A DNA stretch of 64,000 nt from Alphaproteobacteria bacterium (GTDB lineage: Bacteria; Pseudomonadota; Alphaproteobacteria; CALKHQ01): positions 3,296,001-3,360,000 of the forward strand of contig CBDDFZ010000001.1 in assembly GCA_965227515.1 (NCBI GenBank), written 5' to 3'. The notes beneath the pieces were generated by a model. It did no database searches and was not told where the DNA came from. It worked only from the letters and a program-made list of their open reading frames with translations. Below, piece by piece: positions 1 to 64,000 of the stretch (position 1 is its first letter; each line of letters opens with the position of its first letter). Position numbers and translations under genes: made by a program.

Positions 1-388
1 CCAGTTCGACCTCGGACCCCATGAACAGCATCACGCAAACCGCGGCGGCGCCCAGTTGCTGGGCGGCATGCACGGGGTGGAGCTGGGTCCACTGGGTGGC
101 GGTCAGCCAGCCTTCGCGATAGACGCTGCACCCGCCATCCAGCCGCAGCAGCACCGGCAGCCGGTCGCGCAAGTGCTCGCGAAATCGCTTGAACAGGCCG
201 TAGCTGACCAGCACGCTATCCGCCTCGGCGGACAGCACCTCCTTCAGCAACCGGGCGGGGTCGGTCAGCCCCTCGATGGTTCCGAAGTAGCGTGCGTGGT
301 CGATCGCCACCACAACCTGGTTAGCCGATGGGTCGAAATCCGCCAACGCATCCTCCCGGCGCTTGCCTGCGCCAACCCAACGTGCCAC
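1..388 (-). CDS. Class I aldolase, DhnA/LsrF family (3' end runs off the window)
   Basis: Not in the ORF track. Manual translation gives VVVAIDHARYFGTIEGLTD...LLRLDGG...LGAAAVCVMLFMGSE, typical of DhnA-type aldolases. Start uncertain (GTG 388 or a TTG about 40 nt downstream). Confidence 0.7.
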   Translation of the reverse strand, partial: MARWVGAGKRREDALADFDPSANQVVVAIDHARYFGTIEGLTDPARLLKEVLSAEADSVLVSYGLFKRFREHLRDRLPVLLRLDGGCSVYREGWLTATQWTQLHPVHAAQQLGAAAVCVMLFMGSEVEL

Positions 389-439
389 CCGCTATTGCGT
401 TCCCGGCACGCGGGCCAAATTCAGCGGTTTGCGTCGGTG

Positions 440-658
440 TCAGTCGATCTCCACCGCCAGGGTGCCGGCGTCGACGCCCTCCTGCCCCTCCTCGATGTGG
501 ACCGCGCTCACCGTGCCATCGGCCTCGGCCGCATGGGGTACCTCGGTCTTCATCACCTCCAGGATGAACAAGACGTCGCCGGATTTCACCGCGTCGCCGG
601 GCTTCACCAGCACTTTCCACACATTGCCGGGAATCTGGGTCTCGATCTTCTGCGCCAT
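440..658 (-). CDS. Biotin carboxyl carrier protein (stand-alone biotinyl domain)
   Basis: 72 aa with GDAVKSGDVLFILEVMKTE (EXMK biotinylation motif). Confidence 0.9.
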   Translation of the reverse strand: MAQKIETQIPGNVWKVLVKPGDAVKSGDVLFILEVMKTEVPHAAEADGTVSAVHIEEGQEGVDAGTLAVEID

Positions 659-705
659 GGTCGTCTCTTACCCGTGTCGTGCTGTTGTCTGGTTCAGGCT
701 GGTGT

Positions 706-1674
706 TCAATTGATGCTTGCGGGGCTGGCGACCTTATCGAGGTCGCGGCGCAGTGCCTGCGCCTCTTCCACGCTGACCAGCTTGAAGTTGTAGATGTCGC
801 CGGGTTTGGACTGGCCCAGCTTCCAGAATGCGGCGGTCGGCACCGTGTAGGGATTGATGAACCCGCCCATCGAGCAGCCGTCGTGCACCAGGATGATCGG
901 CGTCTGGCCAGCCAGGTTGATCGCGCCCAGCGGATAGCCCTGGTCGATGATGTTGGAGGGTTCCGACCCGTTTTCCGGCGCCTTGTTGGTCGCCTTCTCC
1001 GAGAACGTCCAGTCCGGCCCGTCGAGACGATAGCCGCTGCGCGCGCTCTTGCCGGAGAGCTTCCACTCCGTGGTCAGGAAACGCTCCTGGCCGGCCTCGT
1101 CGATCCAGTCGTCGTTCGGCCCGGCGCAGACCTCGATGGTCCAGTGCTTGTCGGTCGAGAATTGCGGCAGGGCGCCGTCCTTCACCGTGCGGCCGGGCGT
1201 GCCCGCCGCCTCGGCAACCGGCACCACCTGCCCGTCCTGGATCGCGTGACCCTCCATGCCGCCGACGCCGGCCGCATGGAAAGTGGAGCGCGAGCCCAGC
1301 CAAGGCTCGGTCGAGATGCCGCCGCCGACGCAGATATAGGCGCGCGCACCGACCTTGCAGAACGCCATTTCCAGAAGCTGGCCGGCCTTCACCGCGATAC
1401 TGGTCCACATCGCCACCGGCTCGCCGTCGATCTTCGGCGACATGTCGGCGCCGGTAATCGCGATCACGCCGTCGCGCTGGAACTTCAGCGACGGGCCGAT
1501 GAACTGGCACTCCAGGCCGGCCGCCCCCGGCTCGTTGCCGACCAACGCATTGCCCAGCCTGAACGACCAGCTGTCCATCGGACCGGACGGTGGGAACCCC
1601 TGGTTCCAGTAGCCGATACGTCCCGGATAGTCCTGGACGCTGGTCTCGAACCCCTTCTTGATGACTTCCAGCAT
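706..1674 (-). CDS. pxpC: 5-oxoprolinase subunit C / allophanate hydrolase subunit 2-like carboxyltransferase
   Basis: Starts MLEVIKKGFETSVQDYPGR; contains GFPPSGPMD, LGSRST and SARSGYRL. Confidence 0.85.
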   Translation of the reverse strand: MLEVIKKGFETSVQDYPGRIGYWNQGFPPSGPMDSWSFRLGNALVGNEPGAAGLECQFIGPSLKFQRDGVIAITGADMSPKIDGEPVAMWTSIAVKAGQLLEMAFCKVGARAYICVGGGISTEPWLGSRSTFHAAGVGGMEGHAIQDGQVVPVAEAAGTPGRTVKDGALPQFSTDKHWTIEVCAGPNDDWIDEAGQERFLTTEWKLSGKSARSGYRLDGPDWTFSEKATNKAPENGSEPSNIIDQGYPLGAINLAGQTPIILVHDGCSMGGFINPYTVPTAAFWKLGQSKPGDIYNFKLVSVEEAQALRRDLDKVASPASIN

Positions 1675-1684
1675 GAGGTTCCCC

Positions 1685-2554
1685 TTAGAAACGGTCGTTG
1701 CGGTCGATGGTGCCCAGCCAGTCCTTGTACTGGCGCACCGAGAACATCTGATATTCGTTGACGTTGAAGATGTAGGAGCCGTCCTTGACCTGACCCTCGA
1801 CGTGCTCGAACTCCTCGACGCTGACCGGAATGAACTTGATGCGGTCGCCGGGCCGGAACAGGCAGATCGAATCCTCGAACTGCGGGAACCGCTGCTCGGT
1901 GTCCCAGATCGGCACCGGCGTACGGGCGAAGATCTGGTAGCCGCCGGGCGTCGCCACCGGATAGATCGCGGTCGCGGCACCGCCCATGCCGATGGTGCCC
2001 TGCGGGGTCCAGGTGCGTGGCGGGTTGTACTTCGGCGCCGTGATCATCGAGCGGGTGTCGAGCGGCATCAGGAACGGCAGGCCGGGCCAGAAGCCCAGCG
2101 AGGCGACCCAGTACTCGGTGCCGGAGTGCACGCGCACGAGTTGGTCAGGCCCGCTCAGATCGTTGATGCGCGCGACGAACTCCGGGTCCGGCTCCTTCTG
2201 GGTCACCTTCTCGCAATAGTCCTCGACGCATTCCTTGGTCCACGGGTCCAGGTAGGTGGCCGGGAAATAGAACAGGCGGCTGGGCAGCACGATGTCGTCG
2301 GACGGGCCCAGGCTGCCGATCAGCGAGGTCAGTTCCTTTTCCAGATCGGCGCGGCTGATGTCGTCGGACTCGTAGTGCACGAGCAACGAGGCGAAGCACG
2401 GTGCCGTTTCGACCACACCCTTGGTGCCGCTCTCCTCGATGGCTGAGGCCAGGCCCTGCGCCAGGAAGTTCAGCTCGAGGTTCATCTCGTTGCCGAACTC
2501 GATCAGCACAAACCGGTCGCCTCCCGGCAGGAAGCGAGGTTCGTCGTAGATCAT
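1685..2554 (-). CDS. pxpB: 5-oxoprolinase subunit B / allophanate hydrolase subunit 1-like
   Basis: GDRFVLIEFG, GFWPGLPFL, PRTWTPQGTIGMGG, IYPVATPGGYQIFARTP. Confidence 0.85.
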   Translation of the reverse strand: MIYDEPRFLPGGDRFVLIEFGNEMNLELNFLAQGLASAIEESGTKGVVETAPCFASLLVHYESDDISRADLEKELTSLIGSLGPSDDIVLPSRLFYFPATYLDPWTKECVEDYCEKVTQKEPDPEFVARINDLSGPDQLVRVHSGTEYWVASLGFWPGLPFLMPLDTRSMITAPKYNPPRTWTPQGTIGMGGAATAIYPVATPGGYQIFARTPVPIWDTEQRFPQFEDSICLFRPGDRIKFIPVSVEEFEHVEGQVKDGSYIFNVNEYQMFSVRQYKDWLGTIDRNDRF

Positions 2555-2580
2555 TCAGGCACCTCCCCTAATTTCCATTC

Positions 2581-2661
2581 AAGTCGGCACCGGCCCTCTC
2601 CCCCACCCGGCCACCCGACGATACCGACGCTGGATGCCCGGCTGGGGAATAGGGCCGGTGT
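2581..2661. repeat. Degenerate copy of the CCCTCTCCCCCACCCGG palindromic repeat
   Basis: AAGTCGGCACCGGCCCTCTCCCCCACCCGGCC is shared with the copies at 25313 and 27160; imperfect hairpin. Confidence 0.8.
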
Positions 2662-2685
2662 GAATTCGCACGCGCAAACAAGGCG

Positions 2686-4044
2686 CTATTTCAACGCATC
2701 GATGTGGTCGGTGACAAAGCCGGTGCTGACATCGCCGTCGCGGAAGGCCGGATGTTCCAACAACCGGCGCAGAAAGGCAATATTGGTGGACACGCCCTCC
2801 ACGCCGAAGCCGGCGAGCGCGCCGTCAAGCCGGTCTAGCGCGGCATCCCGGTCGGCACCATGGGCGATCACCTTGGCCAACGTCGGGTCGTAATGGATGG
2901 TCACCTGGTCGCCGGCACGCACGCCGGCATCTATCCGCAGGCCGTCGGCCGCCCCCGGCGCGTCGAACGCGGCGATGGCACCCGGCGACGGCAGGAAGTT
3001 CATCTCCGGCCGCTCGGCGTAGACCCGCGCCTCGATGGCGTGGCCCGAGGCCGCGATCTTGTCCTGGGCCAGCTCGGCCGAGATATCCTCGCCCAGCGCA
3101 TGGCGAATCTGCGCCTGCACCAGGTCGACCCCGGTGATCATCTCGGTCACCGGATGCTCGACCTGGATGCGCGTGTTCATCTCCAGGAAGTAGAAGTCCT
3201 GGTCGGGGCCGACGATGAACTCCACCGTACCGGCCCCTTCGTAGTTGCACGCCTCGGCCAGGCGCACGGCGGCGGACGCCATGGCGGCGCGCGTCTCCGG
3301 CTTCAGGCCGGGTGCCGGGCTCTCCTCGACGATCTTCTGGAACCGCCTCTGGATGGAGCATTCGCGCTCGAACAGGTGGACCGCCCGGCCGTCGCCGAAG
3401 CCGAACACCTGGATCTCGATGTGCCGGGCCGGGCTAACCAGCTTCTCGACATAGACCGTGGCATCGCCGAACGAGCCGCCGGCGAGCTTCTGGGTGGCGG
3501 CGATGGCGTCCAGCAACTGGCCGGCATCGTCGACCCGGCGCATGCCGATGCCGCCACCGCCGGCAGTCGCCTTCACCAGGACCGGTAGCCCGGTGTCGCG
3601 CAACAACGCATCGGCGTCGATGGGGTCGTCGGGCCCCAGGCGCGGGCTGCCGGGCACCACAGGCACCCCGGCGGCCACCGCGAGGTCGCGGGCGCGTTGC
3701 TTGTCGCCCATGTCGCGGATGCTGTCGCCCGAGGGGCCGATCCAGCGCAGTCCCGCCTGCCCAACCGCCGCGGCGAAACCGGCATTCTCGGCCAGGAAGC
3801 CGTAGCCGGGATGGACCGCGTCGGCGCCCATCTCGGCACCGGCCGCCAGCACGACGTCGGCCTTCAGGTAGCTCTCCGCCGGCTTGGCCGGGCCGATGGC
3901 GCGCGCATCGTCGGCCATCTCGACGTGGAGGGCCTGCGCATCGGCCTCGGAATGCACCGCCAGCGCACGGTGCCCCAGCGCCTGGGCGGCACGGATGATC
4001 CGGCAGGCGATCTCGCCCCGGTTCGCAATCAGGATATTGGCCAT
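2686..4044 (-). CDS. Biotin carboxylase (ATP-grasp)
   Basis: ILIANRGEIA, HPGYGFLAEN, GGGGIGMR, RECSIQRR, FLEMNTRIQVEHPVTE. Confidence 0.95.
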   Translation of the reverse strand: MANILIANRGEIACRIIRAAQALGHRALAVHSEADAQALHVEMADDARAIGPAKPAESYLKADVVLAAGAEMGADAVHPGYGFLAENAGFAAAVGQAGLRWIGPSGDSIRDMGDKQRARDLAVAAGVPVVPGSPRLGPDDPIDADALLRDTGLPVLVKATAGGGGIGMRRVDDAGQLLDAIAATQKLAGGSFGDATVYVEKLVSPARHIEIQVFGFGDGRAVHLFERECSIQRRFQKIVEESPAPGLKPETRAAMASAAVRLAEACNYEGAGTVEFIVGPDQDFYFLEMNTRIQVEHPVTEMITGVDLVQAQIRHALGEDISAELAQDKIAASGHAIEARVYAERPEMNFLPSPGAIAAFDAPGAADGLRIDAGVRAGDQVTIHYDPTLAKVIAHGADRDAALDRLDGALAGFGVEGVSTNIAFLRRLLEHPAFRDGDVSTGFVTDHIDALK

Positions 4045-4060
4045 TTGGATCCAGTAATGA

Positions 4061-4177
4061 CGTCATGCCCGGGCCGGCCCCCGTCCACTTCCAAGGGGGC
4101 CGAGACCCGGGTATCCACGACTTGACGACCGCAGCCAAAGAAAGACGTGGATGCCCGCAACACGTGCGGGCATGACG
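4061..4177. repeat. REP-like composite palindrome (GTCATGCCCG...CGGGCATGAC)
   Basis: Nested inverted repeats; a related inverted copy lies at 6707-6804. Confidence 0.8.
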
Positions 4178-4230
4178 ATTGAGGTTTCGCAGACATCATG
4201 TCTGTCTTGGGCGCGTTCCTGGCGATCCGC

Positions 4231-4956
4231 TCAGTTCAGATGCGCGCGGATCTTTTCGTGCACCGCCTTGGCGACCGCGACGGCGCCCGGCGTGTCGGAG
4301 TGCACACAGATGCTGTCGGCACGCACCGGAATGTCGTTGCCGTCGATGGTCTTGACCTTGCCTTCGGAGATCGCGCGCATGGTGCGGTCGGCGGCGACAT
4401 CCGGGTCCCACGGTGCGTGCTCGCGGGTGATCACCACCATGCCGTTCGAGCCATAGTCCAGGTCGACATAGAACTCGGACACGAAGCCCAACCCGCGCTC
4501 CTGGTAGATTTCCTCGTGCAGCGTATTGGCCATGCCGAAGATCGGCACCCCGAACACGTCGGCCGCGTCGCACACCGCGTGCGCCATCTCCGGGTCGCGC
4601 GCGGCCATGCCGTAGAGCGAACCGTGCGGCTTGATGTGGTTGAGCGGCATGCCGGCGGCGTCCAGGAACGCCTTCAGCGCACCGACCTGGTAGACGATGA
4701 TGTCGGCCATTTCCTGGCGCTCCATCTTCATCTCGCGGCGGCCGAAGCCCTGCAGGTCGGGCAGCGACGGGTGCGCGCCCACCTTCACGTCGTGCTGCTT
4801 GGCCAGGGCGACGGTCTTGCGCATCACCGAGGGGTCGGAGCCATGGAACCCGCAGGCCACATTGGCGACGGTGATGAAGGGCATGATGCCCTCGTCGTCG
4901 CCCATCTTGTAGAGGCCGAACGCCTCGCCCATGTCGCAGTTGATATCGACCCCCAT
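4231..4956 (-). CDS. pxpA: LamB/YcsF family, 5-oxoprolinase subunit A
   Basis: DINCDMGE, NVACGFH, GAHPSLPDLQGFGRR, HIKPHGSLY, ICVHSDTPGA. Confidence 0.92.
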   Translation of the reverse strand: MGVDINCDMGEAFGLYKMGDDEGIMPFITVANVACGFHGSDPSVMRKTVALAKQHDVKVGAHPSLPDLQGFGRREMKMERQEMADIIVYQVGALKAFLDAAGMPLNHIKPHGSLYGMAARDPEMAHAVCDAADVFGVPIFGMANTLHEEIYQERGLGFVSEFYVDLDYGSNGMVVITREHAPWDPDVAADRTMRAISEGKVKTIDGNDIPVRADSICVHSDTPGAVAVAKAVHEKIRAHLN

Positions 4957-4982
4957 CTCGCCCTCCTGAAGAAAGTCTGGTC

Positions 4983-5969
4983 TCAAACGGCGGCGACGTC
5001 GGCCGGCGCACCGTTGCTGGCCGCAGACTGAACGATTGCTTCCAGAACCGCAACGTTGTGCGCGGCTTCTTGCGGCTTCACCGGGAACGGCGCGCGCCCG
5101 GCACAGGCATCGGCGAAGGCTTCCAGTTCGGCGTTGAGCGTATCGCGCTGGGGCAGCTCCAGCGGCGTGATCGGCCCGGTGCCCTGGCGCACGCGCATTT
5201 CGGTCAGGTCCTCCGACACATAGGCCGCGAGCTTGCTGCCGTAGACGTTGAGCAGCCGGGTGTCTGCAGTGGCGAACAGCGTGCCCAGATAGGCGGTCGC
5301 GCCGCTCTGGAAGTCGAGCAGCATGACCGTGGTGTCGTCGATGTCGACCGCGACCGCGTGCCGGCGCGAGATCGCCAGAACCCTCGATACCGGGCCGAAC
5401 AGGTGGGTCAGAGCGTCGACCATGTGGATGCCGAGCGCGGTCATGGCGCCGGCCGGGCTTTCGTCCGGGTCGGCGCGCCAGCGCTCCGGCGTGTAGTCGA
5501 GCGCGCTCGGCAGCGAGAACTGCGCCTCGCCATGCAGCAGGGTGCCGAAATCGCCGCGCCCGATCATCGCCTTCAGGGCCGCCACCGCGGGGGCCAGCCG
5601 CCGGTTGTGGCCGACCGCGAGCACAACGCCGGCCGAGTCGCAGGCGGCGATCGCGACGCGGGCATCGTCCAGGCTGAGGGTGAACGGCTTTTCGACGAAC
5701 ACGTGCTTGCCGGCCTCGGCCGCCATGCGCACGTGGGCGGCGTGCTTTGAGTGCGGGGTCGTCAGCAGCACGGCGTCGATGTCCGGGTCCGCCAGCACCG
5801 CCTCAAAGGAGTCGATGGCCCGCGCGCCGTATTTCTCCGCGAATGCCGCGCGCTTCTCGGCCGAGCGGCTGGTGCAGGCTGTGATGCCGATCCGCTCCGA
5901 CTTGTCGTGTATCGCGTCCGCAAGCTGGTCCGACCACCAGCCCAGACCCACCGAAGCCACGCGCAGCAT
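4983..5969 (-). CDS. Gfo/Idh/MocA family oxidoreductase
   Basis: GLGWW Rossmann start, AGKHVFVEKP, GHNRR, LGIHMVD. Confidence 0.9.
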   Translation of the reverse strand: MLRVASVGLGWWSDQLADAIHDKSERIGITACTSRSAEKRAAFAEKYGARAIDSFEAVLADPDIDAVLLTTPHSKHAAHVRMAAEAGKHVFVEKPFTLSLDDARVAIAACDSAGVVLAVGHNRRLAPAVAALKAMIGRGDFGTLLHGEAQFSLPSALDYTPERWRADPDESPAGAMTALGIHMVDALTHLFGPVSRVLAISRRHAVAVDIDDTTVMLLDFQSGATAYLGTLFATADTRLLNVYGSKLAAYVSEDLTEMRVRQGTGPITPLELPQRDTLNAELEAFADACAGRAPFPVKPQEAAHNVAVLEAIVQSAASNGAPADVAAV

Positions 5970-6093
5970 GCAACCCTCCCCCACCCGTTGCGGCAATCGA
6001 TGCGGCTTGACCGCATCCGCCCCGACCGCATAATCGGGGCCGCATCATAACGGACCCGCGCCGCGCGCGGGCAACTAGAGTTTGGAGGCATCG

Positions 6094-6693
6094 ATGGCAG
6101 CCCATTCCGCATCGTACCCGTCCCCGGTGAGTGTGCTCTGGCCGGAGCAGGCGCAGACCGAGCAGAAATGGCTGCGACTGGGCCTGCTCGCCGTGGTCGG
6201 CGCGGCCCTGGTGGCGGTTTCGGCCCATATCCAGGTGCCGTTTTATCCGGTGCCGGTGTCGCTGCAGACCCTGGTGGTGTTCCTGATCGGCATCGCCTAC
6301 GGCCCGCGCCTCGGCATGTCGACCCTTGGTCTCTACCTGATCGCCGGCACCGCCGGCCTGCCGGTGTTCACCAATCCGCTGGGCGTCGCTGGGCCGACTG
6401 GCGGCTATCTGGTCGGCTTCTTCCTCGCCGCCGGCATCACCGGCTGGGCGGCGGAGCGCGCGCCTAATATTGTTGCCATCGCGCTGGCCGTGCTGCTCGC
6501 CGAAGTCGTGATCATGGGCCTGGGCGTGTTGCAGCTCGGCGAGTGGTTCGCGGCGAACCAGGTCGACGCCAGCGCGCTGGAAGCCGGCCTCTATCCGTTC
6601 ATCTACGGCGACATCCTGAAGATGGCGATCGCCATCGCGCTCGCCATGGCCGGGCGCCACGTGGTGCGCCGCTGGATCGAGCGGAATAGCTGA
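6094..6693 (+). CDS. bioY: Biotin transporter BioY
   Basis: PVPVSLQT, GLPVF, GPTGGYLVGF, GLYPFIYGDILK. Confidence 0.92.
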   Translation: MAAHSASYPSPVSVLWPEQAQTEQKWLRLGLLAVVGAALVAVSAHIQVPFYPVPVSLQTLVVFLIGIAYGPRLGMSTLGLYLIAGTAGLPVFTNPLGVAGPTGGYLVGFFLAAGITGWAAERAPNIVAIALAVLLAEVVIMGLGVLQLGEWFAANQVDASALEAGLYPFIYGDILKMAIAIALAMAGRHVVRRWIERNS

Positions 6694-6706
6694 TCTCATT
6701 CTGGGT

Positions 6707-6804
6707 CGTCATGCCCGCACTTGTTGCGGGCATCCACGACTTCCATCCGGCATACCAAGACGTGGATACCCGGGTCTCGACCTTCGGTCGGCCCGGGCAT
6801 GACG
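6707..6804. repeat. REP-like composite palindrome between convergent genes
   Basis: CGTCATGCCCG...ATCCACG...CGTGGAT...CCGGGCATGACG; inverted relative of 4061-4177. Confidence 0.8.
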
Positions 6805-6811
6805 GCGCGGT

Positions 6812-7459
6812 CTAGGAACGCCCCGCGCCCAGCGCCTTGATCGCGGCGCAGGCGGCGCCGAAACCGTTGTCGACGTTCACCGTCACCACGCCGGGCGCGC
6901 AGCTCGCCAGTGCCGATGACAGCGCCGCCTGCCCGCCTTGCGCCACGCCGTAGCCGACCGACGTCGGCACCGCGATCACCAGCCCCGGCACCTGGCCGGC
7001 GAGCACGCTGAACAGCGCACCCTCCATGCCGGCGGCGGCGATGACCACTTTCTGCTGGCGCAGGTCCGGCAGCACTTCCTGCAGGCGCCACAGGCCGGCC
7101 ACCCCAATGTCGGCATAGAGGTCCGCCGCGATGCCATAGAAGCTCAAGGTCGCGACCGCCTCTCGCGCCACCTGCACATCGGAGGTGCCGGCGCAGGCCA
7201 CCGCGACGCCGCCGGGTGCGGGCGCGGGGCAGCCATGGTCGAGCACACCGGTGCGGCCGATAGGGTCGATCGCCAGCCGGTCGCCCAGCGTCTCCATCTG
7301 GACATCGGTCATGCGCGTCAGCAGCAGCGAGCGCTGCCGCTCATCGGCCTGGTCAATAATATCAACCAGTTGCGCGACATTCTTGTGGTCGCACAGCACC
7401 GCCTCACCGATGCCGGTGCGCTCCCCCCGCGCCCAATCGAAGCGAAAATCACCGGTCAC
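6812..7459 (-). CDS. larB: Nickel-pincer cofactor biosynthesis carboxylase/hydrolase LarB
   Basis: AGTSD, DIGVAGLWR, AGMEGAL, VPTSVGYG, CAPGVVTVNVDNGFGAA; GTG start overlaps the larE stop (GTGA). Confidence 0.92.
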   Translation of the reverse strand: MTGDFRFDWARGERTGIGEAVLCDHKNVAQLVDIIDQADERQRSLLLTRMTDVQMETLGDRLAIDPIGRTGVLDHGCPAPAPGGVAVACAGTSDVQVAREAVATLSFYGIAADLYADIGVAGLWRLQEVLPDLRQQKVVIAAAGMEGALFSVLAGQVPGLVIAVPTSVGYGVAQGGQAALSSALASCAPGVVTVNVDNGFGAACAAIKALGAGRS

Positions 7460-8259
7460 GAACTGGCCCGGTCTCGCAGGAAGGCGCTGCCGCGCGCATA
7501 GGCGCCGATGCCGCGCCAGGCATGGGCCGACCGCGCGCAGGCGGCAGCCACCTGGGCCTCGATCTCGGCCGCCCTGTCGGATGGCAGTGCCGCGAGCGTC
7601 GGCGCGTCGATCTCGACATGCACGCCGTCGCGCCGGATGCGGCAGCGCACGTCGGTGCCACCGGAAAGTGCCCGCACCGTGCGCTCGATGCTGTCGACCA
7701 GCGCCAGATCGCGCGCGTCGATGGCGATCCCGGTCTCGACCCGGCTCGACAGGCACGGTTGCGCCGGCAATTCGGCAAGATCGTCAAGGCCGAGCTCGGC
7801 GGCGATGGCGCGCACGTCGGCCTTGGTGGCCCCGGCCTCCACGAACGGGTGCACCACATTGCGTTCCTTGGCCGCTGTCAGGCCGGGCCGGAAGTCGCCC
7901 AGATCGTCCACATTGGTGCCCGAGGCGATGGTGCCCTCGACCAGCGAGGCAATTGTGCCATAGAGATTGGATTTGCAGAAATAACAGCGGTTTACCGGGT
8001 TTTCCCGATAGTGCGGATCAGCGAATTCGCCGGCGTCGATGCGCCGGTAGCGCCAGCCCGCGGCGGCGGCATGGCGCTCGACCCTTGCGGTTGCGTCGCC
8101 CGGCACAGCGGGAGAGACCGCATGCACCATATGCGCGTTGGCGGCGCCGAGCACCCGATGCGCGACATGGGCGAGCGTCATGCTGTCGACCCCGCCGCTG
8201 ACCGCGACCGTCAGTTGGCCATGACCGGCGACCACTTTGGACAGGGTGCCGAGCATCAT
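7456..8259 (-). CDS. larE: Nickel-pincer sulfur transferase LarE
   Basis: PP-loop SGGVDS, RCYFCK, GTNVDDLGDFRPG, QPCLSSR. Confidence 0.9.
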   Translation of the reverse strand: MMLGTLSKVVAGHGQLTVAVSGGVDSMTLAHVAHRVLGAANAHMVHAVSPAVPGDATARVERHAAAAGWRYRRIDAGEFADPHYRENPVNRCYFCKSNLYGTIASLVEGTIASGTNVDDLGDFRPGLTAAKERNVVHPFVEAGATKADVRAIAAELGLDDLAELPAQPCLSSRVETGIAIDARDLALVDSIERTVRALSGGTDVRCRIRRDGVHVEIDAPTLAALPSDRAAEIEAQVAAACARSAHAWRGIGAYARGSAFLRDRASS

Positions 8260-9434
8260 TCCTCCACGTCGCGCAGGGCTTTGGATTCGGCTTCGGCTTC
8301 GGCGCTCCGGGCCGCCGCGCGCCGCTGCCCAAGATTGCCGCCACGCGCGAGGTCGTCGGCCTCCGCCTTGCCGGTCTGCCCGCCATCCGGTCGCGCCACG
8401 ACCTTCACGCCGATGCCGCTAACCTCCGCCTGCTGACGCCGCAGCACCAGCCGCGGTTCGCGGTTCACCCGCACGCCCAGCGTCGGGGTCTCCAGGAAAC
8501 AGGCGGAGATCGCCGCCGCCTCCGCCTCGGGTCGCGCCAGCAGTCGCAGCTCGAACACGTGCCGGCCCTTCTTGCCCTGGCGTAGCGCGGACGATACGTC
8601 GACCACCCCGGGCACGTCGCGCAAACGGTCGACCGCGATGGAAAGCTCCTCCGGCGTCAGGTCGTCCAGGTCGCAGGTCAGCACGCTGATAACGTCGCCG
8701 CCGCTTGTGGCCGTCTCGAACGCCAGCACACGCGCGATGTTGGCGATGCCGTCGAGGTCGCGGGTGCCGGCCCCTGCCCCGACACCGACCAGCGTACCGC
8801 CGGCCTGGTGCGGCTGGGGCCTGAGATGGGCCAGAATCGCGGCGCCCGTCGGCGTCACGCGCTCGCCGGGAACGCCGTCGTCGCGCACGGCAAAGCCCTT
8901 CAGCAGCGCGGCTGTCGCCGGCGCCGGCACCGGCATCGGGCCGTGCCGGGTCTTCACCATGCCGCCGCCGAGGGGCACCGGCCCGCAACTCCAGGTCGCG
9001 CGATCGAGGGCGTCGATGATCGCGCCGGCCGCCAGCACGTCGACAATGGTGTCCCAGTCGCCGATCTCGTGGAAATGCACGTCGTCAACCGCAACGCCGT
9101 GGATCTCGGCCTCGGCTTCGGCCAACAGGCGCAGGATCGCGGCACCGTGCCGGCGCACGCCGGTATCCAGATCGAGCTCATCGATAAGGCCGCGCATCTG
9201 CGCGTAGGTATGCGGCGCGTCCGGGGCATCGGGCTTCTTGCGCGGCACCCAGGTGCGCGCCCGGATCGCGCCAGCCAGCCGATGCCCGCTCTCGACGGAA
9301 ATGGTATCCGCGCCAATGGACGCGACAACGCCATCCACGGCGGGCGCCATCTCCGGCATCGCCTCCAGGCAGGCGGCGACGAACATATCGCCCGAGAGCC
9401 CGCCCAGCAGGTCGAGGTGCACGTGTCCGATCAC
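8256..9434 (-). CDS. larC: Nickel insertase LarC
   Basis: GLSGDM, AEAEIHG, VHFHEIG, HGPMPVPAPAT, ERVTPTGAA, ETPTLGVR. Confidence 0.92.
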   Translation of the reverse strand: MIGHVHLDLLGGLSGDMFVAACLEAMPEMAPAVDGVVASIGADTISVESGHRLAGAIRARTWVPRKKPDAPDAPHTYAQMRGLIDELDLDTGVRRHGAAILRLLAEAEAEIHGVAVDDVHFHEIGDWDTIVDVLAAGAIIDALDRATWSCGPVPLGGGMVKTRHGPMPVPAPATAALLKGFAVRDDGVPGERVTPTGAAILAHLRPQPHQAGGTLVGVGAGAGTRDLDGIANIARVLAFETATSGGDVISVLTCDLDDLTPEELSIAVDRLRDVPGVVDVSSALRQGKKGRHVFELRLLARPEAEAAAISACFLETPTLGVRVNREPRLVLRRQQAEVSGIGVKVVARPDGGQTGKAEADDLARGGNLGQRRAAARSAEAEAESKALRDVEE

Positions 9435-9438
9435 GCGG

Positions 9439-10734
9439 TCAGCCCTGCGGCTGGTAGTAGGGCACGACGTACGGACCCTCCGGGATCACCGCCACTGCGC
9501 GGTCGGGCGCGCGGTCGACGCTGGCCTGCACCGCCGCGTCCAGATCGTCGACGATCTCCACACCGGTCATCGCCCGATCCGCCGCCGGCAATCCCTCGCT
9601 GTAGAGCTGCACCTTGCGGGCGCGGCGCATCGGCTTCAGTTGCATCTCGGTCTGCCATTCGTCGATGTCGGCCTTCGACTTGGCGAGCAGCCCTTCCAGG
9701 AATGCATCCGGCCCCTGCGCGATCATCCGCTCCTGCGCACCGCGATACTCGGGCGAGCCTAGCCCCTCGGAACAGTCGGACGCGATGATCAGGTCGGCGT
9801 CGTCGGCGAAGATGTCGATGGGCGTCACCATGCCCTTGACCGTCTGGTAGTAGTTCTTGTCCAGCGGATAGCCGGCGGCCGAGGTGACGACGGTGTGGAA
9901 GCGGCGCGGCACCGGCACCCGCGCCCTGTCGGCCACGAAGTCCACCGCCGCCAGATGGCTCTCGATGATCTCGCCGAAGGTGACGCAGGACAGCCGCCGC
10001 TCCTCGTCGATTACGGTGTTGAGGCCGTAGACCTGGCCCAGCATGCCGACGATCTCGAGCTGCTCCTCGTGCAGCGGGTTGCCGGCAAGATTGCACTGGG
10101 TGGCGGCGGGATGCTCCATGAAGCGCGCGCTGTGGAAGGTGCGGATGGTGTCCTGGTGCGCCACGCCGGGGGCGATCACCTTCCGCCCGCCGGAGAAGCC
10201 GGCCATGAAGTGCGGCTCGACCAAGCCGGTCGCGATCTTGATGTCGGCTTCGACAAAGCGCCGGTCGAGCTTCACCGGCACGCCGCGCCCCTTGGTGACG
10301 CCAAGGTCGACATGGTCGTCGTCGTTGACCGCGAAGTGGTTGGCGACGCGTACCGTCTGCATCACCCATGGGTCGCCGACCAGTTCGGCCAGTTCCTCGC
10401 CCTCGTTGGGACGGTGCAGCCCGGTCGCCACCAGCACGGTGATGCCCTCGGCCGGCACGCCCGCTGCCATCAGCCGGCGGATCAACGGTTGCAGGAACAG
10501 CTTGTTCGGCACCGGCCGGGTGATATCGCAGATCAGGATGCAGGCGGAGCGCGCGCCGCCACCCGCGCCCAGCGGCGGCAGGCCCATCGGCCCGTCCAGC
10601 GCGCCCGCGATGGCGCCATCCGGATCGGGCAGGACGGGCATCGGCGCCTTGCGCACCACGGTCACGTCGCAGTCGTCGGACACCGCGACCGCGATCTTCG
10701 ACCGGCCATAAAGAAGTTCGTAGCGTTCAGGCAT
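9439..10734 (-). CDS. larA: Nickel-dependent lactate racemase family (LarA homologue; 2-hydroxyacid racemase/epimerase)
   Basis: CDITRP, ATGLHR, EPHFMAGFSGGRK, GYPLDKNYYQTVK. Confidence 0.92.
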   Translation of the reverse strand: MPERYELLYGRSKIAVAVSDDCDVTVVRKAPMPVLPDPDGAIAGALDGPMGLPPLGAGGGARSACILICDITRPVPNKLFLQPLIRRLMAAGVPAEGITVLVATGLHRPNEGEELAELVGDPWVMQTVRVANHFAVNDDDHVDLGVTKGRGVPVKLDRRFVEADIKIATGLVEPHFMAGFSGGRKVIAPGVAHQDTIRTFHSARFMEHPAATQCNLAGNPLHEEQLEIVGMLGQVYGLNTVIDEERRLSCVTFGEIIESHLAAVDFVADRARVPVPRRFHTVVTSAAGYPLDKNYYQTVKGMVTPIDIFADDADLIIASDCSEGLGSPEYRGAQERMIAQGPDAFLEGLLAKSKADIDEWQTEMQLKPMRRARKVQLYSEGLPAADRAMTGVEIVDDLDAAVQASVDRAPDRAVAVIPEGPYVVPYYQPQG

Positions 10735-10786
10735 CGCTCAACAGTTCTGTTGCGGCCAAAGGGGCGCCGTCGTTACTAGGCTCATG

Positions 10787-12100
10787 TCACCAGGCGCGGC
10801 AGCCGATCTCTTCATAGCCGAAAAGGCTCGGCAGCCACAGCACCACGTCCGGCACCAGCACCATCACCAACAGCGCGCCGAGCAGCGCCAGCAGGAACGG
10901 CCAGATCTCGGCAATGATGGTGCGCAGAGGAATGCCGGTCAAACCGTTGATCAGGAACAACAACACGCCATAGGGCGGCGTGATCAGGCCGATCATCATG
11001 TTGACGACGATGACGACGCCGAAATGCACCGGGTCGATGCACGACGCGGTGATCGACGGCATCAACAGCGGCACCAGCACCAGCAGCATGGTGGTGGCGT
11101 CAAGGAAACAGCCGAACAGCAGGAAGATCAGGTTGACCAGCAACAGGAACACCAGCGGCGGCACGTCCAGGTCCGACAGGGTCGCGGCGAGCGCGTTGGG
11201 CACCTGCTCGGCGGCGATGATGTAGTTGAACAGGAACGCGCCGGCGATGATCAGCGCGATGGCGGCGGTCGACCGGGTGGAGTCGACCAGGATGCCGAAG
11301 AGCCCACGGGCGTTCAGCGCGCGGTAGAGCACGATGGCGACCAGCAGCGCCCAGGCGGCCGCGACGGAGGCGGCCTCGGTCGGTGTCGCGGCGCCGCCAT
11401 AGATGCCGCCGAGCAGGATGACGGGCAGCAGCAGGGCCGGTATCGCCCCGATCACAATCTTGCCGCGCTCGCCGGTGGGCGGCGCCTCCTCCACCGGGAA
11501 TTTCCGCCGCCGCGCGATCAGGGCCACCATGCCCATCAGCATCCCGCCCATCAGCAGGCCAGGCAGGATACCGCCCAGGAACAGGTCGCCGACCGACGTC
11601 TTGGTCATCAGCGCATAGAGCACCATGGGGATGGACGGCGGGATGATCGGCCCGATGGTGGCGGACGCGGCGGTGACGGCGGCGGCGAAGCCGGCCGGAT
11701 AGCGGCCGTCGCGCCGCATCATGTCGATCAGCACCTTGCCGATGCCGGCGGCGTCCGCCAGCGCGCTGCCGCTCATGCCGGAAAAGATCAGGCTGGCGAC
11801 GATGTTGACGTGGGCGAGCCCACCGCGCAGCCGCCCGACCAGGAGCAGGCAGAATTGCAGCAGCCGGTCGGAAATGGTGCCGGCATTCATCACGTTGGCG
11901 GCGAAGATGAACAGCGGCACCGCCAACAGCACGAAGCTGTCGAACAGGCGATGCGCCGTCTGCTCGACAAACGCATCCATGCTGGCGCCGAACAGCACGA
12001 TGTAGGCGACGCCGGACGCCAGCATCGCGTAGGCGATGGGCATGCCGATGGCGGCCAGCACCAGGAACACGCCAAGCAGGACAAGGATGCCTTCGGACAC
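10787..12100 (-). CDS. TRAP transporter large permease DctM
   Basis: FSGMSGSALAD, IIPPSIP, TPTEAA, GLITPPYG. Confidence 0.93.
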   Translation of the reverse strand: MSEGILVLLGVFLVLAAIGMPIAYAMLASGVAYIVLFGASMDAFVEQTAHRLFDSFVLLAVPLFIFAANVMNAGTISDRLLQFCLLLVGRLRGGLAHVNIVASLIFSGMSGSALADAAGIGKVLIDMMRRDGRYPAGFAAAVTAASATIGPIIPPSIPMVLYALMTKTSVGDLFLGGILPGLLMGGMLMGMVALIARRRKFPVEEAPPTGERGKIVIGAIPALLLPVILLGGIYGGAATPTEAASVAAAWALLVAIVLYRALNARGLFGILVDSTRSTAAIALIIAGAFLFNYIIAAEQVPNALAATLSDLDVPPLVFLLLVNLIFLLFGCFLDATTMLLVLVPLLMPSITASCIDPVHFGVVIVVNMMIGLITPPYGVLLFLINGLTGIPLRTIIAEIWPFLLALLGALLVMVLVPDVVLWLPSLFGYEEIGCRAW

Positions 12101-12114
12101 GCGCGTGGATCCGA

Positions 12115-12600
12115 TCAGGCGGGGTGGCGCGCGCGCCTGATGTCGATCGCCCAGTCGCCAAGCGTGCGCAGGATCACCGCAACCAGGAAGACCGGGAACA
12201 GGCCGTAGACGATCAGATAGGTCAGCCGCATCACCGGCGTCTTCTTGCCGGCCATGAAGTCCACATAGTCCAGCGTGCCCGGCAACGCGGTGGCGAAGGC
12301 GGCGATCAGCATCGCGCCGCCGATGACGCCGAGCACCGCGCGCACGGGCGCGGGCGCGGCGTCGACGATCATGCTGAAGGTGATGTGGTCACGCCGGCGC
12401 ACCATGAAGGCCGCGCCCCAGAACGTGATCCAGACATAGAGGATCGAGCACGCCTCGATGGTCCAGCTCAGCGGCGCATTGACCACGTAGCGCATGAAGA
12501 TCTGCAGGAGGAAGACGAGGAACATCGCCGCGAACGCGATCGCGCCGACCGCCTCGCTTCCCCCTTTCAGTGCGCGCGCGATGGATTGGAGCGTTCTCAC
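12115..12600 (-). CDS. TRAP transporter small permease DctQ
   Basis: Four hydrophobic segments, QIFMRYVVNAPLSWTIE, RDHI; start approximate (GTG). Confidence 0.85.
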   Translation of the reverse strand: MRTLQSIARALKGGSEAVGAIAFAAMFLVFLLQIFMRYVVNAPLSWTIEACSILYVWITFWGAAFMVRRRDHITFSMIVDAAPAPVRAVLGVIGGAMLIAAFATALPGTLDYVDFMAGKKTPVMRLTYLIVYGLFPVFLVAVILRTLGDWAIDIRRARHPA

Positions 12601-12637
12601 GGCGTTTGGCAATCTGTGCCACCGCACACACTTCGAT

Positions 12638-12798
12638 GCCCTCGGCCTTGTGCCGAGGGCCCATGGTTGTGCAATTCCAGGACCTTGGTGAATGTCATCG
12701 CTGTATCGGCGCGCTTGGGTGGATGCTCCGTGAGCGGTTTGCCCCCAAAACGTATGGCGCGCGGCCCGAAGATGGGCCCTCGGCACAAGGCCGAGGGC
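12638..12798. repeat. REP doublet: 27-bp perfect inverted repeat, each arm itself a hairpin
   Basis: GCCCTCGGCCTTGTGCCGAGGGCCCAT at 12638-12664 and its reverse complement at 12772-12798. Confidence 0.85.
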
Positions 12799-12825
12799 GT
12801 CAAACATTCTTTGCCGCAGGTTGTG

Positions 12826-13836
12826 CTATTCGATCGCGTTGATGCGGTCGAGCAGCCCTTCCGGCCAGTCCTGGCTGTACTCGGACTCCAGATACGCCTG
12901 CTGCACAGCGGTGCGGAACGCGTCGACATCCGGCACCGTGATGGTCAGGCCCTCGGACTCGAAGAAGGCCAGCAGCCGCGCCTCGTCGCGCAGGCGGTTG
13001 ATGTTGTTGAAGTGGATCGCGGCGGCCGCGGCCTCGCTGACCCGGGCCTGCTGCTCCTCGCTCAGGCCGTCGTAGAAGTCACCGGCCATGGCGAAGAACA
13101 CGCCGTCGACCAGGTGGCCGGTCAGCACGATCTGCTCGGTCACCTCATAGAAGCCGGCGGCGAGATCGGTCGGCAGCGGGTTGTCCTGGCCGTCGATCGC
13201 GCCGGTCTGCAGCGACGTATAGACCTCGCCGAACGGCAGCGGCGTCGGGTTGGCGCCGAGCGCCGCGCCCAGGAACTGCCACGTGTCCGAGCCTGGCATG
13301 CGCAGGTTGACCCCCGCCAGGTCGGCCGGCGTCTGCACGTCGATCACCTCACGCAGGTTGAGCTGGCGGGTGCCGAGATAGGCGACGTCGATGATCTGAA
13401 TCGCCATGTCTTCCTTCACCGCGGCGAAGTATTCCTCGCCCACGTCGCTGTGGAACACGGCCTGCTGATGGTCGGGATCGCGGATCAGGTAGCCAGCGGT
13501 GAAGATGGAGTACTGCGGCAGTTCCTTGGCGATATCCTGGGCGGAGATCAGCGCCATTTCCAGATTGCCGCGTTGCATCGCCGCCGGCTCGGTGCCCTGG
13601 GCGAACAGGGTGCCGTTCAGGTGGACCTGCACGTCGAACTCGCCAGGGGCCGAACGCTCCAGCCACTCCTTGAAGATGTAGAGCATCTCGGCATGCCAGT
13701 CGCCGGGCACGGCCGGCGTGGATATGCGAATGGCCTTCGGATCCTGCGCCAAGGCCGGCGCTCCGGTCGCCGCGGCAAGGCCAACGGCAGCACAACCGGC
13801 CAGCACCAAGGTGCGGGCACTTCTCATCAATGTCAT
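12826..13836 (-). CDS. TRAP substrate-binding protein DctP
   Basis: Signal peptide, YLGTRQL, LRMP, FGEVYTSLQTGAIDGQDNP. Confidence 0.92.
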   Translation of the reverse strand: MTLMRSARTLVLAGCAAVGLAAATGAPALAQDPKAIRISTPAVPGDWHAEMLYIFKEWLERSAPGEFDVQVHLNGTLFAQGTEPAAMQRGNLEMALISAQDIAKELPQYSIFTAGYLIRDPDHQQAVFHSDVGEEYFAAVKEDMAIQIIDVAYLGTRQLNLREVIDVQTPADLAGVNLRMPGSDTWQFLGAALGANPTPLPFGEVYTSLQTGAIDGQDNPLPTDLAAGFYEVTEQIVLTGHLVDGVFFAMAGDFYDGLSEEQQARVSEAAAAAIHFNNINRLRDEARLLAFFESEGLTITVPDVDAFRTAVQQAYLESEYSQDWPEGLLDRINAIE

Positions 13837-13984
13837 GATATTCCTCCCATTATCGTTCCGCCCGTTGTCACCCGTGGGGGTCGCCCCATCGCGGAACGCT
13901 TTCTTTTGGCAAGATCGCCAGATTACAGTCTGGTCCGGTCCTGACAACCCACCGCAGGACAGCCAACAATCGGCAAGGCACCGC

Positions 13985-14911
13985 ATGACCGCGATAGACG
14001 CATCCACCCCCGCCCCGCCCGTCACGCCACTGGCCGAATGTCCGCGCTGGTGCGTGACCGCCGTGCTGACCCCGGTCCGCGACAATCGCAGCCCGGACGA
14101 CAAGCGGCTTTACGATCACTGCCGGTGGGTGCTGGACGGCGGCTGCAATGGCGTCACCGTCTTCGGCACGACGGGCGAAGGCATGTCGTTCTCGCGCGAG
14201 GAGCGCTGCGCCGCGCTGGAGCAGCTGATTGCCCGCGGCATCGATCCCGGCCAGATCGTCGTCGGCACGGGCGCTGCGTCGATGCGCGAGGCGATCCTGA
14301 TTACCGCCCACGCCGCCTGGCTGGGATGCACCTGTCTGGTGATGCCGCCGTTCTTCTTCCCCGAGCCACCGGCGGACGGCATTGCCGACTTCTACCGCCG
14401 GCTGATCGATGCCATCGGCGACCTCAACCCACGCATCCTGGCGTACCACATCCCGTCGGTATCAGGCGTCGACATGGAGGCCTCGTTGCTGGCTGACCTG
14501 GTGGCCGAGTTCCCCGGCACCATCGTCGGGGTGAAGGACAGCAGCTGCGACTGGGCACAGACGTCGCGCTTCCTGCAGGCATTGCCGGACCAGATCGTGC
14601 TGGTCGGCAACGAGCCGGACCTGCCGGCGGCGCTGGCGAACGGCGGGCGCGGCACCATCTGCGGGCTGGCGAACGTCGCGCCGGGCATGATGGCGCGCCT
14701 GGTGCTGGAGGGCGACGAAACCCAGCCGGCCGAGGTGGACCGCCTGGTCGCCGCGATCGGCGACGCACCGTTCGTCCCAACCCTGAAGGCTGCACTTGCC
14801 ACGATCCGGGATGACGAGGCCTGGCGGCACGTGGTGCCGCCGCTGGCACCGGCGTCAGCCGACGATGGTGCGGCCGTCGCACTAGTCCAGGCGCTAGCGG
14901 CATTGCCTTAG
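13985..14911 (+). CDS. Dihydrodipicolinate synthase/NAL family aldolase
   Basis: FGTTGEG, AYHIP, GVKDSS (Schiff-base Lys). Confidence 0.88.
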   Translation: MTAIDASTPAPPVTPLAECPRWCVTAVLTPVRDNRSPDDKRLYDHCRWVLDGGCNGVTVFGTTGEGMSFSREERCAALEQLIARGIDPGQIVVGTGAASMREAILITAHAAWLGCTCLVMPPFFFPEPPADGIADFYRRLIDAIGDLNPRILAYHIPSVSGVDMEASLLADLVAEFPGTIVGVKDSSCDWAQTSRFLQALPDQIVLVGNEPDLPAALANGGRGTICGLANVAPGMMARLVLEGDETQPAEVDRLVAAIGDAPFVPTLKAALATIRDDEAWRHVVPPLAPASADDGAAVALVQALAALP

Positions 14912-14971
14912 CGCGCACGCTCGTCTAAGACATCACCGTATAGATCAGATATTATTTCTTACGGTGATTTT

Positions 14972-16333
14972 ATGCGTAGTCTCAATATTGCGTGGGCGTG
15001 CGCCGCGTTGCTGAGCGTGCACGGTTGCGAGCATGTTTCCTCACTTGCTGAATCGACAATCAATCCCGTCGACAACGAACTCGGTGAAGCCGAACCGCCG
15101 CCACTGCCCGACGAGCTTTGGCTGGCGTTCCGCAGCATGTTCGCAGCGGACATGCATGCCGATTCCCTGTTGTGGGGCCGCGACCTGCGGGAGGCGAGCA
15201 CGCGCGGCCATGTCGACCTGCCCCGGCTGATCGACGGCGGCATCGACCTGCAGGTCTTCGCCATCGTCACGCGCGCACCGCTCTCCTTCTACGATAACGA
15301 CAATCTATGCCTGGAGGGGTGCATCGCCGGCGACGGCATCGACCCGGTGACCCTGCTGCAATGGGGCCAGGGCCGCAGGATCGAGAACTGGTTCGTGGAC
15401 TGGTATCGCGCACTGGACCAGGCTCGTCGCCTTCGAGAGATGACCTGCACGTTGCCGACCGAAGATGCACCGGAATACGGCGACTGCGCCGCCGCCGACG
15501 GCCGGGTCCTGGTACAGATCGAAAGTGCGGCCGACCTGAAGGCGCTGGTCGCGCATAATGCGTCCGGCACGGGGCCGCGCGCGGTCGGGGCCTTGCTGGC
15601 CATGGAGGGCGGCCACGCCCTGAACAACGACCTGACCCTGCTGCAACAGCTCTATGGTCTCGGTTTGCGCATGATCGCGCCGACCCACCGGTTCGACAAC
15701 AACCTGGGCGGCTCGTCGGAGGGTTGCCTGCAATACGGCCTGACCGCGAACGGGCGCGCCCTGCTGCGCGAGGCGATCGACTCCAATATGGTGGTCGACC
15801 TGGCGCACGCCAGTTCCGCCGTCATCGGCGATGCCCTGGCGTTGTTGCGGGACGCCGGTGTGCCGTTCGTGGTGTCCCACACCGGAATCCAGCAAACGCT
15901 CTCGTGCCCGCGAAACCTGACCGATGACCAGGTGCGGGAGATTGCGGCGGCGGGCGGTGTCATCGGCGTTGGCTTCTGGCGGCAAGCGATCGGACCCGGA
16001 GGCGTGACCGCGATCGTCGCCACCATGCTGGCGGTCCATGACATCATCGAGAGCGGCGCCGAACCGGACGGCATCGACACCAGTGGCATCGATCCGTGGG
16101 ATCATATTGCCTTCGGGTCCGACTTCGACGGCGCGGTGACGGCACCGTTCGACGCAAGCGGCTACCGCGCCCTCTATACCGAGCTTTGGAACCGGCTCAG
16201 GATGGAGCACGGCCTGAGCGATGATGAGGCCATGTCGGTGGTGCGGCGGATCTCAGGCGGCAATGTCTGCCGCGTGCTGGCGGAGGTGCTGCCGGGCGGC
16301 GGCCCCGACGCAGCGGCAGACATCTGCGCTTGA
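14972..16333 (+). CDS. Membrane dipeptidase (M19), probable lipoprotein
   Basis: DMHAD, AMEGGH, DLAH, VSHTG, GSDFDG; N-terminal signal ending VHGC. Confidence 0.85.
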   Translation: MRSLNIAWACAALLSVHGCEHVSSLAESTINPVDNELGEAEPPPLPDELWLAFRSMFAADMHADSLLWGRDLREASTRGHVDLPRLIDGGIDLQVFAIVTRAPLSFYDNDNLCLEGCIAGDGIDPVTLLQWGQGRRIENWFVDWYRALDQARRLREMTCTLPTEDAPEYGDCAAADGRVLVQIESAADLKALVAHNASGTGPRAVGALLAMEGGHALNNDLTLLQQLYGLGLRMIAPTHRFDNNLGGSSEGCLQYGLTANGRALLREAIDSNMVVDLAHASSAVIGDALALLRDAGVPFVVSHTGIQQTLSCPRNLTDDQVREIAAAGGVIGVGFWRQAIGPGGVTAIVATMLAVHDIIESGAEPDGIDTSGIDPWDHIAFGSDFDGAVTAPFDASGYRALYTELWNRLRMEHGLSDDEAMSVVRRISGGNVCRVLAEVLPGGGPDAAADICA

Positions 16334-16338
16334 GACTA

Positions 16339-16764
16339 TCAGCCGGCGATCAGGATCAAGTACTCGGTGAAGATCCAGCCGGTGTTGCACGGCCCGGTGT
16401 AGGGCTGACGTGGCATGACCGGCGAGCCAAGGCCGCACGCGGACAGGTCGTCGCCGTAGATCACGGCCTCCCAGTCGCCCTCGGTCCCGCACATGTAGAC
16501 GAGGTCGCCATTGTGCAGGGAGTCGATCTGCTGGTGCTCGCTGCCGGGGCCAAAGCGGACCGCGAGGAAGTTGTCGCCCTGCGGGTCCAGGCCGGTGATC
16601 TCACCCACCGCACCGCAGGCATCGAAGTCGGTTTCGCCACCGATCATGATGGTCGGCAAGCCGTCCTGCTGCGCCATGGCGCCGTGGCTCAGCGCCATCG
16701 TCGCGGCAACAGCGATGGCGGCGCACGACGCGCCCAGCCGGAATTTGCCGGTATCAGAAGTCAT
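16339..16764 (-). CDS. Secreted hypothetical protein, SH3-like
   Basis: Signal peptide; GDNFLAVRFGPG...GPCNTGWI resembles a bacterial SH3 domain. Confidence 0.65.
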   Translation of the reverse strand: MTSDTGKFRLGASCAAIAVAATMALSHGAMAQQDGLPTIMIGGETDFDACGAVGEITGLDPQGDNFLAVRFGPGSEHQQIDSLHNGDLVYMCGTEGDWEAVIYGDDLSACGLGSPVMPRQPYTGPCNTGWIFTEYLILIAG

Positions 16765-16915
16765 AGTGCATTCCCTGTCCGTGGTGGTCTTGGGTTCGGC
16801 GCGTCATGCGCGCGGTGGGACCGACAAGTTGGGAAGCGAATGCGCCGAGACAGCGAAATTTCCTGGGCAAAGCCGCCATCTTCGGGAACCAGAGGCGATC
16901 ACCCGCACCCCACCG

Positions 16916-17218
16916 TCAGTTGCAAGGCCCGCCGACCAGGCCGATGCCTCGAACAAGCTGGAAAACGCCAAGTGCGATGATCAGCGCGCCCGCGCCATAG
17001 CGCAGCCCCGGTTGCCATTGCCGGGCGGACAAGACACCGAAGCCGGCGATGCCGGCGACGATGCCCAGGATGATCCCGGCGAAGTCCGTGTAGGAGCATG
17101 TCGAGCCGCCCGGCCCGCTGGACGTGCTCAGGCTGCTGAAGCTGACCACGAACGGCAGCAGCCCACAGATCAGCCCAACCCAGAAGCTGGTCGGCGGCTT
17201 TCCCGATTGATACGCCAT
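16916..17218 (-). CDS. Small membrane hypothetical protein
   Basis: Three hydrophobic segments; ATG start MAYQSG. Confidence 0.6.
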   Translation of the reverse strand: MAYQSGKPPTSFWVGLICGLLPFVVSFSSLSTSSGPGGSTCSYTDFAGIILGIVAGIAGFGVLSARQWQPGLRYGAGALIIALGVFQLVRGIGLVGGPCN

Positions 17219-17270
17219 GCCCGGTATCCCCCCAATTGCGTGGCCGGCACGACGGGTGCCGACCGGCATT

Positions 17271-17702
17271 TCACTTGCCGTTGTGCGGCACCTCTGTCGG
17301 CACGATGTGTAGCCGGCCGTAGCGCACGCCCTTCATCGACGTGATCCGATCTGCCTGTTGGCGGACGGAACCGACGGTTCCGCTCAGAACGGTCGCCTCC
17401 AGGCAGTGGGCATCGTCGATATGCAGGTGCATGGTCGCGGCCGTCATGTCGTGGTGATGGTGCTGGGTTTCCAGCAGCCGCGACGACAACGTGCGTTCGC
17501 GATGGTCGTACACATAGACCACACAGCCGACACAGGGCTGTTCCGCGTCCTCATCGACTTGCGTCTCGGCCAGGATGTGCCGCATCGCATCTCGCAGCGC
17601 CGCGGACCGGTTCTCATAGCCCTTTGTGTTCGCGTAGGCATCGAACGCGGCCAGAAGGTCGTTCTCAACCGAGATCGTCACGCGCTCCATGGTGTCGCTC
17701 AA
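17271..17702 (-). CDS. nikR: Nickel-responsive regulator NikR
   Basis: RVTISV ribbon-helix-helix, GYENRSAALRD, YVYDH, QHHHH, MHLHIDDAHCLE. Confidence 0.93.
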   Translation of the reverse strand: MSDTMERVTISVENDLLAAFDAYANTKGYENRSAALRDAMRHILAETQVDEDAEQPCVGCVVYVYDHRERTLSSRLLETQHHHHDMTAATMHLHIDDAHCLEATVLSGTVGSVRQQADRITSMKGVRYGRLHIVPTEVPHNGK

Positions 17703-17778
17703 TGGTCTTGCCTAGTCCCCTTGCCCAGTCTTCTTGCTCAATCCCTTGGCCGATTGCCGTTGCCATGTGGTGGTGCGC

Positions 17779-17809
17779 GAGTATGATGAATATGCCAATC
17801 GTCATACTC
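17779..17809. promoter_or_regulatory. NikR operator
   Basis: GAGTATGATGA-N9-TCGTCATACTC palindrome (core GTATGA-N15-TCATAC; the E. coli box is GTATGA-N16-TCATAC) between divergent nikR and hupE. Confidence 0.8.
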
Positions 17810-17861
17810 ACCTATTCGTCACCATCAATGGCGACCACGCGAACCATACAGGGGAAACGGG

Positions 17862-18461
17862 ATGAAGCGATCATTCTTTGCCGCCATCGGCGCAGGCGCC
17901 GCAACCGCATGCCTGGCAACGACACCGGCCCTTGCGCACACCGGCGCGGGCGCCGCCAGCGGCCTGTCTGCCGGCCTGCTCCACCCCATCGGTGGCCTGG
18001 ATCATCTCCTCGCCATGGTCGCCGTCGGCGTACTTGCCGCGCAGCAGGGCGGCCGTGCCCTGTGGATCGTGCCCGCGGCCTTCGTCGGCATGATGATCCT
18101 GGGCGGTGTGCTGGCGATCGCGGGCGTCGGCATGCCGATGGTCGAAATCGGCATCCTCGGCTCGGTGATCGTGCTCGGGGGCGCCGTGGCACTGGGCAAG
18201 CAGATGCCGCTCGCTGTTGCCGCGGGCCTCGTTGGGCTGTTCGCGATCTTCCACGGCCATGCCCACGGCGCCGAAATGCCGGCCGGCGCAAATGTTCTTG
18301 AATACGCTGTCGGCTTCGCGCTGGTCACCATGGTGCTTCACGCGGCAGGTATCGGCCTGTGTTTCGCCGTGCGCAGCGTCGCCGGCAAGCTGGCACCTTT
18401 CACCCTACGCGCGACTGGAGTCGCGGTCACAGGGGCCGGCGTCGCCCTGGCTGTTGGTTAA
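17862..18461 (+). CDS. HupE/UreJ family nickel transporter
   Basis: ALAHTG, GLLHPIGGLDHLLAMVAVG, FAIFHGHAHGAE. Confidence 0.92.
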   Translation: MKRSFFAAIGAGAATACLATTPALAHTGAGAASGLSAGLLHPIGGLDHLLAMVAVGVLAAQQGGRALWIVPAAFVGMMILGGVLAIAGVGMPMVEIGILGSVIVLGGAVALGKQMPLAVAAGLVGLFAIFHGHAHGAEMPAGANVLEYAVGFALVTMVLHAAGIGLCFAVRSVAGKLAPFTLRATGVAVTGAGVALAVG

Positions 18462-18509
18462 GCTGTCGAGCCACCTGGGGCGCGGCGACGGACCGGATGG
18501 CGTCGCGCC

Positions 18510-18991
18510 CTAGGAGCGATGCAGGTTCAGCGTCAGGAAGATGCTGTTCGGGTCGAGCACGTAGTCGGCGAACGGCGGGCACTCCTCGAACCCGTGGCGC
18601 CGGTAGAACGCGATGGCAGGCGCGAAATAGTCCCAGGATCCGGTTTCCAGGCTGAGGCGGGCCATGCCCTGCTTGCGAGCGGCGTCGATGATATGGCGCA
18701 GCATCACACTGCCGGCGCCCGACCGGCGCGCCTCAGCCCGGGTGTGCATCGACTTCACCTCGCCATGGTCAGCCGACAGCCGCTTCAGGGCGCCGATGGC
18801 GAGCGGCTGCTCGTCAGCCCAGATCGCCCAGAAATCGACGTCGGGCGCTTTCAGACCGTCGATATCGAGCGCGTGGTCGCTGCCGGGGCCTGTCGCCGCC
18901 CGGGCCGTCTCGACATGGTGTCGGATCAGCGCGACGACACGCGCGTCGTCGAGATCGCCAGGGACGACATCCATGGCCGTACTGGTGGAGG

Positions 18992-18995
<4 letters not shown>
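18510..18995 (-). CDS. GNAT acetyltransferase
   Basis: [28 protein letters not shown]; GTG start overlaps the uvrA stop (alternative ATG 18974). Confidence 0.88.
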
Positions 18996-21892
<2,897 letters not shown>

Positions 21893-22186
21893 GCTCGGGA
21901 TGTAGCACGCACACGGGCCGGGGCAAACTGACAACTGCTGTCATTGGGCGGCTTTGGTAAGCGGCTTCGGCGGGCGGCTTGCGCGGCCTTCCCTTCGCCG
22001 TGGCATGACCACCGCCAAACAGTTTCAAGGACTTGTGAGTATTCTCACATCCGCCAAACCTGGCTCATGTTATTGTATTCGAATATTCTGATATTAGTGG
22101 GGGTGTTAGACATGATGACCTCTCTCAATGATTGTATCTTCCGCTTGGCCATTAGCGGGTCCCGAAGCGTACCCGCCGCCAAAAGC

Positions 22187-23059
22187 ATGGCCCTGAAAAG
22201 AGCCATTGCCGGCGTTTTGCTCGTAACGGCACTTTCGGCGTGCACGACCTACAGCGGGATCGAGGAATTCACGACATATCGTGAGGCCTACAGCGTCGCC
22301 GCAGATACGGGCGACCAGATCCTCGACAAGCTGGCCGCGGCTGAGCGCCGTCTATTCGACATCGCCTACCCATTGGACCCTGAGTTCGGCGACTTCGACC
22401 CCGGGGATGCCGCCTACATTTCAGAGGGCGCCGATCCGCCGGCGACGGCCTCCTACCGCAATGCGCTGTTGGCCATCGAGAGTTACAACGAGGCGCTGTT
22501 CCGACTAGCCAATGGCGACGCGGCGTCAGAGATTGTCGCGTCGATCTCGCGGTTGGGTGCGGTCGGCACCAACGCGGCCACCGAGCTGGCGTCATTCGGC
22601 GCCGGGTCGCCAACCACCATCGCGGCGGCCACCTCGGTCAACACCATCCTGGCAGCGTTTGCCCCGCTGGCCACCGAGATGATCGCGTTCGGAACCCGCG
22701 ACGCCTTCCGCGAGCAGTTGCTGGAGAACGCACCGCTGATGACGGACGCGATCGAGGCGGTCAGGGCGAGCACGCCGCAGATCTTCGACAGCTTGCGCGA
22801 TCAGATCATCGCCGCCGCAAACAGCGATCCGACCCGCTTCGGCCTGACCGACGTGGAAGTCGAGCAAATCAAGGATCACAGGCGCACGATTGCCGCCTGG
22901 GTGATTCTGCTGAACGGGACCCAAGAGGCGTTCCAGGTCGCGGTCGATGCCGCCCAGGCCGATGCCGGTGAGGGCAGTTTCGATGGGATGTTGCTGGCCA
23001 GCGAGGGCCTGGTCGAGGCGATCCGGTCGGCGCGCATGACATTGGCCGAAAGTAATTGA
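22187..23059 (+). CDS. Hypothetical lipoprotein
   Basis: MALKRAIAGVLLVTALSAC lipobox; predicted helical body. Confidence 0.75.
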   Translation: MALKRAIAGVLLVTALSACTTYSGIEEFTTYREAYSVAADTGDQILDKLAAAERRLFDIAYPLDPEFGDFDPGDAAYISEGADPPATASYRNALLAIESYNEALFRLANGDAASEIVASISRLGAVGTNAATELASFGAGSPTTIAAATSVNTILAAFAPLATEMIAFGTRDAFREQLLENAPLMTDAIEAVRASTPQIFDSLRDQIIAAANSDPTRFGLTDVEVEQIKDHRRTIAAWVILLNGTQEAFQVAVDAAQADAGEGSFDGMLLASEGLVEAIRSARMTLAESN

Positions 23060-23095
23060 AACAAATGAATTTTCTGGAATTGGAGGAACGTGACC

Positions 23096-24493
23096 ATGTC
23101 GGCAAGAGACGAGGTCCTTAGGACGATCAAGGCGGCACAGGACGACAGGAAGGCGGCCAACGCCGCCGGCGACGGGAACGCCGTCGAACAGATCTTCGTG
23201 CATATCGTCACGCCGCTGAACCAGCAGTTCGCGCGGATGGCACTGGATCCGATGCCCGACAGTGCGGAGATCCGATTGGCGTCGCAGACCGTCGATGCGG
23301 GCATGGCGACCTGCCGCAACAACGGTGTGGCCGACGCGCGGATGGTCAACACGGCCGCCCGCGCCGATGCCTTGAGGGGACAGGCCAACGACACCCCGCC
23401 CCCGCCCAGTGTGAATCCCGACATTCCCGATACGCCGCCGGTGCCGATCCAGGACACACCGGACCCGGTGCCGCCCGGCGATCCGACGACGTTCGTGTCG
23501 GCGCGCAAGAGCGCCAACAAGCAGATCACCTACATCGACGCCGAGGGGCGCGAGGTGTTGCGGATCGGCGGGTCACGCTCCTGGCGCAACTTCAACCCCG
23601 GCAATATCCGCATGGGCAGCTTTGCGGAGATGTCCGGGTCGATCGGCGATGACGGTGCGTTCGCGATCTTCCCGGACGAACCGACCGGCCGGGATGCCAT
23701 CGTCGGCCTGCTGCAATCCAACAGCTATCGGAACCTGTCGCTGAAGGACGCGATCTTCCGCTATGCGCCGCCGGTGGAGAACGATTCGGCGGCCTATGTC
23801 GCGTTCATCGAGTCCGAGACCGGCATCGACCGCGCGAAGATCCTGAAGGACCTGCCGGTTGCCCAGATCCGGACGATTGCGAAGTTCATCAAGCAGGTCG
23901 AGGGCTGGACGCCCGGCGAGGAGCGCCCGAACGCACCATCTTCGTTGGCATCGGCGAATGCCGGCGGCGTTTCCGCGGCTGCCGGCGCGGCGGGCGAATG
24001 GATGGGCATTGCCGAGCGCGAGGCCGCCTTGCCGGAGCACGAGCGCTCGGAGTGGCCTGACCCTGGCGAAAACCCGCGTATCCTGGAGTATTTCAGGATC
24101 GCCGCCTCGTGGTTCGACCCGGGAGACGGAGACGAGACCGATTGGTGCGCCGCCTTCGTGAACTATTGCCTGCTGACCAGCGGGCATATCGGGACCGACC
24201 ACCCGGGCGCCCGCTCGTTCTTCTGGAACAAGAAGAACCAGTTCATTCCATTGTCCGGCCCGACCAAGAACGCGATTGCCGTGCGCCGCTATGCACCGTT
24301 CGGCGATGCAACCTGGGCAAGCGGCCCCGGCCATGTCGGCTTCGTCTCGTCCTTCACATCGACTCACGTGACCCTGCTCGGCGGCAACCAGGGCAATACC
24401 GTCAAACTGAAGCAATTCCCGCTGGAGACCTTCGACGATAACGGTAACCTGGCCTCCAAATTCGTGGCCTTCATGATGCCGGTTATCTCCTAA
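23096..24493 (+). CDS. Multidomain peptidoglycan hydrolase (lysozyme-like domain plus TIGR02594/CHAP-like domain)
   Basis: RNFNPGNIR...RYAPPVEND domain; C-terminal ETDWCAAFV...GHVGF...LGGNQ; Pro-rich linker. Confidence 0.75.
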   Translation: MSARDEVLRTIKAAQDDRKAANAAGDGNAVEQIFVHIVTPLNQQFARMALDPMPDSAEIRLASQTVDAGMATCRNNGVADARMVNTAARADALRGQANDTPPPPSVNPDIPDTPPVPIQDTPDPVPPGDPTTFVSARKSANKQITYIDAEGREVLRIGGSRSWRNFNPGNIRMGSFAEMSGSIGDDGAFAIFPDEPTGRDAIVGLLQSNSYRNLSLKDAIFRYAPPVENDSAAYVAFIESETGIDRAKILKDLPVAQIRTIAKFIKQVEGWTPGEERPNAPSSLASANAGGVSAAAGAAGEWMGIAEREAALPEHERSEWPDPGENPRILEYFRIAASWFDPGDGDETDWCAAFVNYCLLTSGHIGTDHPGARSFFWNKKNQFIPLSGPTKNAIAVRRYAPFGDATWASGPGHVGFVSSFTSTHVTLLGGNQGNTVKLKQFPLETFDDNGNLASKFVAFMMPVIS

Positions 24494-25313
24494 GGCCTGT
24501 TGAGATTCAGGATTCCTCTCCGTGCTTGGTTGTGATTCAAGCTTCGGATGGAACGATTCGTACTGAGTGACGCCCAATGGGCGAAGATGGAACCCCATTG
24601 CTTGGGCAAGCCGAGCGATCCGGGCCGCAGTGGCGCTGACAACCGGCGCTTTGTCGAAGCCGTGCTGTGGGTGGTGCGTACGGGCAGCCCGTGGCGTGAT
24701 CTCCCGACATCTTTTGGCCCTTGGAACACGGTCTTTAAGCGATACCGCGACTGGGTCAAAGCAGACGTCTTCGTGCGGCTGTTCGAGGCCTGCTTGGACG
24801 AGCCGGACATGGAATACGCCATGGTTGATGCCACCATTGTCAAGGTGCACCGCCACGGCCAGGGCGCAAAAGGGGGACTCAAAGCCAGGCCATCGGCCGC
24901 TCCAAGGGCGGGATGACGACGAAGATCCTCGCGCTGTGTGATGCGCTTGGCAATCTGGTGCGTTTCGTGCTCCTGCCCGGCCATCGCTACGATACGGTTG
25001 GCGTGCCGCCGCTCATCGACGGACTCTCCTTCAAGGCGATGATCGCGGACAAAGCGTTCGACACCAGCGCCATCGTTGCTGACCTCAACGAGCGCGGTGC
25101 CAAGATCGTCATATCCCAGCATCCGCGCCGCGCCAGCCCGCTGCAAATCGACGCCGAGATGTACAAATGGCGTCATCTGATCGAAAACTTCTTCTGCAAA
25201 CTCAAAGAGTTCAAGCGAATCGCCATGCGTGCAGACAAAACCGACACAAGCTTCAACGCCATCATCCATCTCGCAGCAGCTGTCATAAACTCGCGATGAA
25301 TCTCAACAGGCCC
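24493..25313 (+). mobile_element. IS5-family (IS427-like) insertion sequence
   Basis: 16-bp inverted repeats GGCCTGTTGAGATTCA (24494-24509 and 25297-25312); TA (or CTA) duplication. Confidence 0.92.
24548..25299 (+). CDS. IS5 transposase in two ORFs (24548-24916, 24913-25299), probably joined by -1 frameshift
   Basis: RTGSPWRDLP, VDATIVKVH, slippery AAAAGGGGG at 24868-24876, AIGRSKGGMTTK, ADKAFD, YKWRHLIENFF. Confidence 0.88.
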
Positions 25314-25418
25314 TAGAGCATGATCATTTAAGTCGGCACCAGCCCTCTCCCCCACCCGGCCGCCCAACGAAATTATGCTGCTGGGTGGCCGGGTGGGGGA
25401 GAGCGACTGTCTTTTGTG

Positions 25419-26540
<1,122 letters not shown>

Positions 26541-26680
26541 TCAGCGTAAGCTGATCCCGATCTAGCCGGATCGAGGCCGGGGCGGCTTGTGCCCCGGCCT
26601 CGCCCACACGTTTGGCGCTTGCTCCCGGATGACGGCCACTTTACCAATCAGTGACCACCCCAACGCACGGGAGGCCCCCC

Positions 26681-27163
26681 ATGAAGGGCAATGCCAAGAT
26701 CATCGCGCACCTGAACGCGGTGCTGAAGAACGAGCTGACCGCCATCAACCAGTACTTCCTGCATTCGCGGATGCTGAAGAACTGGGGCCTCTACCGCATG
26801 GCCGAGCACGAGTACGAAGAGTCGGTCGACGAAATGAAGCACGCCGACCAGCTGATCGAGCGCATCCTGTTCCTGGAGGGGCTGCCCAACCTGCAGGATC
26901 TGGGCAAGCTGTTGATCGGCGAGAGTGTGCCCGAGGTTCTGGAATGCGACCTGAAGCTGGAATTGCAGGCCATGCCGGCGCTGCGCCAGGCGATCGCCGA
27001 CTGCGAGGAAGCGTCGGACTACGTCAGCCGCGAATTGTTCGTGGATATCCTGGAATCAGAGGAAGAGCACGTCGACTGGCTTGAGACGAATATCGAGCTG
27101 ATCGAGAAGGTCGGCCTGCAGAACTTCATCCAGAGCCAGATCGGCGACTCTGACGACGACTAG
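26681..27163 (+). CDS. bfr: Bacterioferritin
   Basis: [38 protein letters not shown]. Confidence 0.97.
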
Positions 27164-27289
27164 ATCGGGATCAGCTTACGCTGAATCTGCGCCAGCCCTC
27201 TCCCCCACCCGGCCGCCCAACTCCAGTATGATGTCTGGGCGGCCGGGTGGGGGAGAGGGCCGGTGCCGACTTAAATGATCATGCTCTAG
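27160..27289 (-). repeat. Intact 130-bp CTAG-ended miniature element with internal GC-rich hairpin
   Basis: Imperfect terminal IRs CTAGATCGGGATCA / TGATCATGCTCTAG; starts on the bfr TAG stop. Confidence 0.9.
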
Positions 27290-27310
27290 GCGCACGCGGC
27301 ACCTGCCTGA

Positions 27311-28264
27311 TCAGGGCAATGCCAGCGTGCACGCCCAGGGGCATTGCTCGGCGGAGAGCCGGATCGGAACCGGATTGCGCGCGTACAGTTCCATGTCCAG
27401 AGACTCGTATAAGGTCGAGGCGTAAGCTTCAGATTCAGCAACATATTCCGGCGAGGTCAGGAGGGTGCACACTTGGTCCGCCACGCCCTCTCGCACTTGA
27501 AGGGCCGCCATCAATACCGGTTCAACCAGGGCAACGCGGGCGTCGTCACCGGAGATGTCAATCGCCCCGCGATCCACATGGGCATCCGCGCACCAGCCGG
27601 ACTCTAATTCGGTCAGCGTCTCGACGATCGTGACGGTGCTCACCTCGCCCTCGACCGGGATGAGGAACGAGGTTGTCGCTTCGATCCGCTGGTCGTCATC
27701 CAACTGAAAAACCGTCGTCATCTGGCAGCTGTCCGGCCCTTTAGGGTTCACGCACATATACGGGTGGCTCTGGACCAGCGAGAGGAATTCGGCGGGCGCG
27801 ATGGCGTCCGGCGGCGGATCGTCCTGGAAGTCGGCCAGAAGCCGCCTCTGCGCATCGTTCAATTCAGCGTCGTCGCGACCGGCGTCCGATGCGGTGCTGG
27901 GGCCCGACACACTGTCGGGGTCAATCTCGGCTGTGCCAAACAACGCGCGGGCAAGCGCCAGCGCAGACAAAGCGCAAAGCACGGCAAAGATCGCCGCATT
28001 GCGCCATCTGTTTCGGCGCGTGCCGGGTAGTGTCAGGAAATCATTCGTCGCGAAAAACGGCCGACGATCAGTCGCTGCCTTGGCGAAGCCGTTGATCCAA
28101 ATCCTGTATGCAAGCACGGCCAACGCCAGCACGATGCCAACGGCCAGCACCATCTGCGTTACAGAGGGCGGGCCAGTCGCAGTGGTCAGCGAACCGCTTG
28201 CAAACAGCATGGCCACCATGACCAGCGGCACAGCGCCGAACCTGGGAACGCCGCCGCCCTTCAT
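27311..28264 (-). CDS. Hypothetical membrane protein
   Basis: Three N-terminal hydrophobic segments and a Cys-containing C-terminal domain; start uncertain. Confidence 0.6.
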   Translation of the reverse strand: MKGGGVPRFGAVPLVMVAMLFASGSLTTATGPPSVTQMVLAVGIVLALAVLAYRIWINGFAKAATDRRPFFATNDFLTLPGTRRNRWRNAAIFAVLCALSALALARALFGTAEIDPDSVSGPSTASDAGRDDAELNDAQRRLLADFQDDPPPDAIAPAEFLSLVQSHPYMCVNPKGPDSCQMTTVFQLDDDQRIEATTSFLIPVEGEVSTVTIVETLTELESGWCADAHVDRGAIDISGDDARVALVEPVLMAALQVREGVADQVCTLLTSPEYVAESEAYASTLYESLDMELYARNPVPIRLSAEQCPWACTLALP

Positions 28265-28497
28265 CGGACCGCGCCGCGCCGGCATAACGTGTGCAGCCGC
28301 CTGAATATAGGCGGTCGGAGGCGTTTGCGCTCTATGGTGAGTGTCCCGTTTGAGCTCAGGCGATGTGGACCGAGCTTACACCACGGGCGCTGCAGTTCGC
28401 CAAACGACGTAAGGCGCTGACAGGAAAACTTGAAGATTAAGGGAGAAACGATGCGACGCGTTCGGACGAGGACGCGCTACGGCGCGTTGCGCCTACG

Positions 28498-28692
28498 TCA
28501 GGCGACTGCGCCGGCCGAGATCGGGTGCGACAGGTACGCTTCGTCGATGATGTCCTGTGCGCAATCCAGGCACCGGCCGCAACACGGGCCGTTCCCGAGC
28601 GTGAGATACGCCTCCGAGGCATCGGTCACGCCTTGGCGTGCGACTTCCCGCAACTCCGCGTCCCGATAGCCATTGCACAGACATACGAACAT
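28498..28692 (-). CDS. bfd: Bacterioferritin-associated ferredoxin
   Basis: MFVCLCNG...CCGRC. Confidence 0.9.
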   Translation of the reverse strand: MFVCLCNGYRDAELREVARQGVTDASEAYLTLGNGPCCGRCLDCAQDIIDEAYLSHPISAGAVA

Positions 28693-28726
28693 GCTTGCAC
28701 CCTTTCGAAACGAAAGATGGTGGCTC

Positions 28727-28747
28727 TGCGAATGAATGTCAATTGCA
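28727..28747. promoter_or_regulatory. Possible Fur-type iron box upstream of bfd
   Basis: Imperfect palindrome TGCGAATGAATGTCAATTGCA; bfd genes are normally iron-repressed. Confidence 0.5.
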
Positions 28748-28851
28748 TAGTGCGGCGAGATCGTCGTGCGATCACACCTTTCGGCCCCGGCGCGAATTGA
28801 ACTACAACCCTCGCAGAATCATCGGGGCCAGACTCATCGGGGAGGATTCAC

Positions 28852-29373
28852 ATGGCGGGCAGCGTCAACAAGGTCATTCTGATCGGAAATCTGGGTCGCG
28901 ACCCTGAAATCCGCACCATGCAGAACGGCGGCAAGGTGGCCAACCTCAGCGTGGCGACTTCCGAGCGCTGGCGCGACCGCAACACCGGTGACATGCAGGA
29001 GCGCACCGAGTGGCACCGCGTCGTGCTGTTCAACGAGCGCCTGATCGAGGTGGCCGAGAAATACCTGCGCAAGGGCTCGAAAATCTATGTCGAAGGCCAG
29101 TTGCAGACCCGTAAGTGGCAGGACCAGCAGGGCCAGGATCGGTACAGCACCGAGGTCGTCCTGCAGCGCTTCCGCGGCGAGCTGACCATGCTGGACGGGC
29201 GTGGCGACGGCGATGGCGGCGGTGGCGGCGGTTATGGAGGCGGCGACGGCGGCGGTTATGGCGGCGGCCAGGGTGGCGGCAGCCAAGGCGGCGGCTCGTC
29301 CTCCGGCGGCGGTGGCTACGGTGGCGGCGGCGGCCAAGGTGGCGGCGACCTGGACGACGACATTCCGTTCTAG
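28852..29373 (+). CDS. ssb: Single-stranded DNA-binding protein
   Basis: [23 protein letters not shown], Gly-rich tail, DDDIPF. Confidence 0.99.
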
Positions 29374-29650
29374 GCGGCGCACCGCCTCCCCTCGCGTCAG
29401 CCACAGTGCCGACATAACTTTCAATAACGCCTGCAACCGACTGGTTGGTATGAATTAATCGGGTTGGCGGCAGTGCCCTGCTCGACGGCCGCTCCTTCAC
29501 GGGGCGGTCGTTGTTCGCACCTGCAATACGTGCTAGAAAATGCGCTCTCGGACTCGGCCCTGAGCCGACGTCCTTCCATCCGGCGCCCAGCCGGGTGCCG
29601 GTGCCGGCCATTGAACTGCTGGCGGCGATGTAGCAAGGAAAGGTGTTGAG

Positions 29651-32428
29651 TTGAGCGAACCGGGCCCACCGCGCAGGGATTCCGAGACCGTCTCCATCGT
29701 CCAGGAGATGGAGCAGTCCTACCTCGATTACGCGATGAGCGTGATCGTCAGCCGCGCGCTGCCCGACGTGCGCGACGGCCTGAAGCCGGTGCATCGGCGC
29801 ATCCTCTACACGATGAAAATCAATGGGCGGGACTACAACCGCCCCTACCGCAAGTCGGCCACCACGGTCGGCGACGTGATGGGCCGCCTGCACCCGCATG
29901 GCGACCAGGCGATCTATGACGCGCTGGTGCGCATGGCGCAGCCGTTCTCGATGCGGCTGATGCTGATCGACGGCCAGGGCAATTTCGGCTCCATGGACGG
30001 TGATCCGCCGGCGGCGATGCGCTACACCGAGTCCCGCCTAGCCCGCGCGTCGCACGAATTGCTGGCGGATATCGATGAGGACACGGTCGAGTTCCGGCCG
30101 AACTACGACGAATCCGCCGAGGAGCCGACGGTCCTGCCGGCCCGCCTGCCCAACATGCTGGTCAACGGCGCCAATGGCATCGCGGTCGGCATGGCCACCA
30201 ACATCCCGCCGCACAATCTGCGCGAAGTGGTGGCCGCCTGCCTGGCCTATCTGGACAACCCGGCGATCGGCATCGACGAGCTGATCGACATCGTGCCGGG
30301 ACCGGACTTCCCGACCGGCGGACTGATCCTGGGCCGGTCCGGCATCCGCTCCGCCTATCACACCGGGCGTGGCAGCGTGGTGATGCGCGGTAAGACCTCG
30401 TTCGAGGAACGGCCCAACGACCGCTGGGCGATCATCGTCGAAGAGGTGCCGTTCCAGTGCAACAAGGCGCGCATGGTGGAGCGTATCGCCGAGGTGGTGA
30501 ACGACAAGGTCGTCGAGGGCATCTCCGAGCTGCGCGACGAATCCGACCGCCACGGCGTGCGGGTGGTGATCGAACTGAAGCGCGATGCCGAGCGCGAGGT
30601 GGTGCTGAACCAGCTCTACCGCCACACCCCGCTGCAAAGCACGTTCGGCGTCAACATGCTGGCGCTGGACCAGGGCCGGCCGGAAACGCTTGATCTGAAG
30701 CGCGCGATTTCCGCCTTCGTCGATTTCCGCGAGGAAGTGGTCACCCGGCGCACACGCTATCGCCTGGGCCGTGCTCGCGAACGCGCGCATATCCTGATCG
30801 GGCTGGCGGTTGCGGTCGCCAATATCGACCCGATCATCGAGGCCATCCGCAGCGCCGCCGACCCCGAGGAGGCACGCCAAGCCCTGGTGGGCCGTCCCTG
30901 GCCGGCCGCCGACGTGGCGCCGCTGATCCGGCTGGTAGACGAGCCCGGCCGCACGGTGGCCGAGGACGGCACCTACCGGCTGTCCGAGGACCAGGCCAAG
31001 GCGATCCTGGAACTGCGCCTGCAGCGGTTGACCGGCCTGGAGCGCGAGAAGATCGCCAACGACCTGCAGGAGATCGTCGACGCCATCGCCGAGTTGCTGG
31101 CGATCCTGGGCGACCGCGAGCGGCTGCTCAACGTGATCCGCGACGAGCTGAACCAGATGGTGGAGCTGTTCGGCGACGACCGGCGCACCGAGATTGTCGA
31201 CGCCGAGTTCGACCAGGACGACGAGGACCTGATCCAGCGTGAGGACATGGTGGTCACCATCACCCACGCCGGTTACGTCAAGCGCGTGCCGCTGGCGACC
31301 TATCGCCCGCAGCGGCGCGGCGGCAAGGGCCGGTCCGGCATGTCGACCCGCGAGGAGGACTTCGTCACCCAGGTCATCGTCGCCAACACCCACACCCCGC
31401 TGCTGGTCTTCACGACCCGCGGCATGGTCTACCTGACCAAGGTCTACCGCCTGCCGGTCGCGGCGCCGAACGCGCGCGGCCGTCCGCTGGTGAACCTGTT
31501 GTCGGTGGAACAGGGCGAGACCCCGTCGACCATCCTGCAATTGCCGGACGACGAGAGCCTGGCCGACGACATGACGGTGGTGTTCGCCACCGCCAGCGGC
31601 AACGTGCGGCGCAACAAGCTCTCCGACTTCACCAACGTGATGTCGAACGGCAAGATCGCGATGAAGCTGGACGAGGGCGACCGGCTGATCGGCGTGCGCA
31701 TCTGCACCGGCGACGACGACGTCATGCTGTCCACCCGCTCCGGCCGCTGCATCCGCTTTGCCGCCGACGACGTGCGCATCTTCGCCGGCCGGACCTCAAC
31801 CGGCGTGCGCGGTATCCGTCTGCAGGATGGCGACGAGGTGATGTCGCTGTCGATCCTGCGCCATGTCGACGCCAGCCCGGCCGAGCGCGAGGCCTATATC
31901 CGCATGGCCGCGCTGATGCGGCGCAGCGGCGAGGACGAGGCCCCGGAAGAGGCCGAGACCGATCAGCAGGACACCATTTCGCCGGAGCGCTATGCCGAAA
32001 TGGGCGCCGGCGAGGAGTTCATCCTCTCGGTCACCGAGAACGGCTATGGCAAGCGCTCGTCGGCCTACCAGTACCGGGTCACCGGCCGCGGCGGCCAGGG
32101 CATCGGCAGCATCGAGACGTCGGCGCGCAACGGCTCGGTGGTGGCCGAGTTTCCGGTGGCCGACGGCGACCAGATCATGCTGGTGACCAATGGCGGCCAG
32201 TTGATCCGCACCTCCGTCGACGAGATCGGCATCATGCGGCGCAACACCCAGGGCGTGCGCCTGTTTAAGGTGGACGATGACGAGCGCGTCGTCTCCGTCA
32301 CCCACATCGCCGAGGACGATATCGCCGACGACGAGGATGCCGACGACGAGGATCAAGGCCCCGATGATGCCGGTGATGCCGGCGACGCGGCCCCAGACGG
32401 CGCCCCCGATGACGCTGGGGAAGACTGA
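29651..32428 (+). CDS. gyrA: DNA gyrase subunit A
   Basis: [29 protein letters not shown], GyrA-box QRRGGKG. Confidence 0.98.
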
Positions 32429-32429
32429 G

Positions 32430-32927
32430 ATGCGGGTTGCCGTCTACCCGGGCACCTTCGATCCGGTTACCAACGGGCACATGGACGTCATCTCCCGCGC
32501 CGTGCGGGTGGTGGACAAGCTGGTCATTGCCGTTGCGTCCAACCTGGACAAGCAGCCGCTGTTCTCGCTGGAGGAGCGCACCGATATGGTGCGCGCCGAG
32601 ATCCACGCCCTGAACGGCGGCTCCGCCGAGACCGAGGTGCGGCCCTTCGATTGCCTGCTGATGGACTTCGTGGCCGAGGCCGGGGCCAGCATCATCGTGC
32701 GCGGGCTGCGCGCGGTCAGCGACTTCGAGTACGAGTTCCAGATGGCCTCCATGAACCGGCGCCTGAACCCGAAGGTGGAGACGGTGTTCCTGACCGCGTC
32801 GGAGACCAACCAGTTCATCGCGTCGCGGTTCGTGAAGGACATCGGCCGGCTGGGCGGCGACATATCCCACTTCGTCTCGCCCCGGGTGGCCGCACGCCTG
32901 ACCGAGAAATTCGCTGGCCAAGGGTGA
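32430..32927 (+). CDS. coaD: Phosphopantetheine adenylyltransferase
   Basis: YPGTFDPVTNGH, RGLRAVSDFEYE. Confidence 0.97.
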   Translation: MRVAVYPGTFDPVTNGHMDVISRAVRVVDKLVIAVASNLDKQPLFSLEERTDMVRAEIHALNGGSAETEVRPFDCLLMDFVAEAGASIIVRGLRAVSDFEYEFQMASMNRRLNPKVETVFLTASETNQFIASRFVKDIGRLGGDISHFVSPRVAARLTEKFAGQG

Positions 32928-32957
32928 TTTGCGCTGGGTAGTTGCCTTTCTTCCTAA

Positions 32958-33082
32958 CCGTCATTGCGAGGAGCGCCGATCAGGCGCGACGCGGCAATCC
33001 AGAGAACTGTTGGCGCAGCACCGCAATCGCCTGGATTGCCACGCCGCCCCCATAAGGAATGGGACGCGGCTCGCAATGACGG
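32958..33082. repeat. REP-like palindrome (GTCATTGCGAG...CTCGCAATGAC)
   Basis: Outer IR CCGTCATTGCGAG/CTCGCAATGACGG; inner IR GGCAATCCAG/CTGGATTGCC. Confidence 0.8.
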
Positions 33083-33197
33083 ATCAAGGGTTGGTTGGTT
33101 CGGTCAAGACCGCTTTGCGGTTGACGGCGCGCCGGGCCTTACCTACCGTCCGCCCGGCCTTGGCTGGCGCGCAATGCGCCACCACATGGTGTGTTAC

Positions 33198-33273
33198 GGG
33201 CCCGTAGCTCAGCTGGCAGAGCACCTGACTTTTAATCAGGTTGTCGCAGGTTCGAACCCTGCCGGGCTCACCA
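33198..33273 (+). tRNA. tRNA-Lys (anticodon TTT)
   Basis: 76 nt cloverleaf, anticodon loop CTTTTAA, GTTCGAA T-loop, CCA end. Confidence 0.97.
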
Positions 33274-33274
33274 A
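33226..33274 (+). repeat. att core (left), 49 bp, tRNA 3' part
   Basis: Identical to 45900-45948. Confidence 0.96.
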
Positions 33275-33359
33275 CAAAATCAATTACTTAGACCGAGAAG
33301 CATTTGCCAGCGCGACACGCTTCCTCCAAATAGGTACGACATAGGTCCAGGAGTGCATA

Positions 33360-33635
33360 ATGGCTTTGCAGATGTTTCACATTGGCCCCGACCCTGCAGC
33401 TTTCGGGAACTCTCTCTGGCAGGGTCGGCCCACCAAGGAAGGTGCGCTCATCGCCGCGTCGTCTGCGCAACAGGCCAGAGAGATTGCAGCGGATGCCTAT
33501 GCCGATCCGACGGCAGGCGGCAGGTCACCATGGCTGCAGCCCATCACGACCTTCTGCTATGCGGTGCCATGTGTCGGCCCGATACCCAGCGATCCCGGCA
33601 TCATGGTTGAAGGCTTGAAAAGTCCCGGCCAATAA
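33360..33635 (+). CDS. Hypothetical protein
   Basis: AGGAG RBS, 91 aa, followed by a terminator hairpin. Confidence 0.55.
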   Translation: MALQMFHIGPDPAAFGNSLWQGRPTKEGALIAASSAQQAREIAADAYADPTAGGRSPWLQPITTFCYAVPCVGPIPSDPGIMVEGLKSPGQ

Positions 33636-33638
33636 AGA

Positions 33639-33658
33639 GGCCCCGCCGAAGCGGGGCC
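33639..33658. terminator. Probable bidirectional terminator
   Basis: GGCCCCGC-CGAA-GCGGGGCC between convergent genes. Confidence 0.7.
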
Positions 33659-33687
33659 AGTTTCAAGATGCAAATTTGCGGCTTGAT

Positions 33688-34200
33688 TTACGCGGCGCGA
33701 CGCTTCCGCCCGGCCTCGATGACCTCGTTATCGACCAGCTCGGTATTGTCACCCGGCCCGCGAATGACCAGCGTCTTGCCCTCCGGGATGACCTTGGGAA
33801 TGTAGGTCAGCGGCGGGTCGCGATGCCGGCCCGCATCCATTCGGTAGTGATCGTTGCCGTAACAGTCCTGGTCATAGTCGGGATCGTCCGCTGCCACCGG
33901 GCTCGCTTCACCGCCTTCCTCCTGCCAGCCGCAGTCATCGCACGTCTCGCCCTCCCCTTCGCATTGGGCGCCCTCGTCCTCGCAGTCCTCCTCCACGTCT
34001 TCCAAGTCAGCGTCGAAACCGAACAGGCGTTCCGCGACGCTCCACGGCACGACGATCTCCAGAGTCACGCCATCGTCCGACTGGTCGATGACGTGCCCGG
34101 CGTTGAACATGACGCTTGCCAGGGCCAAGGCATTCTCGATGCCCAGGGACTCTGGAATCGCTGGCGATGTAAGGGATGTGATATGCGTGCCATCAGGCAT
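33688..34200 (-). CDS. Acidic hypothetical protein
   Basis: AAGGAGG RBS; Asp/Glu/Cys-rich middle region. Confidence 0.65.
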   Translation of the reverse strand: MPDGTHITSLTSPAIPESLGIENALALASVMFNAGHVIDQSDDGVTLEIVVPWSVAERLFGFDADLEDVEEDCEDEGAQCEGEGETCDDCGWQEEGGEASPVAADDPDYDQDCYGNDHYRMDAGRHRDPPLTYIPKVIPEGKTLVIRGPGDNTELVDNEVIEAGRKRRAA

Positions 34201-34277
34201 TGCCGTACCTCCTTCATAGGTCGGTTGTGCTTAGGCCGGGTGGGGTGCTCCAACACCTCGCCCGGCCGGTGGGGAAT

Positions 34278-34772
34278 TCAGATCTTGTCCGCGACCTCGT
34301 TCCACACGTCGCTGGCACCCTCGATGAAGGCGTCAACAAACTCGACGGACACGCCGCTCAAGTGTTCCGGCTCAATGCCGAGAAAGATCGCGACATTCTC
34401 GAAGCTCGCTTCGTCGTCGCTAAACACCTGGCCATACAGCCAAGTTGCAGCGTCATCGCCCTGTCCCATGTCCCAAATGACAGCGCTATCTACCTTGGAC
34501 ATAGCCAGAAGCTCGCGGTAACCGGCGCGCTGGCGAGCCCAATGCATACCATTGGCCTTCCCGCCTTGCCCCTCTTCGGCCTGGTAGTTCTCTTTGCTCG
34601 CACGGAGCCTTGCGATAACATCGTCCATTGATGCGATCTCCTTCACGGTTTCGATGTGTCTGAGCTCGCTCTCGAAGGCCCGCTGGGCTGCGGCTGACCA
34701 GTTTGCAGCTTCGCCGGCCGCGTCCATGCGGGCCTTCATTTCATCGGGAACATACACATTCACTCGTGGCAT
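34278..34772 (-). CDS. Hypothetical regulator with ribbon-helix-helix-like N-terminus
   Basis: MPRVNVYVPDEMKARM...NWSAAAQRAF; GGAGG RBS. Confidence 0.65.
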   Translation of the reverse strand: MPRVNVYVPDEMKARMDAAGEAANWSAAAQRAFESELRHIETVKEIASMDDVIARLRASKENYQAEEGQGGKANGMHWARQRAGYRELLAMSKVDSAVIWDMGQGDDAATWLYGQVFSDDEASFENVAIFLGIEPEHLSGVSVEFVDAFIEGASDVWNEVADKI

Positions 34773-34790
34773 TCGGTTCCTCCGAACTCA

Positions 34791-34852
34791 GTGTGTGTAT
34801 GTTGGTCCGACTATGCGCATATGTCAAGCGCCGTCACCAAACATACACACAC
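34791..34852 (-). promoter_or_regulatory. Promoter flanked by a 13-bp perfect inverted repeat (probable autoregulatory operator)
   Basis: GTGTGTGTATGTT (34791-34803) / AACATACACACAC (34840-34852); TTGACA on the minus strand at 34822-34827. Confidence 0.65.
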
Positions 34853-34888
34853 ACGGGTGCGTTTGTCCCACCCTTGGTAAGGGTGGGA

Positions 34889-35086
34889 TCAGTGCACCGT
34901 CCCTGCCGGCGCCTGTAGGGCCTCGACGGCGCGGAGGATACGCAGCCAAGCCGCATGGCCGTCGTCGTCGCCGCGCTGCTGCATCTCTTCGGCCCGCACC
35001 TGTGCCTCAAGTGCGGCGGTGCTGCCAAGGCGCTGAATCAGCAGGTTGGCTGTGCGATAGATGTCCAGGTCACTTGGCTGCGGCAT
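34889..35086 (-). CDS. Small hypothetical protein
   Basis: 65 aa MPQPSDLDIYRTANLL; TGATG coupling to the upstream gene. Confidence 0.7.
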   Translation of the reverse strand: MPQPSDLDIYRTANLLIQRLGSTAALEAQVRAEEMQQRGDDDGHAAWLRILRAVEALQAPAGTVH

Positions 35087-37935
35087 CAGAAGTTCGGCAT
35101 CTCGATATCGCGCTCGTCTAGTATCTGGCGCGCCAATTTCTCGCGCTCGCGTTCCCGTCGGTCGTCGGTCCACGGGACGGTGGACAGGCGCTCCATCTCA
35201 GCAAGTTCGGCCTCCAAGCGCTCCATCTCCTGCGTGTTCAGATACGGGACATTTGACTCACGTTCAGGCGCCTCTTCCTCAACCTCGATATCGGCGCTGA
35301 TACCAACGGCGGCGGCCGCCGCACCAGCGCCGCCAGTCATCGCATCAAGAGCCCCATCAACCAATGCGTCAACCGCGATATCGGCGCCTTGTTCCAAGGC
35401 CTCCTGTTCGTCGACATGCAGCGGCGCAAGGGCCACCAGTTCCTCGGCGGTCCAGGTGCGGATATTGCCTTGCGCATCCACCAGCAACCGCCCAAAGGAC
35501 CGCACGCCCGGCCCGTCGGTTGGCATGACAAGCGCGAAGTTGCCCTGGTGGTTGATCCAGCGTGCCCCGTCAACCCGCCCCGTCCAGGTAGCTCGCATTA
35601 TGCGCTGCTCTACTGGCGACGAAAAGGCGCCATCCAAGAAGTCGGCATAGTAGGTCAGCGGATCAATGGCATGTAACATCTCCCGCGCAACCTGCATGCC
35701 CTCGACGATCTCTTGTCCCTGGGCTCTCGGCACAAACGCGGCGCCGACGGCGGAGTCGATGGGAACCTCGTCCTTGTAGAGAAGATCTATCGCCATCTTG
35801 ATCGCGCGCTCGGCAGGCGTGCTTGTGTCGCCAAAAGCCATCACGCCGATGCTCTGCCCAAAGCCCCCCTCAACCTGCTCGGGCGTGCGGGCCAGGATCG
35901 CAATGGCAAGCTGCGTTGCCGCCGCCTTGTCCTCGTCCGCTATCTCACGCAACAGTTCGGTCGAGCCGACCATGCCCATGAGGTCGGCATAGACATGGCC
36001 GCGTGCAGCCTCGTAGTACGTGTTGACGTCTCGCAACACGTGGTTTCGATCAGCCTCTGACGAATATTGCTCCTTGAAGCGGTCCATCGCCCCGCTATCC
36101 ATGAGCATGTTGGCGATGAATGTGCGCTCGGTGAACGAGTCTGCCGGTGCCGAGACCACGTGACGCCAGAACGGATTGATGCCGGCGTCGATCAGTTGAT
36201 CCATGACCGCCAGTTCCATCGGCTCATCGTCCAGCGCCACCGTCAGGCCCATCAACAACTCGGTCTTGTCGCCCATGTCCTCGGCACGGCGGAAGGTATC
36301 CAGCACGCTGTCCATCATGGCGGCGGGGAATGGCTTCCATTGTTCGGCGTCGGCCGCCAAGGCGCCTTGGCGGCTCCACAGTTCGCGAATGACGGCGCGT
36401 TGCTGCGATGCAGTCCCGCCGTCCGCGAAAGCCGTCGCGAACCGCTCGGCAAGCTCCGGTGACTGCTGCAGCACATAGCCCGGAAGGTCAGCCCCGCGCT
36501 CGCCTAGGATCTTCTGAGCTTGCCCCTGCAATGCCTCGGCGCGGCGCATCCGCGTGGCCAGGTCAGGCCCGCCAGCTTCTAGCGCCGCGCGCTCGTCTGC
36601 GATCATCGCTTCCAGCTCGGCATTCGACATGCCGTGCATGGCCTCGAACTCGCCGGCAAGGCTTCGTGCAGCCTGCAACCCTTCCATCACCTCCGTGCCG
36701 GATGCCGGGTCGAAGCGGTAGGCGCGCATCACCTGGTCGGTCGTCAAGGGATCGGTCACGGGAATGCCGAGTTGCAGCGCCGCGACTTCATCCTCCACCC
36801 GTGCCGCAACGTCGGCCCGCAAGGCGGAGTCCATGTCGAATGCGCGGGCCTCGGCACGGGCATAGAGCCGGTCGGCCTGTTCAGGCGTCAGGCCCTCGAT
36901 CGGCACGCGCTCCGGCAGCATCGGCGCGACAGGCGTCGCGGGCGGCGGTGCCGACTGGACGGGTGTAGACGGCTCGGGCACCGCCAACGCCAGTTCGCGA
37001 AGCTCGTCCAGGCCCTCGGCGGTGTCTTCTACGTCGTTGTTGTCCAACACCCGCGCCAGCTCGCGCACGTAGTCCATTGGCGCGACTGCCTCGCCGGCAC
37101 CGGGCGGGCCACCGGTCTGCACCGCAAACCGCGCGTGATCGCCAAACAACTCGACCGCCCGGTTGAACACCGCAGCGCCTCGTTCGCGGTCGCCAACTTC
37201 GGGCGCATAGACCGTGTCGTCCGGTGGTGCGGCGGCAGGTTGTGGCGGTGCCGTTGGCACGGCGCCATGCGCCTGTAGCCATCCATGCGGGTCGCGGGAA
37301 ATGGCAGCCGAGTGATAGGCATAGCGGTAATCAGCACGCCGCGACTCGAGCAATTCCACGCCAGCCGTGCGCGTGATCAGGCCAGATGAAACCATGCCGC
37401 CGATGGTGAGCCCGATGGTGTCCAGATCGGCCGCCATGTTTGCGGTCGGCATCGAGGCATGAGCCACAAGGTCGTTCAGCGCGGCGGTGGACTGCGCCAG
37501 GTTGTGGTCATCCTCGCGCGCCAATGCCAGGTCACGGACAGCGATGCCAACCCGTCCGACCAGCCCCTCATTGCGGTTGCCGACCGTATCCAGCAAGTCG
37601 GTCTGCAATGCATCCATGACGGTGGGATCGTAGTTCTGTTGCCCCAGCACGCCCGGCAGCGTGGCCCGAAATTCCTCGAACTTCACGGCATAGCTGGCGA
37701 AGTCCTGGTCCTGGTCGAGCTGCTGGAGGAACTGGTCCGACAGATTGCGGATGGTCGCCCTGCCCTCCGACAGTTGCACCGCGCGCAACTGCTCTAGGCG
37801 CTGGTCGACCTCTCCGGTGGCCAGTTCCCCAAACTGCTGCAGCGCTGCACCGCCCTGCCCGAACGATGCCGGGTTGACGGTGGCCGCCCGCCCGGCCTGG
37901 ACCGTCGTGCGCGGCGTGTAGGGAATGATCGGCAT
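35086..37935 (-). CDS. Large helical protein, putative podophage-type internal virion/ejection protein
   Basis: 949 aa; N-terminus MPIIPYTP...PASFGQGGAALQQFG resembles podophage injected proteins (inference). Confidence 0.55.
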   Translation of the reverse strand: MPIIPYTPRTTVQAGRAATVNPASFGQGGAALQQFGELATGEVDQRLEQLRAVQLSEGRATIRNLSDQFLQQLDQDQDFASYAVKFEEFRATLPGVLGQQNYDPTVMDALQTDLLDTVGNRNEGLVGRVGIAVRDLALAREDDHNLAQSTAALNDLVAHASMPTANMAADLDTIGLTIGGMVSSGLITRTAGVELLESRRADYRYAYHSAAISRDPHGWLQAHGAVPTAPPQPAAAPPDDTVYAPEVGDRERGAAVFNRAVELFGDHARFAVQTGGPPGAGEAVAPMDYVRELARVLDNNDVEDTAEGLDELRELALAVPEPSTPVQSAPPPATPVAPMLPERVPIEGLTPEQADRLYARAEARAFDMDSALRADVAARVEDEVAALQLGIPVTDPLTTDQVMRAYRFDPASGTEVMEGLQAARSLAGEFEAMHGMSNAELEAMIADERAALEAGGPDLATRMRRAEALQGQAQKILGERGADLPGYVLQQSPELAERFATAFADGGTASQQRAVIRELWSRQGALAADAEQWKPFPAAMMDSVLDTFRRAEDMGDKTELLMGLTVALDDEPMELAVMDQLIDAGINPFWRHVVSAPADSFTERTFIANMLMDSGAMDRFKEQYSSEADRNHVLRDVNTYYEAARGHVYADLMGMVGSTELLREIADEDKAAATQLAIAILARTPEQVEGGFGQSIGVMAFGDTSTPAERAIKMAIDLLYKDEVPIDSAVGAAFVPRAQGQEIVEGMQVAREMLHAIDPLTYYADFLDGAFSSPVEQRIMRATWTGRVDGARWINHQGNFALVMPTDGPGVRSFGRLLVDAQGNIRTWTAEELVALAPLHVDEQEALEQGADIAVDALVDGALDAMTGGAGAAAAAVGISADIEVEEEAPERESNVPYLNTQEMERLEAELAEMERLSTVPWTDDRREREREKLARQILDERDIEMPNF

Positions 37936-38312
37936 CAGGGACCGTCGTACGGCTCGACCGTGATGTGCCATGCCGAGACGCGACCGTGATCCTCCGCCTT
38001 CGGCTCGCGACTGGTAACTAGCAGTTGCATGCGGCTGTGAGGCTTCACGCCACCGCGCCAGGTCGGGCTACCAGCCGCGCGGGCCTCGAACTTGCCAGGG
38101 CCGTATAGGCATAGGATTGTGTCGTCGACGTACAGGATTTCGCCATAGGCGCTGTCGAACCAGCCCGGCGCCAGGATTTCCTCCGGCGTTGCGTGCGTCA
38201 TTAGCGTCCAACGCGAGGGGCACGATCCAACTGATTCCGTCCGAACCATGTCTTGCCTGCCCAGGTGAACCGGCGGACGATCTGTCGGCTTTTCGAGCGT
38301 TTTGGTAGTCAT
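37935..38312 (-). CDS. Hypothetical phage protein
   Basis: Translationally coupled on both sides; EEILAPGWFD...VDDTIL recalls small capsid-adjacent podophage proteins. Confidence 0.55.
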   Translation of the reverse strand: MTTKTLEKPTDRPPVHLGRQDMVRTESVGSCPSRWTLMTHATPEEILAPGWFDSAYGEILYVDDTILCLYGPGKFEARAAGSPTWRGGVKPHSRMQLLVTSREPKAEDHGRVSAWHITVEPYDGP

Positions 38313-39055
38313 CTCTTTCTCCGTTCAATGTTGTAGTGCGTAGGCATTGGTCGCCGTCTTTCCGCTGTGCGCGGCTTGGCGAAGCGCAGGCTCATGACGG
38401 CAATGCGCGTTGCCGACAGCAAGTCGTCGGCTTCCTTCACGATCTTCCCGGCCTTGCGGTGATAAAGGCGGAATTCCTCGAACCAGTCGGCCAGGTGCGA
38501 GAACACCTTGAAGCGGCCGGCCTGCATGTATTCCAGCATCTGAGTGATGCCGGCCTCGGTGCCGAAGCCGCCGTCCTCGTGGGTCGCGTGCTCAGGCAGC
38601 ATGTTGAGCCCCCGGCGGCGGTATCCGCCCGCCAGCGCCTCGCCTGAGCCCTTGTCGTGCTGGTGACCGTCGTGCGGCCAGGCCCAGGGCATCGCCGGTC
38701 CCCAGGGCTTGATGGCGTCGACGTGGATGGCCGGAGTTTCCTCGCGCGCCCGATAGCACTGCGCCACGTAGATCACGTCATCGTCGCGGTCCCAGGCCAG
38801 CTTCACGGCGCCGAAAGGATGGTCCCAACCGAAGTCCATGCCACCGATGCAGGCGTAAAAGTCCGGCACCTTGAACGGCGCGCAGGTGATGCCTTCCTCG
38901 GCCACAGGAAAAACCCGGCCGCTGCCCAGCATCGGCACGCCCTTGGCACGGGCTTCGCGCTCGTGGGCGGGGTAGTCCGCAGCGATGCGCTCGCGTTCCT
39001 CCGGGCTGAAATGCTCGGCATCGTCCAGCGTCAGGAAGGTGACGTGTTTCGTCAT
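38309..39055 (-). CDS. Terminase large subunit, C-terminal nuclease half
   Basis: YPAHEREARAKGVP, GMDFGWDHP, WPHDG, DDLLSATR (P22-like RNase H fold). Confidence 0.9.
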   Translation of the reverse strand: MTKHVTFLTLDDAEHFSPEERERIAADYPAHEREARAKGVPMLGSGRVFPVAEEGITCAPFKVPDFYACIGGMDFGWDHPFGAVKLAWDRDDDVIYVAQCYRAREETPAIHVDAIKPWGPAMPWAWPHDGHQHDKGSGEALAGGYRRRGLNMLPEHATHEDGGFGTEAGITQMLEYMQAGRFKVFSHLADWFEEFRLYHRKAGKIVKEADDLLSATRIAVMSLRFAKPRTAERRRPMPTHYNIERRKR

Positions 39056-39834
39056 CGGCGCCGCACCCGGTAGTGGCTTGGAAGCGGCTTCGGCGGGATC
39101 TTCACGCCCATCGGGTCGTCATCGGCCTCGGTCCAACCCGGCGGGTCAACCAGTTCGGGTTCGCCCTCGTCCACGTCCTGGTGGATGAAGCCGCGCACCA
39201 CTTCCGACATGCCCAACAGCGGTGTCATCGTCGCCAATGCGATGCCGCGGTTGTCGGATAGCCGGGCCAAGCCCTCGTTGTAGATATCGACGGGCGGTTC
39301 CTCGTCGTACCAAATCAAATGCAGCGCCGCGCCCTGCCACTTCTCGCGGCCCTTTTCATAGGTCTTGAAGCCCAGGATGGATTGGCCGCCGGTCACATGC
39401 TTGATGATCACCTGGTCGAGCGCGTCGGCAACCGTGCGGGCCATCGAGTGCGGCCCCAGGGCATCGCCCGGTATCATCCCCGTGCCCCAGGACGATCTGT
39501 CGGCGGGCGGGCCAATCAGCTTCTCTTGCGGAACGTCGCGCGTGGACTCGGACGTGATGCCGGATGCCCAGGCAACTATCGGCTCGCCAAACCGCTTGCC
39601 CTTCCACCAGTCCGGATATCGGCCAGTCAGGTGCATCGCGACTTCGGCGCCGCCGGCCAGCGTCTTGCCGCATCGATTGCCTCCCAACAGCAAGCGCTCG
39701 CGGTGCTCGGCACCAGCGGCATGGAACTCAGCCTGTTTCGGATAGGGTCGATACCTGGATAGCTTGCGGCGGGCCTTGCGGCGGGCCAGCTCGGCAAGCT
39801 CGGCATCGAGTTCCTTGAGCGCCTCAGCCGTCAT
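39052..39834 (-). CDS. Terminase large subunit, N-terminal ATPase half
   Basis: PYPKQAEFH, Walker A GGNRCGKT, Walker B IWYDEEP, TMTP coupling motif. Confidence 0.92.
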   Translation of the reverse strand: MTAEALKELDAELAELARRKARRKLSRYRPYPKQAEFHAAGAEHRERLLLGGNRCGKTLAGGAEVAMHLTGRYPDWWKGKRFGEPIVAWASGITSESTRDVPQEKLIGPPADRSSWGTGMIPGDALGPHSMARTVADALDQVIIKHVTGGQSILGFKTYEKGREKWQGAALHLIWYDEEPPVDIYNEGLARLSDNRGIALATMTPLLGMSEVVRGFIHQDVDEGEPELVDPPGWTEADDDPMGVKIPPKPLPSHYRVRRR

Positions 39835-40258
39835 GTTCGATGACCTTCGCGGCCAGCCCCAACTGACGCATCTTCGCCGCAATGGATGCCTCGATCTGTT
39901 CGTCGGTGCGAGTGTCCATCTGCACCCGCGCGTCTACCCGGTCGACAAGGTGGCCACTCAGCTTGCCCTGCAACTCGGTCGCCTTCACGGCGGCGCTGTG
40001 CTGGCCGGCTTCCCGTGCCGCCTCACGGTCTTCCTTGAGCTGGGTCATCAGCTTGTCGACGGTGAATTCGTTCCGCTTTGCCGTCTCGGCCTGGATCTCG
40101 GCAATGCGAACCTTCACGTCGTCGCGCTTGAGCAACTCCCGCGCCCGGTACCGCCCGCCCCGATAGCCCGCCTGCCGCGCGGCCTCAGCCCCGGAATTCC
40201 CGGCGGCATAGGCAATGGCAAACGCTTCCATGCGAGGATTCCAGCGGTAACGGGCCAT
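39824..40258 (-). CDS. Terminase small subunit
   Basis: FAIAYAAGNSGAEAARQAGY helix-turn-helix, LLKRDDVKVRI, AVKATELQGK; directly upstream of terL. Confidence 0.85.
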   Translation of the reverse strand: MARYRWNPRMEAFAIAYAAGNSGAEAARQAGYRGGRYRARELLKRDDVKVRIAEIQAETAKRNEFTVDKLMTQLKEDREAAREAGQHSAAVKATELQGKLSGHLVDRVDARVQMDTRTDEQIEASIAAKMRQLGLAAKVIEHDG

Positions 40259-40938
40259 CAGCCCAAGCTGCCATCCGCCGGCTTGTCGCCGTACAACCGC
40301 GTCGCCAACCGCATGCCGATATCGGCCAGCCGCTTGGCTTCGTCACGGTCGCCGCGCCTGTTTGCATCTATGGACTGCCCCACAGCCTTCTGACGGGCGC
40401 GCTCCAGCCGGGCACGCTCCGTTGCACTCAATTCCTCGGGTTCCACTCCATCACTCCTTTCACCAACTTCGCCATGGTCGGCGGGGGTTGCGTAGATTCC
40501 AGGCCATGCCGTCTGGCGGCGGGCCGATAGCTCCCGCTTGGCCAGGGCCGACAACAGGCCGACATCCTTGTCCAGCCCCGCCTTCACGCCAGCGTTCACC
40601 AATGCCGGAGGAAGGCTGGACAGGGCGGACTGCACCAACCGGACGTTCAGGTCGTAGTCGCCGCCCCAGGCCCGCTTGAGGTTGCCCGCAAGGGTCGGGT
40701 CCGTCTTGGCGAACTCGGCAGGCGTCGGCACGTCATCGCCCAGCGTGCTGCCCAGGTAGCTCGTCAGGTTGCGCAGCGACTCCGGGCTCTGCCCCTCAAC
40801 GCCAGGCGCAAGCCCAGGTGTCGGGTCGTCGTGCTCGAACTCCGCGAAGTCCTCTACCGGGGCGGGCCTGTCCTCAAGGAACGCCTCGACATCGGCGTCG
40901 ATAAGCGCCTCTTGCGCTTCGGCGGGAATCTCACTCAT
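40258..40938 (-). CDS. Hypothetical protein, capsid scaffolding-like
   Basis: Acidic Pro-rich N-terminus; LKRAWGGDYDLNV...GLDKDVGLLSALAK resembles podophage scaffold motifs (inference). Confidence 0.5.
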   Translation of the reverse strand: MSEIPAEAQEALIDADVEAFLEDRPAPVEDFAEFEHDDPTPGLAPGVEGQSPESLRNLTSYLGSTLGDDVPTPAEFAKTDPTLAGNLKRAWGGDYDLNVRLVQSALSSLPPALVNAGVKAGLDKDVGLLSALAKRELSARRQTAWPGIYATPADHGEVGERSDGVEPEELSATERARLERARQKAVGQSIDANRRGDRDEAKRLADIGMRLATRLYGDKPADGSLG

Positions 40939-41165
40939 CGACCGGCAAGCCGCTTGTTGCGCTCGGCAGGCGTCTCGGTCTTGCCAATGCCGTAGTCAGC
41001 TTCGGCGAAGTGCTGCCGCAGCGGCCCCCTGCCATGGCCGCCAATCAAGCCGTGCAGGCCACCGGCGGGAACGTCCATGCTGACGCGCCAGCATCCGCCC
41101 GGCAGGCCCTGCAACACCTTCATCTCGGATTGGTCGTCAATGACCGCGCACACCAGCTTCGCCAT
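40935..41165 (-). CDS. Small hypothetical protein
   Basis: ATGA coupling to the next gene. Confidence 0.6.
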   Translation of the reverse strand: MAKLVCAVIDDQSEMKVLQGLPGGCWRVSMDVPAGGLHGLIGGHGRGPLRQHFAEADYGIGKTETPAERNKRLAGR

Positions 41166-41167
41166 CG

Positions 41168-41356
41168 TCAGGCCGCCTGCGCCGTGATCGTCACGACACC
41201 TGCCGTGGTGCCGTTCGTGGCGAACTCTTGCGCAATTGTCCGCAGCACCGGGTCACGGTGGCTGGTCAGGTTGTTGTGAACGTCGTACCCCGCGTCCGCG
41301 CTGCCGATCTTTATCGACACCGCGTCAGCCTCGTATCTCACTGTCGTGCTGGCCAT
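41168..41356 (-). CDS. Small hypothetical protein, first gene of the packaging operon
   Basis: GGAGGG RBS, start MASTTVRY. Confidence 0.6.
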   Translation of the reverse strand: MASTTVRYEADAVSIKIGSADAGYDVHNNLTSHRDPVLRTIAQEFATNGTTAGVVTITAQAA

Positions 41357-41558
41357 GTGGCCCTCCGTACCTATCACGTACCTATTTCTGAGTATGGACT
41401 AAAAACGCCACAAAAACAATGATGAACAACTGATAAAAGGTCAGTCACTCGTTTCCAGTGGCGATGCGAGATGCGCGGCAGGTTGGTTCAAGGCAGTCAT
41501 CGCGCGCGTGGCTCGAAGTGGCTTGCAGAGGCTCTCTCCACGCCATCAGAAACAAACC

Positions 41559-41669
41559 GGACAAGACGGACACAACCGGACATGTCCGCCAAATGTCCGG
41601 AAGCACTGCCAACCGGACAGACAGGACATGGACATAAGTAATGTCCTGTCCTGTCCGGGTGCTTTGTCC
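41559..41669. repeat. GGACA/TGTCC iteron cluster, putative replication origin
   Basis: Six GGACA and six TGTCC pentamers in 111 bp of non-coding DNA downstream of the helicase operon. Confidence 0.75.
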
Positions 41670-41674
41670 GGCTC

Positions 41675-42001
41675 TCAGAAGTGGAAGTGAGGGTCGTCGT
41701 TGTCGTTTGCAATTTCGGTGCGATGGTCATCGGTGCACTGGCCGGCTGCCGGATTGTGGATGGGCTCGACTTCTTTGTAGTCCTCCAGCTTCCTGGCGTT
41801 GGCGTCCCAGTCTGCCTGGGTTTCCAGGTGCCAGTCTGAGAACATGTCCACGCCGCCGGACCAAGCGGTGCGGTGCTCATCGCAGACGAACACATGCACC
41901 CTTCCCACGTTGAGGTAGCCGTCCGACTTGCCGCAACGAGGGCAGCCGCCGAAATAGTGCTCGGCAGCGTTCGCCATGATCTGGTCGTGTGTCAGTGCCA
42001 T
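41675..42001 (-). CDS. Small Zn-finger-like hypothetical protein
   Basis: GCPRCG...VCDEH; GAAGGGAAG RBS-like sequence. Confidence 0.65.
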   Translation of the reverse strand: MALTHDQIMANAAEHYFGGCPRCGKSDGYLNVGRVHVFVCDEHRTAWSGGVDMFSDWHLETQADWDANARKLEDYKEVEPIHNPAAGQCTDDHRTEIANDNDDPHFHF

Positions 42002-42012
42002 CGGTCTTCCCT

Positions 42013-43089
42013 TCATGAAGTCCATGCGTAGTTCCCCCAGACGCCAACCATCCCCTTCTCCTGGAGGCTGGTAAGCGAACGCTTGAAGGCCTTCTGGCGT
42101 GCGTCCTGTCCGTCGATGCCGGCACCTTCGTAGAAGTACGAGCGCCACAAGCTCAGCGTTACGACAGGCTGGTTCATCGGTATGTGGTTGCTGGCTGGCG
42201 CTATCTCGCCTTCATCGGCTAATGCCTTTTTCAACAGATCCAGCGCCACCTTCGCCTGTCCGCGCACCTGGCGGCCGACCGGCTCGGCCTGATAGTCGTC
42301 TTCCTCGACCACGCATGAGGTGAGGTCGTCGCCGTCGTCGTCCACGCCGACCGTGACGGATGCGAGCCTGGAAGCGATCACGTCGCCCTCGGGGCCGTCC
42401 TTCATGTCCTCGACAGTGGCGGTGATGGTTCCGCTGGCGGTGCGCTGCACGGCGATCTGTGCATCGGCTGCGGCGGTCAGGGACGTGTGTCCGCGCGGGC
42501 GGGTGCCATCGATACCGCAGTGATGGACCACAACGACGGCGCAATCGAACGCCTGGCGGATGGCGTCGGCTGCCGCGATGTATGCGCCCATGGCTTCGTC
42601 GTCACGCTCAGAACCGACCAATGAGCGGTTCAGGGTGTCCAGGACGACTGCGACAGGTGGCTGATCCTGCATCTGTGTGCGGATAGCTGGGATCAGGGCC
42701 TCATGCTCCCTGATCAGGTCAATGCGCACCGGAAGCAGGCGGAATGGTACCGGCTCCACCGACTCCGCCAGCTTGACCATACGGAAGGCCTCGGCTCGCA
42801 GATTGAAGCCGTCGGCGCCCTCGAAGGCGCAATAGACCACCGGGCCTTGCGTGACACGCCGACCGCGATATTCCCAGCCCAGCGCCACGTGCATCGCGGC
42901 ATCGAAGGCCCAGAACGACTTGCCGCACTTCGGCGGTCCCCAAACCACCGTCAGTCCGCGCCTCGGCATCAGGCCTTTGATCAAATATTGACGGCCGCCG
43001 CGGGGGCGTAGGGCATCGAACGGCAGCAATGCGAACCGGGGCGGTGTCGCCTTGTCGAAGTCGTCATTCAGATCCCTAAGCTGCTGCAT
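42013..43089 (-). CDS. RepA-like AAA (SF4-type) replicative helicase
   Basis: GPPKCGKS, VVLDTLNR, VVHH, RPRGHTSL. Confidence 0.88.
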   Translation of the reverse strand: MQQLRDLNDDFDKATPPRFALLPFDALRPRGGRQYLIKGLMPRRGLTVVWGPPKCGKSFWAFDAAMHVALGWEYRGRRVTQGPVVYCAFEGADGFNLRAEAFRMVKLAESVEPVPFRLLPVRIDLIREHEALIPAIRTQMQDQPPVAVVLDTLNRSLVGSERDDEAMGAYIAAADAIRQAFDCAVVVVHHCGIDGTRPRGHTSLTAAADAQIAVQRTASGTITATVEDMKDGPEGDVIASRLASVTVGVDDDGDDLTSCVVEEDDYQAEPVGRQVRGQAKVALDLLKKALADEGEIAPASNHIPMNQPVVTLSLWRSYFYEGAGIDGQDARQKAFKRSLTSLQEKGMVGVWGNYAWTS

Positions 43090-43771
43090 CCAACTCTCCC
43101 GCCGGCCACAGTCGTGCGTCGATGCCGGCAGTCGTCAGCTTCAGCAGCGCCTCGGTGTCGTCGGTCAAGGCGCGGTCGACACCCCACAGCTCGTGCGGAT
43201 CGTCGTTCAGCCACACGACGCCAGGGCCATGCACCTGCCTGTGCCATGCCGCGACTGTGCCGTAGACGACCAGCGGCTCGTCGCAGATCAGGGCGCGGTC
43301 GATGGGATCAGGCCCGATGCCGCAGCCCAGGATGCCGGGGAAGCGTAGCCGCAGGTAGGTCTGGCGACTGTTCGGCCTCCACGCTACCGAATTGAGCACC
43401 TCCCCGTGAGGCGAGCGCATCGGGCTGATACACCACAGTTCGGATGGCCGGGTCAGCCGGTCGGACAGAAGGTGGTCGGGGAACGGCGCGTATCGCCCGG
43501 CCCCAACCAGGATGCGGTCAACGCCGATCAGGTCGGTTGCCTTCTGCATCTCCAGCGTGATGGCGTGGGCGCGCAACCGGTCGTTCAGGCCGTAACGCTC
43601 GGCCAGGCGCTGAGCGATGGCCAACTCGTGGTGGAAGTCCACGTCCGGTTGAACATCTGCGGCGAAGGCGGTATGATCAGCGTCGGAATTGAAGCCAGCC
43701 AGCTCAATCCATTCTTCCGCCGCCCCGGTTCCGCCAACCGTGGGCGGCGGTTTCGTATCAAGCTGCGTCAC
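43076..43771 (-). CDS. Hypothetical protein coupled to the helicase (possible primase-related)
   Basis: Overlaps the helicase start; VAWRP...LR...LG...PLVV pattern; function is inference. Confidence 0.6.
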   Translation of the reverse strand: MTQLDTKPPPTVGGTGAAEEWIELAGFNSDADHTAFAADVQPDVDFHHELAIAQRLAERYGLNDRLRAHAITLEMQKATDLIGVDRILVGAGRYAPFPDHLLSDRLTRPSELWCISPMRSPHGEVLNSVAWRPNSRQTYLRLRFPGILGCGIGPDPIDRALICDEPLVVYGTVAAWHRQVHGPGVVWLNDDPHELWGVDRALTDDTEALLKLTTAGIDARLWPAGELDAAA

Positions 43772-43784
43772 CCGAAATTCCCTG

Positions 43785-43836
43785 TTGACGTGGCTTCATA
43801 ATGACACCATCATAAGTGGCTTCATTATGAAGTCAA
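43785..43836. promoter_or_regulatory. Divergent promoter/operator region
   Basis: Two imperfect palindromes TGGCTTCATAATGACACCA (43791) and TGGCTTCATTATGAAGTCA (43817), with TTGAC on each strand. Confidence 0.7.
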
Positions 43837-43851
43837 CCGGGGAGTTCGTGC

Positions 43852-44346
43852 ATGCCGCCGAAAGACCGGAAAGCCGGTGACCGTGCGACGATCACGTTGC
43901 GCCTGCCGGAGAACATTCGGGCGGAGTTGGAGATAGAAGCCGAACGCTCAGGCGTCTCGATGAACGCGCTGATTACACAGCAGCTTGAGCGCGCGGCACG
44001 AGCCAACAAGGCGCTATCTGCAATGGAACGTGTCACTGGTATGCTCGCAAGGCATCAAGACACAATGCTGAAGGTATTTGATAGCCACGCCGCGCAAATA
44101 AAGCAGCTCAATATTGTTGAGCAAAAGCTATTTAATGTCATAGATATTTGCACTGAAACAATCCACGACTACGAACAAGACATGAGTAGGCGCAATATTA
44201 GCTTCACTCCCGTTGCCGATAGAATTCGCGGTCAGCTGGATATGCTTAAGATATTGGCAGAGACTGTGCACGCGCATTATCTGGAAGAAGAGCGCGCGGC
44301 AAGAAACGAAATGCAGGTCAAGGAAGGTGAGGCGGCCGATGACTGA
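43852..44346 (+). CDS. Arc-family (ribbon-helix-helix) DNA-binding protein
   Basis: ITLRLPENIRAELEIEAERSGVSMNALI. Confidence 0.75.
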   Translation: MPPKDRKAGDRATITLRLPENIRAELEIEAERSGVSMNALITQQLERAARANKALSAMERVTGMLARHQDTMLKVFDSHAAQIKQLNIVEQKLFNVIDICTETIHDYEQDMSRRNISFTPVADRIRGQLDMLKILAETVHAHYLEEERAARNEMQVKEGEAADD

Positions 44347-44533
44347 TACCGTCATGGATCGCATCGTCCGGGAGCCTGAGGCTCGCCAGATTTCCGGGCT
44401 GTCCCGGTCTCAGCGTTATCGCCTGGAGCGCGAGGGGAAGTTCCCCAAGAAGCGTGCGATCACCGGCAGCCTGTACGGTTACAGGCTCTCCGAGTTGATG
44501 GCATGGGTCGAGGGGCTACCGGAGCGGAACTAG
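44339..44533 (+). CDS. alpA: AlpA family regulator/excisionase
   Basis: IVREPEARQISGLSRSQRYRLEREGKFPK...SELMAW. Confidence 0.88.
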   Translation: MTDTVMDRIVREPEARQISGLSRSQRYRLEREGKFPKKRAITGSLYGYRLSELMAWVEGLPERN

Positions 44534-45735
44534 CCCCGCTCCATCACCACGACGTTGCCACCGATGCCGAGCAGCTGACGAAGTTTCAAGCCCCACGATT
44601 CCAGCGCCGCCGTCTTTTCGGCCAGGTAGTCGTGCCGATCATAGACCCGCCCGACGCCGACCTCCGTGTGGTTCAGCACACGGTCAACGATGAAGCGCGT
44701 GTGGCCCAGCTTCGTCATGCCGGTGGATGCGGTGCGCCGCAGGTCGTGCGCCCGGAAGTTTGCCACGCCTGACAGGTTCTTGATGGCCTCCGACGCTTTC
44801 GAGGACGCCCGCACGTGCGTGTTCCGGCGGGTTGGCGATGGAAAGACCAGCGCGTCGTCGAGCCCCTGCTGGTCCCGCACGATATCCATGGCGAGATCGC
44901 TCAGCGGCACGATGTGCGTTTTCTTGTTCTTCGTGCGGTCGCCGGGGATGGTCCATTGGTGGGCCTCAAGGTCGACTTCATCCCACCGCATGCCGCAGAC
45001 CTCGTTCGGGCGCTGTGCGGTGACCAGGATCGCTTTCAAGGCTGCGCCGTGGATGCCGCGCACATCGAATGCCTGCCACAGCGCATGGATCTCAGCGTCA
45101 GTGTAGACACGCTCGCGCTCAACCTCGGCGCCTGGCGCCGGCAGCTTGTGCGCCGGGTTGTTCTCGATACCACCAGTGTCGGTCGCCAGCGCCCAGTTGT
45201 ACATCTTGCGCACGACGGCGAGGCACCGGTTAGCCTGATAGGGACCATTCCGCGAGGCGATGGCGTGCAAGCGCTCGTTCACCTCGCGCCGTGCGATATC
45301 TTCCGCCGGGCGCTTCTGCCAGTCGGCGAAATAGGTGTCGAGGATGCGTTTGTCCTCTGCCCAGCTCCGCTTTTTCACCATGGCCCAGCGTTCGATATAC
45401 AGGTCCGCCAGTCCCTTGAACGTCAGGCGGGCGGCCTCGACTTCGGCCCGTGCCTTCGCGGCACGTTTTTCCACGACGGAATCAACGCCCTTCTGCGCCA
45501 AGCCTCTTTTCTCGACGGCCATCTGGCGAGCATCTTTAAGACCAATCTCCGGGAATGTGCCGAAGGTCTCGCGGCGCTGTTTGCCGTTCACTGCATATCG
45601 GCAGAACCATGCGACCCGACCGCCGGGACTGACACGGACACCAAGACCGCGCGTCTCGGTATCGAACCAGTCGACCTGCCCTTCGCCCGGCTTCAGACTT
45701 TCCAGCCAACGGGCCGTAAACTTATGCTGCGCCAT
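44530..45735 (-). CDS. Tyrosine integrase with arm-binding domain (P4-like)
   Basis: GLGVRVSPGG arm domain; TAQRPNE, TKN, HDLRR, LNH, VY catalytic residues. Confidence 0.95.
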   Translation of the reverse strand: MAQHKFTARWLESLKPGEGQVDWFDTETRGLGVRVSPGGRVAWFCRYAVNGKQRRETFGTFPEIGLKDARQMAVEKRGLAQKGVDSVVEKRAAKARAEVEAARLTFKGLADLYIERWAMVKKRSWAEDKRILDTYFADWQKRPAEDIARREVNERLHAIASRNGPYQANRCLAVVRKMYNWALATDTGGIENNPAHKLPAPGAEVERERVYTDAEIHALWQAFDVRGIHGAALKAILVTAQRPNEVCGMRWDEVDLEAHQWTIPGDRTKNKKTHIVPLSDLAMDIVRDQQGLDDALVFPSPTRRNTHVRASSKASEAIKNLSGVANFRAHDLRRTASTGMTKLGHTRFIVDRVLNHTEVGVGRVYDRHDYLAEKTAALESWGLKLRQLLGIGGNVVVMERG

Positions 45736-45899
45736 GTCTGCCTCCGCGATAGGTACCTCATAGGTACAGACAGGACATGGCACGCACCGGCACGCATTGC
45801 AACAGCACGAAACACAACGAACCGATAACATATTGACATATAATGAGAAAAAACTCCACACGCGAGACAATCAGAAACACACCGAAACATGACCTCAAA

Positions 45900-45948
45900 T
45901 GACTTTTAATCAGGTTGTCGCAGGTTCGAACCCTGCCGGGCTCACCAA
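45900..45948 (+). repeat. att core (right), duplicated tRNA-Lys 3' end
   Basis: Identical to 33226-33274. Confidence 0.96.
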
Positions 45949-45953
45949 TCTTC

Positions 45954-46775
45954 TCAACGAATCCGGGTAGCCAGATCACGCGCGCTGCGCGTGTCGAGAA
46001 TCTCCCCGCGTCGCCAGCGCGGATGGCTCGCTGCGATCCGATCCTCAAACGAGCCTGCCGGCTCGGGCAGCGGCAGCAGCCTGAAATCCACGCTGACACG
46101 CGTGGCGTCCTCGTTGTTTTCCGCGCCGCCGTGGATCGTGCGCGCGTCGAACAGCACGAGATCGCCGGCCGCCATCCCCAGCGGCGTGCAATGTCTCGCA
46201 ATATCGTCGGCAAAGGCCTTGTCGCGCCTCTGCCGCTCATAGAACGCAGCCAGTTGGCCGTCCATTCCGTTCGTTTGCCCGGCGGCAAACGCGTCCAACT
46301 GCGCGATGCTCCAGTCAAGCGGAGCCAGATGCAGAGCTGCGCCACCGGCCGCGTCGGTCAGCGCGAGCCAGCCGTTGATCATGCCGGGCGGGTGGCCGCC
46401 CAGCAGGTCGCTGTGAAACTGCGCGCCGCGCCCATTGGCCATGCGCAGCGCCGGGGGAAAGCGCTCCGGGGCATGGATGCGCACGATGGGACTGGCCTGG
46501 AACAGGACATCGAAGCCCTGGAGATGGTCGCCGAGCGCGGCAATCAGATCGTGATAGAGCCGGAGAAAACGCGCATCCAGCGCATAGAGCGCGCGTGTCA
46601 GGTCGTTCATGTAGTTGTCGTCGAGCGCCAGACGCTCCGGCGGGACATGCCGATGCAGATCGACCAGCCCCAGGCCGCGCTCCACAAAACCACGCGACAC
46701 CAGCATGTCCGTGACGGCATCCGCGAACAACCGGTGATCAACAGGTCGCAGGATGGCTGGCGTTGTGAGGTCCAT
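45954..46775 (-). CDS. Fe(II)/2-oxoglutarate dioxygenase (PhyH-like)
   Basis: FHSD (HxD), WLALTD, GDLVLFD, TIHG, RVSVDFR. Confidence 0.75.
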   Translation of the reverse strand: MDLTTPAILRPVDHRLFADAVTDMLVSRGFVERGLGLVDLHRHVPPERLALDDNYMNDLTRALYALDARFLRLYHDLIAALGDHLQGFDVLFQASPIVRIHAPERFPPALRMANGRGAQFHSDLLGGHPPGMINGWLALTDAAGGAALHLAPLDWSIAQLDAFAAGQTNGMDGQLAAFYERQRRDKAFADDIARHCTPLGMAAGDLVLFDARTIHGGAENNEDATRVSVDFRLLPLPEPAGSFEDRIAASHPRWRRGEILDTRSARDLATRIR

Positions 46776-46928
46776 GTGCCCATCCGCCCAATTCCAGGCG
46801 TCTCGTATCGGCGGTCTTGCGACTGCTGCTTTCCTGCAACAGCATCGCTATTGTGCAATGCAACATATTGCCCGTCCGCGCGCGCCTCACGATATAGACG
46901 TCCGAGGCAGCAACGGAGCACGAGAACG

Positions 46929-48230
46929 ATGCCCGAAGAACCAGGGGCCGAAAAGGCCTCAAACCCGACTGACACAGCGATCCGCAAGGTTGTGGTCGTC
47001 GGCGCCGGCTTCGGCGGGCTGGCGGTCACCAAGGCGCTGGCCAAGGCACCGGTCGAGATCACCCTGCTCGACCGCCAGAACTATCACCTGTTCCAGCCCC
47101 TGCTCTACCAGGTCGCGACCGCAGCCCTGACGCCGGCGGAGATCGCCGCCCCGATTCGCGGTGTGCTGCGGCGGCAGAAGAACGTGACCGTGTTCATGGA
47201 TGAGGTTTGCGCCGTCGACACCGCCGCGCGATCCGTCGCCACCAAGGCCGGTCGCCACATCCCCTATGACGCGCTGGTGCTCGCCACCGGTGCCCGGCAC
47301 AGCTATTTCGGCCGTGACGACGACTGGGCCGGCCACGCGCCCGGGCTGAAGACCCTCGACGACGCGCTCGGCCTGCGCCAGCGCATCCTGCTCGCCTTCG
47401 AACGGGCCGAGATGGCGGCCGCGGACGACCATGCCGGCCGCGCGGCACTACAGACCTTCGTCATCATCGGCGGCGGCCCGACGGGCGTGGAGACCGCGGG
47501 CGCGATTGCCGAACTCGCGCGCTCCATCGTCTACGACTTCCGCCGCATCGACACCGCCAACACCCGGATCATCCTGCTGGAGGGCGGGCCGCGCATCCTG
47601 TCCAGCTTCGCGCCGAACCTGTCGGAGCGCGCCACTCGCGACCTGCGGGACCTGGGCGTCGAGGTGCGGACCGACGCCATGGTCACCGATATCGATGGCA
47701 AGGGCGTGCATATCGGCGACGAGACGATCCCGTCGCGGACCGTGGTGTGGGCGGCGGGCGTGCAGGCGTCGCCGGCGGCGGAATGGCTGGGCATGGCAAC
47801 CGACCGCGCCGGTCACCTGCCCGTCGGCCCGACCCTGGAGGTCGAAGGCCTGGCGAACGTCTATGCCATCGGCGATACCGCGCGCTTCGTGCCGGAGGGT
47901 GCCGAGCAGCCCCTGCCCGGCATCGCGCCGGCCGCAAAGCAGATGGGCATCTATGTCGGCCGCCGGCTTGCGCGGTTGGCTGCCGGCCAGAACGCCGACA
48001 GGCCGTTCAAGTACTCCGATCCAGGCGCGCTCGCCACCATCGGGCGCAACCGCGCCATTGCCAACATCTACGGCATGCGGTTCACGGGGTTCATCGGGTG
48101 GCTGTTGTGGGGCCTGGCCCACGTGTATTTCCTGATCGGGTTCCGCAGCCGGCTGTTCGTCATGCTGAGCTGGATCTGGTCCTACATCACATGGCAGCGC
48201 GGCGTGCGCCTGATCACCCACGATCGCTGA
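46929..48230 (+). CDS. ndh: Type II NADH dehydrogenase-like FAD oxidoreductase
   Basis: GAGFGG, HLFQPLLYQVAT, GGGPTGVE, WAAGV, AIGD. Confidence 0.9.
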   Translation: MPEEPGAEKASNPTDTAIRKVVVVGAGFGGLAVTKALAKAPVEITLLDRQNYHLFQPLLYQVATAALTPAEIAAPIRGVLRRQKNVTVFMDEVCAVDTAARSVATKAGRHIPYDALVLATGARHSYFGRDDDWAGHAPGLKTLDDALGLRQRILLAFERAEMAAADDHAGRAALQTFVIIGGGPTGVETAGAIAELARSIVYDFRRIDTANTRIILLEGGPRILSSFAPNLSERATRDLRDLGVEVRTDAMVTDIDGKGVHIGDETIPSRTVVWAAGVQASPAAEWLGMATDRAGHLPVGPTLEVEGLANVYAIGDTARFVPEGAEQPLPGIAPAAKQMGIYVGRRLARLAAGQNADRPFKYSDPGALATIGRNRAIANIYGMRFTGFIGWLLWGLAHVYFLIGFRSRLFVMLSWIWSYITWQRGVRLITHDR

Positions 48231-48259
48231 TCGCGCCGCCGAGCATCGAGGAGAGTTCA

Positions 48260-49042
48260 ATGCCTGCAACCAGAACCGCCGTCGTGACCGGCTCGTCGAG
48301 CGGGATCGGCAACGCCATCGCGCGCGCCTTTGCCGCCGAGGGCATGAACGTGATGCTGAACGGCATCGAGCCGGCGGAGGAGATGGCGGCCGCGGTGGAC
48401 GAACTGGCGGCGGCCCATGGCGTGAAGGTTGGCTACCGCCCTGCCAATCTGATGAAGCCCGAGGGCGTGCGCGAGCTGATCTCAGCGGCGGAACAGGAAC
48501 TGGGCCCGGTGGACGTGCTGGTGAACAACGCCGGCATCCAGTTCGTGTCGCCGATCGAGGACTTCCCTGACGAGAAATGGGCCGCGATCATCGCGCTCAA
48601 CCTGTCGGCGGCGTTCCACACCACCAAGGCGGTCGCGGCGGGCATGAAGGAGCGCGGCTGGGGGCGCATCATCAACATCGCGTCCGCCCACGGCCTGGTC
48701 GCCTCCCCGTTCAAGTCGGCCTATGTGGCGGCCAAGCACGGCATACTGGGCCTGACCAAGACCGTGGCCCTGGAGGTGGCCGAGCACGGGGTCACCGTGA
48801 ACGCCATCTGCCCCGGCTATGTCTGGACGCCGCTGGTCGAGAAGCAGATCCCGGACACCGCCAAGGCGCGCGGCATGACCGAGGAAGAGGTGAAACGCGA
48901 CGTGCTGCTGGCCGCGCAGCCGACCAAGCAGTTCGCCACGGTCCAGGAGATTGCCGACGTCGCGCTGTTCCTGTGCTCCGACGGCGCCAAGTCGATCACC
49001 GGTGCCGCACTGCCGGTGGATGGCGGCTGGACGGCGCACTAG
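48260..49042 (+). CDS. bdhA: D-3-hydroxybutyrate dehydrogenase
   Basis: NNAGIQFV, SAHGLVASPFKSAYVAAKHG, TPLVEKQI. Confidence 0.92.
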   Translation: MPATRTAVVTGSSSGIGNAIARAFAAEGMNVMLNGIEPAEEMAAAVDELAAAHGVKVGYRPANLMKPEGVRELISAAEQELGPVDVLVNNAGIQFVSPIEDFPDEKWAAIIALNLSAAFHTTKAVAAGMKERGWGRIINIASAHGLVASPFKSAYVAAKHGILGLTKTVALEVAEHGVTVNAICPGYVWTPLVEKQIPDTAKARGMTEEEVKRDVLLAAQPTKQFATVQEIADVALFLCSDGAKSITGAALPVDGGWTAH

Positions 49043-49204
49043 TGTCCCGAATCTGAAGTTCGTAACAGCGTTTGCTGGCCTCGATCGAACTTCAGATTCG
49101 ATTGGGACACTAGCAAGTTATTGAATCTAGTGTGGTTCCTGGTTTCGAAGTTCGTCAAGATGGCTGCGGCGATAATCGGACGAACTTCGAAACCACCACA
49201 CTAG
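49039..49204. repeat. Two tandem CTAGTGT...ACACTAG hairpin elements
   Basis: Units 49039-49113 and 49127-49204, each with GAAGTTCG/CGAACTTC arms; begins on the bdhA TAG stop. Confidence 0.85.
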
Positions 49205-49236
49205 CCACCGTCCAGCATTCCCCCCGGGCTGCGGGC

Positions 49237-51723
49237 CTAAGCCGGCGCGGCGGCGAGGCCGGAGACGTTCCCCACCGCTTCTTCCATCGCGTGCTCGGCC
49301 GCACCCAAGCCGCTCATCAGCTGGTCCAGGCGGCGCGCGATCTCCGCCACGTGTCGCGAGCTTTCCGAGACCTGATCGGCACAGCGCAGGTTGTCGGCGG
49401 CAATCGCCTCCACGCTCTCGATCTCGGCCAGCATTTCGCCGGTGTGCGCGGAGGCATCCCGCGCCGCTTCCACCGATACGGTCATCTCGCGGTCGACCTT
49501 GTCGATGTTATCGGAAACCTCCGCGGTATCGGCGTCGGCGGCGTCGATGGTCCGGGCGATATCGGCCGTGTGTTCGGCCTGTTCGTTCACCGAGGCAATG
49601 ATCTGCCGCATCACGTCACCCATGGCGTTGGTGGTGCCCATGATGTCCTCGATGGCGGCAACCGCATCGTTGGACTCCGCGGTCACGTCACGGACGCGGC
49701 TGCGAATCTCCTCCACTGCGTTCCTGGCCGCCGACGACAGGCTCTTTACCTCGCCCGCCACCACCTTGAAGCCGTTGCCCGCCTCCCCGGCGCGCGCCGC
49801 CTCGATGGTCGCGTTGAGCGCCAGCAGGTTGGTCTTCTCAGAGATGTCGTCGATTAGGGTCAGCACCTCGGAGATCGACCCGATGGCATGGGTCAACCGC
49901 TGTACCTTCGCCTGCACCAGCTCCGACGATTGGGCCGCATGCTCAATCACGTTTGTGGAGTTCTGACCTGTCTCGCGCAATGCCTCCAGGTCCGAAGCCA
50001 CGGCGGAGGCGCGCGCGCTGGCTTGGCGCACGCCGTCACGCATCCGGGCCGCACTCTCGCTGATCCGCGTGGTGTTCCCGCCAGCCGAATGCAGCGTGGC
50101 GGCGGCACTGTCGGCGTGCTGGGCCACCGATTCAGACAGCCGCTTGGCCTCGTGCGCCTGATCCGCGGTGGTGCGTGACTGTTCGGCAAGGGTGTTCGAG
50201 ACCGACGACATCCGGCCCGCCGCCTGCAGCAGTTCGTGCGACTGGGCGGAGATGCCCTGCACCATGGTCTCGATGTTGTCCATCACCTGATTGTAGGCGT
50301 GGGCCAGCTCTGCGGCCTCGTCGCCGCTGTCGGTCGCCAGACGGTCCGACAGCTTCGCCTCGCCGCTGGAGAGCGCCTGCATGCGCGCCAGCAACATGCC
50401 GGTGCCCAAGGTGGCGCCGTGCTCGGCCTCGTTCAGACCGGCCATCTCGTGCTCCGCCGATACGCGGACCGAGCCGAACACGAACTGATAGCCCTTGATG
50501 GCGGCGTACGTGATGCCGAACGACCAGACAAAGGCCAGCCCGACACCTTCGAGCTGCACCATGAACTGGGACCAGCGGTCGCCCGCCAGCAGCGTCTCGG
50601 CCGGGGCGAACAGCGGGATGGCCAGGGTGCCGAAGGCGCCGGCAAAGCCGTGCACCGACACCGCGCCCACGGCGTCGTCCAGCTTCCACTTGCGCTCCAT
50701 CACCTCGCCCATGGTGAAGGCGACAACACCGCCCAGGAAACCGGTGGCGACCGCGCCATAGGTCGTCATCACGTCGCAGCCGGCGGTGATGGCGACCAGG
50801 CCGCCAAGCACGCCGTTGATCGACCGCTCGGCCCGGAACAGGCCGTCATAGGCGCGGCCGGCGACCATGCTGCCCAGTCCGCCGATGGCGCCGGCAATGA
50901 CAGTGTTGGCGACGATCATGGCGAAGGCCGGCGTGCCGGTGGTTGTGGAGCCGCCATTGAAGCCGATCCAGCCGATCCACAGGATGATGGCGCCGGAGGT
51001 GGCCAGCACCGGGCTGTGGCCCTGGATGCGCACCGGCCGGCCATTGGCGTCGAACCGGCCGATGCGGGCGCCCAGGCAGATGACCGCCGCAAGCGCGGCC
51101 CACGCGCCAATCGAGTGCACGACGGTGGACCCGGCAAAGTCCATGAACCCGGCATCGCCCAGCAGGGTCGCGTTGTCCATCAACAGGCTGCCCCAGGCCC
51201 AATGGCCGAACACGGGGTAGACCAGGACCGAGATCAGGATCGTCAGTGCAAGGTAGCCAGTGAACTTCATCCGCTCGGCAACCGCGCCCGACACGATGGT
51301 GGCGGCGGTGCCGCAGAACACGGCCTGGAATACGAAGAACGTGTATGACCAGTCGCTCTGCCAATCGAACGCGAACAGCTCGCCGTCCCAGCCGAACAGC
51401 CCGCCGACACTGCCACCGAACATCAGCATGAAGCCGACTGCCCAGTAGCAGGCGACCGCCACGACCATGTCGGCGATGTTCTTTTGCGCGACGTTGATGG
51501 AGTTCTTGGAGCGGACCAGGCCCGCCTCCAGCAGCAGGAAACCCACCTGCATGAAGAACACCAGGGCAGCGGCCAGCATGGTCCAGACGAAATCCAGGTT
51601 CGTCTGCGGCACCGTGACGGCTGTCTCGAGCTCAGCGATGCGCGCTTCGAGCGCGCCCAGGTCCTGGGCGCTTGCCCCGACCGCCGGCAATAGGAGTAGG
51701 ATGGGTAGAAAGGCGAAGCGCAT
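49237..51723 (-). CDS. Ammonium transporter fused to a methyl-accepting chemotaxis signalling domain
   Basis: Amt motifs [35 protein letters not shown]; MCP hairpin [30 protein letters not shown]. Confidence 0.92.
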
Positions 51724-51968
51724 GCCAGAAGGCCCCGAAACAACGATTCGTCCGCGATGCAGTCCATGGGTGCGGTAAATTGGCCGCCTGACACCCCATG
51801 TGGAACGAAGCTACCGAGAGCCGGTTAGCACTTGCCTAATTCGATCCTTTGTTGTCTCAAATCATTCTTCATCTTGCGCGTGCTGGCAGTCGCAGGAGCA
51901 ACTGAAGCAATCCGACGGGAAAGATTTGAGCGATCCCTTGCGCTAACATCACGAGTCTTGGAGATGTC

Positions 51969-52334
51969 ATGAAACAGCTTGCCTTCGCGCTCGACCTGAA
52001 GGACGACCCGCAGACGATCGCGACCTACGACGAGTACCATCGCGCGGTGTGGCCCGAGATACTGCGCGGGATGGAGCGGATCGGCGTCCGGTCGCAGAAG
52101 ATCTGGCGCACCGGCAACCGCCTGTTCATGCTGGTGGAAGTCGACGACGATTTCGACTGGGATGCCCAGTGGGCGCGCTACATGGCAGAGACGCCGCGCG
52201 CCAAGGAATGGGACGACCTGATGCACACGTTCCAGAGTCGTGTGCCGAGCGCCGGTCCCGACGACTGGTGGACGCCGATGCCGAAGGTCTATGACATGTA
52301 CGAGCAGTTGGACGCGCTGCCGCCAGGCGACTGA
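51969..52334 (+). CDS. L-rhamnose mutarotase family protein
   Basis: YDEYHRAVWPE, GNRLFM, EWDDLM. Confidence 0.85.
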   Translation: MKQLAFALDLKDDPQTIATYDEYHRAVWPEILRGMERIGVRSQKIWRTGNRLFMLVEVDDDFDWDAQWARYMAETPRAKEWDDLMHTFQSRVPSAGPDDWWTPMPKVYDMYEQLDALPPGD

Positions 52335-52386
52335 CTTCGCCGATCGGTCTCGCCGCTTGACCGCGCGCGCCTACCCGTCTCCAGAA

Positions 52387-52614
52387 CTAGAACAGGTGTC
52401 CGAGCGCGCCCAGGATCCGCAGCAGGCCGTCGCCCTCGCCCGTGATCGTCGCCAACACGATGCCGAACAGCATCAGGATGCCGAACACGATGGCGGGCCC
52501 CTTGGATCCGCCGGAGTTGTTGGCGACGTCGTCAAAGTAGTCGCGATTGCCGCGCTCGCCGCTGACATCGTGGCCACCGAAGCGACTGTTGCGCCCAAAT
52601 CCATTCATCGACAT
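52387..52614 (-). CDS. Small hypothetical membrane protein
   Basis: AAGGAGAG RBS; one hydrophobic segment. Confidence 0.5.
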   Translation of the reverse strand: MSMNGFGRNSRFGGHDVSGERGNRDYFDDVANNSGGSKGPAIVFGILMLFGIVLATITGEGDGLLRILGALGHLF

Positions 52615-52700
52615 AGCCCTCTCTCCTTGGCTGGTGTGCCTTGGATGTGGGGCTGAACGGATGGCGTGCCGGTGAGGCAGATCACCGATGGCGCGAGATT

Positions 52701-53421
52701 GTCAGATGAACCCTTCCAGGCGGGTGTTGGCGACCAGTTCGGCGACGTTGGCCTGGTTCGGCAGGTCGATGACGAAGGCGACGATATCGGCCACCGTTTC
52801 CGGTTGCAGGCGCTTGTCTCTCGGCGTGGCGCCGACTAGGCCGGCGATCATCTCGGTGTCGATGGCGCCGGGGCAGATGGCGGTGGCGCGCACGCCCTCC
52901 TCCCATCCGGCGAAACGCACGGCGTGGGTCATCGCCATCAGCGCGTGCTTGGTCATGGCATAGCCGAGGGGTGCTGTGATGTCGCGGATGCGCTTGGCGT
53001 CGGTGGAGGCGATGTTGACCACCCGGCCCTGCCCGGCCTGTTTCAGGTGCGGCAGGGCGGCGCGGATCAGCCGGAACGGGCCCTTGACGTTGACCTGCCA
53101 CATGGCGTCGAGGTCGGCCTCGTCACCCTGGGCGAAGTCGACCATGCGCAGGATGCCGGCATTGTTGACCAGCGCGTCCAGCCGGCCGAAGCGGGCGACG
53201 GTCTCGTCGACCCAGGCCTGCGCGGTTGGCGGGTCGTCGGCATCGAAACGCGCCACCATCACCCGGTCGTCGGGTTGGCCGGCGAAGCGCGCGCGCACCT
53301 TGTCCGGGTCGCGCACGCCGGCGGAAACAGCCCATCCGTCGGCCAGCAGGCGGTCGGCAATCGCGGCCCCCACGCCGCGGCCGGCGCCCGATACCATGGC
53401 GACCCGAAGGGGCTGCGTCAC
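52701..53421 (-). CDS. Short-chain dehydrogenase/reductase
   Basis: SGAGRGVG, NNAG, YAMTK; GTG start overlaps the upstream stop; ORF track places the 3' end at 52702. Confidence 0.88.
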
Positions 53422-54203
53422 TAGAACAGCCCCTGGTAAACGCCGCCGTCGTTGACGATGTTCTGGCCGGAAATGAAGCCGGCCTGCGCGCTGCACAGGA
53501 ACGCGACCAGGTCGCCGCACTCGCTGGGATCGGCGAAACGGCCAGCCGGGCAGCCCTTCAGCCGGTCCTCGACGATTGCCTCATAGGTCGTGTTGCCTCG
53601 CCGGGCGTGGCCATGCAGGTTGGTGTGCAGCGCGTCGGTGTCGAACAGGCCGGGGCACACCCCGTTGATGGTGACGTTGTGCGGCAGCAGTTCGCGGGTC
53701 ATCGCCGCCGAGGCACCGGCCAACGCCAACCGTGCGGCATGGCTGTGGGCGAAGCCAACTTGCGGAAACTTGATGAAGCTGACCGACATATTGACGATGC
53801 GGCCGAACTTCCGGTCGCGCATGCCTGGCGCCACCGCCTGCACCATCTCGATGGACGACAGGAAGTGGACCTCCAGCCAATAGCGCCAGGCATCGGCGTC
53901 GATCTTCTCGAACGGGTCCGGGGTCTGCCGCACGCCGGGGTTGTTGACCACGATGTCGGGGTCCGGGCACGCATCAAGCAGCGCGGCGCGCCCGTCGGCG
54001 CTATTGAAATCCACTGCCACCGCCGTAACCTCGACGCCGAAATCGTCGCGGATTTCCTGCGCCGTCGCCTCCAGCGCGTCGGCCGTGCGGGCGTTCAGGA
54101 CCAGCGAGACGCCCTCTGCCGCGAGTGAGCGGGCGCAGGCGCGGCCCAGGCCCTTGCTTGCCGCGCTGACGATGGCCTTGCGGCCCTTGATACCCAGTTC
54201 CAT
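53421..54203 (-). CDS. Short-chain dehydrogenase/reductase (atypical, no YxxxK)
   Basis: AASKGLG, SHAAR in place of YxxxK, ISGQNIVNDGG. Confidence 0.88.
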   Translation of the reverse strand: MELGIKGRKAIVSAASKGLGRACARSLAAEGVSLVLNARTADALEATAQEIRDDFGVEVTAVAVDFNSADGRAALLDACPDPDIVVNNPGVRQTPDPFEKIDADAWRYWLEVHFLSSIEMVQAVAPGMRDRKFGRIVNMSVSFIKFPQVGFAHSHAARLALAGASAAMTRELLPHNVTINGVCPGLFDTDALHTNLHGHARRGNTTYEAIVEDRLKGCPAGRFADPSECGDLVAFLCSAQAGFISGQNIVNDGGVYQGLF

Positions 54204-54214
54204 GTCCCTTCCCC

Positions 54215-55132
54215 TCAGGCCGCGTCAGCCGGCGAGGCCAGTAATTCGGTAAAGCCGGCTTCCAGTTCGCGCAACGTGGCGCCTTCCAACGGGCGCAAGG
54301 GCGGGCGCGGTGGGCCACCGCCATAGCCCAGCATGTCCATCGCCGCCTTGGTCGACGGGTAGAGCTTGCGCGTCTCGGTCACGAACAGCCGGGTCATGTC
54401 CTGGCCGATCCGCTGCAGGGCCCACGCCTCGTCCAGGCGCCCGGCGCGGGTGGCGTGCCACAGGTCCATGCAGCCCTTCGGCCAGACATTGGGGAAGCAG
54501 TCGATCAGCCCGTCGGCGCCGGCCAGGGTGGCGGCCACGCCAAACACCGACGACGGGCCGCAGAACACGCGGATGCGGTCGCGCACGGCGTACAGCGTCT
54601 CATGGAAATTGGTCCAGTTGCTGGAGCTTTCCTTGATCGCCACGACCTTGTCGAGGTCGGCCAGCTCGTCGGCGATCTCAGGCGTGATCGCGTTCCCCGG
54701 CGGGCGATGGATGTTGTAGAGCACCACCGGCAGCGGTGCCGCCTCGGCCACCTGCTGGAAAAACGCGATCATGTCGCGCCGCGTCAGGTCGACGAAATAG
54801 GGCGGCATCACCAGCACGCCGTCGCAGCCGGCGTCCTTGGCGGCATGCGCCACCTCGATCGCCTCTTCGGGGCGGATCGCACCGGTGCCGACGATGGCCG
54901 GACCGCGGCCGGCGCATCCCTTCACCGTCAGGGCAGCCAGGCGCGCCCGCTCCTCCAGCGTCAGCGACCAGAACTCGCCAGTGCAGCCGGCGGCAATGAT
55001 GCCGGTGGCGCCATTGGCGAACATGCGCTCGATGTTGGCGGTGAAAGCCGCCTCGTCAATCGACAGGTCCGGCGCGAAATTGGTGATGACCGCGGGCATC
55101 GGCCCGGTCCAGTCGATATCGTTGCGATCCAA
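54215..55132 (-). CDS. Dihydrodipicolinate synthase family protein
   Basis: GCTGEF, LYN, AIKESS. Confidence 0.88.
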   Translation of the reverse strand: MDRNDIDWTGPMPAVITNFAPDLSIDEAAFTANIERMFANGATGIIAAGCTGEFWSLTLEERARLAALTVKGCAGRGPAIVGTGAIRPEEAIEVAHAAKDAGCDGVLVMPPYFVDLTRRDMIAFFQQVAEAAPLPVVLYNIHRPPGNAITPEIADELADLDKVVAIKESSSNWTNFHETLYAVRDRIRVFCGPSSVFGVAATLAGADGLIDCFPNVWPKGCMDLWHATRAGRLDEAWALQRIGQDMTRLFVTETRKLYPSTKAAMDMLGYGGGPPRPPLRPLEGATLRELEAGFTELLASPADAA

Positions 55133-55183
55133 TTCCCGCGTCCTCCTTCGATCCGGCCGGCCAGGGGTGCCGACCAGGCTGAT

Positions 55184-56272
55184 TCATCCGTCGGCGTTCA
55201 GCCGGCGCCCGTCCCCGTCGCCGGCAAAGACGTGCAGGTGCGCCGCAACCAGATCCACCGGCACCAGGTCGTCGACGGCAATGGGCGACGTGGCCGGCGT
55301 GCGCGCCGTCAGCTTCGGGCCGCCGCCCTCCAGCTCCAGGATCACGATGTTCTCGTGCCCGGTCGGCTCGACGATCTTGACCATGGCGTTGTGGGCGCCG
55401 CTCTGCCCCAGAATGACATCTTCCGGCCGCGCGCCGATCACGACGGGCCCCGGCGCATCGGCCGCCAGCGGCACGCCGTCGAGCGGCAGCCGCATGCCGG
55501 GCGCGGTGAACGTCGGCACGCCGTTCTCCACCGCCAGCATCCCCTCGACCATGTTCATCGACGGGGTGCCGATGAAGTCGGCGACGAAGCGGTTGGCGGG
55601 CCGGCGATAGACTTCCTGCGGGCCGGCGAACTGCTGCAGCCGGCCGGCGTTCATCACCGCGATCCGGTCCGACATGGTCATGGCCTCGAGCTGGTCGTGG
55701 GTGACATAGACCATGGTGCGGCCCAGCCGGCGGTGCAGTTCCACCAGTTCGGCACGCATGTAGGCGCGCAGCTTGGCGTCCAGGTTCGACAGCGGCTCGT
55801 CGAGCAGGAACACGTCCGGGTCGCGCACCAGCGCGCGGCCCAGGGCCACCCGTTGCTGCTGCCCGCCGGAAAGGTGCCGGGGCTTGCGTTGCAACAGCTC
55901 GGTCAGTTGCAACAGCTCGGCGGTTTGCGCCACCGCGCGCTTGCGTTCGGCCGGCGGCACACGGCGCTTGCGCAGGGGATAGGCGATGTTCCGCTCCACC
56001 GTCATATGCGGATAGAGCGCATAGGACTGGAACACCATCGCGATATTGCGCTTGCCGGGCGGCACGTCGTTCACCACCCGCTCGCCAATGCTGATGGTGC
56101 CGGCGCTGGGGAACTCCAGGCCGGCCAGCATGCGGAGCGTCGTGGTCTTGCCGCAGCCGGATGGGCCCAGCAACGACACGAACTCGCCCGAAGCGATCTC
56201 CAGGTCGAGGCCGTGCACGGCGACGAAATCGCCGAAAGCCTTGCGCACGCCCTGCAGCACCACGTCCGCCAT
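55184..56272 (-). CDS. Carbohydrate ABC transporter ATPase (MalK-like)
   Basis: GPSGCGKT, VFQSYALYPHM, LSGGQQQR, LLDEP. Confidence 0.95.
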   Translation of the reverse strand: MADVVLQGVRKAFGDFVAVHGLDLEIASGEFVSLLGPSGCGKTTTLRMLAGLEFPSAGTISIGERVVNDVPPGKRNIAMVFQSYALYPHMTVERNIAYPLRKRRVPPAERKRAVAQTAELLQLTELLQRKPRHLSGGQQQRVALGRALVRDPDVFLLDEPLSNLDAKLRAYMRAELVELHRRLGRTMVYVTHDQLEAMTMSDRIAVMNAGRLQQFAGPQEVYRRPANRFVADFIGTPSMNMVEGMLAVENGVPTFTAPGMRLPLDGVPLAADAPGPVVIGARPEDVILGQSGAHNAMVKIVEPTGHENIVILELEGGGPKLTARTPATSPIAVDDLVPVDLVAAHLHVFAGDGDGRRLNADG

Positions 56273-56279
56273 GGCTACC

Positions 56280-57119
56280 TCAGCCCTTCACCGCGCCGGC
56301 GCCGAAGCCGCGCGTCAGATAGCTCTGCAGGAAGGCGAAGATGACGATCAGCGGCAGGCTCATCATCACCGAGGCCGCCATCAGCAGCGACCATTCGATG
56401 TTGAACGCCGACGTCAGCATCGTCATGACGCCGGTGGTCAGCGGCCGCGCCTCGTCGGAATTCACCAGCACCAGCGCGTAAAGATACTCGTTCCAGGACA
56501 GGATGAACGTGAACAGCGCGGTGGAGATGATCCCAGGCAGAAGCTGCGGCAGGATCACATCCCAGAACGCGCCCAGCCTGGACGCGCCGTCGACCATGGC
56601 AGCCGATTCCAGATCCTCCGGCACGCCGGCCATGAACGAGCGCAGCAGCCACAGCCCATACGGCAGCGCGAAGGTGGTGTAGGCGATGACCAGGCTGAAG
56701 ATGGTGTTGGAGAGCCCCAACTCCACCATCATCAGGTAGAGCGGCAGGATCAGCACCACCGACGGCAGCAGATAGGTGAACAGCACCAGCAGCGCCAGGG
56801 ATTCGCGGCCGCGGTACTTGAACCGGATCAGGCTGTAGGCGCCGAGCGAGGCGATCACCACCACCAGCACGGTGGTGGCCACCGACAGGATGACCGAGTT
56901 GCGGAAGAACTTCAGGAAGTCGGTCTCGTCGAGCAGCCGCCAGTAGTGCTCGAAGGTCACCTCGCCGGGCAGGAAGGTCGGCGGGATCTTGAACAGCTCG
57001 GTCTGCGGCTTGATCGACGTCATCACCATCCACAACAGTGGAAACGCGACCAGCAGCACCAGGATCCAGGTGACGATGTTGCGGGCGATGCCACGGCCCG
57101 TATGGGTGCGCGCGCTCAC
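56280..57119 (-). CDS. Carbohydrate ABC transporter permease
   Basis: LESAAMVDGA EAA-loop variant, WNEY. Confidence 0.93.
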   Translation of the reverse strand: MSARTHTGRGIARNIVTWILVLLVAFPLLWMVMTSIKPQTELFKIPPTFLPGEVTFEHYWRLLDETDFLKFFRNSVILSVATTVLVVVIASLGAYSLIRFKYRGRESLALLVLFTYLLPSVVLILPLYLMMVELGLSNTIFSLVIAYTTFALPYGLWLLRSFMAGVPEDLESAAMVDGASRLGAFWDVILPQLLPGIISTALFTFILSWNEYLYALVLVNSDEARPLTTGVMTMLTSAFNIEWSLLMAASVMMSLPLIVIFAFLQSYLTRGFGAGAVKG

Positions 57120-57122
57120 CGC

Positions 57123-58031
57123 CTATGGCTCCCGCCGCGCAGCACCACGGATGTAGACGATCATGAACGTCAGCATGATCAGCATCATCACCACGGCATA
57201 GGCCGACGCCATGCCCATCTCGTTGAGCGAGAACGCCTCCTTGTAGACCAGCAGCGGCAGTGTCTGGGTGGCGGTAACCGGGCCGCCGCCGGTCATCAGG
57301 TAGATCAGGTCGAATTCCTTGAAGTCCCAGATCGCGCGCAGCATCACGATCACCACCAGCACGCTCCTGAGCTGCGGCAGCGTGATGTCGAAGAACCGGG
57401 CGATCGGACCCGCACCGTCGATGCGCGCCGCCTCGTACAGCGGTTCCGGGATCGTCTGCAGCCGCGCCAGCACGGCAATGACCACGAACGGGAAGTATTT
57501 CCAGGCGCCGACGAAGATGACCGAGATCATCGCGTTGGGCATCGTGCCCAGCCAGTCGACCGGCATGTCGACCACGCCGGCGCCCATCAGCATGTGGTTG
57601 AGGATGCCGTAGAGGTCGTTGAACAGCCACCGCCAGATCAGCACGGCGACCACCGTCGACACGAAATAGGGAAACAAGATCAGGCTGCGGGCGAGCGAGC
57701 GGAACCAGAGGTTCTGGTGCAGCAGCAGGGCCATGCCGACGCCGAACACGATCTGCAGCACCAGGGTGCCTACGGTCCAGATGACATTGGCTTTTAGGGC
57801 CGACCAGAAGTCGCCCGATGCCAGCAGCTCGGCATAGTTGTCGAAACCGACCCACTCGCCCTCCAGTGTCGGCGTGTAGATGGAAAACAGGCTCAGGTAG
57901 ATGGCGGAGATCAGCGGGTAGACGATGACCAGGCAGAACACCAGCACGCTGGGCGCGATCAGCAGCATGCCGAGCCGCGCATAGCGCCGCTCCAACAGGG
58001 TCGACGGGCGTGCGGTTGCCGTTGCGGTCAT
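57123..58031 (-). CDS. Carbohydrate ABC transporter permease
   Basis: LYEAARIDGA, MTGGGP. Confidence 0.93.
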   Translation of the reverse strand: MTATATARPSTLLERRYARLGMLLIAPSVLVFCLVIVYPLISAIYLSLFSIYTPTLEGEWVGFDNYAELLASGDFWSALKANVIWTVGTLVLQIVFGVGMALLLHQNLWFRSLARSLILFPYFVSTVVAVLIWRWLFNDLYGILNHMLMGAGVVDMPVDWLGTMPNAMISVIFVGAWKYFPFVVIAVLARLQTIPEPLYEAARIDGAGPIARFFDITLPQLRSVLVVIVMLRAIWDFKEFDLIYLMTGGGPVTATQTLPLLVYKEAFSLNEMGMASAYAVVMMLIMLTFMIVYIRGAARREP

Positions 58032-58036
58032 GTGTC

Positions 58037-58071
58037 AAAAGAAGCGGCGGGCACCCCCATTTGCCCGCCGC
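58037..58071 (-). terminator. Intra-operon hairpin/terminator after the binding-protein gene
   Basis: GCGGCGGGCA/TGCCCGCCGC 10-bp stem followed by TTCTTTT on the minus strand. Confidence 0.7.
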
Positions 58072-58100
58072 CGATTCCTGTCCGAAGCTTAGCCAGCGGC

Positions 58101-59450
58101 TCAGGAATTCATGATCTCTTCGATCGCCATCGCGGTGTCGCCGATCACCGCGGCCGCGTCCTCGTCGTTCAGCACGATCCGCTGCACCATCTCGGCCAGC
58201 ACGCCGGAATTGACGATGTCGCCGGCCTTCACGTTCGGCTTGTGCTCCGGCGTCTCCCAACCCAGATTGTGGCCGGCCGCCGCCGCCGCCGACATCAGTT
58301 CCACCTCGGCGGTGTACTTCTCGATGATCGGGTTATCCAGATAGCGCTCGTCCTCGGCGATGGTCTGCAGCACCGGCAGTACGTGGCCGGGTGCGGCGTG
58401 GAGCTGCTGGATGTAGCCCTCCGGGTCGTACAGGAACGCGGCGAACTGCTTGGTCACGTCCATGTTCGACGCCGCAGCCGGGATGAACACGCTGGGGAAG
58501 TCGTTGAAAGTCCACGGCGACACGTCGGTGGAAATGCGCGGGTAGGTCACGCAGGTCACCGAGTCGGCGATATCAGGGTTCTGGTTGTTGACGTTGATCA
58601 GCGCACGCCCGGTGTAGATGCCGGTTGCGGTGGCCCCGCTGACGAACGCGGTCAGGCTCTCGCCCCACGAGTAGTTGGTGGCCCCCGGCGGGCAGAATTC
58701 GCGCATGGAGCGATAGAATTCCAGCGCGTTGCGGGTCTCGTCGCTGTCCAGCGTGATGTCGAGGTCGGGCGAGAACACCGAGCCGCCGGCCAGATGGATG
58801 AACCCGATGATGGTGAGCGTGGTCATCGAGTTATAGGCATAGGGCAGCGGCGCGCCATAGATGCCCCCGCCCTGCATGGCGGCACAGGCCGCGCGCAGCT
58901 CGTCCCAGGTCTCCGGCGCCTTGTCGATGCCGGCGGCCTCCATCAGGTCGGTGCGCAGCCAGCACATATTGGCGGCCGAGTTGCCGATGCCGCTGCCGGC
59001 ATACTGGCCCGCGTCGATCTCATAGATGTCGTTGGCGCCGGGGTAGTACTTGTCGGCGCCGACCATGTCGATCACGTCATTGAACGGCTCCAGCAGCCCC
59101 GCGCTCCAGTAGTCGGAGACCGCGAAGGACGGCAGGTGGGTCACGACGTTCGGCACCTCGCCGCTGGCGAAGGCGGCGGCAAGCTGCGGGGCATAACCCT
59201 CGTCGGAGGTCTTTTCGAACACCACGGTGACGCCGGGGTGCATCTCCATGAACTGGGCAATCTGGAACTCATAGGCCGCGAGCTGTTCCGGCGAGGACTG
59301 CGGCGACCACCAGCGGATGGTCACGTCCTCTTGCGCGCGTGCCGCACGCGGCAGGCCGGCTGCCGCGACAGCGGCCGTCGCCGCCATGCCGCCCAGCGCC
59401 GTGCGCCTGCTGAAACCGTTCCGAAGTGTGTGCTTGGCAGAACCGCTCAT
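58101..59450 (-). CDS. Carbohydrate ABC substrate-binding protein with Tat-like signal
   Basis: SRRTALGG...ARA signal, PETWDEL; start 59450 or 59462. Confidence 0.9.
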   Translation of the reverse strand: MSGSAKHTLRNGFSRRTALGGMAATAAVAAAGLPRAARAQEDVTIRWWSPQSSPEQLAAYEFQIAQFMEMHPGVTVVFEKTSDEGYAPQLAAAFASGEVPNVVTHLPSFAVSDYWSAGLLEPFNDVIDMVGADKYYPGANDIYEIDAGQYAGSGIGNSAANMCWLRTDLMEAAGIDKAPETWDELRAACAAMQGGGIYGAPLPYAYNSMTTLTIIGFIHLAGGSVFSPDLDITLDSDETRNALEFYRSMREFCPPGATNYSWGESLTAFVSGATATGIYTGRALINVNNQNPDIADSVTCVTYPRISTDVSPWTFNDFPSVFIPAAASNMDVTKQFAAFLYDPEGYIQQLHAAPGHVLPVLQTIAEDERYLDNPIIEKYTAEVELMSAAAAAGHNLGWETPEHKPNVKAGDIVNSGVLAEMVQRIVLNDEDAAAVIGDTAMAIEEIMNS

Positions 59451-59466
59451 GTCGCTCCCCATCCCA

Positions 59467-59503
59467 TTTGTTCACATATCGCACGATCGTTCGATAATGA
59501 CAC
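59467..59503. promoter_or_regulatory. Possible PcaR/PobR-type IclR operator pair
   Basis: GTTCACATATCGCAC (59470) and GTTCGATAATGACAC (59489) resemble the GTTCGATAATCGCAC box. Confidence 0.55.
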
Positions 59504-59668
59504 ACCATCTCTCTGATCCGCGCAAGCATCTTCCATCGTCGCGGCCGGAATGTGCGCAAATGTGCGGATCGTGCTTGCCTCGACCGCCCCGAACGTGAGA
59601 ATTGGCCGGCTCCCGTCGCACCGGCGCAGCTTTTTTCACAAGGGTAGATTTATCATGGCAGGCCGGAC

Positions 59669-60526
59669 ATGACAGGCAATCAGGGAGTAGCTCCCAAGAT
59701 CATGGGCGGGCGCGAGGGGCTGATCTCCACCTCCACGCCGACTCCGGCCAATGGCGACAATGGCGCGATCAAGAACCGCGATTATGTCAGCTCGCTCGCG
59801 CGCGGGCTTGAGATCTTGCGCGCGTTCAGCCGTAAGCGCCGCCGCATGACGCTGAGCGAGGTGGCGGCGGAGACCGGCATCAACCGGGCCGCGGCGCGCC
59901 GCTTTCTGCTGACCCTGGTGCACGAGGGCTATGCCGTGGCCGACGGCAAGCTGTTCGACCTGACGCCCCAGGTGCTGGAACTGGGGTTCTCGGTGCTGTC
60001 GTCGATGGGGGTGTGGGACCTGTCGCGCCCGTTCCTGGAGCGGCTGGCCGAGGAGATCGAGGAATCGGTGTCCGCCGCGGTGCTGGACGGCAGCGACGTG
60101 GTCTATGTCTGTGGGGCACAGTACCATCGCGTGATCTCGGTCGGGGTTACCCTGGGCAACCGCCTGCCCGCCTATTGCACCGCCACCGGGCGGGTACTGC
60201 TGGCCGAGCGCCCGGTCGAGGAATGGGACGTGATGATCGCCGGCCTGCAGTTGGAGCCGCGCACCCGCCGTACCGTCACCTCGAAGACGCGTTTCCGCGA
60301 GATCCTGGAGGAAGTGCGCGAGCATGGCTGGGCGCTGGTGGACCAGGAGCTTGAGGCCGGCCTCGTCTCCATCGCCATTCCCCTGCGCAAGCGCTCGGGC
60401 GAGGTGTTCGGCGCCATCAATGTCGGCTGCCCTACCGTGCGCGCCACACCGGCCGACATGGTGGAGCGCATGCTGCCGCGCCTGAAGGACGTCGCCCACG
60501 ACATCTCCCAGGCTATCGCGCGGTAG
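59669..60526 (+). CDS. IclR family regulator (PcaR/PobR-like)
   Basis: YVSSLARGLEIL, RAAARRFLLTL, RLPAYCTATGR, DQELE. Confidence 0.92.
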   Translation: MTGNQGVAPKIMGGREGLISTSTPTPANGDNGAIKNRDYVSSLARGLEILRAFSRKRRRMTLSEVAAETGINRAAARRFLLTLVHEGYAVADGKLFDLTPQVLELGFSVLSSMGVWDLSRPFLERLAEEIEESVSAAVLDGSDVVYVCGAQYHRVISVGVTLGNRLPAYCTATGRVLLAERPVEEWDVMIAGLQLEPRTRRTVTSKTRFREILEEVREHGWALVDQELEAGLVSIAIPLRKRSGEVFGAINVGCPTVRATPADMVERMLPRLKDVAHDISQAIAR

Positions 60527-60545
60527 CATTCCGCAGCAGGGCGGC

Positions 60546-61679
60546 TCACCCGAACCGCCCCACCCCATACGGTTCCGTATCGAACGGTGCATCGTCGCCC
60601 AGCGCGATGGCAGCGGCGGCGCGGCCGACCAGAGGGCCCAGCGTGTAGCCGGCGTCGCCCGGCACCGCGAACACCACCCGTGCTGCACCCGGCGCACGCC
60701 CGATGATCGAGCCGCCGTCGGCGACGTTGTTCAGCCCGGCCCATGTGCGCAGGATGCGAAGTCCACCGATGGCCGGGGCCAACCGGGCGGCCAGCGCCAC
60801 GTTGCCGACCAGGCTGTCCGCCTTCACCTCCGGCGTCTTGTCGCCGCCATCGAAGCGGGCCGGCCAGCCGCCGCCGATGACGATCTGGCCCGATACGAAC
60901 TGCTTCAGCGTGATCGGCCGCTCGGCATGTTGCACGAGGTGGCGCATGGCATAGGCCGCCGGTTCGGTGATGTTCATGTGCAGCGGTTCCCAGGTAATCG
61001 GCACCGTGAGGCCCAGGCCCGTCGCCAGCTCGCGCACGCCCCAGGATGCCGCCAGGATGGCCTGGCCGGCCCTGTGCGAACGCGCACCGCGTGCCACGAT
61101 GCCGGTGCCATCCGTTTCCAGCGCCCTGATCCTGTCGACAGCGAAAGTGGTGCCGACGTCCTCCGCCACCGACCTCAGTTTCGCGTTGGTAATCAGAGGG
61201 TTGAGCTTGCCTTCTTCACGGCATAGTTCAGCGCCGACGACGTGCGGGCCGAGCCATGGCGCGATCGCCTCCAGCGCGGGCCGGTCCAGCATCTCGGCAT
61301 CCACGCCCATGCGTCGCTCGCGCTCGGCCTTGGCCTCCAGGAAGCGCATCTGGTCGGCGTCCTCCGCGACCATCAGGCCACCGTCGCGCACCAGTTCGAA
61401 TCCGCCATATGCGGCCTCCAGGCGCTCCCATTCGGCGACGGCCTGGACGTAGAGCGGCAGCGACGCCTCGATTTGCGGGGCCAGTTCGGGGAACTGGCGC
61501 AGAACCCGGCTTTGCATCTGCACGTGCAGGCTGCCGGCATTGGCTGTGGAGCCGGCATTGCGGCCCCAGTCGACCACGGTGACGGCCATGCCGGCCTGCG
61601 CCGCCGCCAGCGCCGCCGTCGTGCCGACGACACCGCCGCCTATGATCAGCAGGTCGGCGCGGGCCTCGTCACGTGTCAC
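60546..61679 (-). CDS. FAD-dependent oxidoreductase, DAO family (opine oxidase B/HcnC-like)
   Basis: IIGGGVVG, GSTANAG, RTWAG, GYTLGP. Confidence 0.85.
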   Translation of the reverse strand: MTRDEARADLLIIGGGVVGTTAALAAAQAGMAVTVVDWGRNAGSTANAGSLHVQMQSRVLRQFPELAPQIEASLPLYVQAVAEWERLEAAYGGFELVRDGGLMVAEDADQMRFLEAKAERERRMGVDAEMLDRPALEAIAPWLGPHVVGAELCREEGKLNPLITNAKLRSVAEDVGTTFAVDRIRALETDGTGIVARGARSHRAGQAILAASWGVRELATGLGLTVPITWEPLHMNITEPAAYAMRHLVQHAERPITLKQFVSGQIVIGGGWPARFDGGDKTPEVKADSLVGNVALAARLAPAIGGLRILRTWAGLNNVADGGSIIGRAPGAARVVFAVPGDAGYTLGPLVGRAAAAIALGDDAPFDTEPYGVGRFG

Positions 61680-63354
61680 CCGGCGCCTCATGCTCCGCGA
61701 GGACATCGTTCGCCGCGAGCACGGTGGCGATGGCGACCGGCTTGATCGGCGCGCGCGGGGCGAAGAAGCTCAAGTCGCCGATGTCGGTGCCGCGATCCGC
61801 CGCCATTCGCCGGGCCAGCGCCGGTGCGCAGTACCGCCCCTGGCAGCGCCCCATGCCAAGCCGGGTCGCGCGCTTCACTGAGCCGATATCCCCCAGTCGG
61901 TTGGCCGGATCGTCACCGAATGTGTCGTCCAGCATGGCGCCTGAAACTTCCTCACAGCGGCAGGCCAGTGCATCGGCACTCGGGAGCGCCGGAGCGCCAG
62001 CCCTGTAGAGGGTCCACAGCGCGTCCTGGAAGCTGCGATGTCTTGCCAGGCGCCGGTGGGCATCGCGAGGATCGGCAGCGTCCCGGCCGCAGAGCCGCGC
62101 CGCAGCAGCGCCGGCAATCGCACCCTCCTCCACCGCGGCGGGCGCGCCGCCGAGGCCGCAACAGTCGCCGACCGCAAACACGGCGGCAACGCTGGTTTCC
62201 ATCGCATCGCTGCGCGCCGGGCGAAGCTGGTCGAATGCCCTGTCGTAGCGCATGTCCGCGCCCAGCAGGCGCAGGACCTCGTTCTGCGGCTGAAAGCCGT
62301 AGTTCATGCACACGGTGTCGACCGAGACGGCGGTCTCGCCGGATGCAGACCGGAACGTCGCGGCCAATTCGTCGCCCTCGCGCGCGATGCGCACGAGCTC
62401 GGTGCCGTAGCGCATCTTGACGCCCCGCCGCTTGAGCCCGGCCAGCATGGCAGCGCCCTTGGCGGCCAATCCCGGTGATGTCGCCCACATCCGCGCCACG
62501 GCGCCGATACTCCGCCACGGCGCGGGCGCGGCTTCCGCCACCAGCACCACGTCGGCACCGCCGGCCGCCAGCTCCAGCGCCACCTGCGCATTCAGCGGCC
62601 CGGAGCCGCAGATCGCCACCCGCTGCCCCGGCAGAGTGCGGTAGCTGCGCCACAAGGTCTGTGCGGCACCGGTGGTCATCACGCCGGGCAGGTCCCAGCC
62701 CGGCACCATCGCCGGCCGCTCATAGGCGCCGGTCGCGACGACGATCGTCTTTGGCGAGACGACGAGCGCGGTGCCGCCGACTTCCGCGAACACCAGCGGG
62801 CCGTCGAACGCACCCCACACTTCCGCACCGCCGACGATGCGCGCGCCCGACGCGTGCGCCCGCGCCACCAGGTCGGCGCCCCTCGCCTGTTGCGCGTCCA
62901 GGGGCTGCCGGCCCAGCGCCTCGGCGGTTTGCTTGTAGAACTGGCCGCCGGCGACCTTGCGCTCGTCCAGCACGAGGACGTCGGCCCCGGCCTCCGCCGC
63001 GGCTATGGCGGCGTTGAGCCCCCCGGCCCCGCCGCCAATGACCAGCACGTCCGGGGACAGGCGTTGCGCGGGCTTAGGTTCCGGCGCCGCCCCGCCCAAT
63101 TGCGGCAGTGCGGTCTGTGTCTTGATCGCCTGCCGTGGCGCGGCGGGCGTCATGCAGGCGCGGCGGTTCGGCTGGCCGTCGATCTCGACCAGGCATTCCT
63201 GGCAGACCCCCATGCCGCAGAACATGCCGCGCCGCGCTCCGCTGGGCGTCTCGCGGAATGCGCGGATGCCGGCCTCGGTCAGTGCCGCCGCCACCGACTG
63301 CCCTGTTCGGAACGGGATTGGGCGGCCGTCGAATGTGAGCGATGATTCAGCCAT
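61669..63354 (-). CDS. Fused 2Fe-2S plus FAD/NAD oxidoreductase (opine oxidase A/HcnAB-like)
   Basis: CGMGVCQEC...RAC; GGGAGG; ATGAYER; CRCEEV...GMGRCQGRYC. Confidence 0.85.
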   Translation of the reverse strand: MAESSLTFDGRPIPFRTGQSVAAALTEAGIRAFRETPSGARRGMFCGMGVCQECLVEIDGQPNRRACMTPAAPRQAIKTQTALPQLGGAAPEPKPAQRLSPDVLVIGGGAGGLNAAIAAAEAGADVLVLDERKVAGGQFYKQTAEALGRQPLDAQQARGADLVARAHASGARIVGGAEVWGAFDGPLVFAEVGGTALVVSPKTIVVATGAYERPAMVPGWDLPGVMTTGAAQTLWRSYRTLPGQRVAICGSGPLNAQVALELAAGGADVVLVAEAAPAPWRSIGAVARMWATSPGLAAKGAAMLAGLKRRGVKMRYGTELVRIAREGDELAATFRSASGETAVSVDTVCMNYGFQPQNEVLRLLGADMRYDRAFDQLRPARSDAMETSVAAVFAVGDCCGLGGAPAAVEEGAIAGAAAARLCGRDAADPRDAHRRLARHRSFQDALWTLYRAGAPALPSADALACRCEEVSGAMLDDTFGDDPANRLGDIGSVKRATRLGMGRCQGRYCAPALARRMAADRGTDIGDLSFFAPRAPIKPVAIATVLAANDVLAEHEAPGDT

Positions 63355-64000
63355 CATTGCCGACAATCTGCCGGCGTGCGGCGATCAGCCTGGCAAGCGC
63401 GGCCTCACGCCATGCGGCGCGGTCGGCCAGTTGCTCGGCCGGCAGGATCGCGCGGCGCTGGCGCTCGACCTCGGCGACCAGGTCCGGCGTCCATTCGCAG
63501 CCGGTCTCGCCCCGCCCCTCGCCGATGGCACGATAGGCCGGGCCGAGCCTGGCGGCATGGGCTGCAATGCCGCCGGCGGTGTTGAGGTCGGCGGTTTCGA
63601 ACGGGCCGCCCAGCGCCCAGCGCAGCCCCAGGCCGTCGCGCACCAGCCGGTCGAGGCCGTCGACGTCGATCACGCCCTCGCGGACCAGCCGGTAGGCTTC
63701 GCGCAGGACGGCGCTTTGCAGGCGATTGAACACGAACCCCGGCACTTCCGCGCCCAGCGCGACGGGAGAGAAGCCGGCGGCCGCAAACACTTCGCTTGCT
63801 TTCGCCAGCGCGGCTTCGTGCGTTTCGGGCGCCGGCACCAGCTCCACCACCCGGATCAGGGTCGGCGGATTGGCCGGATGCGCAACCAGGCAGCGTGCGC
63901 GTTGGTCCGGCGCGTCGAGGATTTGCGAAACGGTCATCGCCGATGATGTGGTGGCGATCACCGCGTCCGTGTTCAAGTGGCTGAACAGGTCTGCAAAGAT
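63347..64000 (-). CDS. 3-hydroxyacyl-CoA dehydrogenase family, lambda-crystallin/carnitine dehydrogenase-like (5' end outside window)
   Basis: VAHPANPP, VPGFVFNRLQ, GLGLRWA, GPFETADLN. Confidence 0.85.
   Translation of the reverse strand: MFADLFSHLNTDAVIATTSSAMTVSQILDAPDQRARCLVAHPANPPTLIRVVELVPAPETHEAALAKASEVFAAAGFSPVALGAEVPGFVFNRLQSAVLREAYRLVREGVIDVDGLDRLVRDGLGLRWALGGPFETADLNTAGGIAAHAARLGPAYRAIGEGRGETGCEWTPDLVAEVERQRRAILPAEQLADRAAWREAALARLIAARRQIVGNDG

Follow-up and report, generated by a model that had tools for sequence, protein, structure and literature searches.

The 12.7-kb element described here, E1, is probably an integrative satellite that exploits podoviruses carrying a T7-type portal, and a member of a previously undescribed family, a reading to which we attach a probability of roughly 0.6. 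It occupies positions 33226-45948 of the window, i.e., the whole 64,000-nucleotide stretch of alphaproteobacterial DNA analysed, with perfect 49-bp repeats at both ends and a tRNA-Lys. Since look-alike elements recur in other bacteria, E1 is most likely a novel type of parasite of short-tailed phages, and we infer from its anatomy and recurrence that it would depend on a helper. The preliminary description, which already proposed a satellite, named a capsid or portal match and relatives that are deleted prophages as findings that would speak against it; both were looked for and neither was found.

E1 was evidently inserted into the 3' end of tRNA-Lys by a tyrosine integrase (Table 1). Indeed, attL is the 3' end of tRNA-Lys(ttt), the sole tRNA recognized by ARAGORN in the window, and the two repeats are exact copies, as first noticed. 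The GC content of the element is 62.9%, compared to 66.1% and 67.2% in its flanks. Neither an attB nor an attP joint was present in the contigs of public sequencing runs. Pfam and PHROG each provided matches for 7 of the 21 ORFs tried, namely the integrase, AlpA, the ribbon-helix-helix (Arc-like) protein, the AAA_25 helicase, TerS and two TerL pieces. The initial calls of integrase, AlpA and helicase were thus all recovered in Pfam, whereas the Arc-like match is weak, HicB being above its cut-off and Arc (8.8e-4, 19.5 bits) below a cut-off of 20.4 bits.

Table 1. Features of E1 and its integration site (window positions; percentages are identities).
Feature	Position	Strand	Evidence and remarks
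tRNA-Lys (anticodon ttt), integration target	33198..33273	+	ARAGORN
attL, exact 49-bp direct repeat	33226..33274		
Terminator-like hairpin (8 G-C pairs and a T run), leftward operon end	33639..33658	-	consensus match only
p170, acidic, Cys-rich	33688..34200	-	no Pfam/PHROG match; 95% to E2 p176
p164	34278..34772	-	no Pfam/PHROG family; first 79 residues 54% to the E6 (G354) ORF at the same position
Large internal-virion-like protein	35086..37971	-	961 aa from first ATG, 949 aa from ATG 37935
p125, family-specific small protein, always immediately before the large virion protein	37935..38312	-	79% in E2, 38% in E5; AlphaFold model uninformative (pLDDT 45)
TerL C-terminal piece, ATPase domain end and RNase H-like nuclease	38309..39055	-	Terminase_6C 1.3e-22
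TerL N-terminal piece, ATPase core	39052..39882	-	Terminase_6N 8.1e-15; GKT at residue 72, YDEE at residue 192; likely start ATG 39834
TerS (small terminase)	39824..40258	-	Terminase_2 3.5e-7; phrog_51 6.1e-12
p226, predicted all-helical, possibly scaffold-like	40258..40938	-	96% in E2, 27% in E5
p76, start of the coupled late block	40935..41165	-	conserved in E2 and E5
p69, small ORF	41168..41377	-	conserved in E2
Putative replication origin: AT-rich stretch and six CCGGACA iterons, three per strand	41380..41680		
p157, small, CxxC...CxxH motif	41675..42148	-	likely start near 42025; no Pfam or PHROG family
AAA_25 (RepA/DnaB-like) replicative helicase	42013..43089	-	PF13481 4.6e-33; phrog_2850, phrog_906
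p231, heading the leftward operon; conserved helicase partner	43076..43771	-	73% in E2, 33% in E5
Divergent promoter-like sites and putative operator repeats	43785..43836		
Ribbon-helix-helix (Arc/CopG-like) regulator	43852..44346	+	Pfam HicB 1.2e-5; PHROG
AlpA-type regulator/excisionase	44339..44533	+	PF05930 2.2e-13; open from 44213, likely start ATG 44339 or 44354
Tyrosine integrase	44530..45870	-	likely start 45735; Pfam Phage_integrase 5.9e-20, Arm-DNA-bind_3 1e-15
attR, exact 49-bp direct repeat	45900..45948		

The Arc-like/AlpA pair is divergent from a single long leftward operon, and two operator-like repeats lie between them. These 15-bp repeats (GTGGCTTCAT[A/T]ATGA), which together also make up an inverted repeat, overlap the promoter-like sites. 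The operon reads p231, helicase, iteron and AT-rich origin, coupled block and terminator-like hairpin. The iteron cluster reported earlier is present, as 6 of the 17 CCGGACA sites of the whole window fall in 41557-41671, next to the AT-rich stretch 41380-41440. The late block (p76, p226, TerS, the two-piece TerL, p125 and the 949/961-aa protein) is translationally coupled: ATGA overlaps join p76 to p226, TerL-N to TerL-C and TerL-C to p125, TGATG overlaps join p226 to TerS and p125 to the large protein, and TerS and TerL-N share 11 nt. A coupled minus-strand operon had been proposed from 41165 to 34889; its six junctions stand, whereas the last ORF (34889-35173) is doubtful because it overlaps the large gene at the latter's end and its codon-position GC is poor.

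The terminase had been described as complete and P22-like. Both subunits are present, yet TerL is encoded by two ORFs instead of one, and the P22-like label finds no specific support, the closest TerLs being those of Rhizobium RHph_N2-type phages, Xfas53, RSK1 and similar podophages. TerL-C is 55% identical to residues 239-476 of the RHph_N2 TerL, and TerL-N has an extra tail of 43 aa. The split site is the same in E3 (a podophage gene set of the same genome, with a 60% identical copy), in G001 and in G002, and the same split occurs in 8 of 79 assessable, unrelated loci, which indicates a conserved variant and not decay. Substitutions between E1 and its relative E2 are purifying, with a pN/pS of 0.21 for p226, 0.11 for TerS and 0.16 for TerL-N, and three synonymous but no nonsynonymous changes in TerL-C. 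Given these low values and the shared split site, the genes of E1 look functional.

The large protein has no direct match in Pfam or PHROG. Its relatives carry M15 or transglycosylase domains and match the virion families phrog_992, phrog_873 and phrog_1044, and homology through them supports a virion-internal (ejection) type, even though the E1 copy is devoid of the lysin domain. The earlier internal-virion-like call is further borne out by the proteins found in the same position in related elements: in E2 an 848-aa full-length homolog of Ab31 ORF16 whose entire length is covered by a match to phrog_684 ('virion structural protein', 5.6e-161), and in E5 a match to phrog_6651 'internal virion protein' (1e-53). 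The large protein thus varies among elements, each time with the features of an internal-virion type. The E1 family is rare: among 401 sampled genomes of the class, the E1 protein occurs in one, its own, and it had no match in the phage, viral-contig, genome-contig and metagenome-contig collections. The sole sizeable unassigned protein of the late operon, p226, had been considered scaffold-like. Its AlphaFold model is all-helical, in agreement with this proposal, with a low confidence (pLDDT 52.7), and its Atlas scaffold score of 0.88 falls below the tool's lead threshold of 0.9, so that p226 may at best be tentatively called scaffold-like.

The announced lack of capsid, portal and tail genes was confirmed: none of the E1 ORFs matched a capsid (HK97-type), portal or tail family in Pfam or PHROG, and the structural proteins of Ab31, E3 and E4 gave no tblastn match. 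E1 harbors neither coat, portal, tail nor lysis gene. Similarly, no capsid, portal or tail PHROG was matched by the 62 ORFs of four small elements of Bradyrhizobium type, and podophage structural queries matched none of 10 small elements, compared to 13 of 80 loci overall.

Such a compact form recurs and does not correspond to deleted prophages. E2, in the same genome (C1:1750477-1762932), is a 12.4-kb element with a 56-bp direct repeat at a tRNA-Phe and the gene order of E1; its DNA from p69 to p125 is 95.5% identical, while tblastn detects no relationship between the integrases, helicases and large proteins of the two. E5, from a sister genus (G002:C196:130-12798), measures 12.6 kb, with a 49-bp direct repeat, a tRNA-Thr and an integrase 58% identical to that of E1; it encodes p231-like, p76-like and p226-like proteins, TerS, p125 and two large proteins, without TerL. 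E6, from another family, is a 16.5-kb element with a 65-bp direct repeat and a tRNA-Ala that encodes an integrase, a helicase and three large ORFs of 934, 557 and 857 aa; the two outer ones match Ab31 ORF14 and ORF16. Moreover, 9 of 80 TerL-anchored loci, mostly in Bradyrhizobium, are integrase-helicase-TerL elements of 12.9-14.9 kb. Eight are att-bounded, seven of them adjoining a tRNA-Ser, -Trp, -Asn or -Pro; the ninth, a contig of 14.5 kb whose ends overlap by 113 bp, indicates a circular form. The Bradyrhizobium type has only integrase, helicase and TerL in common with E1, and in a quick TerL tree small elements occupy at least three separate places, so that a single common family is unsupported. 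The sizes of 12.4, 12.6 and 12.7 kb despite differing gene content suggest a packaging-size constraint, about one third of a headful of roughly 38 kb.

Alternatively, E1 could be the cryptic remnant of a temperate podophage, immobile now, in which a deletion from portal to tail fused TerL to the internal-virion gene. The order from TerS and TerL to the internal protein is indeed that of an Ab31-type map minus portal-to-tail, TerL lies in two ORFs, the large protein lacks the lysin domain of its relatives, and other phage debris (E3, E4) is found in the same genome. We nevertheless consider this origin unlikely. The same compact architecture occupies four distinct tRNAs, its integrases, helicases and large proteins being unrelated, and would require repeated identical deletions. 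Perfect att repeats, purifying substitution and a conserved TerL split in place of a random frameshift also argue against it, as does a replication module of P4/PICI type with its own iterons, unlike a phage early region; tblastn found no portal or capsid pseudogene fragment. Less likely still, E1 could be chiefly an anti-phage island, with TerS, TerL and the lysin-less protein as decoys that would disrupt the packaging of an infecting podophage or poison its virions, and its own transfer secondary or absent. Known satellites are described as disturbing helper packaging, a lysin-less virion-internal copy could be dominant negative, and the cargo genes p164 and p170 belong to no Pfam or PHROG family. 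On the contrary, the integrase, att, origin and helicase set and the near-constant size of 12.4-12.7 kb point to selection for packaging and movement; such a role would in any case be compatible with satellite status.

The genome of E1 also contains E3 and E4, 313 kb apart, which together encode portal, scaffold, capsid, tubular tail and fibre genes, suggesting that podophages of matching type infect the lineage. Neither has large internal proteins, and the genome yielded no intact helper prophage. If E1 and E2 were partners of a chromosomally fixed, GTA-like head-tail set made of E3 and E4, their DNA alone would be packaged and delivered. That they supply such a set with TerS, TerL and ejection protein is the least probable explanation. 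In its favour, all four genomes of the bacterial family have an open gene for the E4 tubular tail protein B (67-70% identity), the same gene order next to tRNA-Pro recurs in G001, the GC3 of E3 and E4 genes is host-like (0.85-0.93 vs. 0.75-0.82 in E1) and the gap from the tubular tail gene to the fibre gene is about 3 kb, vs. 7.4 kb with three large internal proteins in Ab31. Against it, the flanking host genes tested are not common to G000 and G001, allowing independent integrations at tRNA-Pro, E3 carries its own split TerL, p125-bearing elements occur in one of three other family genomes, so that the head-tail cluster persists without them, and particle production is putative.

As a satellite, E1 would respond to infection by, or induction of, a helper podophage through the opening of its switch, excise, and then replicate from its own origin. 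Its TerS would select E1 DNA, and the two TerL pieces, acting together, would dock on helper procapsids and fill them, while p226 may influence capsid assembly in a scaffold-like manner. The large internal protein would be built into the particles and join DNA ejection into the next cell.

Several known satellites share part of this gene set. VEIMEs and PICMIs are described as small, integrative and capsid-gene-free elements, some with TerS, whose concatemers are presumed to fill helper capsids of full size (PMC9618062; PMC10803314). The VEIME passages considered name no terminase component beyond small subunits and 'motor-like ATPases', the large terminase being presumed to be the helper's, and 'internal virion' occurs 0 times in that text (PMC9618062); unlike VEIMEs as described there, E1 has its own TerL and an internal virion-type protein. 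Gram-negative PICIs of the EcCICFT073 type, as far as described, resemble E1 by their size class, terminal integrase with att repeats, AlpA, own replicase/helicase and origin, TerS, and lack of capsid and tail genes (PMC10085698). E1 differs from them by a complete, two-piece TerL, a virion-internal protein of roughly 950 aa, the lack of recognized Ppi/Rpp or capsid-morphogenesis genes in Pfam and PHROG, an alphaproteobacterial host lineage and the podoviruses implied as helpers. TerL has been described as a core gene that sets cf-PICIs apart (PMC10085698). Such cf-PICIs also encode both terminase subunits but, unlike E1, have capsid, portal, protease and head-tail adaptor/connector genes and steal only tails. 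P4-like satellites are likewise tRNA-integrated, of about 11-13 kb, with an integrase, an AlpA-type regulator and a primase/helicase-type replication, whereas Pfam and PHROG detected no Sid, Psu, Delta or cos-type feature in E1. To our knowledge, P4 has neither a terminase nor a virion-internal protein. In T7, gp14-16 are the internal virion (ejection) proteins, and in Ab31 ORF14-ORF16. The relatives of the E1 protein resemble those of T7 and Ab31-like phages, being large proteins with an embedded lysin domain that the E1 copy lacks. Podophage internal-virion genes lie between tubular tail and fibre genes, whereas the single one of E1 follows TerL and p125 and, unlike its phage counterparts, is the only virion gene of the element.

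The two ends of E1, the 12.7-kb element at the tRNA-Lys gene, are exact 49-nt direct repeats, the left of which corresponds to the 3' end of that gene, the sole tRNA in the window, and GC content is 62.9% between the repeats as against 66-67% in both flanks. Pfam matches seven of the 21 candidate E1 ORFs, and PHROG matches the same seven (Table). From the ORF p76 to the large protein, successive genes are joined by ATGA, TGATG, an 11-nt overlap, ATGA, ATGA and TGATG. The top promoter-like site is directed into the leftward operon and is enclosed by two 15-bp repeats that double as an inverted repeat. The clustered CCGGACA iterons, six of the 17 sites of the window within 115 bp, are divided three per strand and adjoin an AT-rich stretch. 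The repeats, the domain matches and the junctions confirm the anatomy set out in the preliminary description, that is, att repeats, integrase, alpA, arc, helicase, iterons and a coupled operon.

Table. Features of E1 and their positions in the window.
Feature	Coordinates	Evidence or remark
tRNA-Lys(ttt)	33198-33273	
Left direct repeat	33226-33274	
Strongest terminator-like hairpin	33658-33639	past the last gene
p164	34278-34772	N-terminus ribbon-helix-helix-like by eye
Terminase_6-type TerL, two pieces	38309-39882	Pfam and PHROG
TerS, Terminase_2 type	39824-40258	Pfam and PHROG
Iteron cluster	41557-41671	
AAA_25 helicase	42013-43089	Pfam and PHROG
Top promoter-like site	43836-43809	10 of 12
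Ribbon-helix-helix Arc-like protein	43852-44346	Pfam and PHROG, weak scores
AlpA	44339-44533	PF05930 (2.2e-13) and PHROG
Tyrosine integrase	44530-45870	Pfam and PHROG
Right direct repeat	45900-45948	

The claim that E1 has no capsid, portal or tail also stands: neither Pfam nor PHROG identified capsid, portal, tail or lysis families among the 21 ORFs, nor any HK97-fold capsid, protease or head-tail adaptor/connector, and podophage structural proteins used as tblastn queries found no match in the element. No primase domain was detected in these ORFs either. No empty site or circle joint of E1 was seen in the contigs of four public runs, contigs being uninformative on activity, and one run from a second study contributed short, low-depth fragments that match E1 exactly.

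The element was said to encode a complete terminase, which holds for its content, TerS and both TerL domains being present, and fails for TerL as a single polypeptide, since the protein is divided between two ORFs. The N piece has a Walker A (GKT, residue 72) and a Walker B motif (YDEE, residue 192), and the C piece has the RNase H-like nuclease domain (Terminase_6C). The upstream ORF is 54% identical to residues 21-232 of the TerL of Rhizobium phage RHph_N2 (479 aa) and the downstream ORF, in another frame, is 55% identical to residues 239-476; the former has 43 extra residues ahead of a stop that overlaps the downstream ATG (ATGA). A third TerL copy of the host genome, in the podovirus gene cluster E3, is 60% identical and split at the identical residue, with a different junction (stop ending at 14504 and ATG starting at 14506 of locus L013). 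We surveyed 80 loci found with the C-terminal piece, one genome per species, of which 79 were assessable: TerL was contiguous in 69, split at the E1 site in eight (L016, L017, L018, L032, L039, L042, L046 and L048) and differently truncated in two (E. coli and Shigella). The halves are also separate in the sister-genus genomes G001 and G002, and two PHROG families match one half alone (phrog_31467 the N half, phrog_5653 the C half). Between E1 and E2, a second element of the same genome, the C piece shows three synonymous and no nonsynonymous changes, and the N piece has a pN/pS of 0.16. We read the split, from these comparisons, as a putative conserved two-subunit variant and not as decay; split terminases are mentioned for other phages in the part of the literature covered here. 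Such a conserved two-piece TerL offers a ready case for studying how the ATPase and nuclease halves of a terminase assemble.

The same-site split is scattered over branches of the TerL tree, and the gap between the halves ranges from 0-100 nt to 3.2 kb in G002 (C176) and 7.9 kb in L018; it may be the trace of a mobile insertion, for instance a homing endonuclease or an intron. The tree is a quick version, compatible with one or several origins of the small elements described below.

A BLAST search of E1 against its own genome recovered E2 at C1:1750477-1762932 (locus L011:5477-17932), 12.4 kb long and lying between copies of a 56-bp direct repeat at the tRNA-Phe gene. Its genes follow the order integrase, p281, AAA_25 helicase, p62, p78, p226, TerS, TerL-N, TerL-C, p125, an 848-aa protein, p176 and p109. 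In DNA, its p69-p125 block shares 95.5% identity with the E1 counterpart, and p231/p281 and p170/p176 share 73% and 95% identity; the integrases, helicases and large proteins of the two elements gave no tblastn match at 1e-4, the large proteins having in common only their first 14 residues, where they overlap p125. Over its whole length the 848-aa protein corresponds to phrog_684 ('virion structural protein', 5.6e-161), and it is homologous to ORF16 of the Pseudomonas phage Ab31 and to 'putative internal virion proteins' of Pelagibacter podophages.

Two further elements lie in other genomes of the class. E5, from the sister genus (G002:C196:130-12798), spans 12.6 kb between 49-bp direct repeats at tRNA-Thr. 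Its integrase shares 58% identity with the E1 enzyme and is accompanied by AlpA, a p231-like protein and a D5-type primase. Next come p76-like and p226-like (27% identity) proteins, TerS, a homolog of p125 with 38% identity, and a protein of 518 aa whose homology is to residues 1-233 of the large protein of E1; the last gene of E5 encodes 1081 aa matching phrog_6651 'internal virion protein' (1e-53), and the element has no TerL. E6, found in another family (G354:C1:871927-888486, loci L133/L127), measures 16.5 kb, is delimited at tRNA-Ala by a 65-bp direct repeat, and carries an integrase, a 657-aa AAA_25-containing protein, a p164-like ORF and three large ORFs in a row of 934, 557 and 857 aa. 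The first of these matches Ab31 ORF14 and the third ORF16, the second has no tblastn match, and BLAST found no terminase, capsid or tail in E6. The same genome also contains a full podophage-type prophage (L129, C1:2880001-2899000) with capsid, tubular tail, ORF14-16 homologs and fibre. The N-terminus of p164 is 54% identical to the E6 ORF at the corresponding position, and p164 may represent cargo common to both elements.

Direct repeats of at least 25 bp flank TerL on both sides in 11 of the 80 TerL-anchored loci, and nine elements of 12.9-14.9 kb among these loci combine integrase, AAA_25 helicase and TerL. Eight of the nine are att-bounded (six Bradyrhizobium loci, one alphaproteobacterial MAG and one Rhodospirillaceae MAG), and seven adjoin tRNA-Ser, -Trp, -Asn or -Pro, no tRNA being called for L031. 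The ninth, L023, is a Hyphomicrobium MAG contig (JBAZXL010000060.1, 14,543 bp) with a 113-bp overlap between its two ends, which suggests a free circular or concatemeric molecule in the sample. The Rhodospirillaceae element encodes, after TerL, a 747-aa protein matching phrog_1044. A PHROG scan of 62 of 93 chosen ORFs, covering four elements and leaving out L025 (three ORFs scanned with Pfam), L027, L030, L031, L035, L048 and E6, identified TerL in all four, TerS in one, and no capsid, portal or tail families. By tblastn, 19 podophage structural proteins match 13 of the 80 loci and none of ten small elements. As each locus extends 10 kb on either side of TerL, so that the att sites of full prophages are invisible, these counts are not frequencies. 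Bradyrhizobium sp. McL0616 (NZ_CP188255.1) harbors two such elements, L036 and L027, one 12.9 kb long beside tRNA-Trp, the other 13.3 kb beside tRNA-Asn, a parallel to the E1/E2 pair.

Comparable elements occur at other att sites and in other genomes, as had been sought, namely E2, E5, E6 and the nine elements of 12.9-14.9 kb. This bears on the view that E1 is the leftover of a prophage after deletion, which its gene order would fit. That origin is unlikely, as the layout recurs with unrelated integrases, helicases and large proteins, the att sites are perfect and the E1/E2 substitution pattern is purifying; the relatives are a recurring, att-bounded form of 12.4-16.5 kb, not deleted prophages.

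Neither Pfam nor PHROG matches the large protein of E1, which is 961 aa long, or 949 aa if translation starts at the second ATG. A word-indexed search returned one relative, P0002, of 881 aa, with 31% identity over 51% of the query, and a profile search against 1.84 billion representatives returned 234 sequences at E<=1e-3, 63 at E<=1e-10 and seven at E<=1e-30. Residues 254-355 of P0002 form an M15 peptidase domain, at the position of which the E1 protein has an unrelated Pro/Ala-rich segment; an embedded peptidoglycan-hydrolase domain is thus absent from it. Thirteen of the 14 relatives scanned, P0005 being the exception, match PHROG families annotated as endolysin, head protein, tape measure or tail-injection transglycosylase, by way of the embedded lysin domain and the stretch that follows, P0004, P0006 and others matching phrog_992, phrog_873 and phrog_1044. 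The layout of the relatives is apparently that of lysin-bearing internal virion proteins of podoviruses, to which the E1 protein would be tied transitively, through these relatives. An hhalign comparison of its family with the 747-aa protein of locus L021 was negative. P0002-P0006 occur in Logan/ENA assemblies only (P0005 on 13.5-kb contigs), and no relative was present in the phage, viral-contig, genome-contig or metagenome-contig collections; among 401 sampled genomes of the class, the 961-aa protein occurs in one, the host genome itself, whose bacterial family and order comprise four genomes in all. The lysin-domain part of the large-protein profile also has a weak match (E 6.1e-4), at 23480-23983, to a 474-aa open frame in the host flank of E1.

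Scaffolding proteins of phages are elongated and helical, have a C-terminal helix-turn-helix and are encoded in the head module; p226 is a tentative candidate for such a protein. The AlphaFold model of p226 is all-helical with a pLDDT of 52.7, and that of p125 has a pLDDT of 45.3, both too low for fold searches. The Atlas lead for p226, 'putative scaffolding protein' at 0.88, falls under the 0.9 lead threshold of the tool, and its sequence homologs are confined to E2 and E5; p125 has no usable Atlas match.

Beside the observed gene set, order, coupling, boundaries, recurrence and selection on genes of E1, we infer a life cycle of excision, replication, packaging and ejection. An Arc-like/AlpA switch would keep the element repressed until a helper relieves this repression; E1 would then excise and replicate from the iterons by means of p231 and the helicase. 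TerS would recognise the element's own DNA, the two-piece TerL would drive it into helper procapsids, and the large internal protein would be built into the particles, from which the DNA would be ejected into a new cell and integrate. The p125-type elements measure 12.4, 12.6 and 12.7 kb, even though one of them has shed TerL and acquired another large protein, and this near-equal size despite gene differences fits a packaging-size constraint. Three copies amount to ~38 kb, much the same length as related contigs of podophage size (36.7 and 38.7 kb). That E1 is chiefly an anti-phage defence island, a role compatible with satellite status, appears distinctly unlikely.

The host genome also contains two podovirus gene clusters. 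E3 (G000:C1:2632585-2638508, L013) comprises DUF6456, the split TerL, a T7-type portal (PF12236, 5e-129), a Bbp19-like protein and a phrog_3742 scaffold/protease-like protein. E4 (G000:C1:2951788-2966278, L096/L097) lies 313 kb beyond in like orientation, ends at tRNA-Pro and encodes a Phage_capsid_2 major capsid protein, tubular tail proteins A and B, a small internal virion protein, a fibre N-terminus, a Laminin_G protein and an amidase. Genes of both types are contiguous in L053 and L022, and the G001 counterpart (C2:32966-72275) has its clusters 18 kb apart. Upstream of E3, a TPS secretion domain occurs in a protein of 2411 aa (L013:2892-10127), and directly after the scaffold-like gene comes a 379-aa RTX-repeat protein (L013:18526-19665). 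As the nearest relatives of the E1 TerL are podovirus TerLs and the genome carries E3 and E4, the lineage evidently meets podophages of matching structural type.

Both clusters are intact, and together they could be a domesticated, GTA-like system. That E1 and E2 work in partnership with this head-tail set is very unlikely, for although tubular tail protein B (tubB) is present in all four genomes of the family, gene order is kept in G001, GC3 is host-like and the large internal virion proteins are missing from the clusters, the tested flanking host genes are not common to G000 and G001 and particle production by the clusters is hypothetical. It is also improbable, though conceivable, that E1, E2 and E5 are satellites with their own ejection protein and terminase that exploit a GTA-like podovirus head-tail set (E3 and E4), fixed in the chromosome, present in all four sequenced species of the family and itself stripped of its large ejection proteins; if so, making particles and delivering DNA would be a task that a domesticated locus shares with small mobile elements.

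We rate E1 as a probable phage satellite whose set of hijacking genes is new. If true, satellites would be extended to podoviruses of Alphaproteobacteria, including those of the agriculturally important Bradyrhizobium, and a natural system would be available for the recruitment of ejection proteins into procapsids. More speculatively, a satellite might carry ejection proteins in order to enter cells in which a resident helper prophage keeps out those of the helper itself, and the elements would allow a test of whether variant ejection proteins admit a satellite to helper-excluding cells.

Compared with known satellites, E1 resembles the PICIs of Gram-negative bacteria in its terminal tyrosine integrase with att repeats, its AlpA and TerS, and its own replication module of AAA_25 helicase and iteron cluster. 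PICIs redirect packaging by TerS or Rpp and have neither TerL nor virion structural genes, whereas E1 has TerL and a putative virion-internal-type protein. Like cf-PICIs, it encodes both TerS and TerL, the latter being common to these two only among the satellites compared, but the capsid, portal and connector genes that define cf-PICIs are absent. So are the P4 proteins Sid, Psu and Delta, which serve capsid sizing and transactivation, as judged by Pfam and PHROG sequence profiles. For VEIMEs, the portion of the source consulted reports only small terminases in the elements (PMC9618062). A satellite with terminase and internal virion protein and without capsid is not described in the literature searched, which was covered in part, and supplying the packaging motor and part of the ejection machinery while taking the coat, portal and tail of a helper is undescribed for the families compared. 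Three strategies are known among satellites: redirection of the terminase by TerS (PICI), remodelling of the capsid (P4, SaPI, PLE), and own heads with stolen tails (cf-PICI). If our reading is true, E1 would add a fourth hijacking strategy beside them.
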